Positions 1-64,000 of a stretch of DNA of 64,000 bases are shown one piece after another (the stretch's first letter is position 1; each line of letters begins with the position of its first letter). The stretch spans positions 1-64,000 of the IMG/VR virus record IMGVR_UViG_3300050821_017570; one strand, written 5' to 3'. The DNA comes from a virus. The position numbers and the translations under genes were made by a program. Below the pieces are notes generated by a model. The model worked only from the letters and a program-made list of their open reading frames with translations, had not been told where the DNA came from and searched no databases.

Positions 1-113
1 TCATACGTATTCCAGGCACCCTTTACGGCATTCACAGCCTTGGGCTCATACGTATTCCAAGCACCCTTGACCGCATTGACCGCCTTCGGCTCATACGTGT
101 TCCAGGCACCCTT
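1..113. repeat. 45-bp coding tandem repeat, about 2.5 copies visible
   Basis: Units start at 1, 46 and 91 with tcatacgtRttccaRgcaccc; they encode KGAWNTYEPKAVNAV; no unique spacers. Confidence 0.9.
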
Positions 114-212
114 GGCCTTGTCCATCAGCGATGGGGCTGGTGCGGGTACGGCCGGTTGAACCGGGGCCTCGGCTGGTGCGGTAGGATCTGCGGAGGTCTT
201 ACTAATGGACAT
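1..212 (-). CDS. Hypothetical protein, runs off the left window edge; carries a 15-aa tandem repeat
   Basis: Manual translation from ATG at 212: MSISKTSADPTAPAEAPVQPAVPAPAPSLMDKAKGAWNTYEPKAVNAVKGAWNTYEPKAVNAVKGAWNTY; AGAGGG upstream; not in the ORF track because it is truncated. Confidence 0.8.
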   Translation of the reverse strand, partial: MSISKTSADPTAPAEAPVQPAVPAPAPSLMDKAKGAWNTYEPKAVNAVKGAWNTYEPKAVNAVKGAWNTY

Positions 213-242
213 GATGCCCTCTATCCGCTTACCTTACCTCGA

Positions 243-2081
243 CTACTGGGGTTGACCACCCTGCTGGCCTTGACCCAAAACCTGCTGCTGACCCTGGGAG
301 GCCGCCTGTTGGCGCAGCTTGTCCATCTTCGCAGTCACCATGCTGTGGAGGTCCTGGTTAGACTCACGGATCTGGCGAAGCTGTTGCTTACGGTCATAGT
401 CCGGCATCGAGACAAGCTGTTGGGCAATCTGGTCAGCCTGATCGGCCATCGCCTGGATGGTCGTCGGCTGCTGACCACCCGACCCCATACCTGGGATGCC
501 GCCCATCCCGCCGGCCGCCGCTGCGGCGTTTGGCTGCCCAGCCTGCTGTTGCTGGGACAGGAGAGCCTGACTACCAGGAGCCTGGTTAAGCTGTTGGGCC
601 GCACCCATTTCCTGCTCTTCCTGCTGCTGCTCGTTGGCCTTCTCCTGCTCCTTCGCAACCGTCTTCTGGTGCTGGAACACCTTCTTGACCTCTTCCTCGG
701 CGTTGATGCCGATGGCCGCGAGAGCCGTCTGGGGCGAGATCTGATTGGCACTCATGAGCTGCATGAGGATCTGCTTGCGCCCCTCATCGTACGAGACGGT
801 TGTCTTCTGCATGATCGCAGTGGTCTCGTCGATATCGAAGTTACGGGCGCAGACCTTAATCATCCAGGCGAGGATTTGGTTGTAGAGGGCTGGGACGGAC
901 TGCCAGCACGACTCAAACAGCTGAAGCGCCATAGGGGCGGCCTGCACCGATAGTGTCATGCTATGGTATTCGAGCGGGATACCGAGGCTGTTCAGGTATT
1001 CCTGATGACGGAACTTGAGCTTGTCTGGCGGAATCAGGGTCGCACCCTCACCGCCTGCAAACTGGTAGGTCAATGGATAGGGGGCGGTGTGATAGGTCGC
1101 GGGGTCGGCCCGGTGCTGGGCGACGATACGACGAACCGCACGAACAAACCGATCCATACCCTGGGTCTGCACGGGGTCCTGGACCTGACCAGGCGCCGGA
1201 GTCGGTGACAGGATTCGCATACCGAGCGTGTAATCCAAACAGATCGCTTGGTCGGCCCGATTGATCGTCTGCATCAGCCATGCCATGCGGAAATTGCTGA
1301 TACTGCGTGGGACACCCCAACCGCGGGTATCCATGCCGGTGATGATAGGCTCGTCCATGTGAAGGACGCACTCGTCATCGAGTTTCACGTCCCCATCGTA
1401 AGCGACCGCTTCGAGGACCGACATCGGCGTGTCCTCGATATGAATGGGTGCACCACGACGAATATCTTCGCGCACATAGTTCGGGATACGCCAGTAGATC
1501 TCTTTACGCTTCGAGTGACGGTTGAACCCGATATCGATTTCAAACGGGCTGTAACGCTCTAACCGAACCTTCGAGATATCCGGGTCACGACGATCCTTGC
1601 AGATATAGTCGCGTGCATCCTTGCACATCGGGCAACCGCCACCGGTGCGCTTCCAGTGCACGCCTTCGGTATCGAACCCAATACCATAACGGACCCGTCG
1701 AATCGGCTGCTCGTACCCACATTGACGACAAATCAAAAAGCGCTGAAACGGGATGTAGAGCGAAACAATCAGGTTGCCATAGCAGAGGAACTCATCAGCA
1801 CACGACTGTAGTTCTCGCCGGTAATTCAGATGCTTGTTGAACAGATCCTTGAACTGGGACTCTTCGTCTGGCTCAAGATCTGGAAACTGAATCGAGGTGA
1901 TGAAGTGGCTGCCAACCCGCTGGAAAGCTGTCCTAAAGTTACCGTCTGTTAACCAGAGATATTGGGCCCACCACAGGATGAGGGTGTGGGAGGTCGGCAT
2001 CGCCATCGTGGCGTAGTCCAGCCAGGGGAGTTGTGCCTCCCGCATAGCCGGCATGGTCGACCTAAAGCTGTCTAGTCCCAT
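243..2081 (-). CDS. Putative phage portal protein
   Basis: 612 aa; WGVPRSISNFR...DQAICLDYTLGMRILSP segment and Q-rich C-terminus resemble large-phage portals as I recall them; internal CxxC...CPxC; head-region context. Confidence 0.55.
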   Translation of the reverse strand: MGLDSFRSTMPAMREAQLPWLDYATMAMPTSHTLILWWAQYLWLTDGNFRTAFQRVGSHFITSIQFPDLEPDEESQFKDLFNKHLNYRRELQSCADEFLCYGNLIVSLYIPFQRFLICRQCGYEQPIRRVRYGIGFDTEGVHWKRTGGGCPMCKDARDYICKDRRDPDISKVRLERYSPFEIDIGFNRHSKRKEIYWRIPNYVREDIRRGAPIHIEDTPMSVLEAVAYDGDVKLDDECVLHMDEPIITGMDTRGWGVPRSISNFRMAWLMQTINRADQAICLDYTLGMRILSPTPAPGQVQDPVQTQGMDRFVRAVRRIVAQHRADPATYHTAPYPLTYQFAGGEGATLIPPDKLKFRHQEYLNSLGIPLEYHSMTLSVQAAPMALQLFESCWQSVPALYNQILAWMIKVCARNFDIDETTAIMQKTTVSYDEGRKQILMQLMSANQISPQTALAAIGINAEEEVKKVFQHQKTVAKEQEKANEQQQEEQEMGAAQQLNQAPGSQALLSQQQQAGQPNAAAAAGGMGGIPGMGSGGQQPTTIQAMADQADQIAQQLVSMPDYDRKQQLRQIRESNQDLHSMVTAKMDKLRQQAASQGQQQVLGQGQQGGQPQ

Positions 2082-2120
2082 AAGACCTTATTCTGGTTAT
2101 CTGATTAGCTCAGAACAGGC

Positions 2121-3014
2121 CTAACCCGCCTTTACCAGCACGACATGCCGGTACCCAGCGTAATCGTATGCGAGCCCAAACGACACGACCTGATATGACT
2201 TTGGAGTATCGCCCGCAACCGTCACATCCAGTATCTGCTCGACATCGTGTGGTGGTGTAACTACAGCCACCGTACCATCGTTAGGAAAAATCAGTGCCAG
2301 AACGTTATCTTCATCCACGACGTCAAAGCAGAACACTCGCAGCTGCCCAAGGTGTTTGCCCTTGATGGTGACTGGTCGTAGTTTTGGTTTCGCAGTCATC
2401 TTGGGTTCCTCAGGCTGGTAGACCTGGACCGGTGCTGGAGCTGGTGGTGGGACATATGGTCCGACCGTCTGTACCGGCATCGGCTGGACAGCTGGCTGGT
2501 AGGGAGCCGGTGCCTGCGGTGCCGCCTGATAGGGCGATGGCGGTGTCGCCGGTGGTAACTGTAAGGCTGGTAGGACCTGACCCAACATGGCCTGCTGAAG
2601 CATCTGCTGGGCTGCCCGAACGGCTTCTTCCGACACCAGCTGCTGAGCCGTGGGTGCCGGACCACCCACGTGGACTGGGCCTTGCGAAGTGGGCTCCTGA
2701 GCCTGCATGGGACGGGTGACGGTCGTGTTGCGCCCCAGCTTGATCATGCTGGCTGACGTTCCATCGACGAGTGCGATCTCAGGAGCGGAAGGTGGACTAT
2801 TAGGATCGCCACAATTCCGTTGGACCAGAACCGGAGCGCTTTTCTGACCGCGACTCAGATGGGGAATCACACTACCCCGCCCGCCCAGAGCGGTCACGAC
2901 CTGATCCTGCTGAGGATCCATCTTAGCCTTCAGATGGTCTGGTCGGGACGACGCGACTGCGATCGACATGTCGGCCATGCGATGAACGGGTGCTTGGGCG
3001 CCATCGTCAGACAT
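2121..3014 (-). CDS. Hypothetical protein with Pro/Gln/Ala-rich linker and C-terminal beta domain
   Basis: 297-aa ORF tiling between the portal and the methyltransferase. Confidence 0.75.
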   Translation of the reverse strand: MSDDGAQAPVHRMADMSIAVASSRPDHLKAKMDPQQDQVVTALGGRGSVIPHLSRGQKSAPVLVQRNCGDPNSPPSAPEIALVDGTSASMIKLGRNTTVTRPMQAQEPTSQGPVHVGGPAPTAQQLVSEEAVRAAQQMLQQAMLGQVLPALQLPPATPPSPYQAAPQAPAPYQPAVQPMPVQTVGPYVPPPAPAPVQVYQPEEPKMTAKPKLRPVTIKGKHLGQLRVFCFDVVDEDNVLALIFPNDGTVAVVTPPHDVEQILDVTVAGDTPKSYQVVSFGLAYDYAGYRHVVLVKAG

Positions 3015-3054
3015 AGTAACTCCGGCTGCTACTGTAGCGGGCCATTCCGATAGA

Positions 3055-3849
3055 TCAATCGCCCGTGGAACCTAATACGGTTTCGTGCTGAAGGATACGT
3101 CGGTAGCTCGCGCGTGCCTTACCAGCGGGTTCGGACTCAATCGCTTCGTAGGGTTCAAACGCATCCAACACGTCATCTGGTACGGATGAGTTGGTTAGTA
3201 TGAGGTTACGAGGCGACGTTTGCGGTAGATGGTCTTGGCAATCCCAGACTCGGGTCAGGTCCGCACCAGCGCGCCGAACGGTCGATTTGACGTTAAGAAA
3301 CTCATACGATTTACGCCGCCCAATATAGTTGAGCCAAACCACATCACACAGTCGGACCAATTGGCTCAACTCCTCCCGCTCCACCGACCAGGCTTCACGC
3401 CCCTGGTAGGCGTCTCCGAACCCGACATCCCAATGGGATTCGGCGGTCTCAGATTCGGTCAGATAGTCGCTACTCGATTTACAGACAATACGTAGACGAC
3501 CTTCGTCTTCAAACTTCCCCACGAGGTGAAAGTGCTTTCGGCACATATCGATCACCACCGGGTCGATCTCCACCACCGTAAGATCAAATCCGGGAAAACA
3601 GCTCAGCAGGGCGATCGGGCCTGCACCTGACCCCAATCCGAGCATGACACCAGAACCGTTAGGCTTATCGGCCCCAGCCATCAGCCAGCCATTCATGTAG
3701 AGGGATTCCGCTACCGGGCCTGGCTTACCGGTCTGGTCGAGAAACGACCCACCCTGAACCTGATGGTCGATAGCGAGACATCTGGCTTCCGGTTTATCAA
3801 ACACCCAGACTGAGCCAAACATCCCTGGTCGGGATTCCAATAGCTTCAC
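3055..3849 (-). CDS. Spermidine synthase-like / class I SAM-dependent methyltransferase
   Basis: Gly-rich motif VMLGLGSGAG, acidic VVEIDPVVI, WDVGFGDAY. Confidence 0.7.
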   Translation of the reverse strand: MKLLESRPGMFGSVWVFDKPEARCLAIDHQVQGGSFLDQTGKPGPVAESLYMNGWLMAGADKPNGSGVMLGLGSGAGPIALLSCFPGFDLTVVEIDPVVIDMCRKHFHLVGKFEDEGRLRIVCKSSSDYLTESETAESHWDVGFGDAYQGREAWSVEREELSQLVRLCDVVWLNYIGRRKSYEFLNVKSTVRRAGADLTRVWDCQDHLPQTSPRNLILTNSSVPDDVLDAFEPYEAIESEPAGKARASYRRILQHETVLGSTGD

Positions 3850-6800
3850 TTGGTTGGTTTCTTGTGGTAGTGCTTGTACAGAAGGTATCCAAGTAACCCT
3901 ACTGCGCCAGCCCCCAATACGGCCCCACCACCGATCAGATTGTTACGTATGTGCTGGCCGGTCTGGATAGCCGTATTGTAGAGACCCGCACTGGTGTTCT
4001 GCGCGTTAAGCCCCACGACTGAATTCATCAGCTGTGACTGCCCATACGTGGTGGGGTTATGCTTGGAAAGCCACGGATCCAAATGTTTCAGCACATTGGT
4101 CTGCTGGTCTGGTGACCATGTGTGGTAGTCGCCCCTCAGCCCCTCAGATGCACCTACAGCTTCTGCCGCGCCACGCAATTGCGTGATAAATCGGTCAGGA
4201 TTGAAGTGACTGACATTCTCAGGTTTCACTCCAGCGGCCTGTAGATTTGCCAGCATTTTTGCGAACGTTTTTACGTTCTTACCCAACAGGTCAGGATTCG
4301 AGTCACTACCAGTGTAGCCGGGCTGAGCGTTAAACGCCACCATATCAGGATGGATCACATCATCTGCACCAAACTGAGCCGATGCTCCGGGTTTGGTCTT
4401 TATGGCTGTGAAGATCTGGGTTCGTGGATAGTCGACATTTGGGTCACCACTCGGATAGGCGTACTCTTTCATGCGCTGGAGGTAGCCAGCGAGCGGTCCA
4501 TTAGCGAATTCATGGTAATGCTGAGCCGAACCCGCATTCCAACGAGCCTGTGGCGGAACACCTGGAATCTCTCGAATCCAGTGCATGGCCTTCTCCATCG
4601 GAACACCCAACGGGTGAATCCGCATGGCCTTGCTGCCCTCAATAGCATAACCCTTGGCCGGTTCATCCAAGCCCACCTCGCCAGTATTCCACTTTCTGGC
4701 TTGCTCGGAAAACTCATTCAGCACCGCATTATCTTTCGGTGTTAGAAATACTTCACCTGCACCGACGGCCCCAAGTCCGGTCAGCCCGAGTGCTCCAGCC
4801 CCCATAAGGGCTCGACGCTCACCTTTATCCCACGTATTTTTCTTTTTCGCAGGCGCACCCATTTGGGCCGCGACCTTGACAAGCGAACTGATTTTCGGCA
4901 TACCCAACGGCTCGGTCGTAGGTTGAACTGGTTGCGCCGCCACTGATACGACCGGTTGCGCCTTACGCTTGCGCTTGAGATAGTTGAGGATCACACGGGC
5001 CCGGGCGCGATCGAGATCTCGATAGCCAGCGTTCTGTTTCAGCCCCATCGATCCATACATGTTCTTGAGCACTTCCTCAGGAGGTGCCCAAACCCCGCCC
5101 TCAAATAGCGGAGCTGCCGCTGGATCCACGTCACCCACATTGAGTGTGACGTCATACCCGTGGACGCCTGGTTCGTCCGCCCCATTGGGTGGAAGATACC
5201 GAAGGGTCGGTTCATACGGAGCCTTGGCTCCGACCCCACTGGTGGGAAACCGATACCGACGATTCTGATCGGGTGCCACGTAGACCCTATTCTCAGGGTC
5301 AAACATCACGTACTCAGACCGCGGCGCCGTGGTGACACGATCAGCTTGTTTGGTCTGACCGGGCAGGCCAAGCATCTGTTGGACCGTTTCAACCGTATGG
5401 GCTGGGTCGCTGAAGAAGTGCTGGGCCTCACAGAACGGGATACCGGCAGCATCGGCCGCCCCACCATCATGATCCAGGTTGTCACCCACCATGACGCATT
5501 TGGCCGGATCGAGTCCAAACCGCTTCATCACATGGACAATCATGGTTGGGGCAGGCTTCAGAACATCCGGATGTGGTGCCGGAGTATAGCAGATGTCGTC
5601 GAGTGTTCCGCCCATCAGACCAATCGTCTCACGTTGCAGGTCACCCAACAGGTCTGGCGTCAGACTCGAATGATCGTCTCGATCACCACGGCAGGTGTGG
5701 TTGGTCACCCCGATGATCCGACAGCCCATCTGCTTGAGCGGATCGAGCGTTTCGATCCTATTCGGCATGATGAACTGATCGCCGAGCGTGTCGTACCGGC
5801 CGTTGCGCCACTGCCGTACCGTTGAATCCATATCCAACAGGATAGCCGGAAAGTCACCCTGATCGTCTGGCTCTTCGGCCGGCTTCATAGCCAGCATAGG
5901 GCAAGCTTCTTCAGCTGGAGAACCGGCCGGGTCACCATCGTCGACGGCCGTCTTGGCTAACTGCGGATTGTTGCCACCATGAGCGTTTGGTGACGGCACC
6001 TGTGGTGCATGTTCATACCCGTGGAGGGCCGCCTCGTGATCGACCGGCGTTACAGCGGTTTGACGTTTTTCTGGTTTGACCGTCTTGGCGATATCGCCGG
6101 GCTGGACCTCATCACCGGCACCGGAATTGTCGCCGGCTTTGGGGTTTTCACCGTCCTGGATTGGTCCAGTTGCGGGTCCTTTGAGGGACGAGATGACACC
6201 GGCCCAATGGGTCGCGGCAAGCTTTTCGCCCGCGAGGGCCAGTTTGACCGCTGTGGTGAATCCATTGTTGGCTGCTTTCTCTGCTTCCTCAATCGCCTGA
6301 AGACGTGTCTGGTTAGGCTTCTCGGCCCACTTGTTGTCTTGGTCGCTCATACAGCCACGTAGAAAGCTCTTGGCTTCCTTGAACGGAATGGTCGCGAACG
6401 GCTCGTTATCCGCATGCTCGGTACCGAGAGAACCGCCATCTAGAGCCAGGAAGAAGTAGGTACGCTCACCATCAAACCCATCGACCAGCTTCTTATCTTC
6501 TGGCCATATCGCTTCCACCACACCCATCGGTTTGATATGGAGGAGCTTACGATCGGCCTCTTCGATAGATTCACGGTATGCGGCAAACTCAGGCTCTTCG
6601 CCATCATCGATCCCACCGCCGGGCATCAATAGGTAGCCGGGCTTCCGAAACCCGATGATCCCGTCCTTACTGTATATCACTACTTCGGAACGACTGCGGA
6701 GGTGCGGGTGGTCGCTGTTGGACTGGTCGGAATCTGGGGTCTCGTCGGTGTCCTGCTCGGCGGCCTTTACGACCCCGTGCCTGCCGCCCGAGTAGCGGGT

Positions 6801-8033
6801 CGGCACTCCGGCCAGCCCTCTGGTGAGAATCCGGTTGGAGGCCTTGCGGGGGTTGCCACCGGTTGGTTGAGGGTTTCGTGGTGCGTTGGTTTCTGGCCAC
6901 CCAACCGGCTCCTCAGTTTTGTTAGCGGATGTCTTCATCTGGTGGTTAGCGTGCTGTCTCAGCTTACCTTCGAACGCGTTAGCGGCATCATGGGCGTCGT
7001 CGTAACTAACCCCACTTCTCATGAGTCCGCGTTCAGTTAGCTCGTGCGAGAGAATGAAGGCTCGATCCAGCTCCGGCACCTCTGTGTCGATCCAGATCTC
7101 ATTCTCGGGGATCCAGTCGTAGACCAGGTGGTGACCGCCACCGATGTAATCGGTATGGCCATCGTTACGGACCTGTACCCCATCGACCAACCGGACGTCA
7201 GTACCGTCGGGTAGTGTGACCCAGGGGGTCGTCGTGATACTTGCCGTCTTCTGCACCCACGCCCGTTTAGCCAACTGCTGCTTCAGTCGGTTACGATACT
7301 GGTTCCGATACAGGAGGGCACTCAGGACACCGATCGCACCCCCAACCCCTAGGCCAATGAGCCCCATCTTGCCGCCTGAACGCAGCTGGGATGGACTCAT
7401 CTGGATACCCAGCTGGTTGGTTGGCAGGGGAGCTTCACCTGTGACGTGCGGGGCGTTCATCACGCCAGTGAGCGAACCTGTCGTCCCACCCAGAAGGGCT
7501 CCCAGCTCACCCCAGCGGACCGGCGTGTCTTTCACCTGCTCGTACTGTTGGGCTGCCTGCTGAGTCTCTGGATCTGCAAGACGCCGTTGGATCCCTGCGG
7601 GTGCGGCGCGCAGGATACGTTTCGCACGCATCAATCGTTTGGGGTCCAGCACCGTGTCGGCCAGCTCTAGTGATGCACCTGTACCCAGCCCGATACCACC
7701 ACCGATCGCTAGCCCTTTGAGAGCAGACCCTTCGGCTGCCCGAGGATCATTCCCAGCCGCATGCCCAAGTAGCCCAGCCTTTGCACCGATACCAAACCCA
7801 CCCACCGCGGCACTCGGGAGGGCTCGCTGAAGCACACGCTCCCAAAGTGGGTGCTGTCGACGATCCTCAACCTGCTTGACCGTCTCTAACGCATCAGCAA
7901 CCGATGAGACCTGCTCGGGTGTCGGTTGGGCAGGTGTGGTTACCGGCGAAGGGGTCGATGACGGCAACACATCACCAATGCGCTGAAGCGCACTCGTGAT
8001 GGGTGTGATGTGATGAGTGAGCGATTCACTCAT
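3846..8033 (-). CDS. Large multidomain protein: glycine-zipper membrane segments, HE-motif metal-binding domain, Nudix hydrolase, HAD-IIIA phosphatase
   Basis: Nudix box GGGIDDGEEPEFAAYRESIEEA; HAD motifs LLDMDST, KPAPTM, VMVGDNLDHD; ILSHELTER...DAHDAAN; GxxxG-rich hydrophobic helices near both ends. Confidence 0.85.
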   Translation of the reverse strand: MSESLTHHITPITSALQRIGDVLPSSTPSPVTTPAQPTPEQVSSVADALETVKQVEDRRQHPLWERVLQRALPSAAVGGFGIGAKAGLLGHAAGNDPRAAEGSALKGLAIGGGIGLGTGASLELADTVLDPKRLMRAKRILRAAPAGIQRRLADPETQQAAQQYEQVKDTPVRWGELGALLGGTTGSLTGVMNAPHVTGEAPLPTNQLGIQMSPSQLRSGGKMGLIGLGVGGAIGVLSALLYRNQYRNRLKQQLAKRAWVQKTASITTTPWVTLPDGTDVRLVDGVQVRNDGHTDYIGGGHHLVYDWIPENEIWIDTEVPELDRAFILSHELTERGLMRSGVSYDDAHDAANAFEGKLRQHANHQMKTSANKTEEPVGWPETNAPRNPQPTGGNPRKASNRILTRGLAGVPTRYSGGRHGVVKAAEQDTDETPDSDQSNSDHPHLRSRSEVVIYSKDGIIGFRKPGYLLMPGGGIDDGEEPEFAAYRESIEEADRKLLHIKPMGVVEAIWPEDKKLVDGFDGERTYFFLALDGGSLGTEHADNEPFATIPFKEAKSFLRGCMSDQDNKWAEKPNQTRLQAIEEAEKAANNGFTTAVKLALAGEKLAATHWAGVISSLKGPATGPIQDGENPKAGDNSGAGDEVQPGDIAKTVKPEKRQTAVTPVDHEAALHGYEHAPQVPSPNAHGGNNPQLAKTAVDDGDPAGSPAEEACPMLAMKPAEEPDDQGDFPAILLDMDSTVRQWRNGRYDTLGDQFIMPNRIETLDPLKQMGCRIIGVTNHTCRGDRDDHSSLTPDLLGDLQRETIGLMGGTLDDICYTPAPHPDVLKPAPTMIVHVMKRFGLDPAKCVMVGDNLDHDGGAADAAGIPFCEAQHFFSDPAHTVETVQQMLGLPGQTKQADRVTTAPRSEYVMFDPENRVYVAPDQNRRYRFPTSGVGAKAPYEPTLRYLPPNGADEPGVHGYDVTLNVGDVDPAAAPLFEGGVWAPPEEVLKNMYGSMGLKQNAGYRDLDRARARVILNYLKRKRKAQPVVSVAAQPVQPTTEPLGMPKISSLVKVAAQMGAPAKKKNTWDKGERRALMGAGALGLTGLGAVGAGEVFLTPKDNAVLNEFSEQARKWNTGEVGLDEPAKGYAIEGSKAMRIHPLGVPMEKAMHWIREIPGVPPQARWNAGSAQHYHEFANGPLAGYLQRMKEYAYPSGDPNVDYPRTQIFTAIKTKPGASAQFGADDVIHPDMVAFNAQPGYTGSDSNPDLLGKNVKTFAKMLANLQAAGVKPENVSHFNPDRFITQLRGAAEAVGASEGLRGDYHTWSPDQQTNVLKHLDPWLSKHNPTTYGQSQLMNSVVGLNAQNTSAGLYNTAIQTGQHIRNNLIGGGAVLGAGAVGLLGYLLYKHYHKKPTK

Positions 8034-8036
8034 CGG

Positions 8037-8534
8037 TTAGACCAGTCCGTGGAGCCGTCCCCACAGCTTGGCGAGTCGGACATCCAACATCGCATTGGCG
8101 CTCATTTTGTTCATCCGATGCGCGATCTGCTGTTCCGCGAGGTTTATAGCCCCAGGCGTTTCCTGCGCAAGCTGTTGAGCTTTCTGAGCCGTCAGTGCCA
8201 TGGTGGTACCCTTGGGCGGTGCAGCCGCATTGACGGGTGCCGGTGCCTGAGGGGCTGGCTTCTGAGGAGCCGCCGGTTGAGGTGCAGCTTTGGCAGGTGC
8301 CGCAGGGGTCGCTACCAGCTTTGGTACCGGCGGTGCCCCAGGGATCATCTGCTGCTGCTGTACCTGCACGGCCAGCTTGGCGAGCGCGGCCTGGACCTTT
8401 GGGCCTAACTCTTCAGCCTTCTTGACGTGCTCTGGAAGCTTTTTGCCCTTAGGCGTGTGGGCGGCCCAACGCTTCGCCATAGCTGGTTCGTTTGCGAACA
8501 TCCAGCCACGTTGAGCTTTACTTTTAAACGGCAT
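8037..8534 (-). CDS. Hypothetical protein with MPFKSKAQRxWMFAN N-terminal motif
   Basis: 165 aa; I recall this N-terminal motif from uncharacterised phage proteins; Pro/Ala-rich linker. Confidence 0.75.
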   Translation of the reverse strand: MPFKSKAQRGWMFANEPAMAKRWAAHTPKGKKLPEHVKKAEELGPKVQAALAKLAVQVQQQQMIPGAPPVPKLVATPAAPAKAAPQPAAPQKPAPQAPAPVNAAAPPKGTTMALTAQKAQQLAQETPGAINLAEQQIAHRMNKMSANAMLDVRLAKLWGRLHGLV

Positions 8535-8605
8535 ACCTAATAGTTCCTTCAGCGCTCACTACCGATTCTCCCAACCAGCGGAGGCCCAACAAGCCTCTTA
8601 CCCGA

Positions 8606-11353
8606 CTAGACGGTAATCCAGCTACCGCCGGTATACACGTAGAGTGCCATGCTGGTGGTATCATAGACCAACGGAACCGCAGCCGGCCATGCCTCAGGTG
8701 TACCCGTCGGGGTACCGGCGCAGGTCGGGATGTAGAGGAACCCATTGGTCGCGGAGGTCGATAGTGCGGTACCGGAACTCACCACGACTGAACCAGCTGC
8801 GGTGAGGCTGGCGGTACCAGTGGTGATCGTCACGTTGGTACCAGCCGCGGCAGGCGCGTCGAGTGCCAGTACGATCGAAAAGTCTAGATTCGAACCAGTG
8901 CCACAGCTGACCGTAGGGGCGCCGATATGAACGGCATTGAATTGTGACGCTCCTGAAAGCGCGGCAAAGACTTGTGTCGGTTGTACAATATCGATTGCGC
9001 TGCCACCGGCGGTAGCGCCGCTGCCGATACCACCACTACCATAGAAGCGAATAATGTCAGCGGATGCGCCGGAATCATAGATTGAGAAAAAGACATTTCC
9101 GCCAGACATGCCAACCGCCGCAGTGGCATTGATGACTAGGCCGAAGCGGTCTGTCGACACCGATTGGAATGTAAAGCCAGCATAGCCAACAATACCGGCC
9201 CCAACGGTAGAGCCGAACGTCATCAGATCACGAGAATTGCTCGTTGTGAGTGCAACGGTCGAACCGTTGTAGGTAAAGTTACCGGACCCTGTGATGGTTG
9301 CGGTGCCGGACCCGTATGCGACCTGGTTGGCAGTAATGGATCCACCAATCCCACCAACCGTACTCCAGCTGCCGTTGTAGAAGTAGATCCCACCACTGGA
9401 GCTGTTGTAGACGACCGGAATACACGATCCCATCGTCACAGGCGTACCGGTTGGGACGCCGGCGCATGATGGGATATAGAGGAACCCAGCTGTGGTAGAG
9501 GTTGATAAGGCGGCGCTGCCAATCGCAACCGACCCACCGCTTGGGTTCAGAAGCAGCGATACAGGCCCGTTGTTGGCTTGGATCGATTGGATCGCATTGG
9601 CGGTTAGGCTGGTGTCGGTGACAAAATTGGTGAAGAGCCCAAACGTACCAGTGTTACCGATGTTGACCGCAACACTGCCGTCGTTGGCAAACAGATGACT
9701 CCCGCCATCGACCTCCAACGTACCCTGTGAGATCAGCGCTGAAGTGGCCGTGATGTCGGGGGCCTGGAATAGTGCACCCGCCGTAACGGTACCCCCACCT
9801 GGATTCAACTGCAGGAGTGTGTCACCAACACTCGCCTGGATCGCCTGAATCGACATCGCACCAGCACCGGTGTTGGTCACAATATTCAGGAAGAAGTTTG
9901 TCCCCGAAGTGCTGCCGATGTTGACAGCCGTACTATTGTTGGCGAACAGGTTGGACCCACCTGTTGTAACCAGACTCGGGATCGTAACTGTGCTGCTACC
10001 TGAGTTGTAGGTAAAGCTCGATGACCCCGCGATCGTATTGGCGGTAACGTCACCGTAGGCGACCTGACCCGAAGTGATCGACCCACCAATCCCACCACCC
10101 CCGCCGGTTGCGGCGATCGTCAGGAGGGTACCAGAGTCGGTGATCGTGATACCGGAACCGGAATTGATGGTCTTAAAGACCAAAGTTGACGAAGTCGAAT
10201 TGACTGAGTCAAACACCGCGTATGTGCCACCACCCTCGTTCGAACCACCCGTTACGGTACCGGAACCGCTCGCGGTCGACGCGATCGTGATGGCGGTGCC
10301 GGACGGGGTCAACGTGATGTTGGAGCCAGCAATCAGTGACTTGAAGAAGAGTGTCGAAGCGGTCGAGTTGGTGGCGTCGAAAACCGCCGAACCCGAACCT
10401 TCACTCGATCCGCCCGTTACGGTACCGGCCCCAAGTGGCCCAACGGTAGTTCCGCCAGCATGGTAGAACAATCCACTGCTGGTCATCCATTCATCGCCAT
10501 TATTGGGCGACGTGGGGGCCGTACCCTGAGGGAGGTTCAGTCCTGCCCCACCGGTAGTCGAGGCGGCCGTCTGCAGGAGCCCCGTGAGGGTCTCACCACC
10601 GGTAAGGCTGAGGAGGCTTCCGTTGTAGGTGAGGCCGGAACTTCCGGCGATCGTGTTGGTACCAGAGCCGACCGCCACCTGATTGGTCGCGATCGTCCCA
10701 CCAATCGTCCCACCACCACCGCTCCCACCAATCAGCGCGATACTGATGTAGTTGGCATACTGGTACGTATTGAGGGCGATGGCCCCACCGGTGCCGGTCT
10801 GAATGATCTGAACGTTGAGCGTATCACCCATCGTCATCTGGATGATGTCACCACCCCCGCCCTCAACCCCGATGAAAGCAGCCGCCTGAACATTCCCGCC
10901 GTTGGGGCTCGAATAGACCGATCCGTTCACATAGATGTAGAGGGACCAGTAGGTTGAGACTGACCACGTGGCGCCCGCAAATAGAAAGCTGGCGTTGACC
11001 TGGTAGTAACCAGTAGCCGGCGCGGTGAAGGTCCAACTGGCACCCGTGGTGACCGTACCGTGTGGATCATACACCATGGTGTCGTAATTGATGACCGTAT
11101 TGGCATTGTAGGGGATCGACTGCCCTAGCGTCGCCACATACCTCGCCACCTCAGTCCCTGGGGCGACCGGTGGGGCTACCCAGGTTGGCTGAGACGTCGA
11201 ACCCGTCGATGCCAGCAGGTATCCAGATGTGCCAAACCCAACCCCAGTGCCCAAGCCATTCACATCGGTCGTCACGACCGAATAGGCGGGACCTTTGATT
11301 TTGCCCAAAAGGGCCTGGTAGAGATTCGAGCTGATACCGCTGGTAATACCCAT
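8606..11353 (-). CDS. Tail fibre-like protein with N-terminal C1q-like beta sandwich
   Basis: 915 aa, G/S/T-rich; TVINYDTMVYD...FTAPATGYYQVNASF; repeated IGGSITxxQVAYG modules; two GFLYIP modules. Confidence 0.75.
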   Translation of the reverse strand: MGITSGISSNLYQALLGKIKGPAYSVVTTDVNGLGTGVGFGTSGYLLASTGSTSQPTWVAPPVAPGTEVARYVATLGQSIPYNANTVINYDTMVYDPHGTVTTGASWTFTAPATGYYQVNASFLFAGATWSVSTYWSLYIYVNGSVYSSPNGGNVQAAAFIGVEGGGGDIIQMTMGDTLNVQIIQTGTGGAIALNTYQYANYISIALIGGSGGGGTIGGTIATNQVAVGSGTNTIAGSSGLTYNGSLLSLTGGETLTGLLQTAASTTGGAGLNLPQGTAPTSPNNGDEWMTSSGLFYHAGGTTVGPLGAGTVTGGSSEGSGSAVFDATNSTASTLFFKSLIAGSNITLTPSGTAITIASTASGSGTVTGGSNEGGGTYAVFDSVNSTSSTLVFKTINSGSGITITDSGTLLTIAATGGGGGIGGSITSGQVAYGDVTANTIAGSSSFTYNSGSSTVTIPSLVTTGGSNLFANNSTAVNIGSTSGTNFFLNIVTNTGAGAMSIQAIQASVGDTLLQLNPGGGTVTAGALFQAPDITATSALISQGTLEVDGGSHLFANDGSVAVNIGNTGTFGLFTNFVTDTSLTANAIQSIQANNGPVSLLLNPSGGSVAIGSAALSTSTTAGFLYIPSCAGVPTGTPVTMGSCIPVVYNSSSGGIYFYNGSWSTVGGIGGSITANQVAYGSGTATITGSGNFTYNGSTVALTTSNSRDLMTFGSTVGAGIVGYAGFTFQSVSTDRFGLVINATAAVGMSGGNVFFSIYDSGASADIIRFYGSGGIGSGATAGGSAIDIVQPTQVFAALSGASQFNAVHIGAPTVSCGTGSNLDFSIVLALDAPAAAGTNVTITTGTASLTAAGSVVVSSGTALSTSATNGFLYIPTCAGTPTGTPEAWPAAVPLVYDTTSMALYVYTGGSWITV

Positions 11354-11365
11354 ATCTGGCCAGTC

Positions 11366-11722
11366 TTAGAACAGGCCGGCAACAGAGCCGGTGGCCGTAA
11401 CACCTGACCCATTGGCGAGCACGTATAACATATCTCCGCCCTGGAAGGTTGTTTTGTCATCAAGAGACTGACGCTCACCTGCCAATAGTGGTTGGTTGGC
11501 CACAATCAGATGCTGTGGTACATCACTTGAAAGGATCGGAACCGTACCGCCATTGGGCACCCGCCAGAGCCACCAGTTGACGGTCGATCCACTGGTATTC
11601 AGCATGAGAAACTGAAACGCAGTTGATGATGGAGTTGTGCCACTCGACGGAGCCGTATACATAAGGGTTGCGGTTGATGCCGTCAGGACCTGACCTGGGA
11701 TACGAAATAGTGTACTACTCAT
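11366..11722 (-). CDS. Small tail-associated structural protein
   Basis: 118-aa beta-rich ORF between fibre genes. Confidence 0.6.
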   Translation of the reverse strand: MSSTLFRIPGQVLTASTATLMYTAPSSGTTPSSTAFQFLMLNTSGSTVNWWLWRVPNGGTVPILSSDVPQHLIVANQPLLAGERQSLDDKTTFQGGDMLYVLANGSGVTATGSVAGLF

Positions 11723-12276
11723 ATAGCAGCCTTAATAGCATGAACTTCAGTGGCAGGCACAGGGAATTGTTTATTGTGTAGTGCTTCGATAAAAAGTCTG
11801 AACTGATCAATTTCTAAATTAGATTTGAATGAGTTCACAACCGCGCAACATAGTACACAATTAGTTTTAAGGTAGCCACGCTCGGGATACATTCGATCGA
11901 CTGAGGTTGCAAACGGATCTCCACGATGAGTTAGAAACACCATGGGGACACCCGAATAGTGGCACAGCCCTTGCTGCGTATCCCATCGTTGTTTAAACCA
12001 ATCTTCGTCGAGATCAAATAAAATTTGTCCCTTTTTAGCACGCCCTTCTATATTTTTTATCTTACTTCGATAAGGGTTAGATCTGTACGCTTTTATAGCA
12101 CGATCAGCCGCACAACGATGACAAACGTAACTACAAGTCACGATCATCTCACTTGCCAAAAATCCCCTAGTACATACTGAGCATATAAACTGTCGTCCAT
12201 CACATAGACGCCGACTATCGTCTAGTTCTTGTTTCAGCTTATGCCGGTGAATGACCATTGAACGTGGTGTTGGCAT
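11719..12276 (-). mobile_element. Free-standing HNH/His-Cys-type homing endonuclease gene
   Basis: QQGLCHYSG...SVDRMYPERGYLKTNCVLCCAVVNSFK; N-terminal Cys clusters; visibly AT-richer than flanks; inserted between structural genes. Confidence 0.7.
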
Positions 12277-12279
12277 TTG

Positions 12280-13626
12280 TTACGAGCCAAATACTAGGGC
12301 GGCTACTATTGGATCAATAGTGCTCGAACCAGACGCCGTGATGGTGATGTCGACACTATTGTTGCCCGGGTTATCAACCGCCGTTGCTCCACCACCGATG
12401 AAGTTCAGGATCGGACGTGTGGCCACCGGTGTACCCGCTACCTCAACCTCAACACCAATCCAACTGAGATAGAGATCTGCCATTAGGTTGCCCCCACCCG
12501 TTAGATAGGACTGAGGGCTGGAGAGCGTGAAGATACTGCGGGTCAGCGGAACAAACGTCCCTGAGAGATCGAACCACCCGTTGGAGGTATTGCCAGGGTT
12601 GCGGGCCAACACCTGGTTGGCTGCCGTGGCGCCGCTGATGTCGTTCGGCTGGATCGCCCGGAAGGTTGGGGCCCCACTGCCGGAGCCGATCGTGGGACCG
12701 ATGAAGGCAAACCCAGCCCCAACGCTCGATGCGTTGGTTCCCGTCCCACCCTGGGCCAGCGAGATGGTCCCGGTGGCGATCTGGCTGGCATCCAGCGAAA
12801 CCGGATCACTCCCCGAGATCCCATGGGTCGAAGCATGCGCGGATGGAGGAAAGCTAGTCGGCACGCTCGATAGGTGTGACCAAGGTACCGTAGCGGAAAA
12901 TGCCGGAACCCCAGCGGTCCAGTAGAGATAGCCGGCCCCAGCCGATGCATTGATACCCAACCCACCAACCGCAGCCGAAACCGTACCGGTCAGAATGTCG
13001 GAACCATCGATGGCTCGGAAGCTAGGTACGCCGGACGAACCCAGTGGGGCCAGAAACCCGTAGTGCTGGGTCTGAGATCCATTGATGTACCCGTACTGGG
13101 TAGCATTGAGATGGTAGTACTGGGCGGTCGTTCCGCCCTGGAGCGAACCCAGCAGGTTGTGCGTGATGATGGTCGAGACATCGACCCAAACGGTACCGTT
13201 GTAGAGGAGGATGATTTGGGTATCACGGACGAAGCTAACGTAGCCGATTGTTGGCGTTACGAAGCTCCAGGACGTGCCGTTATCGAGCGCCAGTGTCCCA
13301 GCAGGCTGTGAACCCCAATCGGGCCCTGTGGGGCTCGCTGGAAGGATATAGCGGGCACCAGCGACGTGTGAGCCAGGCTCGGCTGCCGTTGTGGCCGACA
13401 ACACCGGAAGCTGCCAGGTGAGCCCACCTGCGTAGCTGGCTACGAATGCCTGAGTAGTTAGGTCAGCAGGGTTGGACCCATCGACGCCAGCCTGAGCGGC
13501 CACAAATGGGTTAGCCCCACTGGTGAGGACCACTGTGGAAGGCAATGTGGAGATATCGAAGGCCCCGGCCCCAATTTGGGCCATATCGGAGCCATTCCAT
13601 CCAATCGGGGTACCGGGACCGGTCAT
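12280..13626 (-). CDS. Tail fibre-like protein containing a DUF2793-like domain
   Basis: GARYILPASPTGPDWGSQ...WSFVTPTIGYVSFVRD...YNGTVW; G/S/T-rich; C-terminal IDPIVAALVFGS. Confidence 0.7.
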   Translation of the reverse strand: MTGPGTPIGWNGSDMAQIGAGAFDISTLPSTVVLTSGANPFVAAQAGVDGSNPADLTTQAFVASYAGGLTWQLPVLSATTAAEPGSHVAGARYILPASPTGPDWGSQPAGTLALDNGTSWSFVTPTIGYVSFVRDTQIILLYNGTVWVDVSTIITHNLLGSLQGGTTAQYYHLNATQYGYINGSQTQHYGFLAPLGSSGVPSFRAIDGSDILTGTVSAAVGGLGINASAGAGYLYWTAGVPAFSATVPWSHLSSVPTSFPPSAHASTHGISGSDPVSLDASQIATGTISLAQGGTGTNASSVGAGFAFIGPTIGSGSGAPTFRAIQPNDISGATAANQVLARNPGNTSNGWFDLSGTFVPLTRSIFTLSSPQSYLTGGGNLMADLYLSWIGVEVEVAGTPVATRPILNFIGGGATAVDNPGNNSVDITITASGSSTIDPIVAALVFGS

Positions 13627-13669
13627 GCTGATACGTTACCCTACGGTCGAATCCGAGCCAGCCTACCGG

Positions 13670-14833
13670 CTAGCGTGCTATCTGGGTGAGAAACTCATAG
13701 GCTCGTAGGAGATGCCGATCTGGTTTGTGGTCTGGTAGGCTGTCCAACGCAAGCTGGTAGGCCTCCACAGGTGTGGTGCGGGTGTCGTCATCATCATCAT
13801 AATCGGTCCAATTGAAATGCGGGGTCGGAATGGCGCTTCCACAATCGTTGACCCCAAGGTACTCCTGAGTCGCTGCCGCCAGCCCACTCACGATACCGCT
13901 CCGACACTCGTAGGCCCAACGCCTCATAATATCCTTTTGCCGGTACATCAGGTTGATCGGCAGGAGTGGGCCGATCGTCTCAAACCGATGGGTCCACTGC
14001 TCGATTTCCAGAAGATCGTGCTCCATATCCCCGTTTAGGTTCGGTCCATACCGTATGACATACCGGTAGAGGAGGCTGCCATCGATCCGCGGGACCGACA
14101 GCTGTGGCAGTAGGTATCGGCTGCCCGCGTACACGAGAGGTGGGTAGGCCGTGTCGAGCCACTCCAGATCACCCACCGTGAGGCCTTCTCGAATCGCCTC
14201 TCTGGTCTCCACAATCATGGCGGCCAACTCCATCGCCTCGGGCCCTACCTGGCTGTTCCAGTACTGGTACGCGTGGCGGTAGTTGGTGATCTGGAAGAAA
14301 TGCGTCATCTCGTGCAGAATAATCGCCCTGGTGGGTAGCCCGGTTTTCGAGTACGGCACCCGCGGTATCACAACCGTCCCCTTGTAGGTGACATGGGCAA
14401 ACCCTGCGATCGGCGCCTGGGCTAGCACGAACTGGTGGTGTCGCCGCTCAATGAATGACTTCAGGACCACAATATCCGACATGGTGGCGGGCTGACTGGG
14501 TAGCCGATCAAACAGCTCGATCGCCCGTATCAGCAGCTGAACCGCCCGGACCCGTCGATCGAGTCGTGGTCCATCGAACGTTCGGATCTCCTGCCAAAGT
14601 GCTGGCGCGAGCGCGATATGCTCACACAGATCCATCGCGTCCCCAACCCCAAGTTCCCACGCCGCACCTCTGGTCCATAGGCGTGGGTTGTTGATACGAC
14701 CATCGTGAATGGCTGTCAGTGGGGTACCGGTGTTGGTCGTGGGAAGCAACCACTCCTGCTCATCCGGTGTCATCGGCGGAGCAGGAGTGTGGGGGAAGAG
14801 GGTTCCGAGCCAACAGATCAATGCGAGCAGCAT
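13670..14833 (-). CDS. Putative exported zinc metallopeptidase (zincin)
   Basis: Hydrophobic N-terminus MLLALICWLGTLF; HExxH motif IILHEMTHFF. Confidence 0.55.
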   Translation of the reverse strand: MLLALICWLGTLFPHTPAPPMTPDEQEWLLPTTNTGTPLTAIHDGRINNPRLWTRGAAWELGVGDAMDLCEHIALAPALWQEIRTFDGPRLDRRVRAVQLLIRAIELFDRLPSQPATMSDIVVLKSFIERRHHQFVLAQAPIAGFAHVTYKGTVVIPRVPYSKTGLPTRAIILHEMTHFFQITNYRHAYQYWNSQVGPEAMELAAMIVETREAIREGLTVGDLEWLDTAYPPLVYAGSRYLLPQLSVPRIDGSLLYRYVIRYGPNLNGDMEHDLLEIEQWTHRFETIGPLLPINLMYRQKDIMRRWAYECRSGIVSGLAAATQEYLGVNDCGSAIPTPHFNWTDYDDDDDTRTTPVEAYQLALDSLPDHKPDRHLLRAYEFLTQIAR

Positions 14834-14854
14834 CGGATCCCCCTACGTGATAGC

Positions 14855-14886
14855 AAAAAGAAAGAACTCCCGCCACTAGGGCGGGT
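14855..14886 (-). terminator. Rho-independent terminator
   Basis: Minus strand CCCGCC-CTAGT-GGCGGG followed by a T-rich tract, just after the HNH stop. Confidence 0.65.
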
Positions 14887-14888
14887 GA

Positions 14889-15812
14889 CTAGATCGGTAG
14901 ACTTAACTCTTGACGCTTAGCACAGACCGCAGCATAGGCTTCTTCAGCAGTAGCGAATCCACTACAGGTGAACTTCTTACCACTGGTAACGAAAGCCCAG
15001 TAAAACGACTTCTTATTCCTCGCCTGAAAGACACGGTCAAACCCGAGGCCATTGGGTCGTCCAAGCGCCGTACGGCTAGTTATACCGGCTACTTCGACAA
15101 TTTTATGCTCCCGCCGCGGCTTCTGCCATTCACCATCCCACTTATCGTTCTTAGACGCATTGTCTTTCTGCCACATCGGTTGTAGGTTTGTGTAGTGTAC
15201 CGCTACAGCTAACTGAGCTTGATCAGTTAAGTCAAACGACGCCAACGGCCGCTTGTGGTCAATGTGCCAACCATAATAGGTATAGTTGTCCCATGACATA
15301 CCTTCTGTCCACAGCGACTCAATATAAGCCATCAATTCTTCAGGTGTGCAACCTAAATGAGTTTTCAAGACTGTACCGCTGTAACCGGTCTTCAGTACTC
15401 TATAGATACGATTTCTTATATTAAGTTTCACTCGTAAATCTGGTTCAGTAGCATACCGCTCTTTAGCGCGTGCTGCTTTCTTGTCTATACGAGCTGGTGT
15501 CCTATCGTAGCCGGTTTGTTGCGCCCACGTTCTGTTAGCCGCGTTGTGCTTTTCACGTGCCTCAGGGCTGAGGTTTTTATGATACTCACGCATAGCTGCC
15601 ATAAGCCTATCGCGGTTTGCTTCGTAGTGCTTACGTGAGGCTTCAGCGTCGCGTGCCTTAACAGCTGGATCATTGTGGCGTAGAGCAGTTCGGCGAGCAA
15701 CTTCCAGTGCCTTATGCTCTTCAATCTCTTCTGGCGTTGCTGTTCCGTTATTCCGCTTTCGTCGCAACACCAGCCGCCGCTCGCAGCTCACATCTACATG
15801 CTCAGTCGACAT
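14889..15812 (-). mobile_element. HNH homing endonuclease with C-terminal AP2-like DNA-binding region (ORF track start 15920; likely ATG 15812)
   Basis: WDNYTYYGWHIDHKRPLASF...TNLQPMWQKDNASKND; C-terminal GFATAEEAYAAVCAKR; start overlaps the upstream stop. Confidence 0.8.
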
Positions 15813-17025
15813 AGAGTCGACCACACATCGTTTTGCCTCTTTCGGAATCGATCCAGAAGCATGCCTGCTGTGGCGGCTCAGCAGATGCCCCAATGCTAAG
15901 TGCAAAAGCATTAAAGCCAATCAATGAGCCATTAACAATAAAGTCACCACCATCGATCAGCTGATGAAAATGTCCCATTACGCTTAGATCGGCCGGATTA
16001 GGGTTGCTAGCGTTCCATGCAGCTAACCGCTTACGTATTGGTATGGTGATACCGCCAACACCAGAACCGTAGGCGATCTGGTCTCCATGAAGCCAACGCA
16101 CCCTCGTGTTGTATAAGTCAGTGTAAAGATGTGCACCCTCAGCGATCCTAAAGTCCAGCCGCCGTTCAGCACGCCACTCACGCTGTAGTGTCTTATACAT
16201 GAGATAAGACAGCGAGTGTTCCATCATTGTGTTCTGACGTGGCTTTTTGACCATTCTATCGTGGTTACCTGAACACATTGGGAGCACCAAGTGGTCCAAA
16301 TCGCCGTGACTTAGAATATATTCAATACCAGCGCTGATAAGTTCTTGGGCAAACAACACAGCTTTTGTAGGCCCAAGATGGTTAGTCTCTGCCGCATCCT
16401 CCCAAATTCCATTGGTTAAAACGTCCCCCAGAATAGCGAGCACAGCAGTATCGCAAGTTCCGATATGCCTCCAGTTATTCAACATAAACACGTAGGACTG
16501 GAAAACCTTCTTCATTCGGGCTTCAGCGATTTCCAAATTAAATTCGTTGTCAAACCCAGGAATTGAATCTCTAGTAACAGACTCCTCAACATGTAAGTCA
16601 GACAATACACCACAGAAAATTCCCTGGCCTCCGGTGGTGATTGGCTCATCGATACGAATGGTACGAGACCCTTGACCAGCCTCGATACCTCGAAGCAGTT
16701 CAAGCTGTGCCTGGAGTTTCTGGTTCTCCTCTTCAGAGACCTTGAGTTTCTCTGACACATCGTTCTTATCCGCTACAGCCTTAGCAGCCTTACGCTCAGC
16801 AGCCAGCACTACCTTAGGCTCTGGCTTCGGTGTGGCGGCGACCGGTTCACGATCGTGAACCGCCGCCGGCTTCGACATTGCCACCATACCCTTTTGGAGG
16901 GCACGGGCATACCGGTCAGCGAGGGTCTTACGAGGAATTCCAGAAGCAGCCGCGGCGGCCGTAGGGGTACCGTGAATGGTGATGAGATCGAGAGCGTCCT
17001 GACAAACCTGATCGTGATCAGACAT
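15802..17025 (-). CDS. Calcineurin-like metallophosphoesterase with N-terminal HTH (ORF track start 17088; likely ATG 17025)
   Basis: Motifs SDLHVEE, LGDVL, GNHD, LHGD, GHFH; N-terminal AAAASGIPRKTLADR. Confidence 0.8.
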   Translation of the reverse strand: MSDHDQVCQDALDLITIHGTPTAAAAASGIPRKTLADRYARALQKGMVAMSKPAAVHDREPVAATPKPEPKVVLAAERKAAKAVADKNDVSEKLKVSEEENQKLQAQLELLRGIEAGQGSRTIRIDEPITTGGQGIFCGVLSDLHVEESVTRDSIPGFDNEFNLEIAEARMKKVFQSYVFMLNNWRHIGTCDTAVLAILGDVLTNGIWEDAAETNHLGPTKAVLFAQELISAGIEYILSHGDLDHLVLPMCSGNHDRMVKKPRQNTMMEHSLSYLMYKTLQREWRAERRLDFRIAEGAHLYTDLYNTRVRWLHGDQIAYGSGVGGITIPIRKRLAAWNASNPNPADLSVMGHFHQLIDGGDFIVNGSLIGFNAFALSIGASAEPPQQACFWIDSERGKTMCGRLYVD

Positions 17026-17175
17026 AGTCTCTTTCGTGGAGGGGTTGGGTGGGGCGACTATGTCGGATCCGTTTGAGATCGCAACCAAAATCCGCCGCCA
17101 TCCCTAGATCTTCCACCGCCGCCACAATCCCGCCACCACAACCTAATGGGCTAAAACTGTCCCATCACCCGATAG

Positions 17176-17212
17176 CAAAAAATAAGGCACCCCGGGGTTT
17201 GGCCCCGGAGCA
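17176..17212 (-). terminator. Rho-independent terminator after the tRNA cluster
   Basis: GCTCCGGGG-CCAAA-CCCCGGGGT then GCCTTATTTTTT on the minus strand. Confidence 0.7.
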
Positions 17213-17220
17213 CTAGAGGA

Positions 17221-17289
17221 TGGTGGGAAGCAGTGGAGTTGAACCACACGCCCAGCAGGAAGTGCTCTACCAGGCTGAGCTACGCACTG
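17221..17289 (-). pseudogene. Chimeric/defective tRNA-like element (Pro-like 5' half, unrelated 3' half, no normal anticodon arm)
   Basis: CAGTGCG TA GCTC AGCCTGGTA GAGC A CTTCCTGCTGGGCG TGTGG TTCAACT CCACT GCTTCCC A CCA: D-arm, T-arm and CCA present; acceptor strands do not pair; about 7 nt missing. Confidence 0.65.
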
Positions 17290-17292
17290 AAG

Positions 17293-17373
17293 TGGAGACG
17301 TCCAGCTGAGTCGAACAGCTTGCCAGGTGGATTGCAATCACCCCCATGCCCCGCACGGTTTGGCTTGTCCGTC
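17293..17373 (-). tRNA. tRNA-Cys(GCA), atypical
   Basis: Anticodon loop TTGCAAT; T-arm AGCTG-TTCGACT-CAGCT; U73 plus CCA; tandem G.A mismatches in the acceptor; extra nt after the D-arm. Confidence 0.6.
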
Positions 17374-17376
17374 ATA

Positions 17377-17463
17377 TGGCTTGTCGGGTTGGATTCGAAC
17401 CAACGATGGTCTCTCGACTACGGATTAACAGTCCGTTCCCTGCTACCTCTCGGGTACCGACAA
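17377..17463 (-). tRNA. tRNA-Asn(GTT) with long variable arm
   Basis: Acceptor TTGTCGG/CCGACAA, G73, CCA; anticodon arm ACGGA-CTGTTAA-TCCGT; variable arm AGTCGAGAGACCATC; T-arm GTTGG-TTCGAAT-CCAAC. Confidence 0.85.
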
Positions 17464-17466
17464 ATG

Positions 17467-18042
17467 TTATTTCAGACCAAGTCGTTTAGCCCTCTTATGG
17501 ACCGCAGCATCTGAGACACCTAGCTCTTCACCGATTGCCCAAAATGACTTTGTCTTCAGCATCATTTCAAGATCTACAGTATCCCAGTTGAGCTTCCAAG
17601 CCTTTCTACCTGCACACTCCACAGAGCACGTAATCATGTGGTCTGGTTTTAGTTTACCGCACACCCTACATGGTGTCTGTTTAGCGTCACGAGCCACCTT
17701 TCTATAATCTGCGTACTCCTCATTAAATCGGTTGGCGTCGATAGGGACTACAGCAACTCCAGCGTGTATTTCTACATGACATCTGTTACAAACCATGACA
17801 CATTTTCGCATTTCTGCTACTATGTGATCCCAGCTTCTAATATTCGCTCTCAGTTCGCCAGCACCTTCAATCTTGTCATGTGCGTCTAAGTGATGGAACT
17901 GTAAACACCCGCTGTGTACAGAATACCCGCAAACGCAGCAGCTACCGCCAAAAGCAGTTACTAGACGCGCCTTCGTACGTCGACGCCACTCTTTAACGCG
18001 TTCAGAATATATAGACATGGTGGTAGTGTGTGCAGTTAACAT
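17467..18042 (-). mobile_element. HNH-type homing endonuclease inside the tRNA cluster
   Basis: CCVCGY...LQFHHLD...EMRKCVMVCNRCHVEIH; C-terminal HTH (AIGEELGVSDAAVHKR); AT-richer. Confidence 0.8.
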
Positions 18043-18078
18043 AAGCTGTCAAGGTTAGACTGTTACCAAGTTGAACAA

Positions 18079-18148
18079 ACCATCCTGCGTGAATCGAACA
18101 CGCGTTAGCGCCTTGGAAGGGCACCGCCTACCACTGACAGAAGGATGG
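18079..18148 (-). tRNA. tRNA-Gly(TCC), CCA not encoded
   Basis: Acceptor CCATCCT/AGGATGG, U73; anticodon arm GTGCC-CTTCCAA-GGCGC; T-arm GCGTG-TTCGATT-CACGC. Confidence 0.8.
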
Positions 18149-18152
18149 ATAA

Positions 18153-18225
18153 TTCAGGAGAGCCGATTCGAACAGCTAGCTAACCGGGTCAGAGCCGGTC
18201 CTTCTACCGATTGAAGTACTCCTGA
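18153..18225 (-). tRNA. tRNA-Gln(CTG), CCA not encoded
   Basis: Acceptor TCAGGAG/CTCCTGA; D-arm CTTC..GAAG; anticodon arm ACCGG-CTCTGAC-CCGGT; T-loop TTCGAAT. Confidence 0.85.
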
Positions 18226-18246
18226 GGATGAGATCCTTTCTAAACG

Positions 18247-18276
18247 AAAAAACCCCGAGGCTGGCGGCCTCGGGGT
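18247..18276 (-). terminator. Rho-independent terminator
   Basis: 10-bp stem ACCCCGAGGC/GCCTCGGGGT, 5-nt loop, T-run on the minus strand. Confidence 0.8.
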
Positions 18277-18360
18277 CTAGTGGGTGGTGGTACGACAACC
18301 CTTAGTCCGCCGAGGAATCCTCGTTGGGATATGGTTGATTTAGGTTTCCACCACAGAGCA

Positions 18361-18564
18361 TCATGCGTGTATCTTGCCGTCGTCATTGAGCCGGGCAAGG
18401 GCCAAACTGGCCGTCACCTCAGGTGCCTTGATATGGATCCGCTCGGGCGTATTGACCATCCGGGTATCGAGGCAGCAGTCGCAGATACCAAGCCAGCTCG
18501 AACCATCCACCGGTAGGACGGTGCCGGCGCAGTCTTCACAGCAGTAACGGGCGTGTTTAAGCAT
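18361..18564 (-). CDS. Small Cys-rich hypothetical protein
   Basis: MLKHARYCCEDC...ICDCC; start overlaps the kinase stop. Confidence 0.6.
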   Translation of the reverse strand: MLKHARYCCEDCAGTVLPVDGSSWLGICDCCLDTRMVNTPERIHIKAPEVTASLALARLNDDGKIHA

Positions 18565-19231
18565 TTGGATCCTTTGCAAAAGTTGGGACCCCCAGCAGGC
18601 TGTGGACCCAGTTTTCAATCACAGGACTCATACCTGCGATGGTTGAATGATTACTCACCACGAGATCACACCAGTCGATCGGGATCTGGTCGACCGCGAC
18701 TTCCGACGCGTGAGTCAGTTGCGGTATGCCGGGTCGATTGACCTTGATGAGTCGATTCAGAAATCCGCCGCGGCTGATTGGACGTGCCTCATCAGGAAAG
18801 CGGACATCATCGATCACGCAGATACCTTCGAACCGCTTGGCCCGATTGACCGTCATCCTGACCCACGTGTCTTGCATGAAACCATCACGGATCACTTCGC
18901 TCCCGAAGATCTGCATCAGCTCGCGACCCGTTGGATGCGGATGCGTGGCGATCCATCCTTCACCGTATGTGGTGTGTACGTACCGTTGGACCGGTACCGA
19001 CATGTTGGCCCACCAGAGATTCGTGATGGGCGCGTTACGCTGCTCATCCGTACCCCGGAACGGCATTGTGGACCCAGCTAGGTCAGAGAGAAAGTCTTTG
19101 ATCGGATCGGCGAAGCTCAGGTGGTGAACCTGAACCTGATAGTGCTCGGTGAGGTAGTGGGTCAGCAGGTCACGAATGGTCGTTTTGCCATTCCGTGCCC
19201 TTCCGGTTACCCCAATGATCAGTGGTTCCAT
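18557..19231 (-). CDS. Deoxynucleoside monophosphate kinase (T4 gp1-like)
   Basis: IIGVTGRARNGKTT P-loop, SFADPIKD, GRELMQIFGSEVIR, IDDVRFPDE; likely ATG 19231. Confidence 0.85.
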   Translation of the reverse strand: MEPLIIGVTGRARNGKTTIRDLLTHYLTEHYQVQVHHLSFADPIKDFLSDLAGSTMPFRGTDEQRNAPITNLWWANMSVPVQRYVHTTYGEGWIATHPHPTGRELMQIFGSEVIRDGFMQDTWVRMTVNRAKRFEGICVIDDVRFPDEARPISRGGFLNRLIKVNRPGIPQLTHASEVAVDQIPIDWCDLVVSNHSTIAGMSPVIENWVHSLLGVPTFAKDPNA

Positions 19232-19314
19232 AGGTTTCCTTGGACAGGATTGTTTCGAGACATTAGAGCTTTTCAAGCCATTCCCCGGGCAGGCCAGCCG
19301 GTTAATGTGATGGG

Positions 19315-20013
19315 ATGCCCCAGATCATTCCGACGGTCAACGTTCCCTCTACTGGGCTACGAGTCGTATCCGGACAGACTTCGACCAGTGGGTCAGGATT
19401 CAGTGAAGCCACGACCGTTACGTTGACCCAAGAGGTAGCCCTGCATAGCTGGGAAAACAACGGCACCATCGTAGCGGCCATCAAGGGGGCAGGCCAGCTG
19501 TGGACGAATGTCCTCTCTTCCGCCCCAACCTCCCCGGTTGCGGGCGACATCTGGATCTACACCAACGTTTCAGACTCGTCGGTCGACCTGGCGTTCTATG
19601 ACGGTGCGTCGATTCGGGTCGTCACCACCAACACAGGGTCGGGGTTCAACCCGAACGCCGGCGCCGCTCTGGTGGCTGGGTTTGCCCTCCAGATCAACAG
19701 CTCCGGTAACGCGGTCTACGCGTCCACAACGATTGACTCGCATCGTCAGTTTCAGATCGTCGGCCTAGCGGGCGTGACCGTCTCGATGGGTTCACCCGTC
19801 AGTTGTCTAACGGATGGCGACCGTCTCACACTGAGCGACTGGACCGCCGTCACCGGTACGTCTGCTCTTACCGTGGGGGCCCAATACTTTCTTCAAGACT
19901 CGCCAGGCCAGCTTGGTCTTACGGTTCCTTCGTCGGGCGTCATATCGAGAGCTGGGATCGCCATCACGGCTACCCAGCTGCTTGTGCGGCCCAACCTGAT
20001 CATCTTGCCTTAA
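19315..20013 (+). CDS. Putative virion structural/fibre-associated protein; only clear plus-strand gene
   Basis: 232 aa; APTSPVAGDIW motif shared with the fibres; C-terminal LSDWTAVTG...VGAQYFLQDSPGQL; fills a gap with no minus-strand ORF. Confidence 0.75.
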   Translation: MPQIIPTVNVPSTGLRVVSGQTSTSGSGFSEATTVTLTQEVALHSWENNGTIVAAIKGAGQLWTNVLSSAPTSPVAGDIWIYTNVSDSSVDLAFYDGASIRVVTTNTGSGFNPNAGAALVAGFALQINSSGNAVYASTTIDSHRQFQIVGLAGVTVSMGSPVSCLTDGDRLTLSDWTAVTGTSALTVGAQYFLQDSPGQLGLTVPSSGVISRAGIAITATQLLVRPNLIILP

Positions 20014-20378
20014 TAATAGTCGTCAGGGCTAAGCCCACCATCTTCATAGCCTCGAAAGAAAAGGCCCTGGCTCTTGGTGTCACTCTTGAGGCCACCAAAA
20101 ATACGCTCACCATACGCACATACCTTTGCGGTAGCGGTATAGTTGGTAGGCTGATCACGACGTCTGTTGTCGGCAACCAGGTAGCCATCAAACACTAATC
20201 GCGACAGGTGGTATTTGATCGGGATCCGCTGACCTAAGAAACGACGTCGACGTGCCCAACCATGCGCATGGTCACTCGACATGGGCCCTAGCTGTGACCA
20301 TTCGCTAAACGAGACCGAATTCCATACCACGGCTTCGTAACCAAGCAACTCAACCGCTAGCTGATACTGGTCGTGCAT
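20010..20378 (-). CDS. Hypothetical protein (likely ATG 20378)
   Basis: C-terminal part of track ORF 20010..20477; overlaps the ATPase stop. Confidence 0.55.
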   Translation of the reverse strand: MHDQYQLAVELLGYEAVVWNSVSFSEWSQLGPMSSDHAHGWARRRRFLGQRIPIKYHLSRLVFDGYLVADNRRRDQPTNYTATAKVCAYGERIFGGLKSDTKSQGLFFRGYEDGGLSPDDYY

Positions 20379-21741
20379 GGGCGTCACTAACCGGTTTAGC
20401 CGTTTGGCGGTCCCAGTGAAGCCGTAACGCGACGACCCGACACCGCTCCTGGAACTGGGCACCCGTATCGCCCGCACCTTCGGAAACCAACCGGTCCTTC
20501 ACCTCTTGTGCCTCACCGGCCAAAATACGTGCGGCCAGCTTCTGGCGACCCTGCTCGGTGAGCGGCTGCATGGTAATTACGCGGTCCAAACGCCCCGGTC
20601 GGGTTGAGATCGTGTCGGTCGCACCCGCCACGCCCAAAGCTTCGTCTACATGCTCGACATGGTTGGTCGTAATGATCGTCATGACCCCATCGGCTGGCGT
20701 GACACCCGAAATGGCATTCAGAAGGGTTGAGAAGTCCAATAAGGCGCTCTTTTCGCCATTGTTCTCGCCCGCCACGATGTTCTTACGACCATGGAAGACA
20801 CCGTCGATATCCTCGATCAGCACAAAGCACGGGGTGTTGACGAGTGCCTCGTTCCACGCGCTCATGAACTCGTTATTCGTCATGCTGCCAAGATCGAAAT
20901 GATAGATCGGGACATCGAGGTCCTGACCCATCGCTCGAACGAAACTGGTCTTACCCGTGCCGGGCGGACCTGCCAGGAGCCAACCACGACGCCACGGAAT
21001 GGCGCGCTCACGATACCATTCTTTCGAGCCCAGCCACTGACGGGCCTCCGTAATGGCCGACTCCATCTCTGGCGTCATACTCATCCGCTCAAGTGCCGCA
21101 CCGTGCTCGGTCGGCACGCCCAGCTCGGAAATCTTCCATCGGAGAAACCGAACCTCTGGTGCCGGCGTGTTGTCAGACGAAGGGGTTGACTGACTACCAT
21201 TCGGATGGCCCTGACCAGCACCACTACGCCCAAGGCCGGAACCAGCCTTGTAGTGCACGGCAAACCGGGTCTGCCCGGTCTTCTGTCGATCATTGTAGAA
21301 GTCAACAGCTCGATTGATGAAGTCTTCGGCACCAAACGTCCAACGCAGAAACGATACGCTGAATCGGTCGGGGCCGTTCTGGACCCGAGCCAGGCTAGCC
21401 CGGATGGGACGATAGCCGAACATGAAAACCAGAGACTTGGACTCAATCGATTCGAACGCAACCGCAAGATGGCGCGCCACTGGTTGGACAAAATAGTTGC
21501 CGGCACCAAACGTCCCATACCCACTCATGGGAAGCCGCTTACCTTTTGTCCAAACGTAGTAGGACAAGGCTTTCGCGAGGTCATGGTCCGACTCGATCGT
21601 AATGATCAGGAGACCAACGATACGCGACCAGATTGCCTTCAGATAACCAGACGCATGAGAAAAAATCGCCAACACACCAGTCGTGGCGCCACCTGCAATA
21701 AGCCATGGGGCATATTGCGACAGCGCAGACATATCAGCCAT
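20350..21741 (-). CDS. BCS1-like membrane-anchored AAA+ ATPase
   Basis: N-terminal TM; WRRGWLLAGPPGTGKTS Walker A; VLIEDID Walker B; FSTLLNAISG, TTNH, RPGRLD. Confidence 0.8.
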   Translation of the reverse strand: MADMSALSQYAPWLIAGGATTGVLAIFSHASGYLKAIWSRIVGLLIITIESDHDLAKALSYYVWTKGKRLPMSGYGTFGAGNYFVQPVARHLAVAFESIESKSLVFMFGYRPIRASLARVQNGPDRFSVSFLRWTFGAEDFINRAVDFYNDRQKTGQTRFAVHYKAGSGLGRSGAGQGHPNGSQSTPSSDNTPAPEVRFLRWKISELGVPTEHGAALERMSMTPEMESAITEARQWLGSKEWYRERAIPWRRGWLLAGPPGTGKTSFVRAMGQDLDVPIYHFDLGSMTNNEFMSAWNEALVNTPCFVLIEDIDGVFHGRKNIVAGENNGEKSALLDFSTLLNAISGVTPADGVMTIITTNHVEHVDEALGVAGATDTISTRPGRLDRVITMQPLTEQGRQKLAARILAGEAQEVKDRLVSEGAGDTGAQFQERCRVVALRLHWDRQTAKPVSDAHARPVSASG

Positions 21742-21745
21742 ACGT

Positions 21746-22567
21746 TTACCCTAGTTGGGTGATGATATCGTTAAGTTCATCAAACGCCTTGGTCACCGAT
21801 TTCGGTAGACCGGCGTAGCCGCCCTTCTGGCCTGAAGCCAGCGCGAGCAAAATAGCCTCAACCGTCTTGAGGGCCTGTGTGACCTGCGGGCCAGGATGTA
21901 CCTTTGGTGCCTGTATCAGATCAACCGGCTTGGCACTAAAAGCCTTCAGATCTGACACTACCGCCGGCGGTATCTCCGGAGCTGGTTCAGCCTCAGCTTC
22001 AGTCGAGTCGTCAACCATAACGGCCGGATCTGGAGTCGGTGGACGCATCAGCTCGGCTGGCGACGACTCCTGCAGCATCTTATCTTCTGCTGGCGAAGCC
22101 GCCTGAATCGCGCCACGATTTGCCAGCACTGCTGGTTCAGACATCTGTTTGAGCTTCTTCTCCATGTTGGGAGCCTTGATTTCGGATCCAGACGCCTGGG
22201 TCGCAAAGCTACGATCGAAGGCCGAAACCGGGCCAGTCTTATCCATTGTCGTCTTCGCACCCGGCACGGTCTCCAGGTTTGAGAATGCCGACTTACCACC
22301 TACCCCCATAACCGATTTACCCTTACGAGGCGGGATACCGGGGCGCCAATAGATGAAGTTAGTCGCATTATCATCCGGTAGCGTGCGGAACAAGCCGATC
22401 GGCACCTCGCCCTTGGAGTGCCACATACCTGCGCTAGCAAAATAGGTGGGCTCATTCGTGTGTGCCTTCACCTTACCATGCTGGTCAACCGTCACGCAGA
22501 TCACCTGCGGGGCTAGGGTGGCCCAATCCCAGATCTGGCCTGGTCTCTTAGTAGCAGAATCCACCAT
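21746..22567 (-). CDS. Hypothetical protein
   Basis: 273-aa ORF in tiling. Confidence 0.7.
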   Translation of the reverse strand: MVDSATKRPGQIWDWATLAPQVICVTVDQHGKVKAHTNEPTYFASAGMWHSKGEVPIGLFRTLPDDNATNFIYWRPGIPPRKGKSVMGVGGKSAFSNLETVPGAKTTMDKTGPVSAFDRSFATQASGSEIKAPNMEKKLKQMSEPAVLANRGAIQAASPAEDKMLQESSPAELMRPPTPDPAVMVDDSTEAEAEPAPEIPPAVVSDLKAFSAKPVDLIQAPKVHPGPQVTQALKTVEAILLALASGQKGGYAGLPKSVTKAFDELNDIITQLG

Positions 22568-22599
22568 AACGCCTCCAGGGTTGGTATCGTCTCAGACAG

Positions 22600-23070
22600 T
22601 TACGGATTGTCGAGAGCATTTTGTTCGGCTGCCTCGCGAGCCTTTTGAGCCGCTAGCGCTGCCTCCCATGCCTTCTCAATCTCAGCCTCTTCAGCCGTGG
22701 TGAGCTTTCGAATCACCATTTCGCGGTCACGAACCAGAGTCATCTCTGGCTGGGCGTCAACCCGTGCCTGCGACGACGTACCGAGTTTCTCGGTGGCGAT
22801 CGGAGGGGTGTCCTTACGGTAATCGAGTTCACCAGTCGCAACCTTACGAAAGTCGAGCGGTGGTCGTTGGGCCGCCAGTTCACGACGCCGTTCGAGCGTC
22901 ATCGGCTGCCCGTCTTCGGCAATCGGCTCACCTGGATCGATCGAATTGGTCACCGTGGTACCGCGCACCAGAATATTGTGGCGGTACATGTCTAGCGCAC
23001 GTTGAAGCTCAGGATTCTTGATCTGATGGACAATCGCCACAGGATCAAATCCAAGTGGGTCATGGGGCAT
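22600..23070 (-). CDS. Hypothetical protein
   Basis: 156-aa ORF, AAGGA upstream. Confidence 0.7.
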   Translation of the reverse strand: MPHDPLGFDPVAIVHQIKNPELQRALDMYRHNILVRGTTVTNSIDPGEPIAEDGQPMTLERRRELAAQRPPLDFRKVATGELDYRKDTPPIATEKLGTSSQARVDAQPEMTLVRDREMVIRKLTTAEEAEIEKAWEAALAAQKAREAAEQNALDNP

Positions 23071-23287
23071 CGTGATCGTCCTTTATCATTGTCATCAGCA
23101 GGTTCAGGTGGGTGGGTGACTCAATCTCATCCAACCCAATGATATATGGGTGCAGATAAATATTGGTTGGACAGATACAGAGACAAGGGCCAGTACCTAA
23201 CTTGGTGTAGAGGCTAAAGGTCCACCCACCAAGATCAATGGGGTCTAGCTGGCCTTGCTTGGCCTTCCGCCAGATCGATTCTAATGG
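23060..23287 (-). CDS. Hypothetical protein
   Basis: MNPLESIWRK..., coupled to neighbours. Confidence 0.55.
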   Translation of the reverse strand, partial: PLESIWRKAKQGQLDPIDLGGWTFSLYTKLGTGPCLCICPTNIYLHPYIIGLDEIESPTHLNLLMTMIKDDHDAP

Positions 23288-23813
23288 GTTCATCCAACAC
23301 CACACATGCTTCGGAACGCTCGATATCCCATGCCGTAAACCTCATCAGAGTGTTGGTCTTCTCGTCATATTGAGCCGCGACACGGAATCTGCCACGTTCA
23401 ACCGGAATGAGCGAATTCACTATCCCTATAGGAGTAATGATGCAGTAGGCGGGTTTACCTTCTTCCTGATAGACCTGCACGGGAAAGGTTGAGTGCTCCA
23501 GGAGCGCCTGAGTCGTTTTTACTCCAGTACCAAACAGGGAACGGATCCCTTCCGGGTCCTTCTGAAGTGCCTCATTGAGTATCTTGGCATAGTGGTGGGC
23601 AGTCGTCTTCTGAACCTCTAGCCGAGATTCCATCGGAAGGCGCATCTCCTGCTCTCGTGACCAAATGATCGCGTTGTGTGCGCCTCGTTGGTACCCACGA
23701 TCGAATCCGTCTTCAGCGGCTTTTTCGATCGCGTGGTTCACATACCCGCGCAGCTTGATAGCGGCCAAGATGATGAGGGTCCACAAGCCACAAACAATTA
23801 AAGTTGAAACCAT
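23235..23813 (-). CDS. Hypothetical membrane-anchored protein (likely ATG 23813)
   Basis: N-terminal TM MVSTLIVCGLWTLIILAAIK. Confidence 0.65.
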   Translation of the reverse strand: MVSTLIVCGLWTLIILAAIKLRGYVNHAIEKAAEDGFDRGYQRGAHNAIIWSREQEMRLPMESRLEVQKTTAHHYAKILNEALQKDPEGIRSLFGTGVKTTQALLEHSTFPVQVYQEEGKPAYCIITPIGIVNSLIPVERGRFRVAAQYDEKTNTLMRFTAWDIERSEACVVLDEPIRIDLAEGQARPARPH

Positions 23814-23820
23814 CTGAACC

Positions 23821-24297
23821 TCACTCGTAATGAATGATAGTCTTGCCGTCCAGGTGATCGATCTCGTGCCCAACGATCTGGGCCGTGATGAGATCGGGGT
23901 ACCTGATTGATTCAAACCAACGTACCTGTGGGTATCCATTGGTGTCTTGCCATCGAACCCTGATACGGGCTGGGCGTGCCACCGTTACATAATGTGCTTC
24001 AACACTCAGACAGCCTTCCCGCATGCTGAACTGACCTGAGCTATCGATGATCTCAGGGTTCACCATACAGAGGACCGGCACGATGTCCGAAAACGGTACT
24101 GCGGCCTCAGCCTCATACACCACGATCGCACGTAACGAAACACCGATCTGTGGTGCGGCCAACCCAATCGCATGATTGGTTCGCATGATCCCACACATAG
24201 TCTCTAAAAGCTGAACCAGCGAAGGACCAAACTCCTTCACTGGTTCAGCTGGCGTGGTCAGACATGGGTCTGGCCACTTACGAATCACGGGCGTCAT
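23821..24297 (-). CDS. def: Peptide deformylase
   Basis: All three motifs: IGLAAPQIG, EGCLS, HEIDHLDG. Confidence 0.92.
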   Translation of the reverse strand: MTPVIRKWPDPCLTTPAEPVKEFGPSLVQLLETMCGIMRTNHAIGLAAPQIGVSLRAIVVYEAEAAVPFSDIVPVLCMVNPEIIDSSGQFSMREGCLSVEAHYVTVARPARIRVRWQDTNGYPQVRWFESIRYPDLITAQIVGHEIDHLDGKTIIHYE

Positions 24298-24464
24298 GGC
24301 TTACGCGGGTCAGGCTTTATCGATGTCTTCATCGCTTCGTCAGCTTGATCCTGACCAGTCTTCTCACACGCCCGCTCGGTCTCATCCTCGCGGATGTCAC
24401 CGGTCTTCACCATGCGGCACTTGCAATCCGTACAAGGTTGCTTTGGTTCATCAGGAGGGGTCAT
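24294..24464 (-). CDS. Small hypothetical protein (56 aa)
   Basis: Manual translation MTPPDEPKQPCTDCKCR...; ATGA overlaps at both ends. Confidence 0.65.
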   Translation of the reverse strand: MTPPDEPKQPCTDCKCRMVKTGDIREDETERACEKTGQDQADEAMKTSIKPDPRKP

Positions 24465-24934
24465 TCGGCACCTAGGGTGGTGGAATCGAGAATCGGCATC
24501 AGACGGATGACAAGTTCCGGAGAGAGCTTGTTCTCGTCAATATTCAGGAGCTTCACATCAATCGGCTTCATCGAGATATCAAGCTCACAAGCCAGCATCT
24601 GCTTGAGATCAGCCTGGAACTTCTCATGGTCGGCCGGCGCCGGCATACCGTTGGCGTCCTTTGGGAGCGCCTTGATCAGCGCCATATGCTCGGTCTGGAA
24701 GGCCTCAACGAGCGAACTCAACTTCTTGCGAAGCAGTGCAAGTTGAAGACGCAGGCCAGCACCAAACGTATGAGGTACCGTGTCGGTAACGATCTGTCCT
24801 TCCTTATTGGTGACAGCTGAGCCGTCTTCCTTCATAAGGGACTTCGTGGTTCCGTGGAGCTGATCAAGCGCACCCATCAGGTTGAAGGGTTGGTAACCCG
24901 CAAGATCCAGCACATTGAGCATGGTGAGTTTCAT
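24461..24934 (-). CDS. Helical hypothetical protein, possible tail-fibre assembly chaperone
   Basis: 157 aa, helical; downstream of the fibre block. Confidence 0.55.
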   Translation of the reverse strand: MKLTMLNVLDLAGYQPFNLMGALDQLHGTTKSLMKEDGSAVTNKEGQIVTDTVPHTFGAGLRLQLALLRKKLSSLVEAFQTEHMALIKALPKDANGMPAPADHEKFQADLKQMLACELDISMKPIDVKLLNIDENKLSPELVIRLMPILDSTTLGAE

Positions 24935-24976
24935 GCCTGGGATGATAAGGCACTTCCTGCCAGCGCAAGACTCTAC

Positions 24977-25432
24977 TTAGCCCGAATGGATCCGATACCA
25001 GACCGTCCCGATAAACATGTACCTAACGCACTGATGCTGAGCCAGCTGGGTTACCGTCACGTTGATCGTATGCCCCGAACCGGCCATCAGGGTAAAGGAC
25101 GTCACGGGCGCGCCCGTGATGATGGTAACGGTTTGCTCTTGAGCCGGGTTAGCCGGTAGGGTGAGAGCGAATGCCGGAATCGCTAGCGTGTTGGTGTTAA
25201 TGACGGTGGCGACACCGGCTCCAACCACGAGATTGCTACCCGACACCCAAGCACCAACTAAGGTTCTGGGTGACAGCGCATGCGGCGATCCAGTCGGTGA
25301 ATGACCCGAGGTGGGACTTGTGGCTGGTGTCGCATGGGGCGCTACCGGTACAGGTGCTGATGTAGCCGGATGTGGGGCAGCCGGCACAACAGGTGGTCTC
25401 GGCGGAACGGGCGAAGCAGGGGGTGTGGTCAT
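24977..25432 (-). CDS. Pro-rich N-terminus plus beta domain; paralogue of 25483..25917
   Basis: TLVGAW...LTLPANP...LMAGSGHTIN...AQHQCVRYMFIGTVWY. Confidence 0.75.
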   Translation of the reverse strand: MTTPPASPVPPRPPVVPAAPHPATSAPVPVAPHATPATSPTSGHSPTGSPHALSPRTLVGAWVSGSNLVVGAGVATVINTNTLAIPAFALTLPANPAQEQTVTIITGAPVTSFTLMAGSGHTINVTVTQLAQHQCVRYMFIGTVWYRIHSG

Positions 25433-25482
25433 GATGGTAGCTTACCGATTGAAAACTGATTGGGAGATGAAGAACACATTAA

Positions 25483-25917
25483 CTAGATCGCAGTACCGCG
25501 CGAGTGACAGCAGTACCAGGTGTTACCGATAAAGATGTACTGAAGGTATGCGTGCTGGGCGAACTTCCTAGGTAGCAGGTTGATCAGATGACCAGTCCCA
25601 GCCACGAGAGTCAGCTCTTGAACCGCACCAATCGTTAGGATGGCGATCTCTTGCTCCGAAACAGGGCTTGCTGGCAAGACGAGCGTGAATGTCTCGATCA
25701 TCGAGGGATTTAGATTAAGAACCCGTAAAATCCTAGATGGGACAATCAGCTGAGCTTTGGTAGTCCACGATCCGATCAGGGTCGATGAGGAAGGAGCTAC
25801 CGGCTTAGCAACCGGTGCCAGCTCAATCGGAGGGGCTAGAGGCGCCTTCTTACTCTCGGGCTTCGCCTGGGGGGTCGGACGATTAGGCGGTGGCGGTACA
25901 AATGGGGTGACCGGCAT
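25483..25917 (-). CDS. Pro-rich N-terminus plus beta domain; paralogue of 24977..25432
   Basis: TLIGSW...LVLPASP...LVAGTGHLIN...AQHAYLQYIFIGNTWY. Confidence 0.75.
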   Translation of the reverse strand: MPVTPFVPPPPNRPTPQAKPESKKAPLAPPIELAPVAKPVAPSSSTLIGSWTTKAQLIVPSRILRVLNLNPSMIETFTLVLPASPVSEQEIAILTIGAVQELTLVAGTGHLINLLPRKFAQHAYLQYIFIGNTWYCCHSRGTAI

Positions 25918-25921
25918 ATCG

Positions 25922-26497
25922 TTACTCGTATATGAACGACTGGGCTAACGTATATCTGTTAGGCCCCATAATAACGGTGAGGTCGATACAGTCACCTTGG
26001 ATGCCAGCCGGAGCCACCACAGTGGCGGCCTCAGCGGTCGTTACGGTTGCGGCAACCGGGGTGCCTTCGCCGAACGATACCATCATGCCGGTCCCAAAGC
26101 CGGTTCCACTCAACGAGACCACCGTTCCGCCTGCCGCCGGCCCCACGCTAGGGGAACGAGTAATCAACGTAGGGTTGGGCCACACAAACGACCTGGTTGG
26201 CATTCTGGTCTTCAGCAAATCCATCGCCGCAATGAGTGAACCCTGGAGGGACTGATACTCTGGGCAGAGGATAAGGAACTGCTGTAGGTTGAACGTATAC
26301 GGGGCGTTATATTCAACGTCCTGAACATTCACAATGGTGGTGTTGGGCCACGGGGTAGCGGTGGCACAATTCACTATCTGGCTGATAACCGTGAACTGCG
26401 GAATCCCACTGACAGGAATAATCAGTTGCATCGACGCAGTGATTTCCTGCGGATACAGGGTTGACGGGACCGTAACGGGTGGGGAGACGATGGCCAT
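25922..26497 (-). CDS. IPT/TIG (Ig-like) domain protein
   Basis: SPSVGPAAGGTVVSLSGTGFG...VSFG...TVVAP. Confidence 0.75.
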   Translation of the reverse strand: MAIVSPPVTVPSTLYPQEITASMQLIIPVSGIPQFTVISQIVNCATATPWPNTTIVNVQDVEYNAPYTFNLQQFLILCPEYQSLQGSLIAAMDLLKTRMPTRSFVWPNPTLITRSPSVGPAAGGTVVSLSGTGFGTGMMVSFGEGTPVAATVTTAEAATVVAPAGIQGDCIDLTVIMGPNRYTLAQSFIYE

Positions 26498-26506
26498 ATG
26501 GGTGCT

Positions 26507-29500
26507 TTAGTTAACGAGTTCCGCAGTCGTGGTAACGGATGTGATGGTGTTGGTAGCCGACGACGCCGACCACGTTACCTGTGAATCGATAAGGTTGGTA
26601 ATCGTCGTGTTGAGCGCAACCGTAGCGGTGCCCGCGATCACGATATCAACGACCGTGGTGCTGGTACCAAAAATCGTCAATCTGCCGCGTACCCAGCAGG
26701 TACCACCAGTCCCGGTGGTATAGCAGGTGACGTAGAATTCCGCCGACCATGGCACACTCGTATAGGCGGTGGCGATCGCGGTTGCGGCAGACGCGATTGT
26801 GTTGGCCCCGACCGCAATGGTCCACGTCAGCGTATCGGTCGCGACGTTACTCACATACCCGAACTGTGTGACCCGACAGGTACGACCGGCGATGAACGTG
26901 TTTGCCGGAATCGTCATGCTACCGATACCGGTACCGACGATGGATGTCTTCGCAGCTGTGCTGGCTACGGTCTTTGTCGCATCCTGGCCAAACACCGCCG
27001 AAACGTTGGTTCCCGCACCCGTGGGCGCGACCGCCACACTAATACTGCCAGACCCATTGGTGACCGCGATACCGGTACCGGCGGTTAGGGTGGCCAGTGT
27101 GTATCCGGTGCCGTTACCAATCAGGAGGGTACCATCGGCAGCCGACGATCCGCTCAATCCGGTTCCACCAACCCCAACACCGACGGTTCCCGACGTAATG
27201 ATCGAACCTGCAAGGCTTGGGATGTCAGACGCGGCTAAGGCGATCCATGCGGGAGCAGCTGATACCGAACCAGTACCCGTTTGTGACAGGAACTGACGGG
27301 TCGTTGTGGTGTTGCCGGCAAGCCGTGTATCAGTGCCGCCGGCGCCTGCATAAAGGATGTCGCCTAGTGTGGTTAGGGGGCTCAGGTTGTTAAAAGCCAC
27401 ACTAGCGGTGTTGGCTCCAGTACCACCAGCCGCGATTGGGAGAATCCCTACCGCAGCGGTACCTACGTTGTAACTGAGCGAATCCCATGAGACCGATGTG
27501 GTATCGATGGTGATCGCACCAGTAGTGGCAACGAACCAGACCGTTCCACCATACGTGGTACCGGCCTGAACCGCTACAGCCATTCCGTAGAACGCCATCG
27601 TGGTTGAACCACTCGGGTAATCGGTTGGTCTGGTGAGCGCGCTTCCAGTTCCGTTAAATACCCAAATACCATTCTGGGAACCGGTCGTCTGGGCGCCTAG
27701 GAGGATACGGTTTCCACTGACTAGCGTCACCCCATCCATTGTGGCGGGAGCCGAAGTGATGCTGACGTTAGCAGCCGACAGAGCCACAACTGAGACTTTG
27801 TAAACAACTGGAAGTTCTGTATTGATCGGAAGACGGAACGTCGGGGCCGCAGCCGCACCGCTGGTAGGGCCGGCGAAAAATGTATTGGCGGCCTGGGTGG
27901 CTAGCGAAACCGCTAGTGTACCCGAACTGGTGATCGGTGATCCACCTACGGCTAGGAAACTGGGAACCGTCATCGCCACCGAAGTGACGTAAGCCAACGC
28001 AGGAATGTCGGTTGAAGACAATGCGGTCCAAACCGGTGCGGCCGAGACCGAGCCTGTTCCGGTCTGGGCATGGAACATACGAGTCGCTGTAGTATTGCCA
28101 GCAAGACGCGTCGCTGCACCAGACGCACCGCCGTAGATGGTGTCACCCAGAGTGGTCATTGGGCTCAATGCATTGAATCCAGCCGCGGCGGTATTTTGAC
28201 CCGTACCGCCAGCACCAATCGGAAGAATCCCGACGGCCGAATAAGCGACGTTGTAGCCAATCGAATCAAACGAAATCGATGTCGTATCGATGGTGATCGC
28301 ACCAGTGGTGGCGATAAACCACGCGGTGCCGCCATAGGTCGCGCCAGCCAGCACTGGAATCGACACACCATAATAGGCAGCCGTAGTGGACCCACTGGGA
28401 AAGTCGGCCGTACGGGTCAATGCGGAACTGGGACCGTTGTAGGTCCAAAGACCATTCTGGGAACCAACCGTCTGGGCACCCAACAGGATGCGATTTCCAG
28501 TCGATAACGCTACCCCGTCAACCGTAGCGGGCGGAGCAGACAAACTGATGTTGCTGGCAACCAACACGACCGCCGGAGCGCGATAAACGGTTGGTACATC
28601 GAGGTAGGTGAGGTTACGGAACGTCGGAACAGCTGCGGATCCACTGCTGGGGCCGGCAAGCACAAGATTGGCTGCTTGGGTTACTAATGAGACCGCAAGC
28701 GTACCAGATGTCGTGATGGGTGACCCGCTAACACTCAGGAAGCTCGGAACCGTCATTGCGACAGACGTCACGGTAGCGGCTGGTGCCCACAGTGCGGCGC
28801 CGGTCAGTACGTAAGTTTGTTGGCCAGCCGTCGGAGCCGGAACCGCTCCTGCGGTACCGGCGCTGACACCTGTCGCCCCCACCATGACCGGAATGTCAGA
28901 TGCTGCGAGAGCTGTCCAAACCGGCGCAGCACTCACACTACCGGTGCCGGTCTGGGCGTGAAACTGACGGGTCGCCGTAGTGTTGCCGGCCAATCGGGTC
29001 GGGGTGCCTGAAGCGCCACCATAGATGGTGTCGCCAAGCGTAGTCATCGGAACCAGGTTATCGGTAACGCCTGCGATCCTGACAAAGAAGCCAGTTGATG
29101 TCACCCATGCGTCACCATTGTTGGGTGACGTAGGGGCTGCTCCTGGGGGCAGATTGAGGCCAGCCGTACCGGCCGCGCTCGCAGCGGTCTGTACCAGCCC
29201 ACTGGCCGTCAGTGTGGTAAACGAACCACTGTTCGGAGTGGTGGTGCCGATCGCCGCTGGAACCGCCCAGGTGTTGCCAAGGAGATAGCTGGCGTTCAGA
29301 TTGACCACGTTGGTGGTACTGGCGACCACAAATGGCGCCGTACCGGTACTAACGGTCGAGGTGATCTGACCGCTGGCCGAAACGGTGGTGAATGCCCCAC
29401 TAGAGGCGGTGGTCGAACCAATCGGGCCAGGGGCGGCAAACGTGGCGCCGTTAAGGCTCGACGCATTGAGGTTTGCCACATTGGTAGTGCTGGAGACGAC

Positions 29501-29854
29501 AAATGGTGCCGTGCCGGTACTAACGGTAGACGTGATCTGACCGCTAGCCGCAAGCGTCGTGAACTTACCAGTATTGGGTGTGGTCGACCCAATCGTACCC
29601 GGTGCGGCCCACGTAAAGGTCAGCAGGGTATTGGCGTTGATGGTTGGTGAGGCGACCAAACCCAGATTGGTCAACGCGGTGGTGACGTCACCAGTCGGCT
29701 GCGCAATCGCGGTTGCGCCCCAGAAGGCAAATTTCTGAGATGTCGTGGTACCGATGATTGTGCCGGTTGAGGTACCGAAACTGATACCTCCACCGTTTAC
29801 CATAACGATGGAGGTGGGGTTGATCCCCGCGGCCACGTAGATTGGCGTCGCCAT
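26507..29854 (-). CDS. Long tail fibre-like protein with internal duplications
   Basis: 1115 aa, G/A/S/T-rich; three copies of TTLGDxxY...TRLAGNTT...QTGTGSVSAAP; two copies of DGVxLxxGNRILLGAQTxGSQNG. Confidence 0.8.
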   Translation of the reverse strand: MATPIYVAAGINPTSIVMVNGGGISFGTSTGTIIGTTTSQKFAFWGATAIAQPTGDVTTALTNLGLVASPTINANTLLTFTWAAPGTIGSTTPNTGKFTTLAASGQITSTVSTGTAPFVVSSTTNVANLNASSLNGATFAAPGPIGSTTASSGAFTTVSASGQITSTVSTGTAPFVVASTTNVVNLNASYLLGNTWAVPAAIGTTTPNSGSFTTLTASGLVQTAASAAGTAGLNLPPGAAPTSPNNGDAWVTSTGFFVRIAGVTDNLVPMTTLGDTIYGGASGTPTRLAGNTTATRQFHAQTGTGSVSAAPVWTALAASDIPVMVGATGVSAGTAGAVPAPTAGQQTYVLTGAALWAPAATVTSVAMTVPSFLSVSGSPITTSGTLAVSLVTQAANLVLAGPSSGSAAVPTFRNLTYLDVPTVYRAPAVVLVASNISLSAPPATVDGVALSTGNRILLGAQTVGSQNGLWTYNGPSSALTRTADFPSGSTTAAYYGVSIPVLAGATYGGTAWFIATTGAITIDTTSISFDSIGYNVAYSAVGILPIGAGGTGQNTAAAGFNALSPMTTLGDTIYGGASGAATRLAGNTTATRMFHAQTGTGSVSAAPVWTALSSTDIPALAYVTSVAMTVPSFLAVGGSPITSSGTLAVSLATQAANTFFAGPTSGAAAAPTFRLPINTELPVVYKVSVVALSAANVSITSAPATMDGVTLVSGNRILLGAQTTGSQNGIWVFNGTGSALTRPTDYPSGSTTMAFYGMAVAVQAGTTYGGTVWFVATTGAITIDTTSVSWDSLSYNVGTAAVGILPIAAGGTGANTASVAFNNLSPLTTLGDILYAGAGGTDTRLAGNTTTTRQFLSQTGTGSVSAAPAWIALAASDIPSLAGSIITSGTVGVGVGGTGLSGSSAADGTLLIGNGTGYTLATLTAGTGIAVTNGSGSISVAVAPTGAGTNVSAVFGQDATKTVASTAAKTSIVGTGIGSMTIPANTFIAGRTCRVTQFGYVSNVATDTLTWTIAVGANTIASAATAIATAYTSVPWSAEFYVTCYTTGTGGTCWVRGRLTIFGTSTTVVDIVIAGTATVALNTTITNLIDSQVTWSASSATNTITSVTTTAELVN

Positions 29855-29877
29855 ATGTTAGACGCCTATTATGGGGA

Positions 29878-32754
29878 TTAACCCATCACCACAACTCTAT
29901 ATTGGCCAGCCGTCGGGGCGACGGCGAAGTTAATCGTCGCAGTGTTGGTGGTCGTAGTCTCGACATCGGTCTCAATGTAGGTCAAGAGACTCGTGTCATA
30001 GACCGCGATCACCACATCCTGGGTACCCAGGTTATGGGTAACCGTGTAGGTGGTCGAGCTGGTCGACAAGGTAGTGGCGTACTTGTTAACCGTGCCGGTA
30101 CCGGTGGTCGAGATAGTGATCCCACCCACACCATTGACGATGCTGATGTTGGTGCCGGCCGTCAGGGTCGACAGAGTGAACCCACCACCGTTACCGATCA
30201 GGAGGGTACCGTTGGCAGCCGAATTGGTGTTCAGACCGGTGCCACCATGGGTGTTCGAAACGATCCCACTGATGCCGCTGGCGTTATAGACAGGGCTGGT
30301 GACGAGTCCATATGTGCTCAGCGCGGTCGCAACATCACCCGTCTGCTGGATCACTGGGGTGGCGCCGAAGAAGGCAAACTTCTGCGTCGATACCGTACCG
30401 ATCATCGTGCCGGTCGTGGATCCGAAGATGAAGTTGTACCCATCTCCGATCATCACGTTACCGTTGAAGGTCGACTGACCCGACTCAACAATAAGGGCGT
30501 TGTTGTTGGTGATGCTGACGTTGGTACCGGCGATCGGAGCGCCGGAGATCGCAACGGTAGCGCCGTTGGTGATCGTCTGAAGCGCAGTATTGCAGGTATA
30601 GGTGGGCGCGAGAATCCGGAACTCGCGCTGCGTCACTGGGGTGCTGGACGCCCACTGTACGGTGTGGTTGACACCCCAGAGGACACTCGTGACCTCAGTA
30701 CCTGAGGTCATCAGGTTGAGGGTTCCACCTGTGTAGTTGAAGCCCTGAGGGGTACCACCCGAAGTGGTCGACTGGGTTAGCGCCAGCACCGCACCCGTGG
30801 AGGTCACATAGGTGGTGCCGCCAAAGAACGATGCACCAGCCGCAACCTGTAGGGCATACGAGTTGGTGATGCTGACATTAGTACCAGCGATTGGTGCGCC
30901 ATCGATCGAAACGGTTGCGGCGGTAGCGATGACTTGGCTAGACGCACTGCAGGCGTAGGTCGGATTGGTGATCCGGATCGCGCGCTGGGTCGACGGAGTG
31001 GAGGTGATCCAGGTCTCGGTCGCCGACAGATTGATATAGAAACTGTTGACCTCAGTACCTGAGGAGAGGTTGGTATGGGCACCACCGGTAAAGGTAAAGC
31101 CAATCGGAGCACCCGAGGTGGCGGCCGACTGGGTCAGAACGAGTGGTGACGTACCCTGGACGGTGAGACCGACACCGGAGCTGAACGTGTAGCCAGCATA
31201 CCCGGTGATGGAGTTGGTACCGTTCCACACGGTAACCTGGCCGGCGGTACCAGAACCGGTGATCGATGAGGTCGCATTGATCGTGATGGTGCCAGCACCA
31301 TTGACGATCGAGATGTTGGTGCCAGCCGTTAGGGTGGCGAGGCTGAACCCGGACCCATTGCCAATCAGGAGGGTGCCGTTGGCTGCCGAACTGGTGTTCA
31401 GACCGGTGCCGCCGTATTGGGCCGAAACCGCAGTACCGTTCCAGGTACCGGTGGTGATAGTGCCGAGTGTGGTGATGGAGGTCTGACCAACGTAGCCAGA
31501 GTCGATCGAAACCACCGGGTTACCCGCGATGCCAGCGCCGTTGCTGATATCGATCTGACCAGCCGTACCCGTGAGGGTTCGAGGGCTAAACGTTCCCGCA
31601 CCCGTGCAGGCAACGAAACCCGTCGATGTCACGATCTGACTGGCAGAATCAACACGACCGAAAACATCGACCGTCACGCTTGTGTAGGTACCAGCGGAAA
31701 CGCCGGTATCGGAGAGTTCGAGCTGGCCGCCAGTGAATTGGAAATTCGAAGTCGCGTTCACCGAGATGGTGTTGACGCTTTTGCTGATACCGTTTCCAGC
31801 GATGATGTCGGCCGCGCCAGTGAACTGAACAAACGACAGGCTGGTCGTATTCAGCGTGATGGGCGCGAGCGTATCGAGGATCCAGCCGGTATTGGCGTTC
31901 GAGGTACCCTCGATGATGAAGGTGTAGATGCCAGTCGTGACAAGAGCCGACGAGTTCGCGTCAGTCGAACGGGTCAGAATGTAGGGAGTGGAACCACTGC
32001 CGGTCTGGGTAACAACGTAGATACCGTTATAGGGGGCGTTGCCACCGGACTCGTTCTTAACCAACACACGATCATTGGTGAGCGGGCTTCCGCCGTCGAT
32101 CGAAAGGGCACCGTTGGCGTTAGCGGTGAGGGTACCACCGGCGGTCGAGCTGAACGTGTAGGCAGGGAGGGCGGCCGTGGTGGCCCACTCACAGGCAGCC
32201 TTCGGAGTCAGACCGGCGGTTGACGCGTCAACATATGCCTTGGTGGCCGCATCCTGCGGGTTAACCGGATTGGCCAAGTTGGTGATGTTGTAGCCACCGT
32301 TTGACCAGCTACCCGTAGGGGTCGTCAGGCTATTGACGGGAATCGCCTCAACCGCGGTGGTGAAGTCGCTGATCGTGCTGGCGGTTTGGGTGCCAGTCTG
32401 GTTGGCACGGTTCAGATAGTAGGAACCGTTGTAGTAGGGGCCACCCGAACCGGTCGAATCGAGAGTCGTCGCCTGGCTGGCCGTACCCGTTAGATTGGCG
32501 GTGATGGTGCCGGCAGAGAAGTTACCCGACCCGTCGCGCAGTACCTCAGTGTTGGGAGTATCGGCAGTCGTCGACGGATAGATGTACCACGAAGTGGTTC
32601 CGTCGTACCAGCGAGGACGATCCACATCCGAGCGAAACCACAGCTGACCAACAACCGGTGAACCAGGATCAGAGCCGAGCTGCTGCAACTGTACGTTGAG
32701 CAGCTGCAGCTGTGTCAGGTCGATCGGGGTCGTGAACTTCTTGGGTGCAGACAT
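29878..32754 (-). CDS. Tail fibre-like protein
   Basis: 958 aa; NLANPVNPQDAATKAYVD, IDG...DRVLVKN...NGIYVV, C-terminal YTVTHNLGT. Confidence 0.8.
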   Translation of the reverse strand: MSAPKKFTTPIDLTQLQLLNVQLQQLGSDPGSPVVGQLWFRSDVDRPRWYDGTTSWYIYPSTTADTPNTEVLRDGSGNFSAGTITANLTGTASQATTLDSTGSGGPYYNGSYYLNRANQTGTQTASTISDFTTAVEAIPVNSLTTPTGSWSNGGYNITNLANPVNPQDAATKAYVDASTAGLTPKAACEWATTAALPAYTFSSTAGGTLTANANGALSIDGGSPLTNDRVLVKNESGGNAPYNGIYVVTQTGSGSTPYILTRSTDANSSALVTTGIYTFIIEGTSNANTGWILDTLAPITLNTTSLSFVQFTGAADIIAGNGISKSVNTISVNATSNFQFTGGQLELSDTGVSAGTYTSVTVDVFGRVDSASQIVTSTGFVACTGAGTFSPRTLTGTAGQIDISNGAGIAGNPVVSIDSGYVGQTSITTLGTITTGTWNGTAVSAQYGGTGLNTSSAANGTLLIGNGSGFSLATLTAGTNISIVNGAGTITINATSSITGSGTAGQVTVWNGTNSITGYAGYTFSSGVGLTVQGTSPLVLTQSAATSGAPIGFTFTGGAHTNLSSGTEVNSFYINLSATETWITSTPSTQRAIRITNPTYACSASSQVIATAATVSIDGAPIAGTNVSITNSYALQVAAGASFFGGTTYVTSTGAVLALTQSTTSGGTPQGFNYTGGTLNLMTSGTEVTSVLWGVNHTVQWASSTPVTQREFRILAPTYTCNTALQTITNGATVAISGAPIAGTNVSITNNNALIVESGQSTFNGNVMIGDGYNFIFGSTTGTMIGTVSTQKFAFFGATPVIQQTGDVATALSTYGLVTSPVYNASGISGIVSNTHGGTGLNTNSAANGTLLIGNGGGFTLSTLTAGTNISIVNGVGGITISTTGTGTVNKYATTLSTSSTTYTVTHNLGTQDVVIAVYDTSLLTYIETDVETTTTNTATINFAVAPTAGQYRVVVMG

Positions 32755-32763
32755 GGTGGCTCA

Positions 32764-33354
32764 CTAAGTCAGAATGGCAGTGCCGGAAAACGCGTAGATA
32801 GACGAACTGGTGAGGCTGTTGCTATCTATATAAGCGATGGCTGTTTCTACGATAGTATTGGTAGAATCCATCACCGTTACGGCTGGGTAGGTACCTAGAT
32901 TATGATTGATGGTCCAAATTGCAGCCGCAACCCCTTGGGTGTAGAGGAAGGAGCCTTTGGTCCTATAGAGGGTGTCGGCTTCTGCTTCGCTCAGTCCGGG
33001 GGCAGCCAGTTGCCCCCAATATGGGGCAAGCGATGACGGCGGCACCCCAAGACTAGGTTCCAGCGCTAGATAGCTACCGCCTTGGTAGGCGACAATGTCG
33101 TTAACGAAATAACTGTCCGAGGACACCCAGTCGCCTCGGAAGTTGAAATCGACGTTACCACTGGAACCAACCTGTATCCACTGAGCCGCACCTGGGGTGT
33201 TGTCGCTGCACGCGTATAGGGTGAATGGGCTTACACCACGGTTCACCCATAGCATGCCATTGATGAACCCGGAATTCGCATCATCTGTAGTAGTTGGCGC
33301 CGCTACTTGATACGACACCATTGACGGGGACGTATTGCGAGCAATTGTGCGCAC
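32764..33354 (-). CDS. Tail-associated protein with shared N-terminal module
   Basis: APTTTDD...GMLWVN...YACSDNTPGAAQW; carbohydrate-binding-like WVSSDSYFVNDIVAYQGGSY; C-terminal WTINHNLG. Confidence 0.75.
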   Translation of the reverse strand: MRTIARNTSPSMVSYQVAAPTTTDDANSGFINGMLWVNRGVSPFTLYACSDNTPGAAQWIQVGSSGNVDFNFRGDWVSSDSYFVNDIVAYQGGSYLALEPSLGVPPSSLAPYWGQLAAPGLSEAEADTLYRTKGSFLYTQGVAAAIWTINHNLGTYPAVTVMDSTNTIVETAIAYIDSNSLTSSSIYAFSGTAILT

Positions 33355-33360
33355 GATTGA

Positions 33361-33401
33361 AAGATTATGACGGTAACGTTACCGTCCTAGCCCATAATCT
33401 T
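33361..33401. promoter_or_regulatory. Nested inverted repeat: 18-bp perfect palindrome inside a 9-bp inverted repeat
   Basis: GACGGTAACGTTACCGTC (33369-33386) enclosed by AAGATTATG (33361-33369) and CATAATCTT (33393-33401). Confidence 0.6.
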
Positions 33402-33429
33402 GTGTTGCATGGCAAAACACTCAATAACC

Positions 33430-35991
33430 CTAAGTAAACGCGCAATAATGCCAGGATCCACCATAGTAGGCCCATAGCTTACCATCTACCGGATCAATGC
33501 GGCACGCGATCCCATTGGGAAACGACGACTGTAAAACCGGGAAGCCTGTCGGTGCCCCTGGGGTGGAAGGCATGAAAAAGAAGCCAACCTGATCCGCGAC
33601 GTTAAACCCGCTTGGGTTACCCATCCCGACGTCACCACCCGATACCGTGTTGAGCCCTAACGGAAGTGCCCCAACGCCGTTCTGCTGGACCTGGACGGTC
33701 AATCCGGTGGGGCCGACTCCAAAGTCAGCCTGATAGGGAGTCGAGCCGTCAGGTACCAGAATGCGGAATGGGCCATCGGTTTCGACCCTACCGCCACTCG
33801 GGTTAAGGATTAGAGGGATGCTGCTGACGCCAGAATCCTGCGAATCAATGGTGTTGCCGGTGAGGTTGGATTCCATCCAAAGGATAGGGTTATGACCAGG
33901 CGAGGGAAGCCCCTGAACGATAAGGTTGGGAAACTCCCCCATCACGTTGATGGGCGACTCATTCGTATAGATGGCCTCGACCTCTACCAACGCATTCGCA
34001 CCTGTCCCACCATAGAGGGGCTGAGTGAGCTGGAAAAGCAGATTTGCATCTCCGGTAATTCGCGGGACAAACTTAAGCGTAATCGGACGCCACTCTGGCG
34101 TCATCTGAAGTTGCTGCGAATAGTGGTTGGTACCACCAGGGACTGCTTCCCAAATCGACACCTGTAGGAATGACAACGGATTTGACGAAGCTGCCTTCAC
34201 ATTCAGCTTCATAAAGATTGGTTTGCCAGCCACGACAGCTGACCCAGGCGCCAAGAGTGCCTGAATGGCAGACGTGGGGGTGGGTAGCGAAATCGCACCA
34301 GCGGATAACCGTCCATACGGGTTAAGTGTCGGGGTACAGGTTGCACCGCTCTGAAGGGAGAACCCATTGATAAGGTTGTAAGCGTTGTATCCAATCGTCA
34401 GGAGGGCGAACCCCACCATATCGTTGGACGTTAGCTGCGAGGTATCGTGCCCAGACTGGATCCGACCCCGTGGGTCTATGACAAACCCCATACCGGCGAC
34501 GTTCGATATATTGACCGAATAGAATGACGCCGTCCCAACCCCATCACCATAAAAGGGACCAAACTGATTGTCCGAATTATAGGCATCCGGATCAGGCTGG
34601 TAGAGCATCTGAAGGATGTAGGCGGGCGGGTACGGCAGCAAACACAACGGGCCAAACATGCATCCACGCAGATTAGGACACGTACTGTAGACGAATGGTG
34701 GAGATGGACTCCATCCCCCAACCTCGCACCCATTGAAGATGTGACCGGCAATGTATCCGTTGCTCACCCCGATCGCTACCGTCAACCCAGACACGCTACC
34801 TGCGGTGCCTGGGGCGGCCAAGACGGCGGTAGTGGGGTTGGTGACACTAGCGATGGTGGTGTGGAGGCTCAGTCCATATTGGAGCCCCTGCTTAACCACA
34901 ACGTTGCGCCCAACATCAGCAGACGTGAACACAGCGGTCGCGCTGGTGAGGGTGGTGGAATTATTCATCACCCCATCGGTTACGCTACGCCCCAACAGCG
35001 GCAGTCTGCCACCAGTATCTGAACCGGTCGAAAGATCCTCATCCGCATAGCAGACCGGAATCTCTGCCGTGCTGAGGTTCTCGCCACCAAACTTTGCAAC
35101 ACATGAGAAGCCCTGACCGGCGGGTTCATAAACCGGCGATGGTACCACCCACAGACCATAACGGCCATACGTGGTGTACGGATTGAGCCGAATGAACTCG
35201 CAAGCATGGATGTATGCGGCGTCCCCGCCCTGCATGAGCTTCAGACCCACACGATTATTGTTGAAGGCACATGAGATCCATGCCGACGAGTCAGGCTTAC
35301 CCGAGTGGGCAAACCCAATGGTCGTCTCGTCATTAGCGGCATTGAAGGTACAGTTCTGGACATGCCAATACGGCATATCTGAGGCCTGCGTATAGACAGC
35401 ACACCGCGTGTATTGAAGGAAATCCACATCACGAATCACATGTTGGTTCGTGACATTCACGCCAGTGAATAGGTGCTGAACCGCCCCAAGCCCACCACTA
35501 AACGAGATACCTTCTAGGTGAAAGCTGGTCCACTTGAGTGACGAACTGACAAAATAATTGCCAGATAGGACGATGCTGGTGACGGCGCGCCCATCGCCAA
35601 TGATGACAAGATTCGCGCCAGAGAGACCGGATCCGGTGGTGTAGTGGTAGGTCGAAGCTGGGAAGTAGAGCGCTAGGTTGCCAGATATGGCTACCGCCGC
35701 AGCTGCGTTGATCGCAGCGGTGTCATCCCCACCGGTCCCGACGTTCAGACCATAATTCTTAACATTCACCCACGCGACAGGTGTTCCGGTCGCACTGGTT
35801 GTCCCAACCTGGATCCATTGAGCCGCACCTGGGGTGTTATCGCTACACGCGTAGAGAGTAAACGGAGTTGTGGCTCTATTTACCCACAACATACCGTTAA
35901 TAAAACCTACCGTTGCGCTGTCATCGATTCCTGGCGCATGGGTCTTGTAGACCACCATCGCTGGTGACGTAGTGCGGGCGATGGTTCTCAC
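33430..35991 (-). CDS. Tailspike / putative depolymerase (pectate-lyase-3-like beta helix plus CBM-like domain)
   Basis: WVNVKNYG...GDDTAAINAA...LYFPASTY; later PEWRPITLKF CBM-like region; shared N- and C-terminal modules. Confidence 0.75.
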   Translation of the reverse strand: MRTIARTTSPAMVVYKTHAPGIDDSATVGFINGMLWVNRATTPFTLYACSDNTPGAAQWIQVGTTSATGTPVAWVNVKNYGLNVGTGGDDTAAINAAAAVAISGNLALYFPASTYHYTTGSGLSGANLVIIGDGRAVTSIVLSGNYFVSSSLKWTSFHLEGISFSGGLGAVQHLFTGVNVTNQHVIRDVDFLQYTRCAVYTQASDMPYWHVQNCTFNAANDETTIGFAHSGKPDSSAWISCAFNNNRVGLKLMQGGDAAYIHACEFIRLNPYTTYGRYGLWVVPSPVYEPAGQGFSCVAKFGGENLSTAEIPVCYADEDLSTGSDTGGRLPLLGRSVTDGVMNNSTTLTSATAVFTSADVGRNVVVKQGLQYGLSLHTTIASVTNPTTAVLAAPGTAGSVSGLTVAIGVSNGYIAGHIFNGCEVGGWSPSPPFVYSTCPNLRGCMFGPLCLLPYPPAYILQMLYQPDPDAYNSDNQFGPFYGDGVGTASFYSVNISNVAGMGFVIDPRGRIQSGHDTSQLTSNDMVGFALLTIGYNAYNLINGFSLQSGATCTPTLNPYGRLSAGAISLPTPTSAIQALLAPGSAVVAGKPIFMKLNVKAASSNPLSFLQVSIWEAVPGGTNHYSQQLQMTPEWRPITLKFVPRITGDANLLFQLTQPLYGGTGANALVEVEAIYTNESPINVMGEFPNLIVQGLPSPGHNPILWMESNLTGNTIDSQDSGVSSIPLILNPSGGRVETDGPFRILVPDGSTPYQADFGVGPTGLTVQVQQNGVGALPLGLNTVSGGDVGMGNPSGFNVADQVGFFFMPSTPGAPTGFPVLQSSFPNGIACRIDPVDGKLWAYYGGSWHYCAFT

Positions 35992-36035
35992 GATGCTAGG
36001 CCAGCGTCGGTTAAATTAATCGGTCAGGATGGACA

Positions 36036-38183
36036 TCATGAGAGTACGACTGACTTCCATGCACCGTTGTAGGCGTAGAGCTTGTTGTCCGTGGTGTCGT
36101 AGCAAAGCGCTACGGTGGCACCGTGCGTGGTTGGGGTCCCGGTTGGGGCGCCAGCGACCGATGGGATATAGAGGAAACCATCAGTCGCCGCGTTAGCCAG
36201 TACGGTATTACCGATGACAGCAGACGCGGTCGCAACCGCCAGTGTGCCGTCAACGTGTAGGATTCCGCCACCGGTCCAGATATCGGAATTATAGTTCGTA
36301 TTCAGGAACAGTGACGAGCCACCAGGTGCCTCGATATAGAGGGCGTTACCGGCCACATAAATGGATCCGGTGGTGCCGTTGTTGGGCGCAACCTTGTCAC
36401 TGAAATTTAGAATCGCACTACCCGCGCTCTGTAGGGAGAGCCACGCCGTACCGGTGGTGGCGGATGCGGTATCGGTGATATTGATCACCAAGCCCTGGAA
36501 GGCCACCGATGCGCTGTTCCAGATCTGGGTGATCGTCAGAGGAGGCGTGCTGGCCGTAACGGTCCCACCAGCCATCGTCGAGGCTCCGCTGGCCCCCACA
36601 TGGAGGACACCGTTGCAGAAATCAACATCCGCACCATACGGATTGAAATAGAACGGAAGATACGAGACCCCAACCTGCTGGGCCTGGAATGCTGCCGAAA
36701 CCCCTGCGGTGACGTCGAGGAAGATGCATGTCCCACCAGTGGTGACCCCGTTTCCGATATAGAGCGGGTTGCCGACATCGCTGTAGAGGAAGGCGTGGTT
36801 GGCAGCAATGAACTGAAGGTACCCACTGTTGATCTGGACGCTTCCACCGTTGAAGACGGTCCCACCGGGCTGTACCGAGAATGTGGATGACCCCCCAACC
36901 TGCACATCGAGAATCTTAGAGCCAGCCGCAGACGCAGTATTCGTTACGTCAATTATGACGGTTTCGAAATTGACCGACCCGTTGTTCCAGGTCTGGCTGA
37001 CACTAATCAACGGAGTGCTGGCAGTAACGGTCGCATTCGGGAACACAATTGGGCCGGCACCCAGTGGGCCCACAACCGTGCTGGCGTGCTGGTAGTAAAG
37101 CCCAGACGTCGTCATCCAGATGTCGCCATCGCTTGGCGTGCTGGGCGCGGTACCTTCAGCGATATTGAGCGCCGCAGCGGCTGCAGAGGCGGCTGGGAAA
37201 AGGGCTCGGTATCCGGTGCTGACAAAGTGCACATCACCGCCAGCCCCATTGAACGAGATCGGCAGGTAAGAGGTGCCTTCCTGCTGAGCCTGGAAGGTGA
37301 CGCTGACCCCGGGGTTAATTTGCAGCTCAAGATTGCTGTTACCGGAGCCAACCCCATTACCGAAGAAGAGATTGTTAGGCCCAACCGTGCTGACCAGGAT
37401 GTAAGCCCCACCGGTGAACTGGAGATACCTACCCGTCCCATTGAGGGTCAGGGCGGTACCATCGAACGTCAGTGCGCTAGAGCCCGTCAGAATGTCGGGC
37501 CCACTCCCGTAGGCGACCTGATTGGTTGCGGCGCTCCCACCGAGTCCGCCCATCAGGGGACCCACTACACCGCTACCGTAGTTGTAGAACAACCCTGCGG
37601 TGGTCATCCAGACGTCACCGTTGTTAGGAATCGACGGAGCAGTGCCGAACGGGATGTTGAGGCTCGCGGTGAGAGACGTCGACGCTGGAGTCAGCACCTG
37701 ACCAATCGTCTGCAGCGACCCCTGCACCACCGTATTGCCACTACCCGCGATGGTGACCTGTGTGGTTGATCCGGCGACAAAGTTGAGGGTGCCGCCGTTA
37801 CCGTAGAGGCTCCAACCCGGACTACGACCATCACGGTCATGAAGGCTGAGCGCGGTCATGCTGCCAGCCAACTGGAGGGCTCCCCCGTCCGTATACGTTA
37901 GGTTGCTGGTTCCGGTGATGGTGTCTGTAGAGACACCAAACGCCACCTGGTTCGCCGAAATCGACCCACCGATACTTCCGCCTCCACCCCCGCCACCAAC
38001 CTGACCCCACGATGCGGCCCCGACGCTATTATCGGCACACATGTAAATCGTGCCAGGCGTGGTACTTGTATTGACCCAAAGCGTACCCGGTAGGTAGCCT
38101 ACCGACAAATCATCCGAGACCGTCGGTGCAGACGGATGATAGAAAACCGTTGATTTAAGAGTGTTGAAGCCCCATCGCAGCAT
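36036..38183 (-). CDS. Tail fibre-like protein
   Basis: 715 aa; shared N-terminal APTVSDD..GTLWVN module, two APSxPxxGDxWMTT motifs, C-terminal GFLYIP module. Confidence 0.8.
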   Translation of the reverse strand: MLRWGFNTLKSTVFYHPSAPTVSDDLSVGYLPGTLWVNTSTTPGTIYMCADNSVGAASWGQVGGGGGGGSIGGSISANQVAFGVSTDTITGTSNLTYTDGGALQLAGSMTALSLHDRDGRSPGWSLYGNGGTLNFVAGSTTQVTIAGSGNTVVQGSLQTIGQVLTPASTSLTASLNIPFGTAPSIPNNGDVWMTTAGLFYNYGSGVVGPLMGGLGGSAATNQVAYGSGPDILTGSSALTFDGTALTLNGTGRYLQFTGGAYILVSTVGPNNLFFGNGVGSGNSNLELQINPGVSVTFQAQQEGTSYLPISFNGAGGDVHFVSTGYRALFPAASAAAAALNIAEGTAPSTPSDGDIWMTTSGLYYQHASTVVGPLGAGPIVFPNATVTASTPLISVSQTWNNGSVNFETVIIDVTNTASAAGSKILDVQVGGSSTFSVQPGGTVFNGGSVQINSGYLQFIAANHAFLYSDVGNPLYIGNGVTTGGTCIFLDVTAGVSAAFQAQQVGVSYLPFYFNPYGADVDFCNGVLHVGASGASTMAGGTVTASTPPLTITQIWNSASVAFQGLVINITDTASATTGTAWLSLQSAGSAILNFSDKVAPNNGTTGSIYVAGNALYIEAPGGSSLFLNTNYNSDIWTGGGILHVDGTLAVATASAVIGNTVLANAATDGFLYIPSVAGAPTGTPTTHGATVALCYDTTDNKLYAYNGAWKSVVLS

Positions 38184-38227
38184 ACCCTAATATTAGGCAG
38201 CCAGGTAGCGCAACAACCTCAAGTGCC

Positions 38228-38264
38228 AAAAAGGCTCAGGCTGCCCCATGAGAGCAGCCTGAGC
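38228..38264 (-). terminator. Rho-independent terminator
   Basis: 11-bp stem GCTCAGGCTGC/GCAGCCTGAGC followed by CTTTTT on the minus strand. Confidence 0.75.
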
Positions 38265-38313
38265 AGATTCCCATCCACCAACACTAATCTGTCCCTATCA
38301 ACGATTAGAGATC

Positions 38314-38526
38314 TTAGGACTCTTCGGACTGGCGCAACTCTTTTTTCCGTTTGTGGTCGACCCAACTCATCAGCAGGATCCACAGCAAGGGTAGGACGAC
38401 AAACGCCATCACATCGATTGCCAGCATTGGATCTAGGTGGTGCCTAGACGGGGATGTCTCCACCGATGGTTGTGGGAAAATCGGTTCATGAACCTGATTC
38501 AGTACCACCACAGGTGCGACATCCAT
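38314..38526 (-). CDS. Small membrane protein
   Basis: TM AIDVMAFVVLPLLWILLMSWV followed by a basic tail. Confidence 0.6.
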   Translation of the reverse strand: MDVAPVVVLNQVHEPIFPQPSVETSPSRHHLDPMLAIDVMAFVVLPLLWILLMSWVDHKRKKELRQSEES

Positions 38527-38534
38527 AAGGGTCC

Positions 38535-39254
38535 TTAGGTGAGGAGACGGGCTCCACATGAGACGCAGTACTTGGCCCCATCAATCCTCTTGGCACCGCA
38601 GGCGTGGCAATAGAGAGCCGGAGCCGTTGTACCGGTTTTGCTGGTGAGTCGGAAGTTAAACGTGACAGGAACCGACGAGACATCGCCATTCCAGTACACG
38701 TTCGTGAACTGTTGATTTGACGACGAGCCTTCGACGGTTTTCATCGGCTCAACCGGCATGGCAGCCTGAAGGTTGCCACAGAAATTGAGCTGCTGCGGCT
38801 CCGCACCGGCCGAGTACATACACCCAATGGTGTCACCAGGATACCAATAACCCTGACCCATTTGTGCGGTAAACGTGCGAAGGATTGGCGGGCTATAGAG
38901 TTGGATCTCTTCCCACACGTCCACACGGATCAGTCCGTTGGTTGGGCTGGTGGGGTCGCCGGTACCATCAGAGCTAGCCAGCACGGCTTTGAACCGTTTG
39001 TCGCTGTCCTGGAATCGCTCCAGATCGACTGAGCCGTACGAGGGGACAACCAGGCCACACATGACCTTGGTCCCATCGATCGTCACATCGACTCGCCGAC
39101 GCTCACACTTGAGATTACGGACACGGAGCATGTACTCAGTGTCATGGTCGATCGCTATACGAGCCGTATTGGTGATCTTGTCGTGGTCGAACTCTCGGAG
39201 GACTGAGCCACCCTTAGCCACCACCATAATAGATACAAAGCTGTCACGATGCAC
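38535..39254 (-). CDS. Hypothetical protein with C-terminal zinc ribbon
   Basis: C-terminal CHACG...YCVSCG; AAAGGAG upstream. Confidence 0.75.
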   Translation of the reverse strand: MHRDSFVSIMVVAKGGSVLREFDHDKITNTARIAIDHDTEYMLRVRNLKCERRRVDVTIDGTKVMCGLVVPSYGSVDLERFQDSDKRFKAVLASSDGTGDPTSPTNGLIRVDVWEEIQLYSPPILRTFTAQMGQGYWYPGDTIGCMYSAGAEPQQLNFCGNLQAAMPVEPMKTVEGSSSNQQFTNVYWNGDVSSVPVTFNFRLTSKTGTTAPALYCHACGAKRIDGAKYCVSCGARLLT

Positions 39255-39353
39255 GATAGGCTCCTTTATTTGTTAAGCTGACGGTCTAGGCAGCTGTGGG
39301 TTAAAGACCGTAGAACCTGTGCCCGTGCACCCTAATCGGATCAAATCAATATG

Positions 39354-39956
39354 TCAAGACGAAGGTAATGCAACCAATCTAGCATGCAGCTTTCGATGAC
39401 AGTTCTCACAGATACAGATACATTTTGCCAACTCGGCAATCACTTCTTCTACCGGCCTATGGTTCCAAACCATACGAGAAACCGAACTCTCTTTCTCAGT
39501 CGGATTCAGGTGATGGGCTACCAAGCAACATAGAGTTTTTTCATCACAGATCGCACAGCCATTGGCACGAAATGCATCAACAAGATCACGTAGTCTTTTA
39601 TGCCGTTCCTTTTGTCGAACTTGTCCAGCAGCACGTCTGCGACTTATAACAGCTGGATCGGTACACCTGAGTCGACTCAAGCCGTTATAGACGATAACAC
39701 AAGGTTTACAGAATCTGTGTAATCCGTCCTTGTAATTACTATGCGCATAAAATTCTGTCTTCGGCTTCTCTAATCCGCATCTCGAACAGATCTTTACACC
39801 GTCATAATCAGGTTTGTACTTTATAGCTGGCTTATGCGGATACCTCGATTTGCAGACTCGACAGTAATAACTTAGGCCATCTTTAGTAGCCTTGTCTTTA
39901 TTAAACGCCTCAAACGGTTTTTCTTGCCGGCATCTAGAGCAACACTTTGTACTCAT
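39354..39956 (-). mobile_element. HNH-type homing endonuclease with two N-terminal Cys4 repeats
   Basis: KCCSRC..KP..F...DGL..YCRVC twice; CAICDE...LVAHHLNPTEKE...ELAKCICICENCHRKLH; AT-richer. Confidence 0.8.
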
Positions 39957-39988
39957 GACACGAGTACTGTACGGTTCTTACTTCTAAA

Positions 39989-40492
39989 TCAATCCTTAGG
40001 CGGTCGCAACGACGCCGGCATCCGGGCTGGATGCGGAAGCGGCTGGGCGACACCCTTCAGGCCCACCAATCGGTTCTGCTCGGCCAGCAGTTGCTCGATA
40101 TAGACGGCTTCCCACAGATTCGCATGTTGAGTTTTCGGATACAAGGCTTCCCACTGAAAGAACCGCTTCGAATGGTCCGGCTCATTCTTTACCGGAAATT
40201 GGTCCTGGAACGTGTGACATAGTTCATGCCACAGGATGGCGTCCAACACCTCTTTGGGGACCCAATCGGCCGCTAACACGAGGCTGATATAGATGACCTG
40301 TTCATCGGACGCGTAGATACCGAAGACGATGTTTCGCTTACTGGCTCGCTTCGGATACATCCACACGCACACCGGCAGTACTTTTTGCCAGGGCGCATAT
40401 TTGTCCCGTAGCTTGCGAAGCCTCGCATTGAGATCGGGTGGACCGGATGGCTTACCCATACCGTCATGTTCAGGTATGGGTAAGCGGAACAA
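39989..40492 (-). CDS. SprT/YgjP-like zinc metalloprotease domain protein
   Basis: AILWHELCH...EPDHSKRF (HExxH plus a distal His). Confidence 0.7.
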   Translation of the reverse strand: MFRLPIPEHDGMGKPSGPPDLNARLRKLRDKYAPWQKVLPVCVWMYPKRASKRNIVFGIYASDEQVIYISLVLAADWVPKEVLDAILWHELCHTFQDQFPVKNEPDHSKRFFQWEALYPKTQHANLWEAVYIEQLLAEQNRLVGLKGVAQPLPHPARMPASLRPPKD

Positions 40493-40509
40493 CCAGGAGA
40501 GCTAGAAGG

Positions 40510-40698
40510 TCACGGCCAGACTAGTTCCAGCTTAGCGAAGCCTGTATCGAACTCCTTGACACCATGGTCGTTAAAGCGAATCACGATGCTACCATAGCCA
40601 GCGTAATCCTTCACCTCAATGACGATGCCGTGGCCGAACAGTGGGTGCGCCACCTCCTGGCCGGGCCGAAGCTCCAATATCTCCTCGGGCGACAGCAT
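40510..40698 (-). CDS. Stand-alone PcrA/UvrD C-terminal Tudor-like domain protein
   Basis: PGQEVAHPLFGHGIVIEV...IVIRFNDHGVKEF...FAKLE matches the HxxFGxGxV...F...G.K pattern. Confidence 0.7.
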   Translation of the reverse strand: MLSPEEILELRPGQEVAHPLFGHGIVIEVKDYAGYGSIVIRFNDHGVKEFDTGFAKLELVWP

Positions 40699-41162
40699 TA
40701 GTGGTTAGGAGGCAGCTGGGGTGGCGGATGGACCAAGAGCTGAAACGGTGTGGTGTTTTCGGCCTCAGGCTCGCCCTCACTATCATAGGCTTTCTGCACA
40801 ATCAGCCGGTAGTACTTTTTCGTTATCCGATGACCCGTCTGATCGATAATCGGCACGGCTATGTCGTAGGTACCCGAATGGGCAGTTTCGATCACGATGA
40901 TGTATTGGGTCGCGTGGGTACCATCATCTAGTTGATAAAAAGCACCCGGCTCAATCATTGCGACCCGAATGCCTGGCTGGGCCTCAGGCTCGATCGCCTT
41001 ATTGGGATCCGAACAGGTGGCAAACAAATCTGCATAGTCACCAGCCGTGCAGACCACGGTATGAACGTGCGCGGGATCCACTGGCGTATCGACAGCAACG
41101 CCTGGGGTGCTAGCGCCCCAGGCGAGACAGCCAATCAGCCAGACGAGCCAATACGCCTTCAC
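40698..41162 (-). CDS. Exported protein, paralogue of 41159..41584
   Basis: Signal peptide; IVIETAHSGTYDIAVPIIDQTG. Confidence 0.7.
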   Translation of the reverse strand: MKAYWLVWLIGCLAWGASTPGVAVDTPVDPAHVHTVVCTAGDYADLFATCSDPNKAIEPEAQPGIRVAMIEPGAFYQLDDGTHATQYIIVIETAHSGTYDIAVPIIDQTGHRITKKYYRLIVQKAYDSEGEPEAENTTPFQLLVHPPPQLPPNH

Positions 41163-41584
41163 GGCGTCACAGGAGCCGCTGGCTGAGGCAGTGAGGGCAG
41201 GGGGTCCGACGGATCTGGCGCCGTCACGTTGATCTTTCGAAGCTGCTGATACACAATCTTTCCAGTTGCGTCAGCAATGTCGAAATGGACATCATAGGAA
41301 CCGGCGATATCGCACTCGATGACCACACGATGCGTCTGTACGGTCACACCATCCGACAGCACGTCGGTACCAGTGTCCTCATCATCAACCACCTTCAGGC
41401 CAGCCGGAAGAGCTGGGGCGACAAGATGTTCGCTATCCAGGTAGATGAAGTGGATCTCACCCACCTGACCAACCTTGGGGGCGTCGACCTGAACGGTCGA
41501 ATGGGGGATGACCGGCGCGTCGGCCGCCACGAGAGACGAAGCCATCAGGAGTGACGCCATAAGCGTCATGAACGGGAATCGCAT
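41159..41584 (-). CDS. Exported protein, paralogue of 40698..41162
   Basis: Signal peptide ending LVAA; VVIECDIAGSYDVHFDIADATG. Confidence 0.7.
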   Translation of the reverse strand: MRFPFMTLMASLLMASSLVAADAPVIPHSTVQVDAPKVGQVGEIHFIYLDSEHLVAPALPAGLKVVDDEDTGTDVLSDGVTVQTHRVVIECDIAGSYDVHFDIADATGKIVYQQLRKINVTAPDPSDPLPSLPQPAAPVTP

Positions 41585-41601
41585 AGGTTGTCCTAGCCGG
41601 G

Positions 41602-42273
41602 TTAGTGGAGAGGAAGAAGAACGAAGTTACCAGCCCAGTGCTCGGTCAGACCGGTCACCGGATGCGTGATCGTGAGGCCACCAGACGAAACCACCAGATC
41701 GCCCACCGCTACGTGTTCAGTCTTGAGCGGACGGCCATCAGCGTCTTGGAAAATCACCGTAAACGCCACAACATCATGCTGCAGCGAATGCGGGGCACCA
41801 TGATGGTTGCGGTAGTAGTGATGGGCCCCATAGGCACCACCACCAAGCGCACACACCGACATGATGACCGATATGAGACCAGAAATCTTATGAATCTTCG
41901 ATGCACTCACGGCGGCTGCGTGGCTCGGGCTCGTGTTAGAGAACTCTGACGTCACCTGTCCCCAAAGAGCAAAAATATGAGCCAGCACCCAACGGACCGC
42001 CGGATGTATACACTGCTTTACCAGCAGGACCAATCGCGAGAGCGGGGCATAGCAGATTCGGACCAGCCGATGGATCGTCACTGACATCAGACCGGACACC
42101 AGACTCGTGAGCCGCTTCGATAGAGCAGGTTCATCCTTCAGGACAGCTTCGGCCTCCTGCCAATACTCAACCACCTTACCAGATGCGGCGGCCTTGAGGA
42201 TTGCGATGACATGCTTGGCATCCGTCACTAGGACGGTTAGCCAACCGTGGAGAAGAGCGAGAAGTTTCGTCAT
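41602..42273 (-). CDS. Membrane protein
   Basis: TM ISGLISVIMSVCALGGGAYGA. Confidence 0.65.
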   Translation of the reverse strand: MTKLLALLHGWLTVLVTDAKHVIAILKAAASGKVVEYWQEAEAVLKDEPALSKRLTSLVSGLMSVTIHRLVRICYAPLSRLVLLVKQCIHPAVRWVLAHIFALWGQVTSEFSNTSPSHAAAVSASKIHKISGLISVIMSVCALGGGAYGAHHYYRNHHGAPHSLQHDVVAFTVIFQDADGRPLKTEHVAVGDLVVSSGGLTITHPVTGLTEHWAGNFVLLPLH

Positions 42274-42281
42274 ACAATATC

Positions 42282-42569
42282 CTATCTACTAACTAATGGT
42301 TGCAGGCACCAACGACCACTCTTGAAGGTGGCCATCCGCTGGGTCCCAATGGGGATTTGGTGATCAGACTTCTGAATCCCAAGACAAAACACAGGCGTAT
42401 CGAGAATGGTCGGCTTTTCCATGATGCCGTTCCCATAGACGGAAGCCCTGTGTTTGGTACGCGTATCCCTGGTGTCGTCGTTAGCCGTGATGATACAGAT
42501 GGCGGTATAGCCTTCTGGGATCGCCGGTAACCGAACGCTACGTGGGTAAAACTTGGATCTCGCTAGCAT
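42282..42569 (-). CDS. Hypothetical protein
   Basis: 95-aa ORF, TAAGG upstream. Confidence 0.6.
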   Translation of the reverse strand: MLARSKFYPRSVRLPAIPEGYTAICIITANDDTRDTRTKHRASVYGNGIMEKPTILDTPVFCLGIQKSDHQIPIGTQRMATFKSGRWCLQPLVSR

Positions 42570-42608
42570 GGTTACCTTAGGCTCAAAACGTATCAGGAGG
42601 GTTTCGGC

Positions 42609-42836
42609 TTACAACGCTTTGTTGGCGTTGAGGGCTCCACGGGCACTCGTGAGGATAAACAGCAGATTAAGGACAACGAGGGGTAACGAGTGAATCGCTA
42701 GGCCAAACAAAACCCAGAATAAGTCACTAACGATCCAAACGATAAACCCGATACGGCGCCACTTAGCTAGCTTGGAACCAGCCGGCCAAGCCCCGAGCGC
42801 GCCTAGCGCCATACCGACCCAGTCGAACCAATGCAT
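42609..42836 (-). CDS. Small three-TM protein, PnuC/nicotinamide mononucleotide transporter-like
   Basis: DWVGMALGALGAW...GFIVWIVSDLFWV...LVVLNLLF. Confidence 0.5.
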   Translation of the reverse strand: MHWFDWVGMALGALGAWPAGSKLAKWRRIGFIVWIVSDLFWVLFGLAIHSLPLVVLNLLFILTSARGALNANKAL

Positions 42837-43885
42837 CAGGGGGCTTGGTAGAAAAAGAAGTCGAACCCAGGATTCGTCCCATTCGTGGGATAGAGGGTCG
42901 TCATGGTGGTGATGGGGCTGAGAGGAATATTGAGGGCACCGTAGTTGATCTGGATCGGAACGTAGGTGCCGGCGTTCGGGTACCCACCGCCAGTCGTGAT
43001 GTGAGCGGTGCCGATCGATGCGTTGATACCAAACCAGACCGCAAACTGTGACGGCAGATTGGACCGATTGAAACTGTAGCTGGTGGTTGGGTAGACGATA
43101 TTGAAGGTCGCCTGGGTCGTGATGATACCCTGATCGTGCGGCGCAGTCGTGTTATCGATCGTGGTGGTCTGACCGGACAACGTGATGACACCCGTATAGG
43201 GCGACGGCACTCCCGTGAGGGTTGATGGCGTTAGGGTCTGCAGGATCGACAGGGTGGGCGGCACCGTTAGGCCAGCCGAGAAGTCAGCCAGATAGAGGTT
43301 CGCATAGATGGCAAACTTGTATGGTACGAGACCCCAGGTTTGCGTGCTTGGCGTGACGCTAACCGTCGGGTCGATCGTGAACGCCTGCTGGGGTATCGTG
43401 ATGTACCACTGGTTACCACCAACGAGCGTACCAGGAGATACGACGGTTGTGATGGCCGCGTACTGGCGGATCCCCAGGTCATAACCAATCGGGTAGGGGC
43501 CAGACCCACCGGGAAAGGTCGGAACAGCGAAGCTCTCATCAAATAGGAACCCGAGATTAAAGTAATGCATGTTCGGGACCGCATCGCCAATCACGGGCCC
43601 AGACGTAATCGGAATGGTCTCACTACCGTTGCAGGTAGCGAGACTGGTCGAACCCGATCCCTCGGTGATGTAGCTGCTGTAGGCGCACGGGAACTCATTA
43701 TAGAGGACCAGTGGGTCCCCAACGTACATGGCGAACGGCGGTAGAAACGCCACATTGCCAACCACCATGTCACCGATATAGGTGAGCCGGTTGGCCTGCA
43801 GGGTTGGCGCCCCCGTTGTATCGACTGGATGCGAACCACTCGGGATGTCGACTGGCTCGCCCGTGTAGGTGCTGTACTGGGCCAC
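42836..43885 (-). CDS. Putative virion structural protein
   Basis: 349 aa; T/G/P/Y-rich, lysine-poor composition like tail proteins. Confidence 0.6.
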   Translation of the reverse strand: MAQYSTYTGEPVDIPSGSHPVDTTGAPTLQANRLTYIGDMVVGNVAFLPPFAMYVGDPLVLYNEFPCAYSSYITEGSGSTSLATCNGSETIPITSGPVIGDAVPNMHYFNLGFLFDESFAVPTFPGGSGPYPIGYDLGIRQYAAITTVVSPGTLVGGNQWYITIPQQAFTIDPTVSVTPSTQTWGLVPYKFAIYANLYLADFSAGLTVPPTLSILQTLTPSTLTGVPSPYTGVITLSGQTTTIDNTTAPHDQGIITTQATFNIVYPTTSYSFNRSNLPSQFAVWFGINASIGTAHITTGGGYPNAGTYVPIQINYGALNIPLSPITTMTTLYPTNGTNPGFDFFFYQAP

Positions 43886-43888
43886 CGG

Positions 43889-44743
43889 TTAGTTCCAGAC
43901 AGGGGACTGTACGTACCAAGCGCCAGCGATACGGGTGGCGATCGCCCACGTGCCGGTCGCTAAGGTGGAACTCCCTGAGATCTGAAGCTGTGTGACCGGT
44001 ACGCCAGTATCGGTGTACGGTTGGGTTGGGCCCAACGCGTAGAAATTCGCCGTATAGGAGGCACCTGGACCACCACCGGTGATTTCACAAAGACAGGTGT
44101 TGCTGCCCAGTGGACTCACCGACCATGCGTAGCTGTAACCCATCGGGAGGGCACCGGTAATCTGGCTGGCTGGCAACCGGGCGTTAATCAGCTGGAGCGC
44201 CCCTGGCATGGCGGCATCCATGGCAGGATTCAGGGCAAACACACCATCGAGATTCGTCGACAGGTATCCCATCTTGGACCGTGTCGAATGCCCCGTTTGG
44301 TCCACAAACTCCAGCTCCATATACTGGCCCGCATAGGCGGTCTGATAGGTTGTGGTACCAAAGTTGAGGTAATTGGTAACCGCCACGGCAGTGAATGTCG
44401 GTTCAATCACCGTGCTGTAGCAGGTCGTCGTTCCCGCATCAACCGACGCATCCTTACGAATCAGAACGAACGGTTGATTCGCACGTATGTACGAGATGGG
44501 GAGGGTTGGTGCCACCACGGTGCCGAACCAAAATAGGTTCGCCGCATACGCCGTACACGGTATGGCGTTCGGTAGCATCACCCTGACGGTCAGATTCGTT
44601 CCAGGCGGACCCGCCGGCGTATCAGAGTCATTGATCACGCAGGTTGCCAAGGCCTGGCGCTCCCCTGCGGGACTCGACATGTCGGTCGAGTCCTCAACAG
44701 TGGTCTGAATGACCCGCCCCCTAAATAACGCCGGATCCGACAC
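43889..44743 (-). CDS. Putative virion (baseplate/tail) structural protein
   Basis: 284 aa, beta-rich, coupled to 42836..43885. Confidence 0.55.
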   Translation of the reverse strand: MSDPALFRGRVIQTTVEDSTDMSSPAGERQALATCVINDSDTPAGPPGTNLTVRVMLPNAIPCTAYAANLFWFGTVVAPTLPISYIRANQPFVLIRKDASVDAGTTTCYSTVIEPTFTAVAVTNYLNFGTTTYQTAYAGQYMELEFVDQTGHSTRSKMGYLSTNLDGVFALNPAMDAAMPGALQLINARLPASQITGALPMGYSYAWSVSPLGSNTCLCEITGGGPGASYTANFYALGPTQPYTDTGVPVTQLQISGSSTLATGTWAIATRIAGAWYVQSPVWN

Positions 44744-45138
44744 TAGTAGCCTCTATCATCCGCTTCTGGCTTGAAGTTCGGGTTCCGCTCCAGCCTCAGC
44801 TGGTAGGCAATCTCACCGTCCAACAGGATGTTGTAGCCGGTAAGTCGGTACGGGATGCGTGAGCGCCCAAACGAGATCTCCTGCCCCTCAGCACAACGAG
44901 CGGTAATCATGCGAGCCTGATCAATCACCTGATCGATGCTGCTACCCCTCTGGACGGGTTGGAAGATCTTATGCTCATGCCCTTCCTGATCCACCACTAG
45001 GGCCACCATTTGCAATCGCGTGTCGGATGCCTGTCGCAGCACCTCATCGGAGCAGGTGTCCCAGTGGAATGGTTCCATCACCTTAACCCCCATGGTGGCC
45101 TCCGCGGCCAAGTATGAGTTTCGGTCGAATCGGGTCAA
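44743..45138 (-). CDS. Hypothetical protein
   Basis: 131-aa ORF in tiling. Confidence 0.65.
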   Translation of the reverse strand: MTRFDRNSYLAAEATMGVKVMEPFHWDTCSDEVLRQASDTRLQMVALVVDQEGHEHKIFQPVQRGSSIDQVIDQARMITARCAEGQEISFGRSRIPYRLTGYNILLDGEIAYQLRLERNPNFKPEADDRGY

Positions 45139-45157
45139 CCTCTACTGGTAAAGCCAA

Positions 45158-45532
45158 TCAGGTGGGATCAGCAGGCTGATCGGTTTGCGGGGCCGGCGCT
45201 TCTGCCGGAACTCGAACCACCCGCACGGTACCATCAGCCAGAGCGTCCTCCAGGTACATCTCCAGCAGCATCATCTGGGTCTCATGGGTCGCTACCTGAC
45301 GGCCATAGGGGGCCCAGATAGACGTCCAGTAGCCACGGATCATGAGACCCGCACACGCGTTGGCCATTCGAGCGCCAGCGAGATTGCCAACCCGCCTGCC
45401 CAGCAGGCCAGACACGACAAAACGTGTCACACGGATCGCCAGCTTACCGCAAAAGGGTAGCAGCTTGAGAAATCCAACCAGCGGCAGCGTGATCAGGACG
45501 AACCCAGCATAGTAGCGAAGCGATTTAAGCAT
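45158..45532 (-). CDS. Membrane-anchored hypothetical protein
   Basis: N-terminal hydrophobic helix; AAAGGG upstream. Confidence 0.65.
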   Translation of the reverse strand: MLKSLRYYAGFVLITLPLVGFLKLLPFCGKLAIRVTRFVVSGLLGRRVGNLAGARMANACAGLMIRGYWTSIWAPYGRQVATHETQMMLLEMYLEDALADGTVRVVRVPAEAPAPQTDQPADPT

Positions 45533-45567
45533 CGTGGTCCCCTTTCGGGATCATGGGATTGGATAGT

Positions 45568-45603
45568 AAAAAACAAGAGGGCAGGGGTTGAACCCCTGCC
45601 CTC
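45568..45603 (-). terminator. Rho-independent terminator
   Basis: 11-bp stem GAGGGCAGGGG/CCCCTGCCCTC, loop TTCAA, then TTGTTTTTT. Confidence 0.8.
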
Positions 45604-45628
45604 CACGCGAACCACTCTATCGGCCTAA

Positions 45629-46267
45629 TTAGGCGAGGGGGTTCACCACAGTGACGGCGATCGTGCACGAGCCAGCCGTCAGAACATTCAGGTCCGCACC
45701 AGTCGAGGTGGCGGTCAGTAGGATGGCGGTCGAGCTAGTGGCAGACTCGATACCAGCGACCCCACCAAGCTCAATATTGTCACCAGCCGTCAGAACCGTG
45801 TGGGCGGCCATGTACTTGGCGAGCGTACCGGTGATACCAACCTCAACCGTCACGTTGGTGACCGAAGGGCCAGCAAAGTGCGGGGTAGCGGCAGCCTGGA
45901 TCAGATCCACGCCAACGATCTTGTAGCTGGCAGGAAGCGTCAGGAGGGTAAACGAACCAGTCGTCACGGCGCCCAGGGCAACCAGCTCAGCATACCCAAC
46001 CGTAATCGGAATCACGACCGGGATGTTGACGACATTGGAAATCGTCGCCGGGGTCAGGCTAGCGTAGGGGTTGGTCACGCAGCGCCAGCTTGCCGCACCA
46101 GCCGCGTTGCTCAGGCAGACGTACTGATTCCGAGGGCTGACCGACGTATCGACCCAAAGGGTGCCCTCAAAGATGCCGAGGGTGCTGTCATCGGACACGG
46201 TCGGCGCACGGTCCTGATAAACCGTCCAGCCAAGATCAGTGAGTAGACGCTTCGTTAGGGTATGCAT
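45629..46267 (-). CDS. Virion protein with the shared N-terminal fibre module (likely ATG 46267)
   Basis: APTVSDD...GTLWVD...YVCLSNAAGAASW followed by a beta-sandwich domain. Confidence 0.75.
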   Translation of the reverse strand: MHTLTKRLLTDLGWTVYQDRAPTVSDDSTLGIFEGTLWVDTSVSPRNQYVCLSNAAGAASWRCVTNPYASLTPATISNVVNIPVVIPITVGYAELVALGAVTTGSFTLLTLPASYKIVGVDLIQAAATPHFAGPSVTNVTVEVGITGTLAKYMAAHTVLTAGDNIELGGVAGIESATSSTAILLTATSTGADLNVLTAGSCTIAVTVVNPLA

Positions 46268-46341
46268 GATAATCCAAGCTTGTGTTGCGCTTAGTATAAG
46301 GGGGCCTATCAGGCGTACCAGATAGGATTTTCTTAGACCCG

Positions 46342-46506
46342 CTAGTGGGTGGCCCAATACTGGTTCGCCGCATGACGTTCCAGCTGTTTCGCCAATTCTC
46401 CCCACACCGGGTCGCCTGTCAAACTACCCCTATACCAGGTCATCGGAGCCCCTACTTCGCCCTCGTCGTCCCGTATGTAGTCCCGACCCTCATACTCGAC
46501 CCGCAC
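46342..46506 (-). CDS. Small hypothetical protein (54 aa)
   Basis: GTG start preceded by TAGGA; MRVEYEGRDYIRDDEGE... Confidence 0.55.
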   Translation of the reverse strand: MRVEYEGRDYIRDDEGEVGAPMTWYRGSLTGDPVWGELAKQLERHAANQYWATH

Positions 46507-46549
46507 GGGTTCATCCTACCCGCCGGCGGATACATGGTTGCCATAATGG

Positions 46550-46738
46550 CTATGTGGCGGCCTGCGGAGGCTCATATGGCTCCGGAAGCGGCTGCCACGC
46601 CACCACGTCCGGAACCGCCCAGCCGACCCCACTGAGCCAAAACGCCTGCTGGACCGCTCGCTTACCCTGGCTGTTGCAGCGGCTCACCAGGTAGTTGCCA
46701 CCCGTCTTGGGCACGCAGGGAGAGGTGAGCCAGGTCAT
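46550..46738 (-). CDS. DUF551-like small protein
   Basis: C-terminal VVAWQPLPEP. Confidence 0.65.
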   Translation of the reverse strand: MTWLTSPCVPKTGGNYLVSRCNSQGKRAVQQAFWLSGVGWAVPDVVAWQPLPEPYEPPQAAT

Positions 46739-46965
46739 TTGGGTGCCTGTGGATCAATCCACTGGAACTGAAGGACCGGGTCAGCCTCGTCTGCCTTGGG
46801 ATCGATAATCCATTTGGCCACCCCATGGTTGATCGCCTGGGACCGTACCACAGCGGTCCCCATCGCCTCACCAATCGGAATGCCAATCACGACGCCAAAT
46901 AAAACGATACCAATGATAATTCCGAAGAAACCGAAAAGTTCGCTAGTTGTTGGCTTATCACTCAT
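46735..46965 (-). CDS. Small membrane protein
   Basis: TM FGFFGIIIGIVLFGVVIGIPIG. Confidence 0.7.
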   Translation of the reverse strand: MSDKPTTSELFGFFGIIIGIVLFGVVIGIPIGEAMGTAVVRSQAINHGVAKWIIDPKADEADPVLQFQWIDPQAPK

Positions 46966-47201
46966 TTGGTTTCCTTACACCAGGCCACAACGGTACCGTT
47001 TGGCCCAAAAATCGGGAACCAGTGCTCGGTAAGAGCGTGCTTGGGTTCCACCGGTATCCGCATGACGATCACCTCGCGTGCACTCTCGGTCTCGCTGGTG
47101 GACAGCCCCAACCATACCCCGAGTGCCAAAATACTCATCGTGTACCAGCCCAACAGGACCGCATTCAGGACCTGCCGCAGTACCGTCACCCCGCTAGTCA
47201 T
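46962..47201 (-). CDS. Small membrane protein (likely ATG 47201)
   Basis: TM VLLGWYTMSILALGVWLGL; ATGA coupling. Confidence 0.6.
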   Translation of the reverse strand: MTSGVTVLRQVLNAVLLGWYTMSILALGVWLGLSTSETESAREVIVMRIPVEPKHALTEHWFPIFGPNGTVVAWCKETK

Positions 47202-47460
47202 GGGGGAACTCAGGCGCCGCACAGTGGCACCACATACAGCCGAGGCGACGATACTCAGCGATGTCGTCGATGGTCGACCAGTTGTTCCAGTTGCTATGCA
47301 GGGAGATGACTGGCCCACCCGCTCCGTGAGGGTTGTAGATCCAGATGTCGACCCCACTGGGCTGCATCTCGTCCATCACCTCAGGCAGCATGCTGAATGG
47401 GCGCCAGGCCTGCATCTCGTACCGCACCTGCGGTAGTCGCTTACGCTCAGCAAGACTCAT
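47194..47460 (-). CDS. Hypothetical protein (likely ATG 47460)
   Basis: MSLAERKRLPQ..., AGAGGA upstream. Confidence 0.6.
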   Translation of the reverse strand: MSLAERKRLPQVRYEMQAWRPFSMLPEVMDEMQPSGVDIWIYNPHGAGGPVISLHSNWNNWSTIDDIAEYRRLGCMWCHCAAPEFPHD

Positions 47461-47671
47461 GGTTTTCCTCTTTGATCGTGACAACAAAGTTACCCGGATG
47501 GTCAATCCGACAGCTATCAAAGCAATCGGGACAGTCTTCGTTATCGCCAGTCGCCTCAACCCACGCGGCAAACCGATCACCCATTCCGACGGGAATGAAG
47601 TACCAGTGGGCGTCATCGTCCTTGGTGAAGAACCCGGTGGTTGGGCGCTTCACCGGTTTGGCTGACTTCAC
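47447..47671 (-). CDS. Hypothetical protein
   Basis: 74 aa, coupled. Confidence 0.6.
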   Translation of the reverse strand: MKSAKPVKRPTTGFFTKDDDAHWYFIPVGMGDRFAAWVEATGDNEDCPDCFDSCRIDHPGNFVVTIKEENHESC

Positions 47672-47871
47672 GACGACCGACTGAACCGATAGTGTCGCCT
47701 ACGACGCGCGTCAACCGGCCGGATAATGCCGTCCGCGGTGCCCCACAGACAAGCATGATAGGCCCGTTCGGCTGCGGCCTCACGTTCACCGAAGAACTTC
47801 TCAAGCGCCTTACTCCGTAGGGTACGCGCGCTCGAAGCATCGATAGCAGTTACCCAGTTGCGCCAGCTCAT
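47668..47871 (-). CDS. Hypothetical protein
   Basis: ATGA coupling. Confidence 0.6.
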   Translation of the reverse strand: MSWRNWVTAIDASSARTLRSKALEKFFGEREAAAERAYHACLWGTADGIIRPVDARRRRHYRFSRSS

Positions 47872-48074
47872 CGCTCTAACCACGTTTCAGAGATCTTGAG
47901 GTTGTAGCTGCGGGTGGCGAACTCGCCAGCCTTGCGAGCTTCACGCACCATATCGGTATCGGCGCCCAGATGGGTCAGAATGCTGGCAAGGCGACGCTTC
48001 GCCGCAGTCTTGGTACGATAGGCGGTTGGGACGACTTGGCTGCCGTCACGCTCCGTTAGGATGAAAATCTTCAT
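47868..48074 (-). CDS. Hypothetical protein
   Basis: 68 aa, coupled. Confidence 0.65.
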   Translation of the reverse strand: MKIFILTERDGSQVVPTAYRTKTAAKRRLASILTHLGADTDMVREARKAGEFATRSYNLKISETWLER

Positions 48075-48104
48075 ATTGTGGTTTCCGAAAAAGATAGAAA
48101 TGAA

Positions 48105-48443
48105 TCAATCTGACAATTCAGCCGTACTGACCGAGCCGCTAGCCGCCGGTGGCTCATACGGTGCACCGGTTCGCCACGGAATGTCGGTGGCGGATTCAAC
48201 GTCGAGGCAGAATTCCTCCAACGCATCCAGCAGATCGCGCTTACCATACTTGCTGCAGTCCTCGTAACCGGGAATCGTTGCGAACGTTCCGTCAGCCAGC
48301 ATGGTCTTAATCTGCTGGTATGTGTACTGGTTGAGTGAATCCATCGAGTACCAAACCGATAGGTTCTGTTCCTCCTTGGTCGGCCCACTATCACAGTGCC
48401 AAAAGATGTACCATTCGGAATCACTCCAACGGCAATAGCTCAT
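48105..48443 (-). CDS. Hypothetical protein
   Basis: 112 aa, MSYCRWSD...; TAGGAG upstream. Confidence 0.7.
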   Translation of the reverse strand: MSYCRWSDSEWYIFWHCDSGPTKEEQNLSVWYSMDSLNQYTYQQIKTMLADGTFATIPGYEDCSKYGKRDLLDALEEFCLDVESATDIPWRTGAPYEPPAASGSVSTAELSD

Positions 48444-48754
48444 CTGTTGCTCCTAATGAGATCATCGAAAAACCAACACCATTCGACACACTTGAACCCA
48501 TCACCCGCCACTCGGAAACAATACTCAGCGCTCAGGAGCCCTGACCCTTTCGAGTAGGTGAACTTGAGCCCAATTTGGTGAGCCCGATGGCTAACCGCAC
48601 GAATGACCTGACCGGCCATCAGAGCACCGATCTCGATCTGTCTGGTAGTGGTCATGACCCTACCGCCCAGCATTTCACCCACGGGGACCATCTGATCGAA
48701 ACTGAAATGACGATTTGGGTTACCGGATACGACGGGGCAATGAAACTCATGCAT
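48440..48754 (-). CDS. Hypothetical protein
   Basis: 104-aa ORF in tiling. Confidence 0.55.
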   Translation of the reverse strand: MHEFHCPVVSGNPNRHFSFDQMVPVGEMLGGRVMTTTRQIEIGALMAGQVIRAVSHRAHQIGLKFTYSKGSGLLSAEYCFRVAGDGFKCVEWCWFFDDLIRSNR

Positions 48755-49001
48755 TGTCGATATCCTCTGGTAGTTCGTGGATCTTCAGGCAAGCCGTACG
48801 TTCAGCCTGCAGTGACGCATTCAGACGATCCAACTCAGTAGCGATGGCTCGCAAGGTAGCAGCTGTCATATCCCCGGTATAGTGGTCTGGGCGCCAATGG
48901 GGATGACTCGTAAACCGGCAATCGGGATTCCAGACGTAAGCGCCTTGGTCACCCAGAATGATACCGAGATAGTTAGGAGCCGGAGGTGGAAGATCGCTCA
49001 T
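48747..49001 (-). CDS. Hypothetical protein, paralogue of 48973..49329
   Basis: GAYVWNP...AATLRAIATELDRLNASLQAE. Confidence 0.7.
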   Translation of the reverse strand: MSDLPPPAPNYLGIILGDQGAYVWNPDCRFTSHPHWRPDHYTGDMTAATLRAIATELDRLNASLQAERTACLKIHELPEDIDNA

Positions 49002-49329
49002 CGTGTGCTTTCACGTAGGCCTCGTACTCAGCCTCTAATGGTGCGTTCAAACGGTTCAGCTCATTGGTCAGTACGGTTAGGCTACCGGCGTCTAGGAAAC
49101 CTTTGATCACGCGTGGCCACCAGACGTACTCACCTGTCTCGATCCGAACGATCCCATCCTCATGGAATCGACGAATCATATGGGAGCGCCACGGTTCCTG
49201 AACCGCAGACTCAGTAATCGGATTATCCGGTTTGGCCTCCAGCCGAGGCGGCACGGGTTCTGGTTCCGGTGGTAGTGGGATTCGGGAGCGCCGACGCCCA
49301 ACCAGCCCTTTAGATTTTGGTTTCGGCAT
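48973..49329 (-). CDS. Hypothetical protein, paralogue of 48747..49001 (likely ATG 49329)
   Basis: GEYVWWP...AGSLTVLTNELNRLNAPLEAE. Confidence 0.65.
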   Translation of the reverse strand: MPKPKSKGLVGRRRSRIPLPPEPEPVPPRLEAKPDNPITESAVQEPWRSHMIRRFHEDGIVRIETGEYVWWPRVIKGFLDAGSLTVLTNELNRLNAPLEAEYEAYVKAHDERSSTSGS

Positions 49330-49483
49330 CTGGCTTAGCTTTCGCTGGTTTGGCTGTCTTGGTTTCGCTGTCGAGACGTCGCTGTGCCTCCTCAGGAGTG
49401 TCACCGTAGACCTTGAGTTCACCCGTAGCGGTCTTGACGGTCAGTTGGAAACGGCCATTGGGAAGCTTCTTGGGTTTACTCAT
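49310..49483 (-). CDS. Small basic hypothetical protein
   Basis: MSKPKKLPNGRFQLTV...VYGDTPEEAQRRL; TAGGAG upstream. Confidence 0.65.
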   Translation of the reverse strand: MSKPKKLPNGRFQLTVKTATGELKVYGDTPEEAQRRLDSETKTAKPAKAKPDAETKI

Positions 49484-49490
49484 CTGGCTC

Positions 49491-49862
49491 CTAACAAGTA
49501 AGTTCGCCGACGCTCTGGTCGTCGATCGTGTAGATAAACCTGGTACACCCAAGGTGCCCAAGCAGACGCTGACACTGCTGGCACGGACGGGCCAGCCGGA
49601 TCCGATGATCGCGGCCTATCCGGACGTTAATGCAGCAGAATTCATCTCGCGAGAGCCGACGCCTCGCTTTACTGTAGGCGCAATACTCCGCATGGAGGGT
49701 GCGCTCATAGTAGGGGTTCGGCTCATCTATATTCATGCCACACGAGAGGATCTCTCCGTGCTGGAAGATAAAGCTAAAATGTTTGAACCCGAGAGTGTTC
49801 TGGAACCGACGGTCAAAGGCGCGCCGGATACACTCCCGGACCACCTTCTGACCGGGTCTCAC
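49491..49862 (-). CDS. Cytidine/deoxycytidylate deaminase-like zinc protein
   Basis: TLHAE and ARPCQQC motifs. Confidence 0.75.
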   Translation of the reverse strand: MRPGQKVVRECIRRAFDRRFQNTLGFKHFSFIFQHGEILSCGMNIDEPNPYYERTLHAEYCAYSKARRRLSRDEFCCINVRIGRDHRIRLARPCQQCQRLLGHLGCTRFIYTIDDQSVGELTC

Positions 49863-49863
49863 G

Positions 49864-49938
49864 TTACTCTTTCGTATTCCTAAGGTACCACAACAGGATC
49901 AGCAGCCCAATCACCAACATGATGAGGAGATCAACCAT
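49864..49938 (-). CDS. 24-aa single-TM microprotein
   Basis: Manual translation MVDLLIMLVIGLLILLWYLRNTKE; start overlaps the upstream stop. Confidence 0.55.
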   Translation of the reverse strand: MVDLLIMLVIGLLILLWYLRNTKE

Positions 49939-50746
49939 TGGGTTGGCGCCCTCGGTTAATCACACCTTCCGTCGTCATCTGAATGTTGACCTCTGGAAGC
50001 AACCGTACGTTTTCGTCATTCACGTGAGCGTGTTGGACACCGTTAACGGTCCACATGTCACCGTTCGCTGGGGTCGGATTCGGGTCAGGGTCGACCGGCA
50101 ACCCTAACCCATGCCATCTGTTGCCCGTCCATAGGTAGGGTTGACCTGTGAGGGTGTTCCACACCATACCACCAGCGGTTTGTGGCTGACCAGGTTGAGG
50201 AGTAATGGCCTCAGCCACGCCTTCACCAGTTTGGCCAAACTGAAGCTCAACATCATCATCATCGGGCGGTGGCACCGGTGGGTAGACCACCATCGTGGTG
50301 TTTTGGGTTGTGGTTATCGTGGCGCCGGTAGCCCGCTGGGTCCCTGGCCATTGCTGGGCATGGGCCTCATAGAGCTGGCCAGGATTCAGCACACCATTGG
50401 TAATGCCGATACCGTAGTCACGACCAAGTCGCTCATCCTTGTATCCAGCGGGGGTATCGCGCCACTTACGAACCTCTTCACAAGCGCGCCACACACGATC
50501 ACGCGATCGTTGGTCAAACAGTTCGATATGTTGCTGGATCCAATCGAGTTCCGTACGACCCAAACGGATAAGCCGGCAGTTTTCCATGCCGAACCATGGG
50601 CCACGGACCTCTAGTCGATCATAAGTTTCATTGAAGGTGTATTCGTACCATGTGAACCCAGCCGCTAGATCAATCTCAATGTCGGGAAGGGCGGTATAGC
50701 CTTGGCCATCTGGTAGCTCAATGTTGCGCATGCGCCCTAGTGTCAC
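49931..50746 (-). CDS. Hypothetical protein
   Basis: 271 aa; C-terminal half has PxxxGxxW motifs. Confidence 0.7.
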   Translation of the reverse strand: MTLGRMRNIELPDGQGYTALPDIEIDLAAGFTWYEYTFNETYDRLEVRGPWFGMENCRLIRLGRTELDWIQQHIELFDQRSRDRVWRACEEVRKWRDTPAGYKDERLGRDYGIGITNGVLNPGQLYEAHAQQWPGTQRATGATITTTQNTTMVVYPPVPPPDDDDVELQFGQTGEGVAEAITPQPGQPQTAGGMVWNTLTGQPYLWTGNRWHGLGLPVDPDPNPTPANGDMWTVNGVQHAHVNDENVRLLPEVNIQMTTEGVINRGRQPNG

Positions 50747-50997
50747 CGATGAACAAACGAATCAAGCACAATATGATCGGCATCCTCTGGGTCCAGACAA
50801 TGCTCGTACCAGGCCTGGAAGTCCTCCATCGTTCTGACGAGACCTTCGATATTCTCGTTACGAGGGAACTCAATCAGGTTGGTGCGCCAGATCGGTACAC
50901 TGAATGGGCTTACGTAACGAAACCAGTAATCCCAAACAGCCAGCTGGCGTCGACTCGTCAGGCTAAGCCCCATCAGGAGGGGAATCGGTTTTCTCAT
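50743..50997 (-). CDS. Hypothetical protein (likely ATG 50997)
   Basis: MRKPIPLL...; coupled. Confidence 0.55.
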   Translation of the reverse strand: MRKPIPLLMGLSLTSRRQLAVWDYWFRYVSPFSVPIWRTNLIEFPRNENIEGLVRTMEDFQAWYEHCLDPEDADHIVLDSFVHR

Positions 50998-51439
50998 CTG
51001 GTACCTTTCTGGCACCGACGTAACGGGTAATACGGGCCGTCTTGGCCCCATACAGGAGATCAAACGCAGGGCTGCCGCGAGCGATGTTTCGGCTACCCAG
51101 CGGCCCCACACCGAGTCGGCGAAGGGCCCGTCGGAGGGTCGCCACATTCACCCCAACCGAATCAGCGATCTGCTGGGCCAACCGCCCCTGTCGCACCATC
51201 AGCTGGATGTGCGGGATCAGCTCCTGCCACTGTCGGGTGGATCGGCGTCGCCACCGGGGCGGTTGCAGCGGACGTTTGGGGCGCTGGCATCCCAGGAGGG
51301 TTCGCTTGTCCGCTACCGTCCTCAGTGACTTCCCCAGCTGGACCGCGATATCCAAGTTGGTGCGAGCCGGGTCCTGGAGTAGTGGTAGCCATTGCGTCTG
51401 ACTGCAACCACGTAATGGCTGATTCGGTGGCCGAGACAT
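50963..51439 (-). CDS. Double helix-turn-helix DNA-binding protein (likely ATG 51439)
   Basis: NLDIAVQLGKSLRTVADKR and AQQIADSVGVNVATLRRAL. Confidence 0.7.
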   Translation of the reverse strand: MSRPPNQPLRGCSQTQWLPLLQDPARTNLDIAVQLGKSLRTVADKRTLLGCQRPKRPLQPPRWRRRSTRQWQELIPHIQLMVRQGRLAQQIADSVGVNVATLRRALRRLGVGPLGSRNIARGSPAFDLLYGAKTARITRYVGARKVPDEKTDSPPDGA

Positions 51440-51629
51440 TCCATATGAATGTAACGGGCTGGCGACGCAGGCAAGCTTTGGCCCGCTCGAACGGCACCTC
51501 TTCCCCGGCGATCCAATCGACCGTACACCAGGGATACTGCATCCCACCTAGGATCTCGACCCGGAACTCCAGATGGAGATTCCCGGCGCTATCTTCCCAC
51601 GCACGCTGGAACACCCCGCCCCACCTCAT
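51162..51629 (-). CDS. Hypothetical protein; 3' part overlaps the HTH gene in another frame
   Basis: ATGA-coupled start at 51629; N-terminal 60 aa look protein-like. Confidence 0.5.
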   Translation of the reverse strand: MRWGGVFQRAWEDSAGNLHLEFRVEILGGMQYPWCTVDWIAGEEVPFERAKACLRRQPVTFIWNVSATESAITWLQSDAMATTTPGPGSHQLGYRGPAGEVTEDGSGQANPPGMPAPQTSAATAPVATPIHPTVAGADPAHPADGATGAVGPADR

Positions 51630-52111
51630 AGGTTGAGCCGGTCGGCCCATTCCTTCATCATCTGGATCTGGACCTCATGAGACGACCTCTGGAAGGCCTC
51701 TTGGTTCTCAGCAAACAGGTCAATCAGCTGCCAGTTATCGGCCGCAACCGCCGCACGGATCCGGGCGATGGTTTGGCGATCCTGGTCCAACATGGCGAGC
51801 CGCTCTACACATTCCTCGCGTTGGATATCAAGCAGCCGGATCTTATCGTGAATCTCTCGCAGCTCGGTCAGGCTGGCTGCCGATTCGACCCAATAGGCGA
51901 CCGTTATGGACCCAACAAAAACCGTCACCACGGCTGCCAACGTGGTCAGCACACCATCGTGCCCCACACCCGCACATAGGGTCAGTCCTGCCAATACTGT
52001 CGTGGCGACCAAATAGCCGATCCTGGTACGCCAGACCATCCGGACGAATCTTTCGTACTCGGACCGACTATTCATCTGGTTGGCCAGATGTCCGGAATGC
52101 CATATAGACAC
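51626..52111 (-). CDS. Two-TM plus coiled-coil protein
   Basis: Two hydrophobic helices then heptad-like charged region. Confidence 0.7.
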   Translation of the reverse strand: MSIWHSGHLANQMNSRSEYERFVRMVWRTRIGYLVATTVLAGLTLCAGVGHDGVLTTLAAVVTVFVGSITVAYWVESAASLTELREIHDKIRLLDIQREECVERLAMLDQDRQTIARIRAAVAADNWQLIDLFAENQEAFQRSSHEVQIQMMKEWADRLNL

Positions 52112-52250
52112 AAAAGATGATCAACGGGATTTGGAAGCATAAACACCACCAAGTATCTTTTGAGAACCCGATCAACATGAGCCCGAGGTTCAGCATCGCC
52201 AAAGCGACCCACCAGAGGGCTACCAGGGTACGTAACTGTTGTGGCGACAT
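52068..52250 (-). CDS. Small two-TM protein
   Basis: MSPQQLRTLVALWWVALAMLNLGLMLIG... Confidence 0.6.
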   Translation of the reverse strand: MSPQQLRTLVALWWVALAMLNLGLMLIGFSKDTWWCLCFQIPLIIFCVYMAFRTSGQPDE

Positions 52251-52251
52251 G

Positions 52252-52512
52252 TTATCTTCGATCCTGAAACGTATCGACGGGTTGTTTCGATTGCAGCTTA
52301 CGCAGCCGAACGAACGACCAGATGGCCCCCACGATGCCCGCGCAGTCCACCACACCGCAGAAAAGACTGAACCAGATTGACTGGTCAATCACACTGATGA
52401 TGGTCCAAAACCCCATGATGGCCAAACTGACGAGACTGCAGGTGAGGCTCTGGTGGGCCCAATGGACCTCCGACTTATCCTCATCCGTCAGTCTGCTGTA
52501 CCAATCGGTCAC
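52252..52512 (-). CDS. Small two-TM protein
   Basis: Two hydrophobic helices; ATGA coupling. Confidence 0.65.
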   Translation of the reverse strand: MTDWYSRLTDEDKSEVHWAHQSLTCSLVSLAIMGFWTIISVIDQSIWFSLFCGVVDCAGIVGAIWSFVRLRKLQSKQPVDTFQDRR

Positions 52513-52730
52513 AGGTCGTCCTGTCGAGCGAGTGGTGCTTTCTCTACAATGGGCTTGGCCTGATCTACCGCGCTAACGTAGTGTGCCTCTCGATCAGCTT
52601 TCTCGGCTCGCAGCTGTTCCAGTTCGGCCAGCAACGGATCGACATCGGGCGCGGCATAGAACAAACCAGTCGCAGAGTGCTCCATGCGGTTGGTGGCCCA
52701 ATCGTCTGAATATTTTTGAAGCTGAATCAT
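52509..52730 (-). CDS. Hypothetical protein
   Basis: 73 aa, ATGA coupling. Confidence 0.65.
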   Translation of the reverse strand: MIQLQKYSDDWATNRMEHSATGLFYAAPDVDPLLAELEQLRAEKADREAHYVSAVDQAKPIVEKAPLARQDDL

Positions 52731-53182
52731 ACACCCAATCCTAGTATGAGTCTAAGACGTGAACGAATATCCATCAGGACGAGACCAAGGTGGTTCTCGC
52801 CAACTCCATTACACCGACCCCAGAATTGGTCACCCCAACCGTTCTCCTCGACCAATTCATGTGGGTATGTGTTGACCAGACGTTCTGCCAGATCCGCATG
52901 CCGGGTGAATTTGTCCAGGTTGACCGAATACATCACCCCAACCCGCACGTCGAGCCAATCGGGACGATGGCGCTCCGGCTGGGTTCGACCCAACCGCATG
53001 GCCTGCCCACAGGTCAGCGTCGTACCCGGCAGGGCAAACACGGCCCGCATCCTGACGTCGGGTAGCTTGGCCGACTGGTAAGCGTGCTCGGTCGACGGAT
53101 ACAGCAGACCCTCGTACGCCACCTCACAGAGATGGAAGTTGGAGAGCCAGCGGTACTCGCCGTACATCTGATCGATCGTCAT
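52727..53182 (-). CDS. NADAR family protein (YbiA-like)
   Basis: YRWLSNFH, YPSTEHAYQSAK, KFTRHADL, LVEENGWGDQFWG...GENHLGLVLM. Confidence 0.9.
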   Translation of the reverse strand: MTIDQMYGEYRWLSNFHLCEVAYEGLLYPSTEHAYQSAKLPDVRMRAVFALPGTTLTCGQAMRLGRTQPERHRPDWLDVRVGVMYSVNLDKFTRHADLAERLVNTYPHELVEENGWGDQFWGRCNGVGENHLGLVLMDIRSRLRLILGLGV

Positions 53183-53322
53183 TCGTATTTCCGCTCATAG
53201 ATCAGGTCACACGTACCCAGCATCCGCTTGGCGCGTCTGGCATTCTTCAGGCTCTTGTACTGGCCAATGATGAAGGGTCGACCACTGTGCTCTTGCTCAC
53301 AGATGATGACAAATTGTTTCAT
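53179..53322 (-). CDS. Small hypothetical protein (47 aa)
   Basis: Manual translation MKQFVIICEQEHSGRPFIIGQYKSLKNARR...; ATGA coupling. Confidence 0.6.
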   Translation of the reverse strand: MKQFVIICEQEHSGRPFIIGQYKSLKNARRAKRMLGTCDLIYERKYE

Positions 53323-53326
53323 TTTT

Positions 53327-53842
53327 CTAGCCACGGGTGTCTTTCATGACTCGGCCCGCAATCCGGGCCTTGGCGCGCCAATACATACGTGCAGGTTCCG
53401 ACAGCTCCTCCCACGGAATGGGCGCTTCGGCTCCATCGGACTCACAGAGTGCCCGTGCGATCGCCTCTACCTGTGCGTCAGTCGGCCAGGCACCGATCAT
53501 GGCACCGGCGTCGATCCAGTCGACACAGTTGCAGTACTCGGGCGTACCGTCTGGCCTCATCCCACCACCGATGGGGGTCAGACGACTGAAGTTACAGAAC
53601 GGATGATGGTAGAAGTACGTCCTAGGTTTGCCAGCCTCTAGCTCTTCAATCAGCTGGCGTGCTTGTGCTAACAGTCGGGCAGTTTCCTCATGTTGGGCGC
53701 ACTCGACCCGATAGCTCTCACAGCAGCAGCGTGGCTGGATCTTACCGATCCGGACGACCTCATACGGAAGCCCACAGTGCTCGCAGGTAGTATTTAGGGC
53801 CTCATTCTCGGTGTCGGACCACTCATCGTAATCGTCGCTCAT
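53327..53842 (-). CDS. Hypothetical protein, Cys-containing
   Basis: 171 aa; AAGGA upstream. Confidence 0.7.
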   Translation of the reverse strand: MSDDYDEWSDTENEALNTTCEHCGLPYEVVRIGKIQPRCCCESYRVECAQHEETARLLAQARQLIEELEAGKPRTYFYHHPFCNFSRLTPIGGGMRPDGTPEYCNCVDWIDAGAMIGAWPTDAQVEAIARALCESDGAEAPIPWEELSEPARMYWRAKARIAGRVMKDTRG

Positions 53843-53920
53843 TTGATTTCCTTGTCAGTCAGAGAGATTTCATCCATAGGGATACAAGGCCTGCTAGAAC
53901 CAGCAAGATAAGAAACCAGA

Positions 53921-54349
53921 TCATGCCGGTATCTTGAGAAAGTATTCGTGCCCCTCGTCATCCACCACGCTGACGCGGCAGCCATCGAATTGACAATCGA
54001 CCTCATAGTTGGCATGCGGGTCAGCCGGCCATACCTTAATCAGATCACCGTAATGATCGTCTGGCGCATCATAATGCTCAAAGAACTTATAGTAGTTTGG
54101 AATCGCCATACGGGCCGTCTCGTTCCGTGACTGCCAACCGCCTGTCTTTGACTCTAGCTGCTGAAGCTGTCTCACCACGTCGACTAATTCCTTGCAGATG
54201 GCACGACGCCCCAACGGAATGACAAACTCTTCGGACCGATATCCGTCGGCATCGCCTTCCATGAAACGGATCACGAAATGCCAACCCGGTGGCTTGAGAC
54301 GCTTTGTCGGCTCGGCCTCAACCAGTCCGGTACCATCAAGATTCAGCAT
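53921..54349 (-). CDS. Hypothetical protein (likely ATG 54349)
   Basis: AAAGGA upstream of MLNLDG. Confidence 0.65.
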   Translation of the reverse strand: MLNLDGTGLVEAEPTKRLKPPGWHFVIRFMEGDADGYRSEEFVIPLGRRAICKELVDVVRQLQQLESKTGGWQSRNETARMAIPNYYKFFEHYDAPDDHYGDLIKVWPADPHANYEVDCQFDGCRVSVVDDEGHEYFLKIPA

Positions 54350-54710
54350 GTGGTGTTTCCTTTTTTGAGCCCTGGCATCTACGGGATTCAAACTCAGCAA
54401 GCGATCCAGCCCTGTAGGTGCGGCTATGATCGGATTCGATCTCCATCATATCACGGCCACAGTTACGGCACTGACGGGTCAACGGGCAGAACCGATGGGT
54501 CGCCCACAACGTGGGGAGCGCGTCTATCTGTGCCTGCTCCTGTCGAGCCCGCTTCTCCGCGTCCAGCATCGCGACAAACTGCTGGGCAGTCATCCCACCG
54601 TAGGGGCCATACGATCTATCCGGCTGACACTCTACTGGACTGGTGGCGCGGCTACGGGCGATGGTGGCCAATAAGCCGAGACCGGCCAATAGGAGGAGGA
54701 ACCAGATCAT
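54336..54710 (-). CDS. Membrane-anchored hypothetical protein
   Basis: N-terminal MIWFLLLLAGLGLLA; CxxxxxCxxC. Confidence 0.65.
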   Translation of the reverse strand: MIWFLLLLAGLGLLATIARSRATSPVECQPDRSYGPYGGMTAQQFVAMLDAEKRARQEQAQIDALPTLWATHRFCPLTRQCRNCGRDMMEIESDHSRTYRAGSLAEFESRRCQGSKKETPHAES

Positions 54711-54904
54711 CGGAGTCGTCGATACGCCCGGTAGCTGGCCCAGCCATTAACGGCTGTCACAACCGCGCCAACTACGTTTAGGGCAAGGAGCGCCCAAGCC
54801 CCTACCACAACATCATGGACCGCACACACAATGTTGAGCGGGCATAAGATGCCGCACAACACACATACGATCCATACACAGACGAGGTGTACGGTTGTCT
54901 TCAT
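54707..54904 (-). CDS. Small two-TM protein
   Basis: Highly hydrophobic 65 aa; ATGA coupling. Confidence 0.65.
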   Translation of the reverse strand: MKTTVHLVCVWIVCVLCGILCPLNIVCAVHDVVVGAWALLALNVVGAVVTAVNGWASYRAYRRLR

Positions 54905-55125
54905 GGGCTGCCCGTGCCACGCAGGCTAGCCACCTGCTCGGACGTAGACCGGCGAAGAATGCGATCACGTTGGCTCCAACTGAATGGAGCATGCTCACCC
55001 GTTCCGCGGGCGCGCTTCGCCTCCTTGGCGACCGTCTGAAGCTGATGATCGAACCGTAGTGGCTGCCGCTGGGCCAAACTACGGAGTGGGGCGGTCTGCG
55101 GGGTACGATGTTTGTAATGAGTCAT
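54901..55125 (-). CDS. Basic hypothetical protein (likely ATG 55125)
   Basis: AAAGGA upstream. Confidence 0.6.
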   Translation of the reverse strand: MTHYKHRTPQTAPLRSLAQRQPLRFDHQLQTVAKEAKRARGTGEHAPFSWSQRDRILRRSTSEQVASLRGTGSP

Positions 55126-55135
55126 TTGGTTTCCT

Positions 55136-55339
55136 TTATTCCCGACTACGCCGGTACTCGTCCATGGAATGAACAACATGATTAGCCACAGCTTTACCTG
55201 CTACCTCCCACGCAGCCTGGATTTCAGGCTTCTGCGCGTCATAGGTGGGCAACGGAGCGCCGCTGATGAGCGACTTACCGCCACACTGTGCTAGATATGC
55301 TTCGTAGGCCATACGTCCATAATCAGGTGGTGGGTTCAT
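55136..55339 (-). CDS. Hypothetical protein
   Basis: YGRMAYEAY...LPTYD...IQAAWEVA; ATGA coupling. Confidence 0.65.
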   Translation of the reverse strand: MNPPPDYGRMAYEAYLAQCGGKSLISGAPLPTYDAQKPEIQAAWEVAGKAVANHVVHSMDEYRRSRE

Positions 55340-55584
55340 TGGGCCGCCTTCGCCTTCCACTCGCGCTCCTCCGACAGATACGACTGCAGGAGTTTCGCCA
55401 GCCTAACCATGGCAGACCCATAGTTCAGCGCATGGGCGGTCAGACGATGGCTGTCCGACAGTTCGATCGTCGCCTCAACCCACTGACCATCGGGGTCACG
55501 GGTCACAACCGCGTGGAGGTCCCAATCCGGACGGACCAACATATCCTTGCCTCGAAACTTGAGGCGGTCTTCAGCGATAGTCAT
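55336..55584 (-). CDS. Hypothetical protein
   Basis: 82 aa; AAGGA upstream. Confidence 0.65.
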   Translation of the reverse strand: MTIAEDRLKFRGKDMLVRPDWDLHAVVTRDPDGQWVEATIELSDSHRLTAHALNYGSAMVRLAKLLQSYLSEEREWKAKAAQ

Positions 55585-55623
55585 TTAGAATCCTTTTCAT
55601 CCATCTGAATGATCTCCACGGGT

Positions 55624-55860
55624 TTACGGCTCATTGTGGTCCCACCTGACGTAGTAGGTGACGTTCGTCAGAACACCCAATGGACCAGTATGCGGCACAA
55701 TCGCCGTGACGGTACCCTCCTGGTCAGGATGGTCAACGTTGTAGACGCGTTCGCCAACCGAGTAGTCGTACCCACAGGCAAACCATGGAGTCGCCTGGTC
55801 ACGTACCCCGCCACAGCCCATCAGTCCCAATAGGGCGGCCAACATGATAAGTTTTCGCAT
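55624..55860 (-). CDS. Small lipoprotein with SH3-like domain
   Basis: MRKLIMLAALLGLMG-C lipobox; YSVGERV...EGTVTAI...YYVRWD. Confidence 0.7.
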   Translation of the reverse strand: MRKLIMLAALLGLMGCGGVRDQATPWFACGYDYSVGERVYNVDHPDQEGTVTAIVPHTGPLGVLTNVTYYVRWDHNEP

Positions 55861-55866
55861 AACCAC

Positions 55867-56055
55867 TCACTTCTCGGCGAGGCAATCGCCATCTGTGTTG
55901 TAGAGATCGTAGACAAACGGACAGCGCTTGCGCTCAGAGCACCCATCACATGTGAAGGCCGGATCACGCCTCAGCTGCTGGTTTGCATCAATCAGCGCTT
56001 GGGCCCGAATGCTCGCGAGTTGCTCATCGGTCAGAAGTCGCTCCCGTTTAGGCAT
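55867..56055 (-). CDS. Small Cys-rich hypothetical protein
   Basis: CDGC...CPFVYDLYNTDGDCLAEK. Confidence 0.65.
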   Translation of the reverse strand: MPKRERLLTDEQLASIRAQALIDANQQLRRDPAFTCDGCSERKRCPFVYDLYNTDGDCLAEK

Positions 56056-56443
56056 CGGGTGTCTCCTTGGCTGGATGACACTCGTTAAGCCCGTGATCGA
56101 TCCACGTTTGCTCAGCTGCCAACATGGCAGCCCGAGAGATCGCCAGCTCAGGCGTCGTCTCGGTCACCTCGGCATGGAGGTCCAGCTGAGTATGATGGAA
56201 CTGAACGTACACCTTCTGATTCAGCATCCGCAGGGTCAGACTCCACCCGAGCTGATCCATCCGGTGGGCGACCTGCCAGGCGTCTGCCGGATCGGTCGTG
56301 GGGTTCCACTCGTCGACATGGAGCCCAACCGGATCCCACACCTGATAGCATGCCAGGAAAAGCCCTGACGCGTTCGTACGCTCCCAGCCCATCACCTGTT
56401 GGGCCACCTGCGCATCCAGTATCTGCGGAAATTCGTGGCTCAC
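56048..56443 (-). CDS. Phage ABA-sandwich/NinX-like small protein
   Basis: LDAQVAQQVMGW...WNPTTDPADAWQV...TPELAISRAAM. Confidence 0.65.
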   Translation of the reverse strand: MSHEFPQILDAQVAQQVMGWERTNASGLFLACYQVWDPVGLHVDEWNPTTDPADAWQVAHRMDQLGWSLTLRMLNQKVYVQFHHTQLDLHAEVTETTPELAISRAAMLAAEQTWIDHGLNECHPAKETPDA

Positions 56444-56453
56444 TCTACCCCAC

Positions 56454-56558
56454 TCATCGGAACAGATCTTTCAGTGCTAGGTCGTAGAACACCCACAGGC
56501 CACCAAACGCAGCCAGCGTGATGATGAGCCTGATGCCAACCCGATTGATTGGGTTCAT
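56454..56558 (-). CDS. 34-aa single-TM microprotein
   Basis: Manual translation MNPINRVGIRLIITLAAFGGLWVFYDLALKDLFR. Confidence 0.65.
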   Translation of the reverse strand: MNPINRVGIRLIITLAAFGGLWVFYDLALKDLFR

Positions 56559-56689
56559 GAGCCAGCCTCATACAGCCAGACCAGCAGGGTGCCGACCACG
56601 GGTGCGATCACCAGGATGAGGCCCACGTAGAGCGCCATGTTGTCGTTCCACTTGTTACGACTGAACCGGCGGTTTCCAAATCGACGCAT
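56555..56689 (-). CDS. 44-aa single-TM microprotein
   Basis: MRRFGNRRFSRNKWNDNMALYVGLILVIAPVVGTLLVWLYEAGS; AAGGAG RBS. Confidence 0.7.
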   Translation of the reverse strand: MRRFGNRRFSRNKWNDNMALYVGLILVIAPVVGTLLVWLYEAGS

Positions 56690-56698
56690 TCGTTCTCC

Positions 56699-56794
56699 TT
56701 AGAAGATGTCGAGCCACCTCAACAAGAGGAGCACGAGAATAACAATCGCTCCGAACATTCCAACCGCTAAGAGTGCGGTATCTAACCCATCCAT
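56699..56794 (-). CDS. 31-aa single-TM microprotein
   Basis: MDGLDTALLAVGMFGAIVILVLLLLRWLDIF. Confidence 0.65.
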   Translation of the reverse strand: MDGLDTALLAVGMFGAIVILVLLLLRWLDIF

Positions 56795-56795
56795 A

Positions 56796-56882
56796 TCATT
56801 TCTTTCGTGTCAGCCAGCAGAAGAGACCAAACAGTCCACCCGCCAGACAGATCATGACGATCGTAGCGAGGAAGACACTCAC
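56796..56882 (-). CDS. 28-aa single-TM microprotein
   Basis: GTG start overlapping the upstream stop (GTGA); MSVFLATIVMICLAGGLFGLFCWLTRKK. Confidence 0.6.
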   Translation of the reverse strand: MSVFLATIVMICLAGGLFGLFCWLTRKK

Positions 56883-57100
56883 CTGCCACCCAGCCGATAC
56901 AGGATGCTGAAGTGGACCCACTTGCCCAGCGTCATAATGGCATCGCCAAGCCGACTGACCAGGCCAGCTAGCCAAACGATCGCCACGGCCAGATAGTCAA
57001 CCAATGCGGCCCCTACCCAACAGGCCACCGCCAACGGAAGCCAGCAGATCGTCCACACCACGATGATTGCCGTCACGGCAAACTCACGAATCTTGTTCAT
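56879..57100 (-). CDS. Small membrane protein
   Basis: 73 aa, long hydrophobic stretch; ATGA coupling. Confidence 0.65.
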   Translation of the reverse strand: MNKIREFAVTAIIVVWTICWLPLAVACWVGAALVDYLAVAIVWLAGLVSRLGDAIMTLGKWVHFSILYRLGGR

Positions 57101-57495
57101 AGGTGGTCCTCAATCACGTCGGCTAGTTTGCTGAAACTAACACCGTCATCGTTCGCCTCGCTCAGGCAGCCATACTGCGTACGACCACACTCAAAATCAA
57201 AGTGCGGCTCATCGTCCCGAATCAAGGCGGCCTTACCCTTGAGGGCCCACTTCCAGACTTTCTCTGGTGGGTGCGTCTCATTCGACTCGCCCTTGGGGCT
57301 TGCCTGAAACTCAAAGTCACCTGCTTCGGGTTCGATCCACTGGGCCTTCGGATGCTCTTTCCGGTACAGCTCACACAGCACACCCAACACGCAGAATCGC
57401 TCGCCACGATGCATGACGTTACGGATCTTTCGGTAGCGACCGGACCGTAACGCACGCACCAGCTTCTTCTTAATTTTTGGTTTTAACACAACCAT
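57097..57495 (-). CDS. Conserved phage hypothetical protein
   Basis: ALRSGRY...FCVLGVLCEL...LSEANDDGVSFSKLADVIE pattern, which I recall from phage genomes. Confidence 0.7.
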   Translation of the reverse strand: MVVLKPKIKKKLVRALRSGRYRKIRNVMHRGERFCVLGVLCELYRKEHPKAQWIEPEAGDFEFQASPKGESNETHPPEKVWKWALKGKAALIRDDEPHFDFECGRTQYGCLSEANDDGVSFSKLADVIEDHL

Positions 57496-57504
57496 ATGGT
57501 TCCC

Positions 57505-57816
57505 TTAGGATTCGTACAACAGATACATGAGATCGCGGTCATGCAGGTCTTCAGGATATCCACTATATCCGTAAAAGTATAAGTTACTCCATTCGCTCCA
57601 AGTGCTTGCCGCCACTCGGGCGCTATCGCTCTCAACCGTGCCATCACTAGCGTAGCTGACACAGGTGTAGGTGAGGTGATACTGCCAACGATGCGTGTGG
57701 CCACCGCGATCATGCCGCTGGCCAGCACTACGGTCGATTCCTCGGATCGTGTACCGATATAGATGGTTTCGAGTCATCCAGACCTGACCGATCCGTAAGG
57801 GTGCCAAATCTGTCAT
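57505..57816 (-). CDS. GQxW-family paralogue 1
   Basis: LRIGQVWMTR...DLMYLLYE. Confidence 0.75.
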   Translation of the reverse strand: MTDLAPLRIGQVWMTRNHLYRYTIRGIDRSAGQRHDRGGHTHRWQYHLTYTCVSYASDGTVESDSARVAASTWSEWSNLYFYGYSGYPEDLHDRDLMYLLYES

Positions 57817-58103
57817 GGTGGAATCTTTCCATTTGGGTCACCAGCGGTTTCGAAACTTACTGGTGAGATCTCGCTAGCATACTCGCAGGTCTCGCCAGCC
57901 GCTCGGTTCAGCATACTGCTCGCCAATTGACCGTTTCCAAACGCGACCTTGATCGCTTCAAGCGTCTCGGCTGAAATCACATCGGTATGTGGGAACGTGC
58001 CGACACGTACCCACATCCCACGAGGTAGCATTGCGTATACGGCCTGCTGATCATCGAACCGAGAGACCACAAACTCTGGCACAAAATGTAACGTCTCATC
58101 CAT
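57813..58103 (-). CDS. Hypothetical protein
   Basis: 96 aa, coupled. Confidence 0.65.
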   Translation of the reverse strand: MDETLHFVPEFVVSRFDDQQAVYAMLPRGMWVRVGTFPHTDVISAETLEAIKVAFGNGQLASSMLNRAAGETCEYASEISPVSFETAGDPNGKIPP

Positions 58104-58386
58104 GGTATGCTTTCGGGTCCCACAAGAGGGTTATGAGGTCCACACCTTCGGGATGATTTGGTGTCTGATGAAACCACCAGGCGGTCGAACCCATGTATGC
58201 GGTATAGATGGTGTCGCGATCGCCTAACGAAATGTCAGGATAATCTGGATGAAGCCCACACCGATATCCGTGGGAGTAGATCCGAACATCATACTTACCC
58301 AGACCGGATCGCACTCTCGTTACGTGCACAATCTCAACACGGTGTGACTGATCGCGCAGCTGCCAAATCTGACCCGCCCGCAGCAT
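58096..58386 (-). CDS. GQxW-family paralogue 2 (likely ATG 58386)
   Basis: LRAGQIWQLRDQ...DLITLLWDP. Confidence 0.75.
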   Translation of the reverse strand: MLRAGQIWQLRDQSHRVEIVHVTRVRSGLGKYDVRIYSHGYRCGLHPDYPDISLGDRDTIYTAYMGSTAWWFHQTPNHPEGVDLITLLWDPKAYHG

Positions 58387-58451
58387 GGGTGGATAGACCC
58401 CCCAGTGGAGCGGGAACAACCAGCCCGGCAGGTTACTGACGAACCGCCACA

Positions 58452-59105
58452 TCAGGTGGCCCGACAGAAGCCAAGTGAATCCAAGGTCTCGTTCGGGTCA
58501 CGGAAGTATCCGATGATCTGCTTGGGCGTCACCCGGTTGGTCCCACTCATGGTGCCACCGTTCTGGATCATCTGGATCAGAATGCCGACCGTGTCGATCG
58601 TCAGGTTCGACTGGCCGGTTTGTTCACGCAGGTACTTGGCGAACTCAGGCCAACTGGCCAGCTGGGCGTGCCCCTGACGGCTCATGATGCCTTCGCACAC
58701 GTAGGCCAACCCAATCGAGCAGCTCGGGAAGTGGGTCAGCAGTTGAACTTCGGGAATCTGGTAGAGCACCGACTCAACGTCGGCGACCGGGTTACGGAGG
58801 TAGCTATCGCACCAGCTGATGGCTCTCAGGAGGCCCAGACTGCGGGTGCAACCGATGACCTGTTCGGCTCGTAGGCTAAACGTCTGATCGAGCCATTCGG
58901 TCATCCGCTTGTCACGATACTCGTACCCACAGAGCGTGGTGGCCTCAAGCCCATCACCCCATGGCATGGACAGCGTCTGGGCCAACACGAGGTTCCACTG
59001 GGTCAGCTCGGGCTGCCGGACGAACTCAGGTGCATTCTTCAGGACGACAAGACCTGCTTTGGTCGCGCGAGCCAATTGGCCGGCGCGTTTCGATTGTTTC
59101 GACAT
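58452..59105 (-). CDS. Hypothetical protein
   Basis: 217-aa ORF. Confidence 0.7.
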   Translation of the reverse strand: MSKQSKRAGQLARATKAGLVVLKNAPEFVRQPELTQWNLVLAQTLSMPWGDGLEATTLCGYEYRDKRMTEWLDQTFSLRAEQVIGCTRSLGLLRAISWCDSYLRNPVADVESVLYQIPEVQLLTHFPSCSIGLAYVCEGIMSRQGHAQLASWPEFAKYLREQTGQSNLTIDTVGILIQMIQNGGTMSGTNRVTPKQIIGYFRDPNETLDSLGFCRAT

Positions 59106-59120
59106 GATGTGCTTTCTAGT

Positions 59121-59765
59121 TCACGAACCTGAACTGGTATCAGCCGGGTTGGGACCAGGATCCTGATCCGACGTCGGACGGGCCGGCTTCGCCATATCGT
59201 CCGGCTTGGGCCAATTCAGCGGACAGGTTCGCTGGCTCGAAACCGAACTATCGTCATCAAAGTACTGAACCCGTACCTCACTGGGGAGGCGACCGGCCTC
59301 AATCGCCTTGGCCGCACCCTCAGGCCAATCAAGCCGACGGGTCACCTCATGAGCCGTAGGTTCCGACATCACGCTGGCCTGGATCTCCTTGGCCAGCCCT
59401 TCGCCGTGCCGCTTATGGGCCGCCGGATCACGCGCGTGAGCCAGCCAGGTGACCCCCATGGCGGCCAGCTCGGGATCCTGCTGGGCCGACTTACCAGTGA
59501 CGAAGTCATTGTGAGCTTCATCGAACCCAGCATACCCGTGCTGTCTCGCCACCTGATCGATCTTGTGGGCCTGATCTCGTTGGTAGCGAATGCTGGCCCT
59601 ATGGTTGCGCCAGTACTTGAGTGCGATCCGGAAGGCGTCCCAGGCCGCATGGACGACAGATGGGCGACCCGTCGCTACAGGCATTCGGGTGGCTGGGTCG
59701 TATCGGTAGTTCTGCTGACGCTGCGAATGGTAGGCTGACCGAAACGACTGAATCAGGTTGAACAT
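59121..59765 (-). CDS. Hypothetical protein (likely ATG 59765)
   Basis: TAAAGGA upstream of MFNLIQ. Confidence 0.7.
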   Translation of the reverse strand: MFNLIQSFRSAYHSQRQQNYRYDPATRMPVATGRPSVVHAAWDAFRIALKYWRNHRASIRYQRDQAHKIDQVARQHGYAGFDEAHNDFVTGKSAQQDPELAAMGVTWLAHARDPAAHKRHGEGLAKEIQASVMSEPTAHEVTRRLDWPEGAAKAIEAGRLPSEVRVQYFDDDSSVSSQRTCPLNWPKPDDMAKPARPTSDQDPGPNPADTSSGS

Positions 59766-59773
59766 ATGGTCCT

Positions 59774-60262
59774 TTAATCCAAATGATGGAGGAGCCACCA
59801 GACCGCCACTAACTCGCGACGGCTCATCAGGTGGAGGGGTCGGGCAGTCGCGCGTAACGCGACGATACGGTCAAAGATGGGGCCACAATCGGCTCGCTCG
59901 TCGGCCGACACCATCTCACAGATCTGCTGATCCAGCAGATCGATCTGGTGGGTCAACCGCCTAGACTGACCAGTCTGGAACAGCTCAGTCAGGCGAATCG
60001 CATCGGCCGCCTCATTGGCCATCAGGTTGGGCCAATAGATCAGGTGGTAGCGAATCTGACTGGTGACATAACTCAGTATGCCGACCTGATAGTCAGCCGA
60101 CGTGTAGTCACCGTGTGGGTCCACCAGAGCGGGCAAATGGACCTCGTCAGCCCACCGGCCGGCTGTGACGGTATCACCATAGGGCCAGTACCGTTCCATC
60201 GCTACCTCATGCGTGGCGAGCTGTTGACAGAACTCTGGCGTCAGTACCGATGGAGCACCCAT
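59774..60262 (-). CDS. Hypothetical protein with possible UVR-like helical hairpin
   Basis: LDQQICEMVSADERADCGPIFDRIVAL; TAAAGGA upstream. Confidence 0.6.
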   Translation of the reverse strand: MGAPSVLTPEFCQQLATHEVAMERYWPYGDTVTAGRWADEVHLPALVDPHGDYTSADYQVGILSYVTSQIRYHLIYWPNLMANEAADAIRLTELFQTGQSRRLTHQIDLLDQQICEMVSADERADCGPIFDRIVALRATARPLHLMSRRELVAVWWLLHHLD

Positions 60263-60272
60263 AGTGGGTCCT

Positions 60273-60560
60273 TTATAGGAGTTGGGTCTCTACATGCAAG
60301 GCAGGATCGTACAGACACTGCGTGAGATCCCAATCCGATCCACACCGAGAGTGCCAGTAGTTGGCCGTGGCGATCCACCGGTAAGGCATGAGTTCACTCA
60401 CATGATCAGACCAACAGCCAGACGGCAACATACGGCGGGTATGCGGATGAACCCCTTCGGCATCAATGGTAGTGTCAACGATACGGTATCGATGCTGCTG
60501 GCTCCGACACAGCCAGACCTGACCTGGCAGCAATCTGCTGGGGTTTAGGATGGGGTCCAT
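60273..60560 (-). CDS. GQxW-family paralogue 3
   Basis: LLPGQVWLCRSQ...DLTQCLYDP. Confidence 0.75.
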   Translation of the reverse strand: MDPILNPSRLLPGQVWLCRSQQHRYRIVDTTIDAEGVHPHTRRMLPSGCWSDHVSELMPYRWIATANYWHSRCGSDWDLTQCLYDPALHVETQLL

Positions 60561-60814
60561 AGGAGTTGCCAGGTGTTGTTATCTCCGTCTTGAAACGCGA
60601 CATCGGACAACACTTTCGACACACGAAACGCCCATCCTGGGGACTGAATCGCTCCTTCATAGTTCCCCCAGTAATTCCATCCGAACCAGCGGTCACCGTG
60701 CCGGATGATGGCAACCCGATTGACTGATTCCTGTCGCAACTCAAAATATTCCCGATACATCCGCATCCAGATCTGTCCATGTCTGAACCGAATCGATGAT
60801 TTGTGTGGTTCCAC
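60545..60814 (-). CDS. GQxW-family paralogue 4
   Basis: FRHGQIWMR...WQLLWTP. Confidence 0.7.
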   Translation of the reverse strand: MEPHKSSIRFRHGQIWMRMYREYFELRQESVNRVAIIRHGDRWFGWNYWGNYEGAIQSPGWAFRVSKVLSDVAFQDGDNNTWQLLWTPS

Positions 60815-60815
60815 G

Positions 60816-61172
60816 TTAGGTCTCGGTCGACCCTGCCTCAGGGTCCCAGTAGAGGAGAATGTAGTTGGCCTGGTCAGACGGGGTGTAGAACTGGGTAGGT
60901 GTCATGACTTTGATATCAGGCAGATAGTCAGAGAGTGGTCTAACCTCCGCATCATCACTTTCCAAAAATCTGAACACTGCGCCGCCGTGTGGTTTCAGCT
61001 CATACCCACCGTAGTAGCAGCCATGGAGACTCAGCCGCCCGCTAGGACCTTTGGCTCGGAAAACTGCGAAGTATTCGGTCATACGCTCGTAACGGCGTTC
61101 CTCACTGCCACAACGGTCTAATAGTGTCCCATGTTGGCGCCAAATCTGAAAGTGTTTGAAATGGTGCTTCAT
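60816..61172 (-). CDS. GQxW-family paralogue 5 (divergent)
   Basis: FKHFQIWRQ...YILLYWDP. Confidence 0.7.
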   Translation of the reverse strand: MKHHFKHFQIWRQHGTLLDRCGSEERRYERMTEYFAVFRAKGPSGRLSLHGCYYGGYELKPHGGAVFRFLESDDAEVRPLSDYLPDIKVMTPTQFYTPSDQANYILLYWDPEAGSTET

Positions 61173-61483
61173 ATGATGGCCTGTTCTGTGTCTTCATACG
61201 TGAGAATCCAAGCGGTGCCGTGTGGTTCTACCAGCACGGTGGGCTCGATAAGTTTGGGCTGGCTAAGACCGTGTTGGAGTTTCCACGGCTTGGAAACACG
61301 CTGTAGGTAGGTTATTACCGTGAGACCACCTCGTACGGCGCTACGCTTGAAGAACCAACCACCCAAACGATCCCTGGTATTGTGGTGCCGCATGACCGCC
61401 ATCAACCACGGATCCTCAGGATCATCTGTAGCCTGCCAGAGCTGGAAGTGCCTGAAACAATCGTAGGGGTTCGGAGCCGTCAT
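61169..61483 (-). CDS. GQxW-family paralogue 6 (divergent)
   Basis: FRHFQLWQA...WILTYED. Confidence 0.65.
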   Translation of the reverse strand: MTAPNPYDCFRHFQLWQATDDPEDPWLMAVMRHHNTRDRLGGWFFKRSAVRGGLTVITYLQRVSKPWKLQHGLSQPKLIEPTVLVEPHGTAWILTYEDTEQAII

Positions 61484-61770
61484 GTTGGACTCCAGACGAG
61501 ATGGATGAGCGGGTAGTTGTCTAGCCCAGTGTGTCCTTTATCGCGGCTCCAAACTCCTCCGTAGCGATAGAACGTATTGGTGGTTGTCCTATGGTCACAA
61601 CTATACTTGGTTTCACAATCAATCGAATCGTCTCGTTTATACCGCTTGATAATCTCAACGATCTGGCAGGTCACCTCTTGATCGTCTGTCATCCAGATCT
61701 GACCGGCCTGTAGGTCACACGGTAAGCACGAGTCCTGGGTTGAACCCATTGGTTTCTCCTCGATAGCCAC
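61480..61770 (-). CDS. GQxW-family paralogue 7
   Basis: LQAGQIWMTDDQ...PLIHLVWSP; start uncertain. Confidence 0.7.
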   Translation of the reverse strand: MAIEEKPMGSTQDSCLPCDLQAGQIWMTDDQEVTCQIVEIIKRYKRDDSIDCETKYSCDHRTTTNTFYRYGGVWSRDKGHTGLDNYPLIHLVWSPT

Positions 61771-62614
61771 GCGGGTTGGCTACCAAACGGGTCTGGTCGA
61801 TATGAAAGTCAAACTCAGTATGGGTGTGACCGAAGCACCAGAGGTCTGGCTGGGTTCGGTAGATCAGATCATCCAGTGGGGCACAGAAATAGGGGTTCAG
61901 CCAATGGCCACGGAACTTTGGCGCAATCGCCTCCTCTGAGGGAATCCAATGGGTCAGCACGATCCGCTTGGGAGTAGGGATCTGCATGGCGCGATCGGCC
62001 CGTCGGAGCCAACCCGTTAGCCTCATCACGGCATCCTGGTGGGCCTCAATATGTCGGGCTGGAGTCCATTCAAACCTATCCCGCATGATGAGGTTCGGGC
62101 TAAAGTCGCTCACCCCTACCGAGGTGAGCCAGCAGTTGAGCCCAACCTCGGTGAGGCCGCCAGGTGGCGTCACCTGAATGGGAACCAACGGGTTCAGTGG
62201 GTTGACCAGTCTGAGGCCGTCACGCTCGATCCGCTGTCTCAGATCGGGGTCCAGCGATATGGTGAGGCCGCTCCACAAGGGGGTTCCGTAGATCTCATAG
62301 GGTTGGCCCCCAACCATCAGGGTGGTGGCCTCGTTGTGAAGCAACGTCACATGCGGACATTCCTGAAGTGCGGCCTTGAAATACGGTGACAGGAGATCTT
62401 TATGCCGGAGATCCTGAGAGTCGGTGTGGTAGAAGTCATGGTTACCGAGCACCAAATAGACAGGCCGTTCAATCTGGTTGAGAAAATCGATCACCAGTTT
62501 GGGTTTAGACCAGTGGCCCAAATCCCCACATACGCAGGTGATGTCGGCCTCCACCTCCGGCAACCCAAGGTAGCGGCCCTCAAGATGGAGATCACTAATG
62601 AGGTGAAGCCGCAT
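61715..62614 (-). CDS. Calcineurin-like metallophosphoesterase
   Basis: ISDLHLE, VCGDL, LGNHDFY, LTHWIP, FGHTH, NPRGY. Confidence 0.9.
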   Translation of the reverse strand: MRLHLISDLHLEGRYLGLPEVEADITCVCGDLGHWSKPKLVIDFLNQIERPVYLVLGNHDFYHTDSQDLRHKDLLSPYFKAALQECPHVTLLHNEATTLMVGGQPYEIYGTPLWSGLTISLDPDLRQRIERDGLRLVNPLNPLVPIQVTPPGGLTEVGLNCWLTSVGVSDFSPNLIMRDRFEWTPARHIEAHQDAVMRLTGWLRRADRAMQIPTPKRIVLTHWIPSEEAIAPKFRGHWLNPYFCAPLDDLIYRTQPDLWCFGHTHTEFDFHIDQTRLVANPRGYRGETNGFNPGLVLTV

Positions 62615-62881
62615 TTAGCCTTCTGGGTTGTAGATAAGGGTTATGAGATCAAGCCGTTGAGGATCGGTGGTCCCAAGATCATCGAAACGATAATAGGAGC
62701 CATCAGGCGATGGAACCCACCTATACGTTAGATTAGCTAGTCGCATACCATCGGTATGAAACCATCGACACTGTATCCGACCATCTGGCCATGGGTTTGT
62801 ATCTACTTTCAGACGCCAATCCTGATCCCTAGAGAGCCAAATCTGCCCGGCCTTAAGCGGAGCTAGCACGGTGGCTCCCAC
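62615..62881 (-). CDS. GQxW-family paralogue 8
   Basis: LKAGQIWLSRDQ...DLITLIYNP. Confidence 0.75.
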   Translation of the reverse strand: MGATVLAPLKAGQIWLSRDQDWRLKVDTNPWPDGRIQCRWFHTDGMRLANLTYRWVPSPDGSYYRFDDLGTTDPQRLDLITLIYNPEG

Positions 62882-63120
62882 AGCAGAGTGATGAGATCGT
62901 CCTGTGATGGATTACTCGGCAGGAACGCCCAATAGGCATTATTATAGGATGGTCGCCAATGAAGTTTTGTGGCACCGAAACCAGCAGACCCGGTCGAACG
63001 ATCCCGAAACGTGACTTCAAGCCAACCCTCAGTCGACGTAACGGGCTCACCAGTTACCTGGATACGACGATCCTGTCTCCGGCAGAGCCACACCTGGCCC
63101 TGTCGTAGTGGTACTAACAT
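62863..63120 (-). CDS. GQxW-family paralogue 9
   Basis: LRQGQVWLCRRQ...DLITLLWEP. Confidence 0.75.
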   Translation of the reverse strand: MLVPLRQGQVWLCRRQDRRIQVTGEPVTSTEGWLEVTFRDRSTGSAGFGATKLHWRPSYNNAYWAFLPSNPSQDDLITLLWEPPC

Positions 63121-63130
63121 GCAGGCCCCT

Positions 63131-63871
63131 TTAGCGTGGGGTTGTGTGCCTCAAACTGCCAGACAGACGGAAGCTGCGACGCTCCCGTCGTGACCCCACG
63201 GGGGCCGCATGAGCCATCCGGAATCTGCGGACCTCAGCATCGCTCACACCCTCTAGGGACGCGAACTCAAAATTCGTCGCTTGGTTCCACCGCATGGTAT
63301 GCAGGTCGAAATACCCAATGTAACCACCCTTGGCCAACTCAAACGCTCGGTGAACGTTCTGCCGGAAGCTACACGGGCCGACAAACCCAGGTTCGAACCA
63401 CTGAGGGGTCACGAAGTCACTCACGAGGGTGTTGTTGATCTTATACCCTAACGAGTCGTCTTCGACCGCATCAGCTACCTCGTAAGCCATGATGCGTGCG
63501 GTATGTGGGTCCAACACCGAGAGATTAACGTAGGGGTCTAAAATTTGCTCAAGAAGTTCGTGACTCACCGTAACTGACAACGCGTCGCCCGCCTGCTGGT
63601 CCGCCCGGGCAAACACCTTGCCGATCGGCTTGCCTGAGCTACTAAGGTCGTGGTATCCAAGCGCTCCAGCCTGATCCGCATCGTCCAGAATCAGCAGCTG
63701 CCAACACGCCGGGTCGATCGGATCGGTTCGACCGCAGAACTCCAGATGTGCATCAAGATCCCAGATTGGTGCAAAGTCCCTACTGATCTGGGTTTGAAGA
63801 TCTGGCACCATTGCCGCCACCACCGCATCTGATGTAATGGTCGAATGGTTAATCAGGCTGATACAGATCAT
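63131..63871 (-). CDS. Zincin-like metallopeptidase family protein
   Basis: GALGYHD, SVTVSHELLEQILDP, AYEVADAVE, VSDFVTPQWF. Confidence 0.6.
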   Translation of the reverse strand: MICISLINHSTITSDAVVAAMVPDLQTQISRDFAPIWDLDAHLEFCGRTDPIDPACWQLLILDDADQAGALGYHDLSSSGKPIGKVFARADQQAGDALSVTVSHELLEQILDPYVNLSVLDPHTARIMAYEVADAVEDDSLGYKINNTLVSDFVTPQWFEPGFVGPCSFRQNVHRAFELAKGGYIGYFDLHTMRWNQATNFEFASLEGVSDAEVRRFRMAHAAPVGSRRERRSFRLSGSLRHTTPR

Positions 63872-63886
63872 GTGGGACCTCGCCGG

Positions 63887-64000
63887 CTAACCTACTTGGT
63901 CGATTGGGTCCCACAAGAGGGTGATGAGGTCAGTTATGCGTACAATGTCCGGCAGCTCGTCTGAAGAGCACTCGTGCCAATAGTCGCCGGTGCGGCCGAC
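63887..64000 (-). CDS. C-terminal fragment of GQxW-family paralogue 10 (truncated by the window edge)
   Basis: Manual translation ...YWHECSSDELPDIVRITDLITLLWDPIDQVG*. Confidence 0.65.
   Translation of the reverse strand, partial: VGRTGDYWHECSSDELPDIVRITDLITLLWDPIDQVG

Follow-up and report, generated by a model that had tools for sequence, protein, structure and literature searches.

The window analysed, a 64,000 nt stretch of DNA, belongs to the 187-kb record of an uncultured soil phage and carries a gene for a 1395-aa modular protein (P0001), with a 165-aa gene upstream and, downstream, a 264-aa gene and a 612-aa portal-protein homologue (Table 1). A sequence-only reading of this stretch had proposed that the 1395-aa protein is a virion polyprotein whose modules are separated by Lys-x-Ala (K-x-A) motifs, at which a prohead protease might release them. 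The order polyprotein gene, 264-aa gene, portal homologue is kept in 8 IMG/VR loci; matches to the 264-aa gene lie directly after the polyprotein gene in L005–L011, and the portal homologue is found at 49–62% identity in 8/8 related loci with the order unchanged. The 264-aa protein gave only a sub-threshold Spermine_synth hit. The 612-aa protein has a homologue in Salmonella phage Arash, Gp204 (E = 2e-41), which is annotated as portal and was detected in Arash virions (PMC10585845); the portal identity of the 612-aa protein follows from this homology to Gp204 as annotated. The portal Pfam families PF07230 and PF04860 had no match anywhere in the genome, and neither the 612-aa sequence nor its profile found a sequence match in the PDB. 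The large proteins that follow the portal in relatives are not enriched in K-x-A overall, and each has one or two copies at aa 37–60.

Table 1. Features of the polyprotein locus and the prohead protease (window positions, unless marked as genome positions)
Feature	Position (nt)	Strand	Basis and context
612-aa portal-protein homologue	243..2081	-	2–4 kb downstream of the polyprotein gene
Downstream 264-aa gene	3055..3849	-	4-nt overlap with the polyprotein gene; accompanies it in most relatives
1395-aa modular protein gene (P0001)	3846..8033	-	ORF and translation
C-terminal extension, aa 1056–1395, two hydrophobic glycine-rich segments	3849..4868	-	only in this phage
K1053-V-A1055, joint before the C-terminal extension	4869..4877	-	ends the low-pLDDT segment aa 1029–1053
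Conserved C-terminal domain, aa 899–1028	4950..5339	-	universal in the family
Site 3, K895-Q-A-D898, start of the conserved C-terminal domain	5340..5351	-	low-pLDDT segment aa 893–899
HAD phosphatase module, aa 727–892, capless IIIA type (predicted)	5358..5855	-	Pfam, motifs, fold
Disordered linker, aa 600–724, with lineage-specific K604-L-A, K694-T-A and K717-P-A	5862..6236	-	model
Site 2, K597-L-A599, end of the Nudix module	6237..6245	-	edge of the low-pLDDT segment aa 598–606
Nudix hydrolase module, aa 445–596	6246..6701	-	Pfam and fold matches
Site 1, K423-A-A425, before the Nudix module	6759..6767	-	alignment of homologues
Linear motif P-T-G-G-N-P-x-K-A-S-N ..., aa 383–420, in a disordered linker	6774..6887	-	alignment A3
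Small beta/alpha domain, aa 270–366, conserved H-E-x-x-E ... A-H motif	6936..7226	-	AlphaFold model
Joint after the N-terminal module, K256-R-A and K262-T-A	7242..7268	-	low-pLDDT segment aa 256–266
N-terminal module, aa 1–255, glycine-zipper and hydrophobic segments	7269..8033	-	kept in P0002–P0010
Upstream 165-aa gene, four K-x-A	8037..8534	-	PHROG 1375 match; homologue in the same place in L004
441-aa prohead protease	genome 185719–187044		fold match; adjoins the scaffold-like and capsid genes

The block of protease, scaffold and capsid genes is not adjacent to the polyprotein gene; related genomes have this block on the same strand, some 20 kb further downstream. An arrangement in which the contig ends adjoin, placing the portal directly before the protease, was considered and rejected: terminal overlap is absent, about 18 kb and 12 genes separate the two ends in the closest relative, none of those 12 matches this contig, and the record is classed in IMG/VR as linear and 95% complete. 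A DNA search of INPHARED gave no close match to the phage, and the polyprotein as query found there one weak match, confined to the HAD domain, in an uncultured phage. No homologue of the polyprotein family was detected in cultured relatives, so gene context and the shared motif are the only grounds for placing it in virions.

The AlphaFold model shows modules that fold independently, strung together by flexible K-x-A linkers in the order glycine-zipper membrane module, H-E-x-x-E domain, Nudix, capless HAD, C-terminal domain and second membrane module. Zippers and hydrophobic segments occupy aa 71–245, 1075–1100 and 1364–1388. The N-terminal module has G-x3-G-x3-G at aa 79, 107, 111, 178, 182 and 227, with its strongest hydrophobic window at aa 219–245; the other two ranges are the hydrophobic windows of the C-terminal extension. 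No match to this extension was found in relatives, and P0012 has a different one, likewise with glycine-rich, zipper-like stretches. In whole-model fold searches, matches to Nudix and HAD took up the lists, and Pfam at E values up to 5 gave nothing usable for the H-E-x-x-E domain, the C-terminal domain or either membrane module.

The H-E-x-x-E domain is modelled at pLDDT 80–94 over most of its length and is conserved in P0002 and P0006–P0010. Its look-alikes among phage proteins are small and stand alone, and a weak lead (0.79) points to Peptidase_M78; it had no match among Pfam peptidase families and is absent from many homologues. It may be a zincin-like peptidase. The G-G-N-P linear motif has pLDDT < 50 and is present in 14/18 homologues; N383, G393, P395, N400 and G417 are invariant in alignment A3. 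The Nudix module is matched by Pfam NUDIX at aa 463–554 (27.9 bits, cut-off 21.1), and its Nudix box (aa 473–494) fits G-x5-E-x7-R-E-U-x-E-E-x-G-U except for Asp in place of the final Gly; fold matches at Z 12–13 include NDP-sugar hydrolase, NudC and ADP-ribose pyrophosphatase, and the top Foldseek hit is RppH. Beyond it, pLDDT falls below 50 at aa 598–606 and 612–724, and aa 600–724 is variable or absent in homologues.

The next module has a Pfam HAD match at aa 753–868, with Hydrolase, Hydrolase_like and HAD_2 all above cut-off, and the HAD motifs D-M-D-S-T (D-x-D-x-T), V-T-N, K826 and G-D-N-L-D-H-D (G-D-x3-D). Its best fold matches are mll2559, GmhB and HisB-N (Z 15.8–15.2), followed by the PNKP 3′-phosphatases of mammals (Z 14.1) and T4 (T4 Pnkp, Z 12.7). 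Motifs and modelled fold place it in the capless IIIA group (GmhB, HisB-N, PNKP 3′-phosphatase), and it is predicted to be a phosphatase. The domain at aa 899–1028 is the family's most conserved block and is folded in the model; its look-alikes are stand-alone phage proteins of about 130 aa, with a weak Nudix lead.

The K-x-A positions given in the sequence-only reading all agreed with the translated gene, which has 13 (aa 256, 262, 423, 552, 568, 586, 597, 604, 694, 717, 826, 895 and 1053), and the KKAEE and KLAV attributed to the next gene are present in its 165-aa product. Against 7.4 expected from shuffles, 13 copies give p = 0.03, and count enrichment within the polyprotein is weak by itself. 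Position is more informative. The model places nine of the 13 in segments with pLDDT < 50, and in these linkers 9 of the 18 Lys belong to K-x-A against 2.4 expected (p = 2e-4); in the folded domains the figure is 4 of 23 Lys, with 1.8 expected. As had been cautioned, some copies do fall inside domains (552, 568, 586 and 826). The first three are not conserved, and the Lys at 826 is the catalytic one of HAD motif III.

A functionless by-product of Ala- and Lys-rich helices and linkers would be in keeping with the modest p value in the polyprotein, with a motif that was chosen after the sequence had been read, and with linkers that are richer in Ala (13% vs 8%). Such a chance origin is very hard to credit in view of the wider pattern. 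When 1600 spaced residue pairs were scanned genome-wide, K-x-A was the top multi-protein outlier, the sole pair with two proteins below p = 1e-3, and its genome total is 224 against 155 expected. In seven motif-rich proteins, Ala stands at +2 from Lys at 2.65 times expectation and at +3 at 1.46 times, while other offsets give 0.8–1.1. Lys is favoured over Arg: R-x-A shows no enrichment, and in a 540-aa protein the motif takes in 12/17 Lys and 0/21 Arg. Moreover, K and A are invariant around a hypervariable x in alignments of 18–40 homologues, and the pattern is repeated in independent genomes.

Conservation of the polyprotein sites was followed in 25–26 homologues, 18 of which were aligned. 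Sites 1, 2 and 3 (423, 597 and 895), all at domain edges, are kept in every homologue that covers the region, with K and A invariant and x hypervariable. Site 1 lies 8–25 aa upstream of the Nudix start in 18/18 and in further short forms, with x = A, S, D, Q, L, V, K, R or T. At site 2, K and A are invariant in 18/18 (x = L, I, Q or R, and Y in a further short form), and at site 3 so are K, A and D (x = Q, T, K or V, and L in further short forms). Of all invariant columns among the 18 aligned homologues, K597/A599 and K895/A897/D898 have the least conserved surroundings. The joint after the N-terminal module is also conserved, as K-T-A or another K-x-A in most full-length homologues, whereas 604, 694, 717 and 1053 occur only in this phage; most homologues end near K1053.

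If the motifs are joints, modules might be expected to change between them, and the homologues do exchange or lose modules exactly between conserved K-x-A sites. Sites 2 and 3 enclose a HAD phosphatase, a C39 peptidase (P0006–P0010), a Pterin_4a (pterin dehydratase) plus HAD, or no module; in P0289 they are separated by 5 residues, and in P0287 they are fused into a single K-L-A-D. The N-terminal modules vary too: L010 has LigD_N and a DNA ligase, and DUF5661 is also found among relatives. Short homologues (L005–L008) begin with a leader of about 90–107 aa, whose K-x-A end abuts the first enzyme and which in L005–L007 includes a conserved G-G-N-P motif.

The peptidase-like modules raise the alternative that an embedded peptidase (H-E-x-x-E here, C39 in relatives) processes the chain and that the prohead protease is uninvolved; metallopeptidase autoprocessing has been predicted for phage polyvalent proteins (Iyer et al. 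2017, PMC5512222), and the weak Peptidase_M78 lead and the C39 modules point the same way. We regard this as improbable, since P0003–P0005, P0011, P0012 and L005–L009 have neither H-E-x-x-E nor C39 and yet keep the three sites intact, the H-E-x-x-E domain matches no peptidase family, and the capsid, scaffold and protease proteins share the motif without having such a domain.

The expected concentration of K-x-A in head-assembly proteins was seen across the genome. The motif-rich proteins include the prohead protease, a scaffold-like protein (16 K-x-A in 478 aa) and a 149-aa head-module protein, and in four related contigs the counterparts of these three are rich in the motif as well (p = 1e-4 to 1e-2). 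The K-x-A-rich 540-aa and 252-aa proteins had no PHROGs match, nor did the former have a Pfam match. The pattern extends to cultured phages: in Salmonella phage Arash it is shown by the major capsid protein (K27-E-A29), Gp220, Gp223 and Gp225, and in Bacillus phage G by gp19. We found no paper linking K-X-A, KXA or Lys-X-Ala to a prohead or maturation protease.

The prohead protease that was to be looked for is the 441-aa protein, which has the T4 gp21/herpesvirus assemblin fold. Its AF2 model (pLDDT 82.7) aligned by VIA-align with T4 gp21 (5jbl) at Z 10.2 (rmsd 3.1, 129 aligned residues) and with the VZV and HCMV proteases at Z 9.8 and 7.3, the next unrelated entry being at Z 5.4, and this search settles the fold. 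A PDB sequence search gave no match, Foldseek returned only weak herpesvirus-protease matches, and there was a weak hit to the PHROG 'head maturation protease'. The protein is homologous to phage G gp19, a named head maturation protease (PMC12484599), and its clade, to which the cultured phages Arash and G belong, exceeds 2500 homologues at the 50% cluster level. By their spacing, H101, S152 and D204 are catalytic candidates.

K35-x-A of the protease is kept in 35/38 homologues (13 different x) and K393-x-A in 29/38 (12 different x); both lie in low-pLDDT loops of the model, and in both the motif is mostly followed by A or S. The major capsid protein, whose profile matches phage G gp27 (E = 9e-7), likewise has the site that was sought, K25-x-A27, kept in 40/40 homologues. 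As read from alignments and models, K-x-A is conserved in predicted flexible loops of the protease and at the capsid-protein N-terminus, and is dense in the scaffold-like protein.

The invariant Lys could instead be modified, as the acceptor of a phage ubiquitin-like conjugation system, and not cut. The SUMO acceptor consensus, psi-K-x-E, is of similar form, and an E1 was confirmed in the genome at 109669–110220. This reading is slightly less credible still than self-processing: no ThiF/E1 match exists in a relative whose genome is complete (G002; 216 kb, direct terminal repeats, CheckV 100%), yet its polyprotein retains the sites and its protease and scaffold are rich in K-x-A, phage G gp19 carries the motif too, and the terminal positions in capsid protein and protease fit maturation cleavage.

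A more serious alternative, which we still consider unlikely, is that the polyprotein stays intact, as a membrane-anchored multidomain enzyme or an uncut ejection protein, and that K-x-A is a docking or recognition motif that might bind scaffold, protease or capsid interior. Conservation of the motif demonstrates selection and not cleavage, and soluble enzymes between N- and C-terminal membrane segments make a plausible single-chain topology. Against this alternative, the motif stands just inside the capsid N-terminus and flanks the protease fold, positions like those where known prohead proteases process the capsid protein and their own chains (PMC5694885); its density in the scaffold-like protein resembles scaffold degradation sites; and both copies are kept where sites 2 and 3 enclose no module.

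Among known systems, the closest in these respects are the head proteases of T4 (gp21, MEROPS S77) and of phiKZ, 201phi2-1 and SPN3US (gp175/gp245, S80). Common to both are the gp21 fold of the protease, a three-residue motif at the capsid N-terminus, in the scaffold, at the protease ends and in the candidate cargo, multiple sites in propeptides and linkers, and RNA polymerase and other enzymes as encoded virion proteins, detected as such in Arash. The T4 and phiKZ-type enzymes cut after Glu (L/I-x-E, S/A/G-x-E or A-x-E; PMC5694885), whereas the conserved motif here, known from sequence alone, is Lys-x-Ala with no acidic residue; and most cuts there trim N-terminal propeptides, whereas the sites here would split one chain into several enzymes.

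Herpesvirus assemblin resembles the 441-aa protein in fold, and the maturation and release sites are (V/L/I)-x-A followed by S, so that both motifs have Ala third and often a small residue next; the first position is Lys here and aliphatic there. To our knowledge, the substrates of assemblin comprise the protease-scaffold precursor only, and no enzyme polyproteins. In T4, the internal proteins (IPI–III and Alt) carry an N-terminal capsid-targeting sequence that gp21 removes. The leader of L005–L008, ending in K-x-A before the first enzyme, is comparable; it is about 10 times longer than the T4 sequence, is internal in the 1395-aa protein, and its targeting role is putative.

The polyvalent proteins of phages and conjugative elements (PMC5512222) are likewise large, combine unrelated enzyme domains in a swappable architecture and are encoded near virion genes. 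Packaging and delivery together with the DNA have been predicted for them, and their release was proposed to occur through embedded zincin-like or assemblin-like peptidase domains (PMC5512222). The present family has the two or more unrelated enzyme domains and the variable architecture that define them (Nudix and HAD here; C39, Pterin_4a, LigD_N with ligase, and DUF5661 in relatives), and differs in that its joints bear the motif of a prohead protease encoded by another gene and that a canonical H-E-x-x-H domain is absent. Judged from alignments and models, the polyprotein has three features expected of a gp21 or assemblin substrate: a protease of that fold is encoded, the motif is shared with members of established substrate classes (capsid N-terminus, scaffold and the protease itself), and it lies in linkers predicted to be accessible.

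We favour, as moderately probable, the reading that the polyprotein is head cargo cut at K-x-A by the prohead protease. It would be co-assembled into the prohead and cut there, most likely just after Ala, by analogy with the T4 (x-E) and herpesvirus (x-A) sites. About six products would result, namely two membrane-active pieces together with the Nudix, HAD, H-E-x-x-E and C-terminal domains, which would remain in the capsid and probably be ejected along with the DNA. More speculatively, the P-T-G-G-N-P-x-K-A-S-N stretch, the C-terminal domain, or both, may serve as packaging handle, and the enzyme payloads may act early in infection on nucleotides or nucleic-acid ends; candidates are the Nudix and the PNKP-like 3′-phosphatase here, and LigD phosphoesterase with ligase, or a C39-type peptidase, in relatives. 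Gene context also favours head cargo: the Arash virion proteome has many enzymes, including the RNA polymerase subunits whose genes lie in the same region (PMC10585845). Against head cargo, the strongly hydrophobic segments would equally suit a membrane protein of the infected cell. The broader proposal, that a widespread clade of gp21/assemblin-fold proteases switched from a Glu code to a Lys-x-Ala code and uses it as a plug-and-play cargo joint, is offered tentatively, as plausible rather than probable.

If K-x-A is the cut site, it would be a new specificity for a well-studied protease class, and head-proteome processing could be read from sequence for hundreds of uncultured phages of about 180–215 kb. 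The cultured relatives with K-x-A, Arash and phage G, make cleavage testable, and mass-spectrometry data for Arash virions exist. Under the broader proposal, an enzyme placed between two K-x-A linkers, beside the core of Nudix and C-terminal domain and the G-G-N-P handle, would be packaged, freed and injected, making this a general, evolvable cargo-delivery cassette with phosphatase, peptidase, ligase and membrane-inserting modules as payloads. If K-x-A is indeed cut, the polyprotein would reveal the enzymes that such phages bring into their hosts, and that payloads are exchanged between fixed joints, with a bearing on early host takeover and counter-defence.

The record, from an uncultured phage, is 187,139 bp long with 56.5% G+C, and is classed as linear by IMG/VR and as 95% complete by CheckV; the window is its first 64 kb. 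The polyprotein is modular, with Nudix and HAD phosphatase domains and with glycine zippers and hydrophobic segments at both ends. Catalytic motifs are retained in both enzymes, with HAD motifs I–IV all present and a Nudix box that lacks only its last Gly. Fold comparison places the HAD module in the capless group of GmhB, HisB-N and PNKP 3′-phosphatase which, together with the LigD phosphoesterase and ligase of a relative, hints, speculatively, at nucleic-acid ends or nucleotides as the target of the two enzymes. No Pfam family is matched by a small domain whose conserved signature is H-E-x-x-E-x3-M ... Y-x2-A-H-x2-A-N; its look-alikes are stand-alone phage proteins of 76–134 aa, and it may hold a zincin-like metal site. 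A linear motif, P-T-G-G-N-P-x-K-A-S-N ... (E/D)-R-(Y/F)-S-x-G, lies in a disordered linker. Of 18 homologues, 14 conserve it, in each case upstream of the K-x-A that precedes Nudix. This stretch and the C-terminal domain, which is universal in the family, are the leading candidates for a packaging handle.

Features of the phage record and of one relative, with K-x-A counts for individual proteins
Feature	Position	Strand	Size (aa)	K-x-A found	K-x-A expected	Remark
Tandem repeat	window 1-130					period ~45 nt
Portal homologue	window 243-2081	minus	612			
264-aa gene	window 3055-3849		264			
Polyprotein ORF	window 3846-8033	minus	1395			
H-E-x-x-E domain	window 6936-7226; aa 270-366					
P-T-G-G-N-P-x-K-A-S-N motif	window 6774-6887; aa 383-420					
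Nudix domain	aa 463-554					Pfam, above cut-off
HAD phosphatase	aa 753-868					Pfam, above cut-off
EndoVII/HNH-type nuclease genes	window 11719-12276, 14889-15920, 17467-18042; genome 181303-182055					
540-aa protein	genome 147104-148726	plus	540	12 (of 17 Lys)	2.3	outside window
Prohead protease candidate	genome 185719-187044		441	11 (of 25 Lys)	2.2	
Scaffold-like protein			478	16	8.5	Ala/Gly/Pro-rich
Protein adjoining scaffold-like gene			149	7	3.2	
807-aa protein			807	8	3.0	
252-aa protein			252	6	1.6	
RNA polymerase beta/beta′-like genes of L017 (genome G001)	5462-9868; 10696-12663		1468; 655			

K-x-A occurs 13 times in the polyprotein, every position named in the sequence-only reading included, and the KKAEE and KLAV motifs it saw in the next gene are present in the neighbouring 165-aa gene. 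The observation itself is real; the count alone makes a weak case for enrichment (13 versus 7.4 expected, p = 0.03). An AlphaFold model of aa 240–1060, built with an alignment of 18 homologues as input, shows well-folded domains separated by segments with pLDDT < 50, and 9 of the 13 motifs fall inside these segments. The excess is found in the linkers, where 9 of 18 lysines are in K-x-A (2.4 expected, p = 2e-4), as against 4 of 23 in the folded domains (1.8 expected, p = 0.11). The caveat that some motifs also occur within domains holds for these four; three of them lack conservation, and the remaining one coincides with the catalytic Lys of HAD motif III.

The comparison took in 25 homologues, drawn from 11 metagenome-collection proteins, 8 loci in IMG/VR, and 8 shorter forms of which two proved to be one protein. 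Every homologue covering the region carries three K-x-A sites: site 1 (K423-A-A425 in the polyprotein), 8–25 residues upstream of the Nudix start; site 2 (K597-L-A599), at the end of the Nudix module; and site 3 (K895-Q-A-D898), a K-x-A-D that opens the conserved C-terminal domain. K and A never vary at the three sites, x is represented by four to nine different residues per site, and no other invariant columns of the alignment lie in surroundings as poorly conserved as those of the K-x-A sites. Between sites 2 and 3 there is a HAD phosphatase, a C39-type cysteine peptidase, a pterin dehydratase plus HAD, an unknown domain, or nothing; in the module-less forms the two sites are five residues apart or fused into a single K-L-A-D. 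The part before site 1 is a glycine-zipper module, in some forms joined by the H-E-x-x-E domain; elsewhere it is a LigD phosphoesterase plus DNA ligase, or a leader of ~100 residues alone. Homologues therefore swap modules at K-x-A motifs, one of the outcomes that the sequence-only reading had proposed to look for. An alternative reading of these sites is that the polyprotein stays uncut and K-x-A is a docking motif, to which we assign a small but appreciable probability.

The motif was also assessed genome-wide, by scanning 1600 spaced residue pairs in those 192 of the 287 selected ORFs whose predicted proteins reach 100 aa. K-x-A was the only one of the 1600 pairs with two proteins below p = 1e-3, the remaining outlier pairs being internal repeats within single proteins, and its genome total was 224 versus 155 expected. 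Seven proteins are enriched, among them the polyprotein (13 versus 7.3 expected in this count), the prohead protease candidate, the scaffold-like protein and its 149-aa neighbour. Across the seven, Ala occurs at 2.65x the expected frequency at +2 from Lys, at 1.46x at +3, and at 0.8–1.1x elsewhere between -5 and +5; R-x-A, taken as an Arg control, is not enriched anywhere. The specificity for +2 and the lack of R-x-A enrichment argue against a mere effect of Ala-rich helices. Chance or composition as the source of K-x-A is ruled against by position, conservation, and the Arg and offset controls, and is very improbable.

Two of the enriched proteins have no recognised family, the 252-aa protein in PHROGs and the 540-aa protein in Pfam or PHROGs. 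The latter, most of which is covered by the related locus L002:1-1587, has none of its 21 Arg in R-x-A, and its K-x-A part is followed by a Pro/Thr/Ser/Gly-rich tail of ~200 residues. Its gene is on the strand opposite to most genes.

The prohead protease that the proposal called for is, by its fold, the 441-aa protein, for which clustering at 50% gives 2530 relatives. Residues 48–225 (model pLDDT 82.7) match T4 gp21 (Z 10.2, rmsd 3.1, 129 residues) and then the protease of varicella-zoster virus (Z 9.8), with Z 5.4 for the top unrelated entry. The protein is homologous to Bacillus phage G gp19, listed in PMC12484599 as a head maturation protease. Two of its motifs are widely kept, K35-x-A in 35 of 38 homologues (13 different x) and K393-x-A in 29 of 38 (12 different x). 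The position following K-x-A is mostly Ala or Ser. Both sites coincide with low-confidence model loops that flank the fold on either side. Self-trimming at such positions is known for prohead proteases, as with SPN3US gp245, which cuts its own C-terminus (PMC5694885). Many protease homologues of ~800–880 aa (P0136-P0138, P0143, P0153 and others) match the 441-aa protein in two stretches, split near residue 155–162 and close to the invariant Ser152, a pattern that points to an intein or some other large insert in the gene. Invariant cysteine clusters in the protease (Cys162, 165, 176) and the portal homologue (Cys118, 121, 150, 153) look like inserted zinc ribbons.

The profile of a 313-aa capsid candidate matches the major capsid protein of phage G (6wkk, E = 9e-7), and the K-x-A site sought there is K25-x-A27, which 40 of 40 homologues keep, x being any of seven residues. 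K-x-A richness recurs in the protease, scaffold and 149-aa homologue of four related contigs (p = 1e-4 to 1e-2), and the relatives' large post-portal proteins have one or two K-x-A each at residues 37–60, behind a conserved N-terminus. The pattern extends to two cultured phages. In Salmonella phage Arash the capsid protein Gp226 carries K27-E-A29, the protease homologue Gp222 carries K30-Q-A32, and Gp220, Gp223 and Gp225 are K-x-A-rich. Phage G gp19 has 8 K-x-A versus 2.5 expected, and gp20 and gp21 have one each at residues 10–12. The motif is common to capsid, scaffold and protease. Self-processing of the polyprotein by its embedded H-E-x-x-E or C39 domain, on the model of PMC5512222, is unlikely, since capsid and scaffold proteins share the motif and many homologues that have neither domain still keep the K-x-A sites. 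The phage's own genome has an E1/E2/JAB/Ubl cassette, which would fit the K-x-A lysine acting as a ubiquitin-like acceptor, but a complete 216-kb relative without E1 retains the motif and this explanation is disfavoured.

Related loci share the gene order polyprotein, 264-aa gene, variable genes and 612-aa protein. The annotated portal of Arash, detected in Arash virions (PMC10585845), is matched by the 612-aa protein at E = 2e-41. The polyprotein gene and the 264-aa gene overlap by 4 nt, and in 7 of 8 related loci the 264-aa gene directly follows; its product has only a sub-threshold Spermine_synth hit (class I methyltransferase-like) and is without K-x-A. Adjoining contig ends, with the protease right after the portal, were considered and rejected, as the closest relative (L017) has ~18 kb and 12 genes between the two. 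This interval has no match in the present contig, which is probably broken between the portal homologue and the protease, at window 1-260 and the genome end (187,045-187,139). The tandem repeat at the window start is likely an assembly break. In L017 the interval includes RNA polymerase beta/beta′-like genes, and Arash has the same order of portal, RNA polymerase, protease, scaffold and capsid. The Arash polymerase subunits rank with the most abundant proteins of its particles, which also contain many other enzymes (PMC10585845), and phages of this clade probably package their own multisubunit RNA polymerase. The gene order and the Arash virion proteins place the polyprotein at the upstream edge of the head and packaged-protein region. 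The EndoVII/HNH-type genes lie dispersed between genes for structure and for replication and likely encode free-standing homing endonucleases.

Cleavage at K-x-A is supported by every computational test available, short of proof. The analysis shows the modular build of the polyprotein, where the motif lies and how well it is conserved, the fold of the protease, and the motif's presence in capsid, scaffold and protease alike; packaging, cleavage, the exact bond and ejection are inferred. The polyprotein probably enters the prohead, where the gp21-like protease would cut it at K-x-A into a membrane module from each end and, between them, the H-E-x-x-E domain along with its linker, Nudix, HAD and the C-terminal domain. 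Such a system would resemble prohead-protease processing in T4 and the phiKZ group, whose protease fold is matched here. Herpesvirus assemblin sites are x-Ala, which Lys-x-Ala resembles. By contrast, every motif described for prohead proteases of the T4/phiKZ group ends in Glu (PMC5694885). A literature search found no paper linking K-x-A to head maturation. The polyprotein qualifies as a polyvalent protein in the sense of PMC5512222, with the difference that its joints would carry the code of a separately encoded protease.

What the first reader, a model, noticed from the sequence alone, without database searches (positions are those of the whole stretch)
57505..64000. Expanded family of about 10 small paralogues with fixed ends and hypervariable cores
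Seen: proteins of about 85-120 aa starting (L/F)xxGQ(I/V)Wxx(R)xQ (two have FQxW) and ending DLxxL(L/I)(W/Y)(D/E/N)P at 57505, 58096, 60273, 60545, 60816, 61169, 61480, 62615, 62863 and 63887 (partial). The middles differ in length and sequence, and unrelated enzyme genes are interleaved. Inference: an SH3/Tudor-like scaffold, with terminal strands pairing, diversified into a repertoire of binding surfaces. This could be an undescribed anti-defence or host-takeover library expanding by duplication and recombination, and it probably continues beyond the window.
Basis: partly seen in the sequence, partly recalled or inferred. Interest (0 to 1): 0.7.

Follow-up and report, generated by a model that had tools for sequence, protein, structure and literature searches.

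The report
Soil-phage array of ~40 mini-barrel genes
An uncultured 187-kb soil phage spends about 6% of its genome on some 40 old, very diverged copies of one undescribed small barrel-shaped protein; they are probably a panel of binders aimed at host proteins, but the function is untested and similar arrays are already known from other large phages.

Summary
The window is bases 1-64000 of a 187,139-bp phage contig, so window and genome numbering are the same. An HMM built from the nine complete window copies finds 41 members genome-wide. Of these, 32 lie between 57,505 and 70,801 on the minus strand and 9 are scattered. Leave-one-out HMMs support 38. The copy at 60545 is borderline, and the two 'FQxW' copies (60816, 61169) are not supported.

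AlphaFold gives a confident six-strand beta model (pLDDT 89). Its best solved look-alikes are all SH3-like barrels (KOW, Tudor, EF-P domain I), at Z 4-6 only. The fixed N end is strands 1-2 and the fixed DLxxLL is the last strand. The terminal [WY][DE]P also encodes the next gene's ribosome site or start codon.

The cores align no better than shuffled cores. They are old rather than fast-changing: dS is above 1, dN/dS is about 0.25 in the two closest pairs, and there is no reverse transcriptase.

The family has no Pfam, PHROG or PDB match. About 90 relatives exist in metagenomes only.

Function is unknown. My best guess is a co-expressed panel of host-protein binders. The kind of thing is known (about 35 zinc-ribbon copies in phage G), and this scan has noted similar arrays on other DNA.

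The parts
57505..57816 (-). Family member, 103 aa, last gene of the main array; tail LLYES lacks the [WY]xP ending
   Evidence: Leave-one-out HMM E 2.1e-13; ORF
58096..58386 (-). Family member, 96 aa from the refined start (the longest ORF runs to 58452)
   Evidence: Leave-one-out E 2.3e-15; start choice; a soil RNA-library contig covers 58067-58309 (weak, because DNA carry-over is not excluded)
60273..60560 (-). Family member, 95 aa
   Evidence: Leave-one-out E 4.4e-13
60545..60814 (-). Borderline member, 89 aa (HGQIW ... LLWTPS)
   Evidence: Leave-one-out E 0.059; motifs and position in the array
60816..61172 (-). Possible very diverged member, 118 aa (FQIW ... LLYWDP); not statistically supported
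   Evidence: Leave-one-out E 11; AlphaFold model poor, pLDDT 62.9 and pTM 0.48, mostly beta with strands at both ends
61169..61483 (-). Possible very diverged member, 104 aa (FQLW); not statistically supported
   Evidence: Leave-one-out E 0.87; 4-nt overlaps with both neighbours
61480..61749 (-). Family member, 89 aa from the refined start
   Evidence: Leave-one-out E 2.8e-12
62615..62869 (-). Family member, 84 aa; the only copy with a fairly close outside relative (P0060, 47% identity)
   Evidence: Leave-one-out E 2.2e-13
62863..63120 (-). Family member, 85 aa; this is the copy that was modelled
   Evidence: Leave-one-out E 1.1e-15; AlphaFold pLDDT 89.4, pTM 0.78, strands at 10-13, 19-22, 34-40, 51-57, 64-66, 76-81; fold searches
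63887..64000 (-). 3' part of a family member that runs to 64171 (94 aa). Beyond the window (genome numbering equals window numbering), 22 further members follow in a row to 70801, broken only by a MazG-like gene (65194-65583) and a DEDD exonuclease gene (69691-70257). Nine more members are scattered at 77625, 84296, 96666, 115319, 115585, 119146, 119441, 119682 and 180764
   Evidence: tail DLITLLWDP...; whole gene leave-one-out E 3e-14; members beyond the window
61715..62614 (-). Interleaved calcineurin-like metallophosphoesterase, 299 aa
   Evidence: Pfam Metallophos E 4e-13; PHROG 1649 E 6e-30
57813..60262 (-). Interleaved non-family ORFs without any family match (57813-58103, 58452-59105, 59121-59798, 59774-60262); member 58096-58386 lies among them
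   Evidence: no Pfam or PHROG match
63131..63871 (-). Interleaved non-family ORF, 246 aa, no family match

Best explanation
This is a real, undescribed family of small cytoplasmic proteins, each a single SH3-like beta-barrel. Ancient tandem duplication expanded it to 38 firm copies (up to 44 with borderline ones), about 6% of an orphan 187-kb soil myophage genome. Thirty-two copies lie among ten other genes in the 13-kb stretch 57,505-70,801, in runs of up to 15 genes whose stops and starts overlap. That stretch sits in the accessory region between the structural and replication modules. The conserved N end (L-R/K-x-G-Q-I/V-W-x-x-R-x-Q) forms strands 1-2 and their turn, and the conserved D-L-x-x-L-L forms the last strand, so together they are the fixed scaffold. 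The final [WY]-[DE]-P plus 1-4 residues is conserved mainly because the same bases make the next gene's Shine-Dalgarno site (TGG-GAG in the W-E-P type) or its start codon (T-ATG-A in the Y-D-P type). The 49-83-residue middle forms the strand 3-4 hairpin and the loops. It differs completely between copies, is rich in Trp, Tyr, Arg and His, and gives each copy its own surface and charge. The most likely job (inferred, not shown) is a co-expressed panel of binders that each hold or block a different host or rival-phage protein, that is, host takeover or counter-defence. I give the descriptive part about 0.9 and the binder or counter-defence function about 0.35-0.4.
For: Family and copy number: 38 of 41 with leave-one-out E <= 1e-5; 11,838 nt, 6.3% of the genome. 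Fold: (pLDDT 89.4, pTM 0.78, six strands); the top eight matches are all SH3-like barrels at Z 4.7-6.0. Scaffold against variable middle. Junctions: overlaps of 4, 7, 14, 16, 17 or 20 nt at 24 of 28 member-to-member junctions. An SD-like 4-mer is found at 12 of the 15 Trp-type junctions and at none of the Tyr-type ones, where the ATG lies in the Tyr-Asp/Glu codons. The [WY]xP tail is present in 26 of 28 members followed by a member, against 6 of 13 not followed (7 of 13 after a hand correction for 77625, whose W-E-P lies further from the end), P = 0.002. Selection acts on the protein, not the DNA: synonymous variation within G-Q-I-W codons and near-random codon identity in the conserved blocks. 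Copies are kept, not decaying: dN/dS 0.25-0.28 in the two closest pairs, no broken copies seen, and some copies are nearer to proteins from other metagenomes than to any paralogue. Diverse surfaces: Trp is 2.9-fold, Tyr 1.75-fold and Arg 1.6-fold enriched, and pI runs from 4.1 to 10.5. Context: the neighbours are a metallophosphoesterase, MazG, a DEDD exonuclease, an RNA ligase, RlaP and an HD protein, the kind of accessory genes that Iyer et al. 2021 (PMC7824862) discuss under phage-host conflict.
Against: No functional evidence of any kind exists. No member matches a known anti-defence protein, and there are no expression data beyond one small contig in a soil RNA library. Structural matches are only Z 4-6, so the fold assignment is general and carries no function. 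Both structure models used alignments of the family itself. Copies are old and the two sampled populations are identical, so there is no sign of an arms-race tempo. Conserved polar residues (invariant Gln, near-invariant Gly, common Arg, Gln and Asp) could mark one shared ligand or partner rather than a purely structural role. The host is unknown.
Confidence: 0.45

Rival explanations
1. The copies are small regulators that dock on nucleic acid or on the transcription or translation machinery. This is what KOW, Tudor, CarD-RID and EF-P-domain-I barrels do. On this reading the conserved Gln, Arg, Gln and Asp form one shared docking site and the variable part tunes it.
For: The best structural look-alikes are Spt5 KOW, EF-P domain I, the PcrA/UvrD Tudor domain, CarD and ribosomal SH3-like proteins. 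Gln and Trp are invariant and Gly nearly so across 114 sequences. Iyer et al. 2021 proposed transcription-factor or DNA-binding roles for the ~35 zinc-ribbon copies of phage G.
Against: pI ranges from 4.1 to 10.5, with 11 acidic copies, which is not the uniform basic charge expected of nucleic-acid binders. No KOW or other Pfam match appears even at E 10. Forty near-equally expressed regulators in one operon are hard to rationalise. Z values are low.
Confidence: 0.15
2. The copies are an array of immunity-type proteins. Each paralogue neutralises a different toxin or effector domain, whether a polymorphic toxin, an abortive-infection nuclease or a rival phage's weapon, as in bacterial poly-immunity loci. 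This is a special case of the binder reading.
For: Tandem arrays of diverged paralogues of one small fold are the hallmark of SUKH and other immunity loci, including in DNA viruses (PMC3113570, found). The neighbourhood holds RNA-repair genes (RNA ligase, RlaP, HD) that answer RNA-cleaving effectors.
Against: No sequence link to SUKH or any Imm family. No toxin gene was seen beside the array. The fold differs.
Confidence: 0.12
3. The copies are virion-associated proteins (decoration, internal or injected) whose fixed ends serve assembly or packaging.
For: The array directly follows the structural and tail-fibre block of the window. Fixed ends with variable cargo recall the internal proteins of T-even phages (from my own knowledge, not checked here).
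Against: The ends are predicted strands of the barrel, not detachable signals. The same domain occurs as internal repeats in multi-domain proteins. No PHROG structural family matches. Copies also sit among replication genes.
Confidence: 0.08
4. The array is a largely functionless by-product: duplicates that persist because each is locked into a translationally coupled operon.
For: Overlapping junctions make clean deletion costly. No function is known.
Against: dN/dS is 0.25-0.28 in the closest pairs. All 41 frames are open, with no fragments found. Scaffold residues are kept after dS exceeds 1. About 90 related proteins occur elsewhere, some closer to a given copy than its own paralogues. A virus genome is under size pressure.
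Confidence: 0.08
5. The array is an actively diversifying cassette system, either diversity-generating retroelement-like or shuffled by recombination at the conserved junctions.
For: The conserved junction blocks of 55-86 nt at 60-84% identity could in principle serve as crossover sites, as PeSL motifs do in T4-type phages (PMC2839356, PMC4122927).
Against: No reverse transcriptase. There is no near-identical template/variable repeat pair; the best repeat is 77 nt at 84%. Synonymous sites in the blocks are near random. Two samples are identical. Junctions are coding overlaps without promoter or terminator enrichment.
Confidence: 0.05

Closest known systems
Lineage-specific expansions of one small domain in large phages, e.g. 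the ~35 zinc-ribbon copies of Bacillus phage G (Iyer et al. 2021, PMC7824862; read)
   Same: Dozens of diverged copies of one small single-domain protein in one large phage genome, with unknown function that is guessed from the fold.
   Different: The fold is an SH3-like barrel rather than a zinc ribbon. The genome is 187 kb, below the 200-kb jumbo line. Most copies lie in runs of overlapping, coupled genes within one 13-kb stretch. There is no sequence relation.
SH3-like small beta-barrels of the KOW / Tudor / EF-P domain I type (e.g. 4zn3_A Spt5 KOW, 4qqg_A, 5wxk_B, 5dma_A) and DUF1653 (3be3_B)
   Same: The predicted barrel aligns over 53-67 residues at rmsd 2.3-4.1 and Z 4.3-6.0.
   Different: No sequence or profile match. 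Foldseek finds nothing at E <= 1e-3. There is an extra strand and a long variable hairpin. The Z values are too low to claim homology.
Tandem immunity-gene arrays of the SUKH superfamily in bacteria and DNA viruses (Zhang, Iyer, Aravind 2011, PMC3113570)
   Same: The architecture and logic match: tandem, strongly diverged paralogues of one small fold, read as a panel of binders.
   Different: The fold and sequence are unrelated, and no toxin partner was seen here.
PeSL cassettes of T4-type hyperplastic regions (PMC2839356, PMC4122927)
   Same: Small accessory genes separated by a recurring conserved junction in a plastic genome region.
   Different: PeSLs are non-coding promoter plus stem-loop motifs with shown shuffling. 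Here the junction is coding in two frames, and I found no evidence of shuffling.
Other small-gene arrays noted by this scan on other phage DNA (e.g. e1-5956022, e1-5725623, e1-5703634)
   Same: Head-to-tail mini-genes with a fixed scaffold. In one case a shared ending doubles as the next gene's ribosome site.
   Different: Look-ups by sequence found no shared sequence. These are AI notes, not checked by me.

Membership tests
SH3-like small beta-barrel fold (KOW/Tudor type) | Five or six strongly bent strands forming a closed small barrel | tested here: inconclusive
   The AlphaFold model has six strands and pLDDT 89. The top eight VIA matches are all SH3-like barrels, but Z is only 4.7-6.0, and Foldseek finds no match at E <= 1e-3. 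I could not inspect coordinates to check barrel closure.
KOW domain (Pfam KOW) | Match to the KOW sequence motif | tested here: not met
   None of the 41 members matches KOW or any recurring Pfam family, even at E 10.
Lineage-specific small-protein expansion of a large phage | Tens of paralogues of one small domain within one phage genome | tested here: met
   38 copies with leave-one-out E <= 1e-5, plus 3 weak and 3 borderline extra ORFs.
Lineage-specific small-protein expansion of a large phage | Signature of local (tandem) duplication | tested here: met
   32 of 41 lie within one 13-kb stretch. The nearest paralogue is adjacent in 8 cases against 2.0 expected, P = 0.004. However, 8 of 41 are nearer to an outside protein, so the expansion is old and not wholly private to this phage.
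Diversity-generating retroelement target | Reverse transcriptase gene plus a template/variable repeat pair | tested here: not met
   No RVT_1 match in the genome. No near-identical repeat pair is present; the best is 77 nt at 84%.
PeSL-type shuffling cassette | Non-coding junction with an early promoter and a stem-loop | tested here: not met
   Junctions are coding overlaps of 4-20 nt. Promoter- and terminator-like sites are at or below shuffle expectation.
SUKH / polymorphic-toxin immunity array | Membership of a known immunity superfamily, and an adjacent toxin gene | tested here: not met
   No Pfam match, and no toxin-like neighbour among the genes scanned. The functional analogy itself was not tested.
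Translationally coupled operon | Stop/start overlaps, with the ribosome site inside the upstream gene | tested here: met
   24 of 28 member-to-member junctions overlap by 4-20 nt. 12 of the 15 Trp-type junctions carry GGAG or GGGA 4-16 nt before the start. Coupling itself is inferred, not measured.

The most novel reading that the evidence does not exclude
The array is a phage-encoded repertoire of binders on one fixed mini-barrel scaffold, expressed together. Each copy neutralises a different host defence effector or other host protein, and the dual-coding junction lets whole genes be gained, lost or swapped as cassettes between related phages. This would be a hard-wired 'antibody-like' library in a virus of bacteria.
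Probability: 0.18. Interest if true: 0.85.

Novelty: new member of a known kind. Interest (0 to 1): 0.5.

Why it matters
Large phages repeatedly carry arrays of dozens of small paralogues, and nobody knows what they do. This one is a clean case for testing. It has a confidently modelled fold, a clear split between scaffold and variable surface, about 40 copies in one operon-like block, and neighbours that look like counter-defence enzymes. If the copies prove to be specific binders or inhibitors, the family would be both a source of new anti-defence proteins and a natural small-scaffold binder library. The junction analysis also gives a practical warning: part of a 'conserved protein motif' in such arrays is really the next gene's ribosome site or start codon.

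Tried and rejected
Family and sequence searches that found nothing:
- Pfam and PHROG scans of the members found nothing recurring.
- A profile search against PDB sequences found nothing at E 10.
- Foldseek against PDB and BFVD found nothing at E <= 1e-3.
- ESM Atlas leads (DUF6354, DUF8087, DUF1653) all scored below 0.9 and were not borne out by Pfam.
- A weak DUF4222 hint on a multi-domain relative gave no match in this genome.

Search for related loci:
- The search for related loci with the alignments failed or confirmed nothing.
- DNA-pattern scans for the N motif and the junctions in IMG/VR, JGI metagenomes and GTDB genomes returned only chance matches, judged by my HMM.
- The phage's DNA polymerase found no close relative in IMG/VR and reached only <=24% identity in deposited phages.
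- tblastn of three members against 50,697 phage records gave nothing. One hit in Azospirillum phage Cd (E 0.5) was chance.
- The word-indexed protein search found only self hits.

Other tests:
- Homodimer prediction gave no answer.
- dN/dS beyond the two closest pairs is unusable because dS is saturated.
- Site-wise dN/dS was not possible because no orthologue DNA is available.
- The second model, of the FQIW outlier, was too poor to decide its membership.
- Some of the 130 library hits are false positives from BNR-type 'GQTW' repeats (P0113, P0124).
- A 'GQIWQCKD' motif near 105098 lies outside the frame of the 368-aa ORF at 104033-105139. I treated it as chance.


Full report
WHAT IS THERE. 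The window is bases 1-64000 of a single 187,139-bp contig with 56.5% G+C. It is a phage: it encodes a Baseplate J protein, tail-fibre and head-decoration-like proteins, a Phage_ABA_S domain and a family A DNA polymerase. CheckV rates it 95% complete. No deposited phage is close to it; the polymerase reaches at most 24% identity. Nearly all of its genes are on the minus strand. It occurs, with identical sequence, in two soil metagenomes.

THE OBSERVATION. An HMM made from the nine complete window copies picks out further ORFs elsewhere in the genome at E 1e-13 to 1e-4. Iteration converges on 41 ORFs.
- 32 lie between 57,505 and 70,801.
- 9 are scattered among replication and nucleotide-metabolism genes, at 77625, 84296, 96666, 115319, 115585, 119146, 119441, 119682 and 180764.
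- Together the 41 take up 11.8 kb, or 6.3% of the genome.

Leave-one-out HMMs remove the circularity.
- 38 of 41 score E <= 1e-5.
- 60545 is borderline (E 0.059).
- The two 'FQxW' genes are not supported: 61169 scores 0.87 and 60816 scores 11. They fit only by size, position and motif resemblance. A model of 60816 was too poor to decide (pLDDT 63).
- Three more ORFs (122931-123236, 128029-128415, 128394-128837) carry the N motif and score E 0.004-0.27.

FIXED ENDS, VARIABLE MIDDLE. With the blocks anchored on the motifs, mean pairwise identity is 41% in the 15-residue N block and 39% in the 7-residue C block. The cores are 49-83 aa long and reach 22.9% identity under optimal alignment, against 21.9% for shuffled cores. 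The cores are therefore diverged beyond recognition. The conservation sits in the protein rather than the DNA:
- The G-Q-I/V-W codons vary at synonymous sites.
- At positions where two copies share an amino acid, they share the codon only slightly more often than codon usage predicts: 0.44 against 0.39 in the N block and 0.42 against 0.31 in the C block.

FOLD. AlphaFold2 was run on 62863-63120 with the 41 paralogues as its alignment. It gives pLDDT 89.4 and pTM 0.78, with six strands at residues 10-13, 19-22, 34-40, 51-57, 64-66 and 76-81.
- The N motif covers strands 1-2 and their turn.
- D-L-x-x-L-L is the last strand.
- The variable core covers the strand 3-4 hairpin (the least confident part), strand 5 and the loops.

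Foldseek finds nothing significant in PDB or BFVD. The exhaustive aligner's best matches are all SH3-like barrels: Spt5 KOW (Z 6.0), Tip60 and Esa1 Tudor-knot, EF-P domain I, the PcrA/UvrD Tudor domain, CarD, ribosomal SH3-like proteins and DUF1653 (Z 4.3). By the tool's own guidance this level shows a shared arrangement, not homology. The model rests on an alignment of the family itself.

THE JUNCTIONS. Of the 28 member-to-member junctions, 24 overlap, by 4, 7, 14, 16, 17 or 20 nt.
- Trp type: the upstream gene ends L-L-W-E/D-P-(P)-(C/T/P). The TGG-GAG/GAT codons provide a GGGA or GGAG Shine-Dalgarno site just before an ATG that overlaps the stop by 4 or 7 nt. An SD-like 4-mer is found at 12 of the 15 Trp-type junctions.
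- Tyr type: the upstream gene ends L-I/L-Y-D/E-P-x-x. The next ATG is made from the TAT-GAN codons, and the stop follows 14-20 nt later. None of these junctions has an SD-like 4-mer.

In line with this, the [WY]xP tail is present in 26 of 28 members that are followed by another member, against 6 of 13 that are not (P = 0.002). One of the seven misses, 77625, does carry W-E-P further from its end, which makes it 7 of 13. The tail after the motif is 1-4 residues when another member follows and 5 or more when none does. D-L-x-x-L-L is kept in both groups. So the extreme C end, and the first few residues of the next protein, are constrained in two reading frames. This is direct reading of the sequence. 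That the genes are translationally coupled is an inference from it.

AGE AND TEMPO.
- Only two pairs exceed 50% identity, and both are neighbours: 68719/68949 and 119441/119682.
- Their dS is 1.2-1.4 and their dN/dS is 0.25-0.28. They are old and under purifying selection.
- The nearest paralogue is the adjacent gene in 8 cases against 2.0 expected (P = 0.004). This is a faded tandem-duplication signal.
- 8 of 41 copies are closer to a protein from another metagenome than to any paralogue, for example 62615 to P0060 at 47%. Diversification therefore predates this phage.
- No reverse transcriptase is present.
- There are no long near-identical repeats. The best is a 77-nt junction block at 84%.
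- The two soil samples show no differences.

'Hypervariable' therefore means anciently diverged, not demonstrably fast-evolving.

RELATIVES. A profile search of 1.84 billion cluster representatives returns 130 hits at E <= 1e-3. Of these, 34 are this genome's own genes. About 90 others have the same ends (for example M-T-L-P-x-L-K-V-G-Q-I/V-W-Q-C-R-D-Q ... D-L-V-T-L-L-Y-D-P). They come from NCBI, Logan and JGI assemblies on short contigs, and none has a name beyond 'hypothetical protein'. Many start M-T-(L/P)-P, which is what a Tyr-type overlap with an upstream Y-D-P would produce. A shorter form of the domain, about 65-70 aa, occurs as 2-10 tandem repeats inside larger proteins (P0030, P0063, P0071, P0080, P0100 and others). 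This shows that the unit is a true folding domain. These proteins have no Pfam match either. A few hits are false positives (BNR-type repeats). Pattern scans did not find the family in IMG/VR, JGI metagenome contigs, GTDB genomes or deposited phages.

CONTEXT. Inside and next to the array lie:
- a calcineurin-like metallophosphoesterase (61715-62614);
- a MazG-like pyrophosphatase (65194-65583);
- a DEDD (RNase T/DnaQ-like) exonuclease (69691-70257);
- slightly upstream, an RNA ligase, an RlaP-type nucleotidyltransferase and an HD protein.

Five interleaved ORFs have no family match. Promoter- and terminator-like sites are not enriched. A 10-bp hairpin followed by T-rich sequence sits in the 64-nt gap just before the first array gene. 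One 243-nt contig from a soil RNA library covers member 58096. This is weak evidence, because DNA carry-over is not excluded.

HOW IT MOST LIKELY WORKS.
- Shown: one family, probably one small barrel, about 40 intact copies, a scaffold-versus-surface pattern, dual-coding junctions, and old, selectively maintained copies.
- Composition: relative to the rest of the proteome, the proteins are 2.9-fold enriched in Trp, 1.75-fold in Tyr, 1.6-fold in Arg and 1.5-fold in His. They are poor in Ala and Lys, and their pI runs from 4.1 to 10.5. They have no signal peptides.
- Inferred: the copies are made together from a long coupled message, and each presents a different aromatic-rich surface on the same scaffold. 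The most economical reading is a panel of protein binders or inhibitors aimed at different host or rival-phage proteins. This is the logic of tandem immunity-gene arrays (PMC3113570) and fits the accessory, conflict-type neighbourhood. I give this about 0.35-0.4.
- Rivals: small regulators docking on nucleic acid or on the transcription or translation machinery (suggested by the look-alike folds and the invariant Gln and Trp, weakened by the spread of charge); virion or injected proteins; functionless duplicates (weakened by dN/dS and intact frames); and an actively diversifying cassette system (largely refuted for mutagenesis, untested for shuffling).

COMPARISON WITH WHAT IS KNOWN. The phenomenon is known: Iyer et al. 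2021 describe about 35 copies of a zinc ribbon in Bacillus phage G as an 'unprecedented lineage-specific expansion' (PMC7824862). This scan has also noted many similar arrays on other phage DNA, including one where a shared ending doubles as the next gene's ribosome site. The present family is new: it has no Pfam, PHROG or PDB match and no hit in deposited phages. It has a different (SH3-like) fold and is slightly larger than the phage G case. I file it as a new member of a known kind. Interest is moderate. It is a good experimental entry point into an open question, namely what these arrays do, but it is not a new kind of system, and its function is no clearer than for the others.

Noticed in passing
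genome 64172-64193 (L001:1172-1193), just beyond the window end: A perfect (ACAG)5.5 tetranucleotide repeat (CTGT on the coding strand) lies in the last codons of member 64152-64415, directly before the start codon of member 63887-64171. Slippage here would shift the upstream frame and could uncouple the downstream gene.
   Followed up: partly
genome 70815-70852 (L001:7815-7852, minus strand): A 10-bp G+C-rich hairpin (AAACCCAGGC-TCT-GCCTGGGTTT) followed by T-rich sequence sits in the 64-nt gap between the upstream gene and the first gene of the array. It could be a terminator or attenuator that sets the array apart as its own unit.
   Followed up: no
genome 74433-77258 (L001:11433-14258): An RNA-repair-like trio lies upstream of the array: an RlaP-type nucleotidyltransferase, an RNA ligase with an OB-fold domain, and an HD-domain protein. 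One family member (77625-78116) just beyond them carries a long acidic Asp/Glu tail.
   Followed up: partly
proteins P0030, P0063, P0071, P0080, P0097, P0100, P0114, P0117, P0119, P0120: A shorter form of the same domain (~65-70 aa; F/K-V-G-Q-x-W ... D-L-V-E-L-V) occurs as 2 to more than 10 tandem repeats inside larger metagenomic proteins with unrelated C-terminal parts. None matches Pfam. This looks like an unnamed domain superfamily.
   Followed up: partly
window 1-100: The contig starts with about two copies of a 45-nt direct repeat (TCATACGTATTCCA...), seen in the printout. It may be a repeat-containing gene cut by the contig end.
   Followed up: no
window 56048-56443: A Phage_ABA_S (ABA sandwich) domain protein lies just before the array region.
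   Followed up: no
genome 122931-123236, 128029-128415, 128394-128837: Three further small minus-strand ORFs carry K-I-G-Q-I/V-W near the N end, and one also ends F-L-L-W-S-P-E. They score only E 0.004-0.27 against the family HMM and may be very diverged members.
   Followed up: partly
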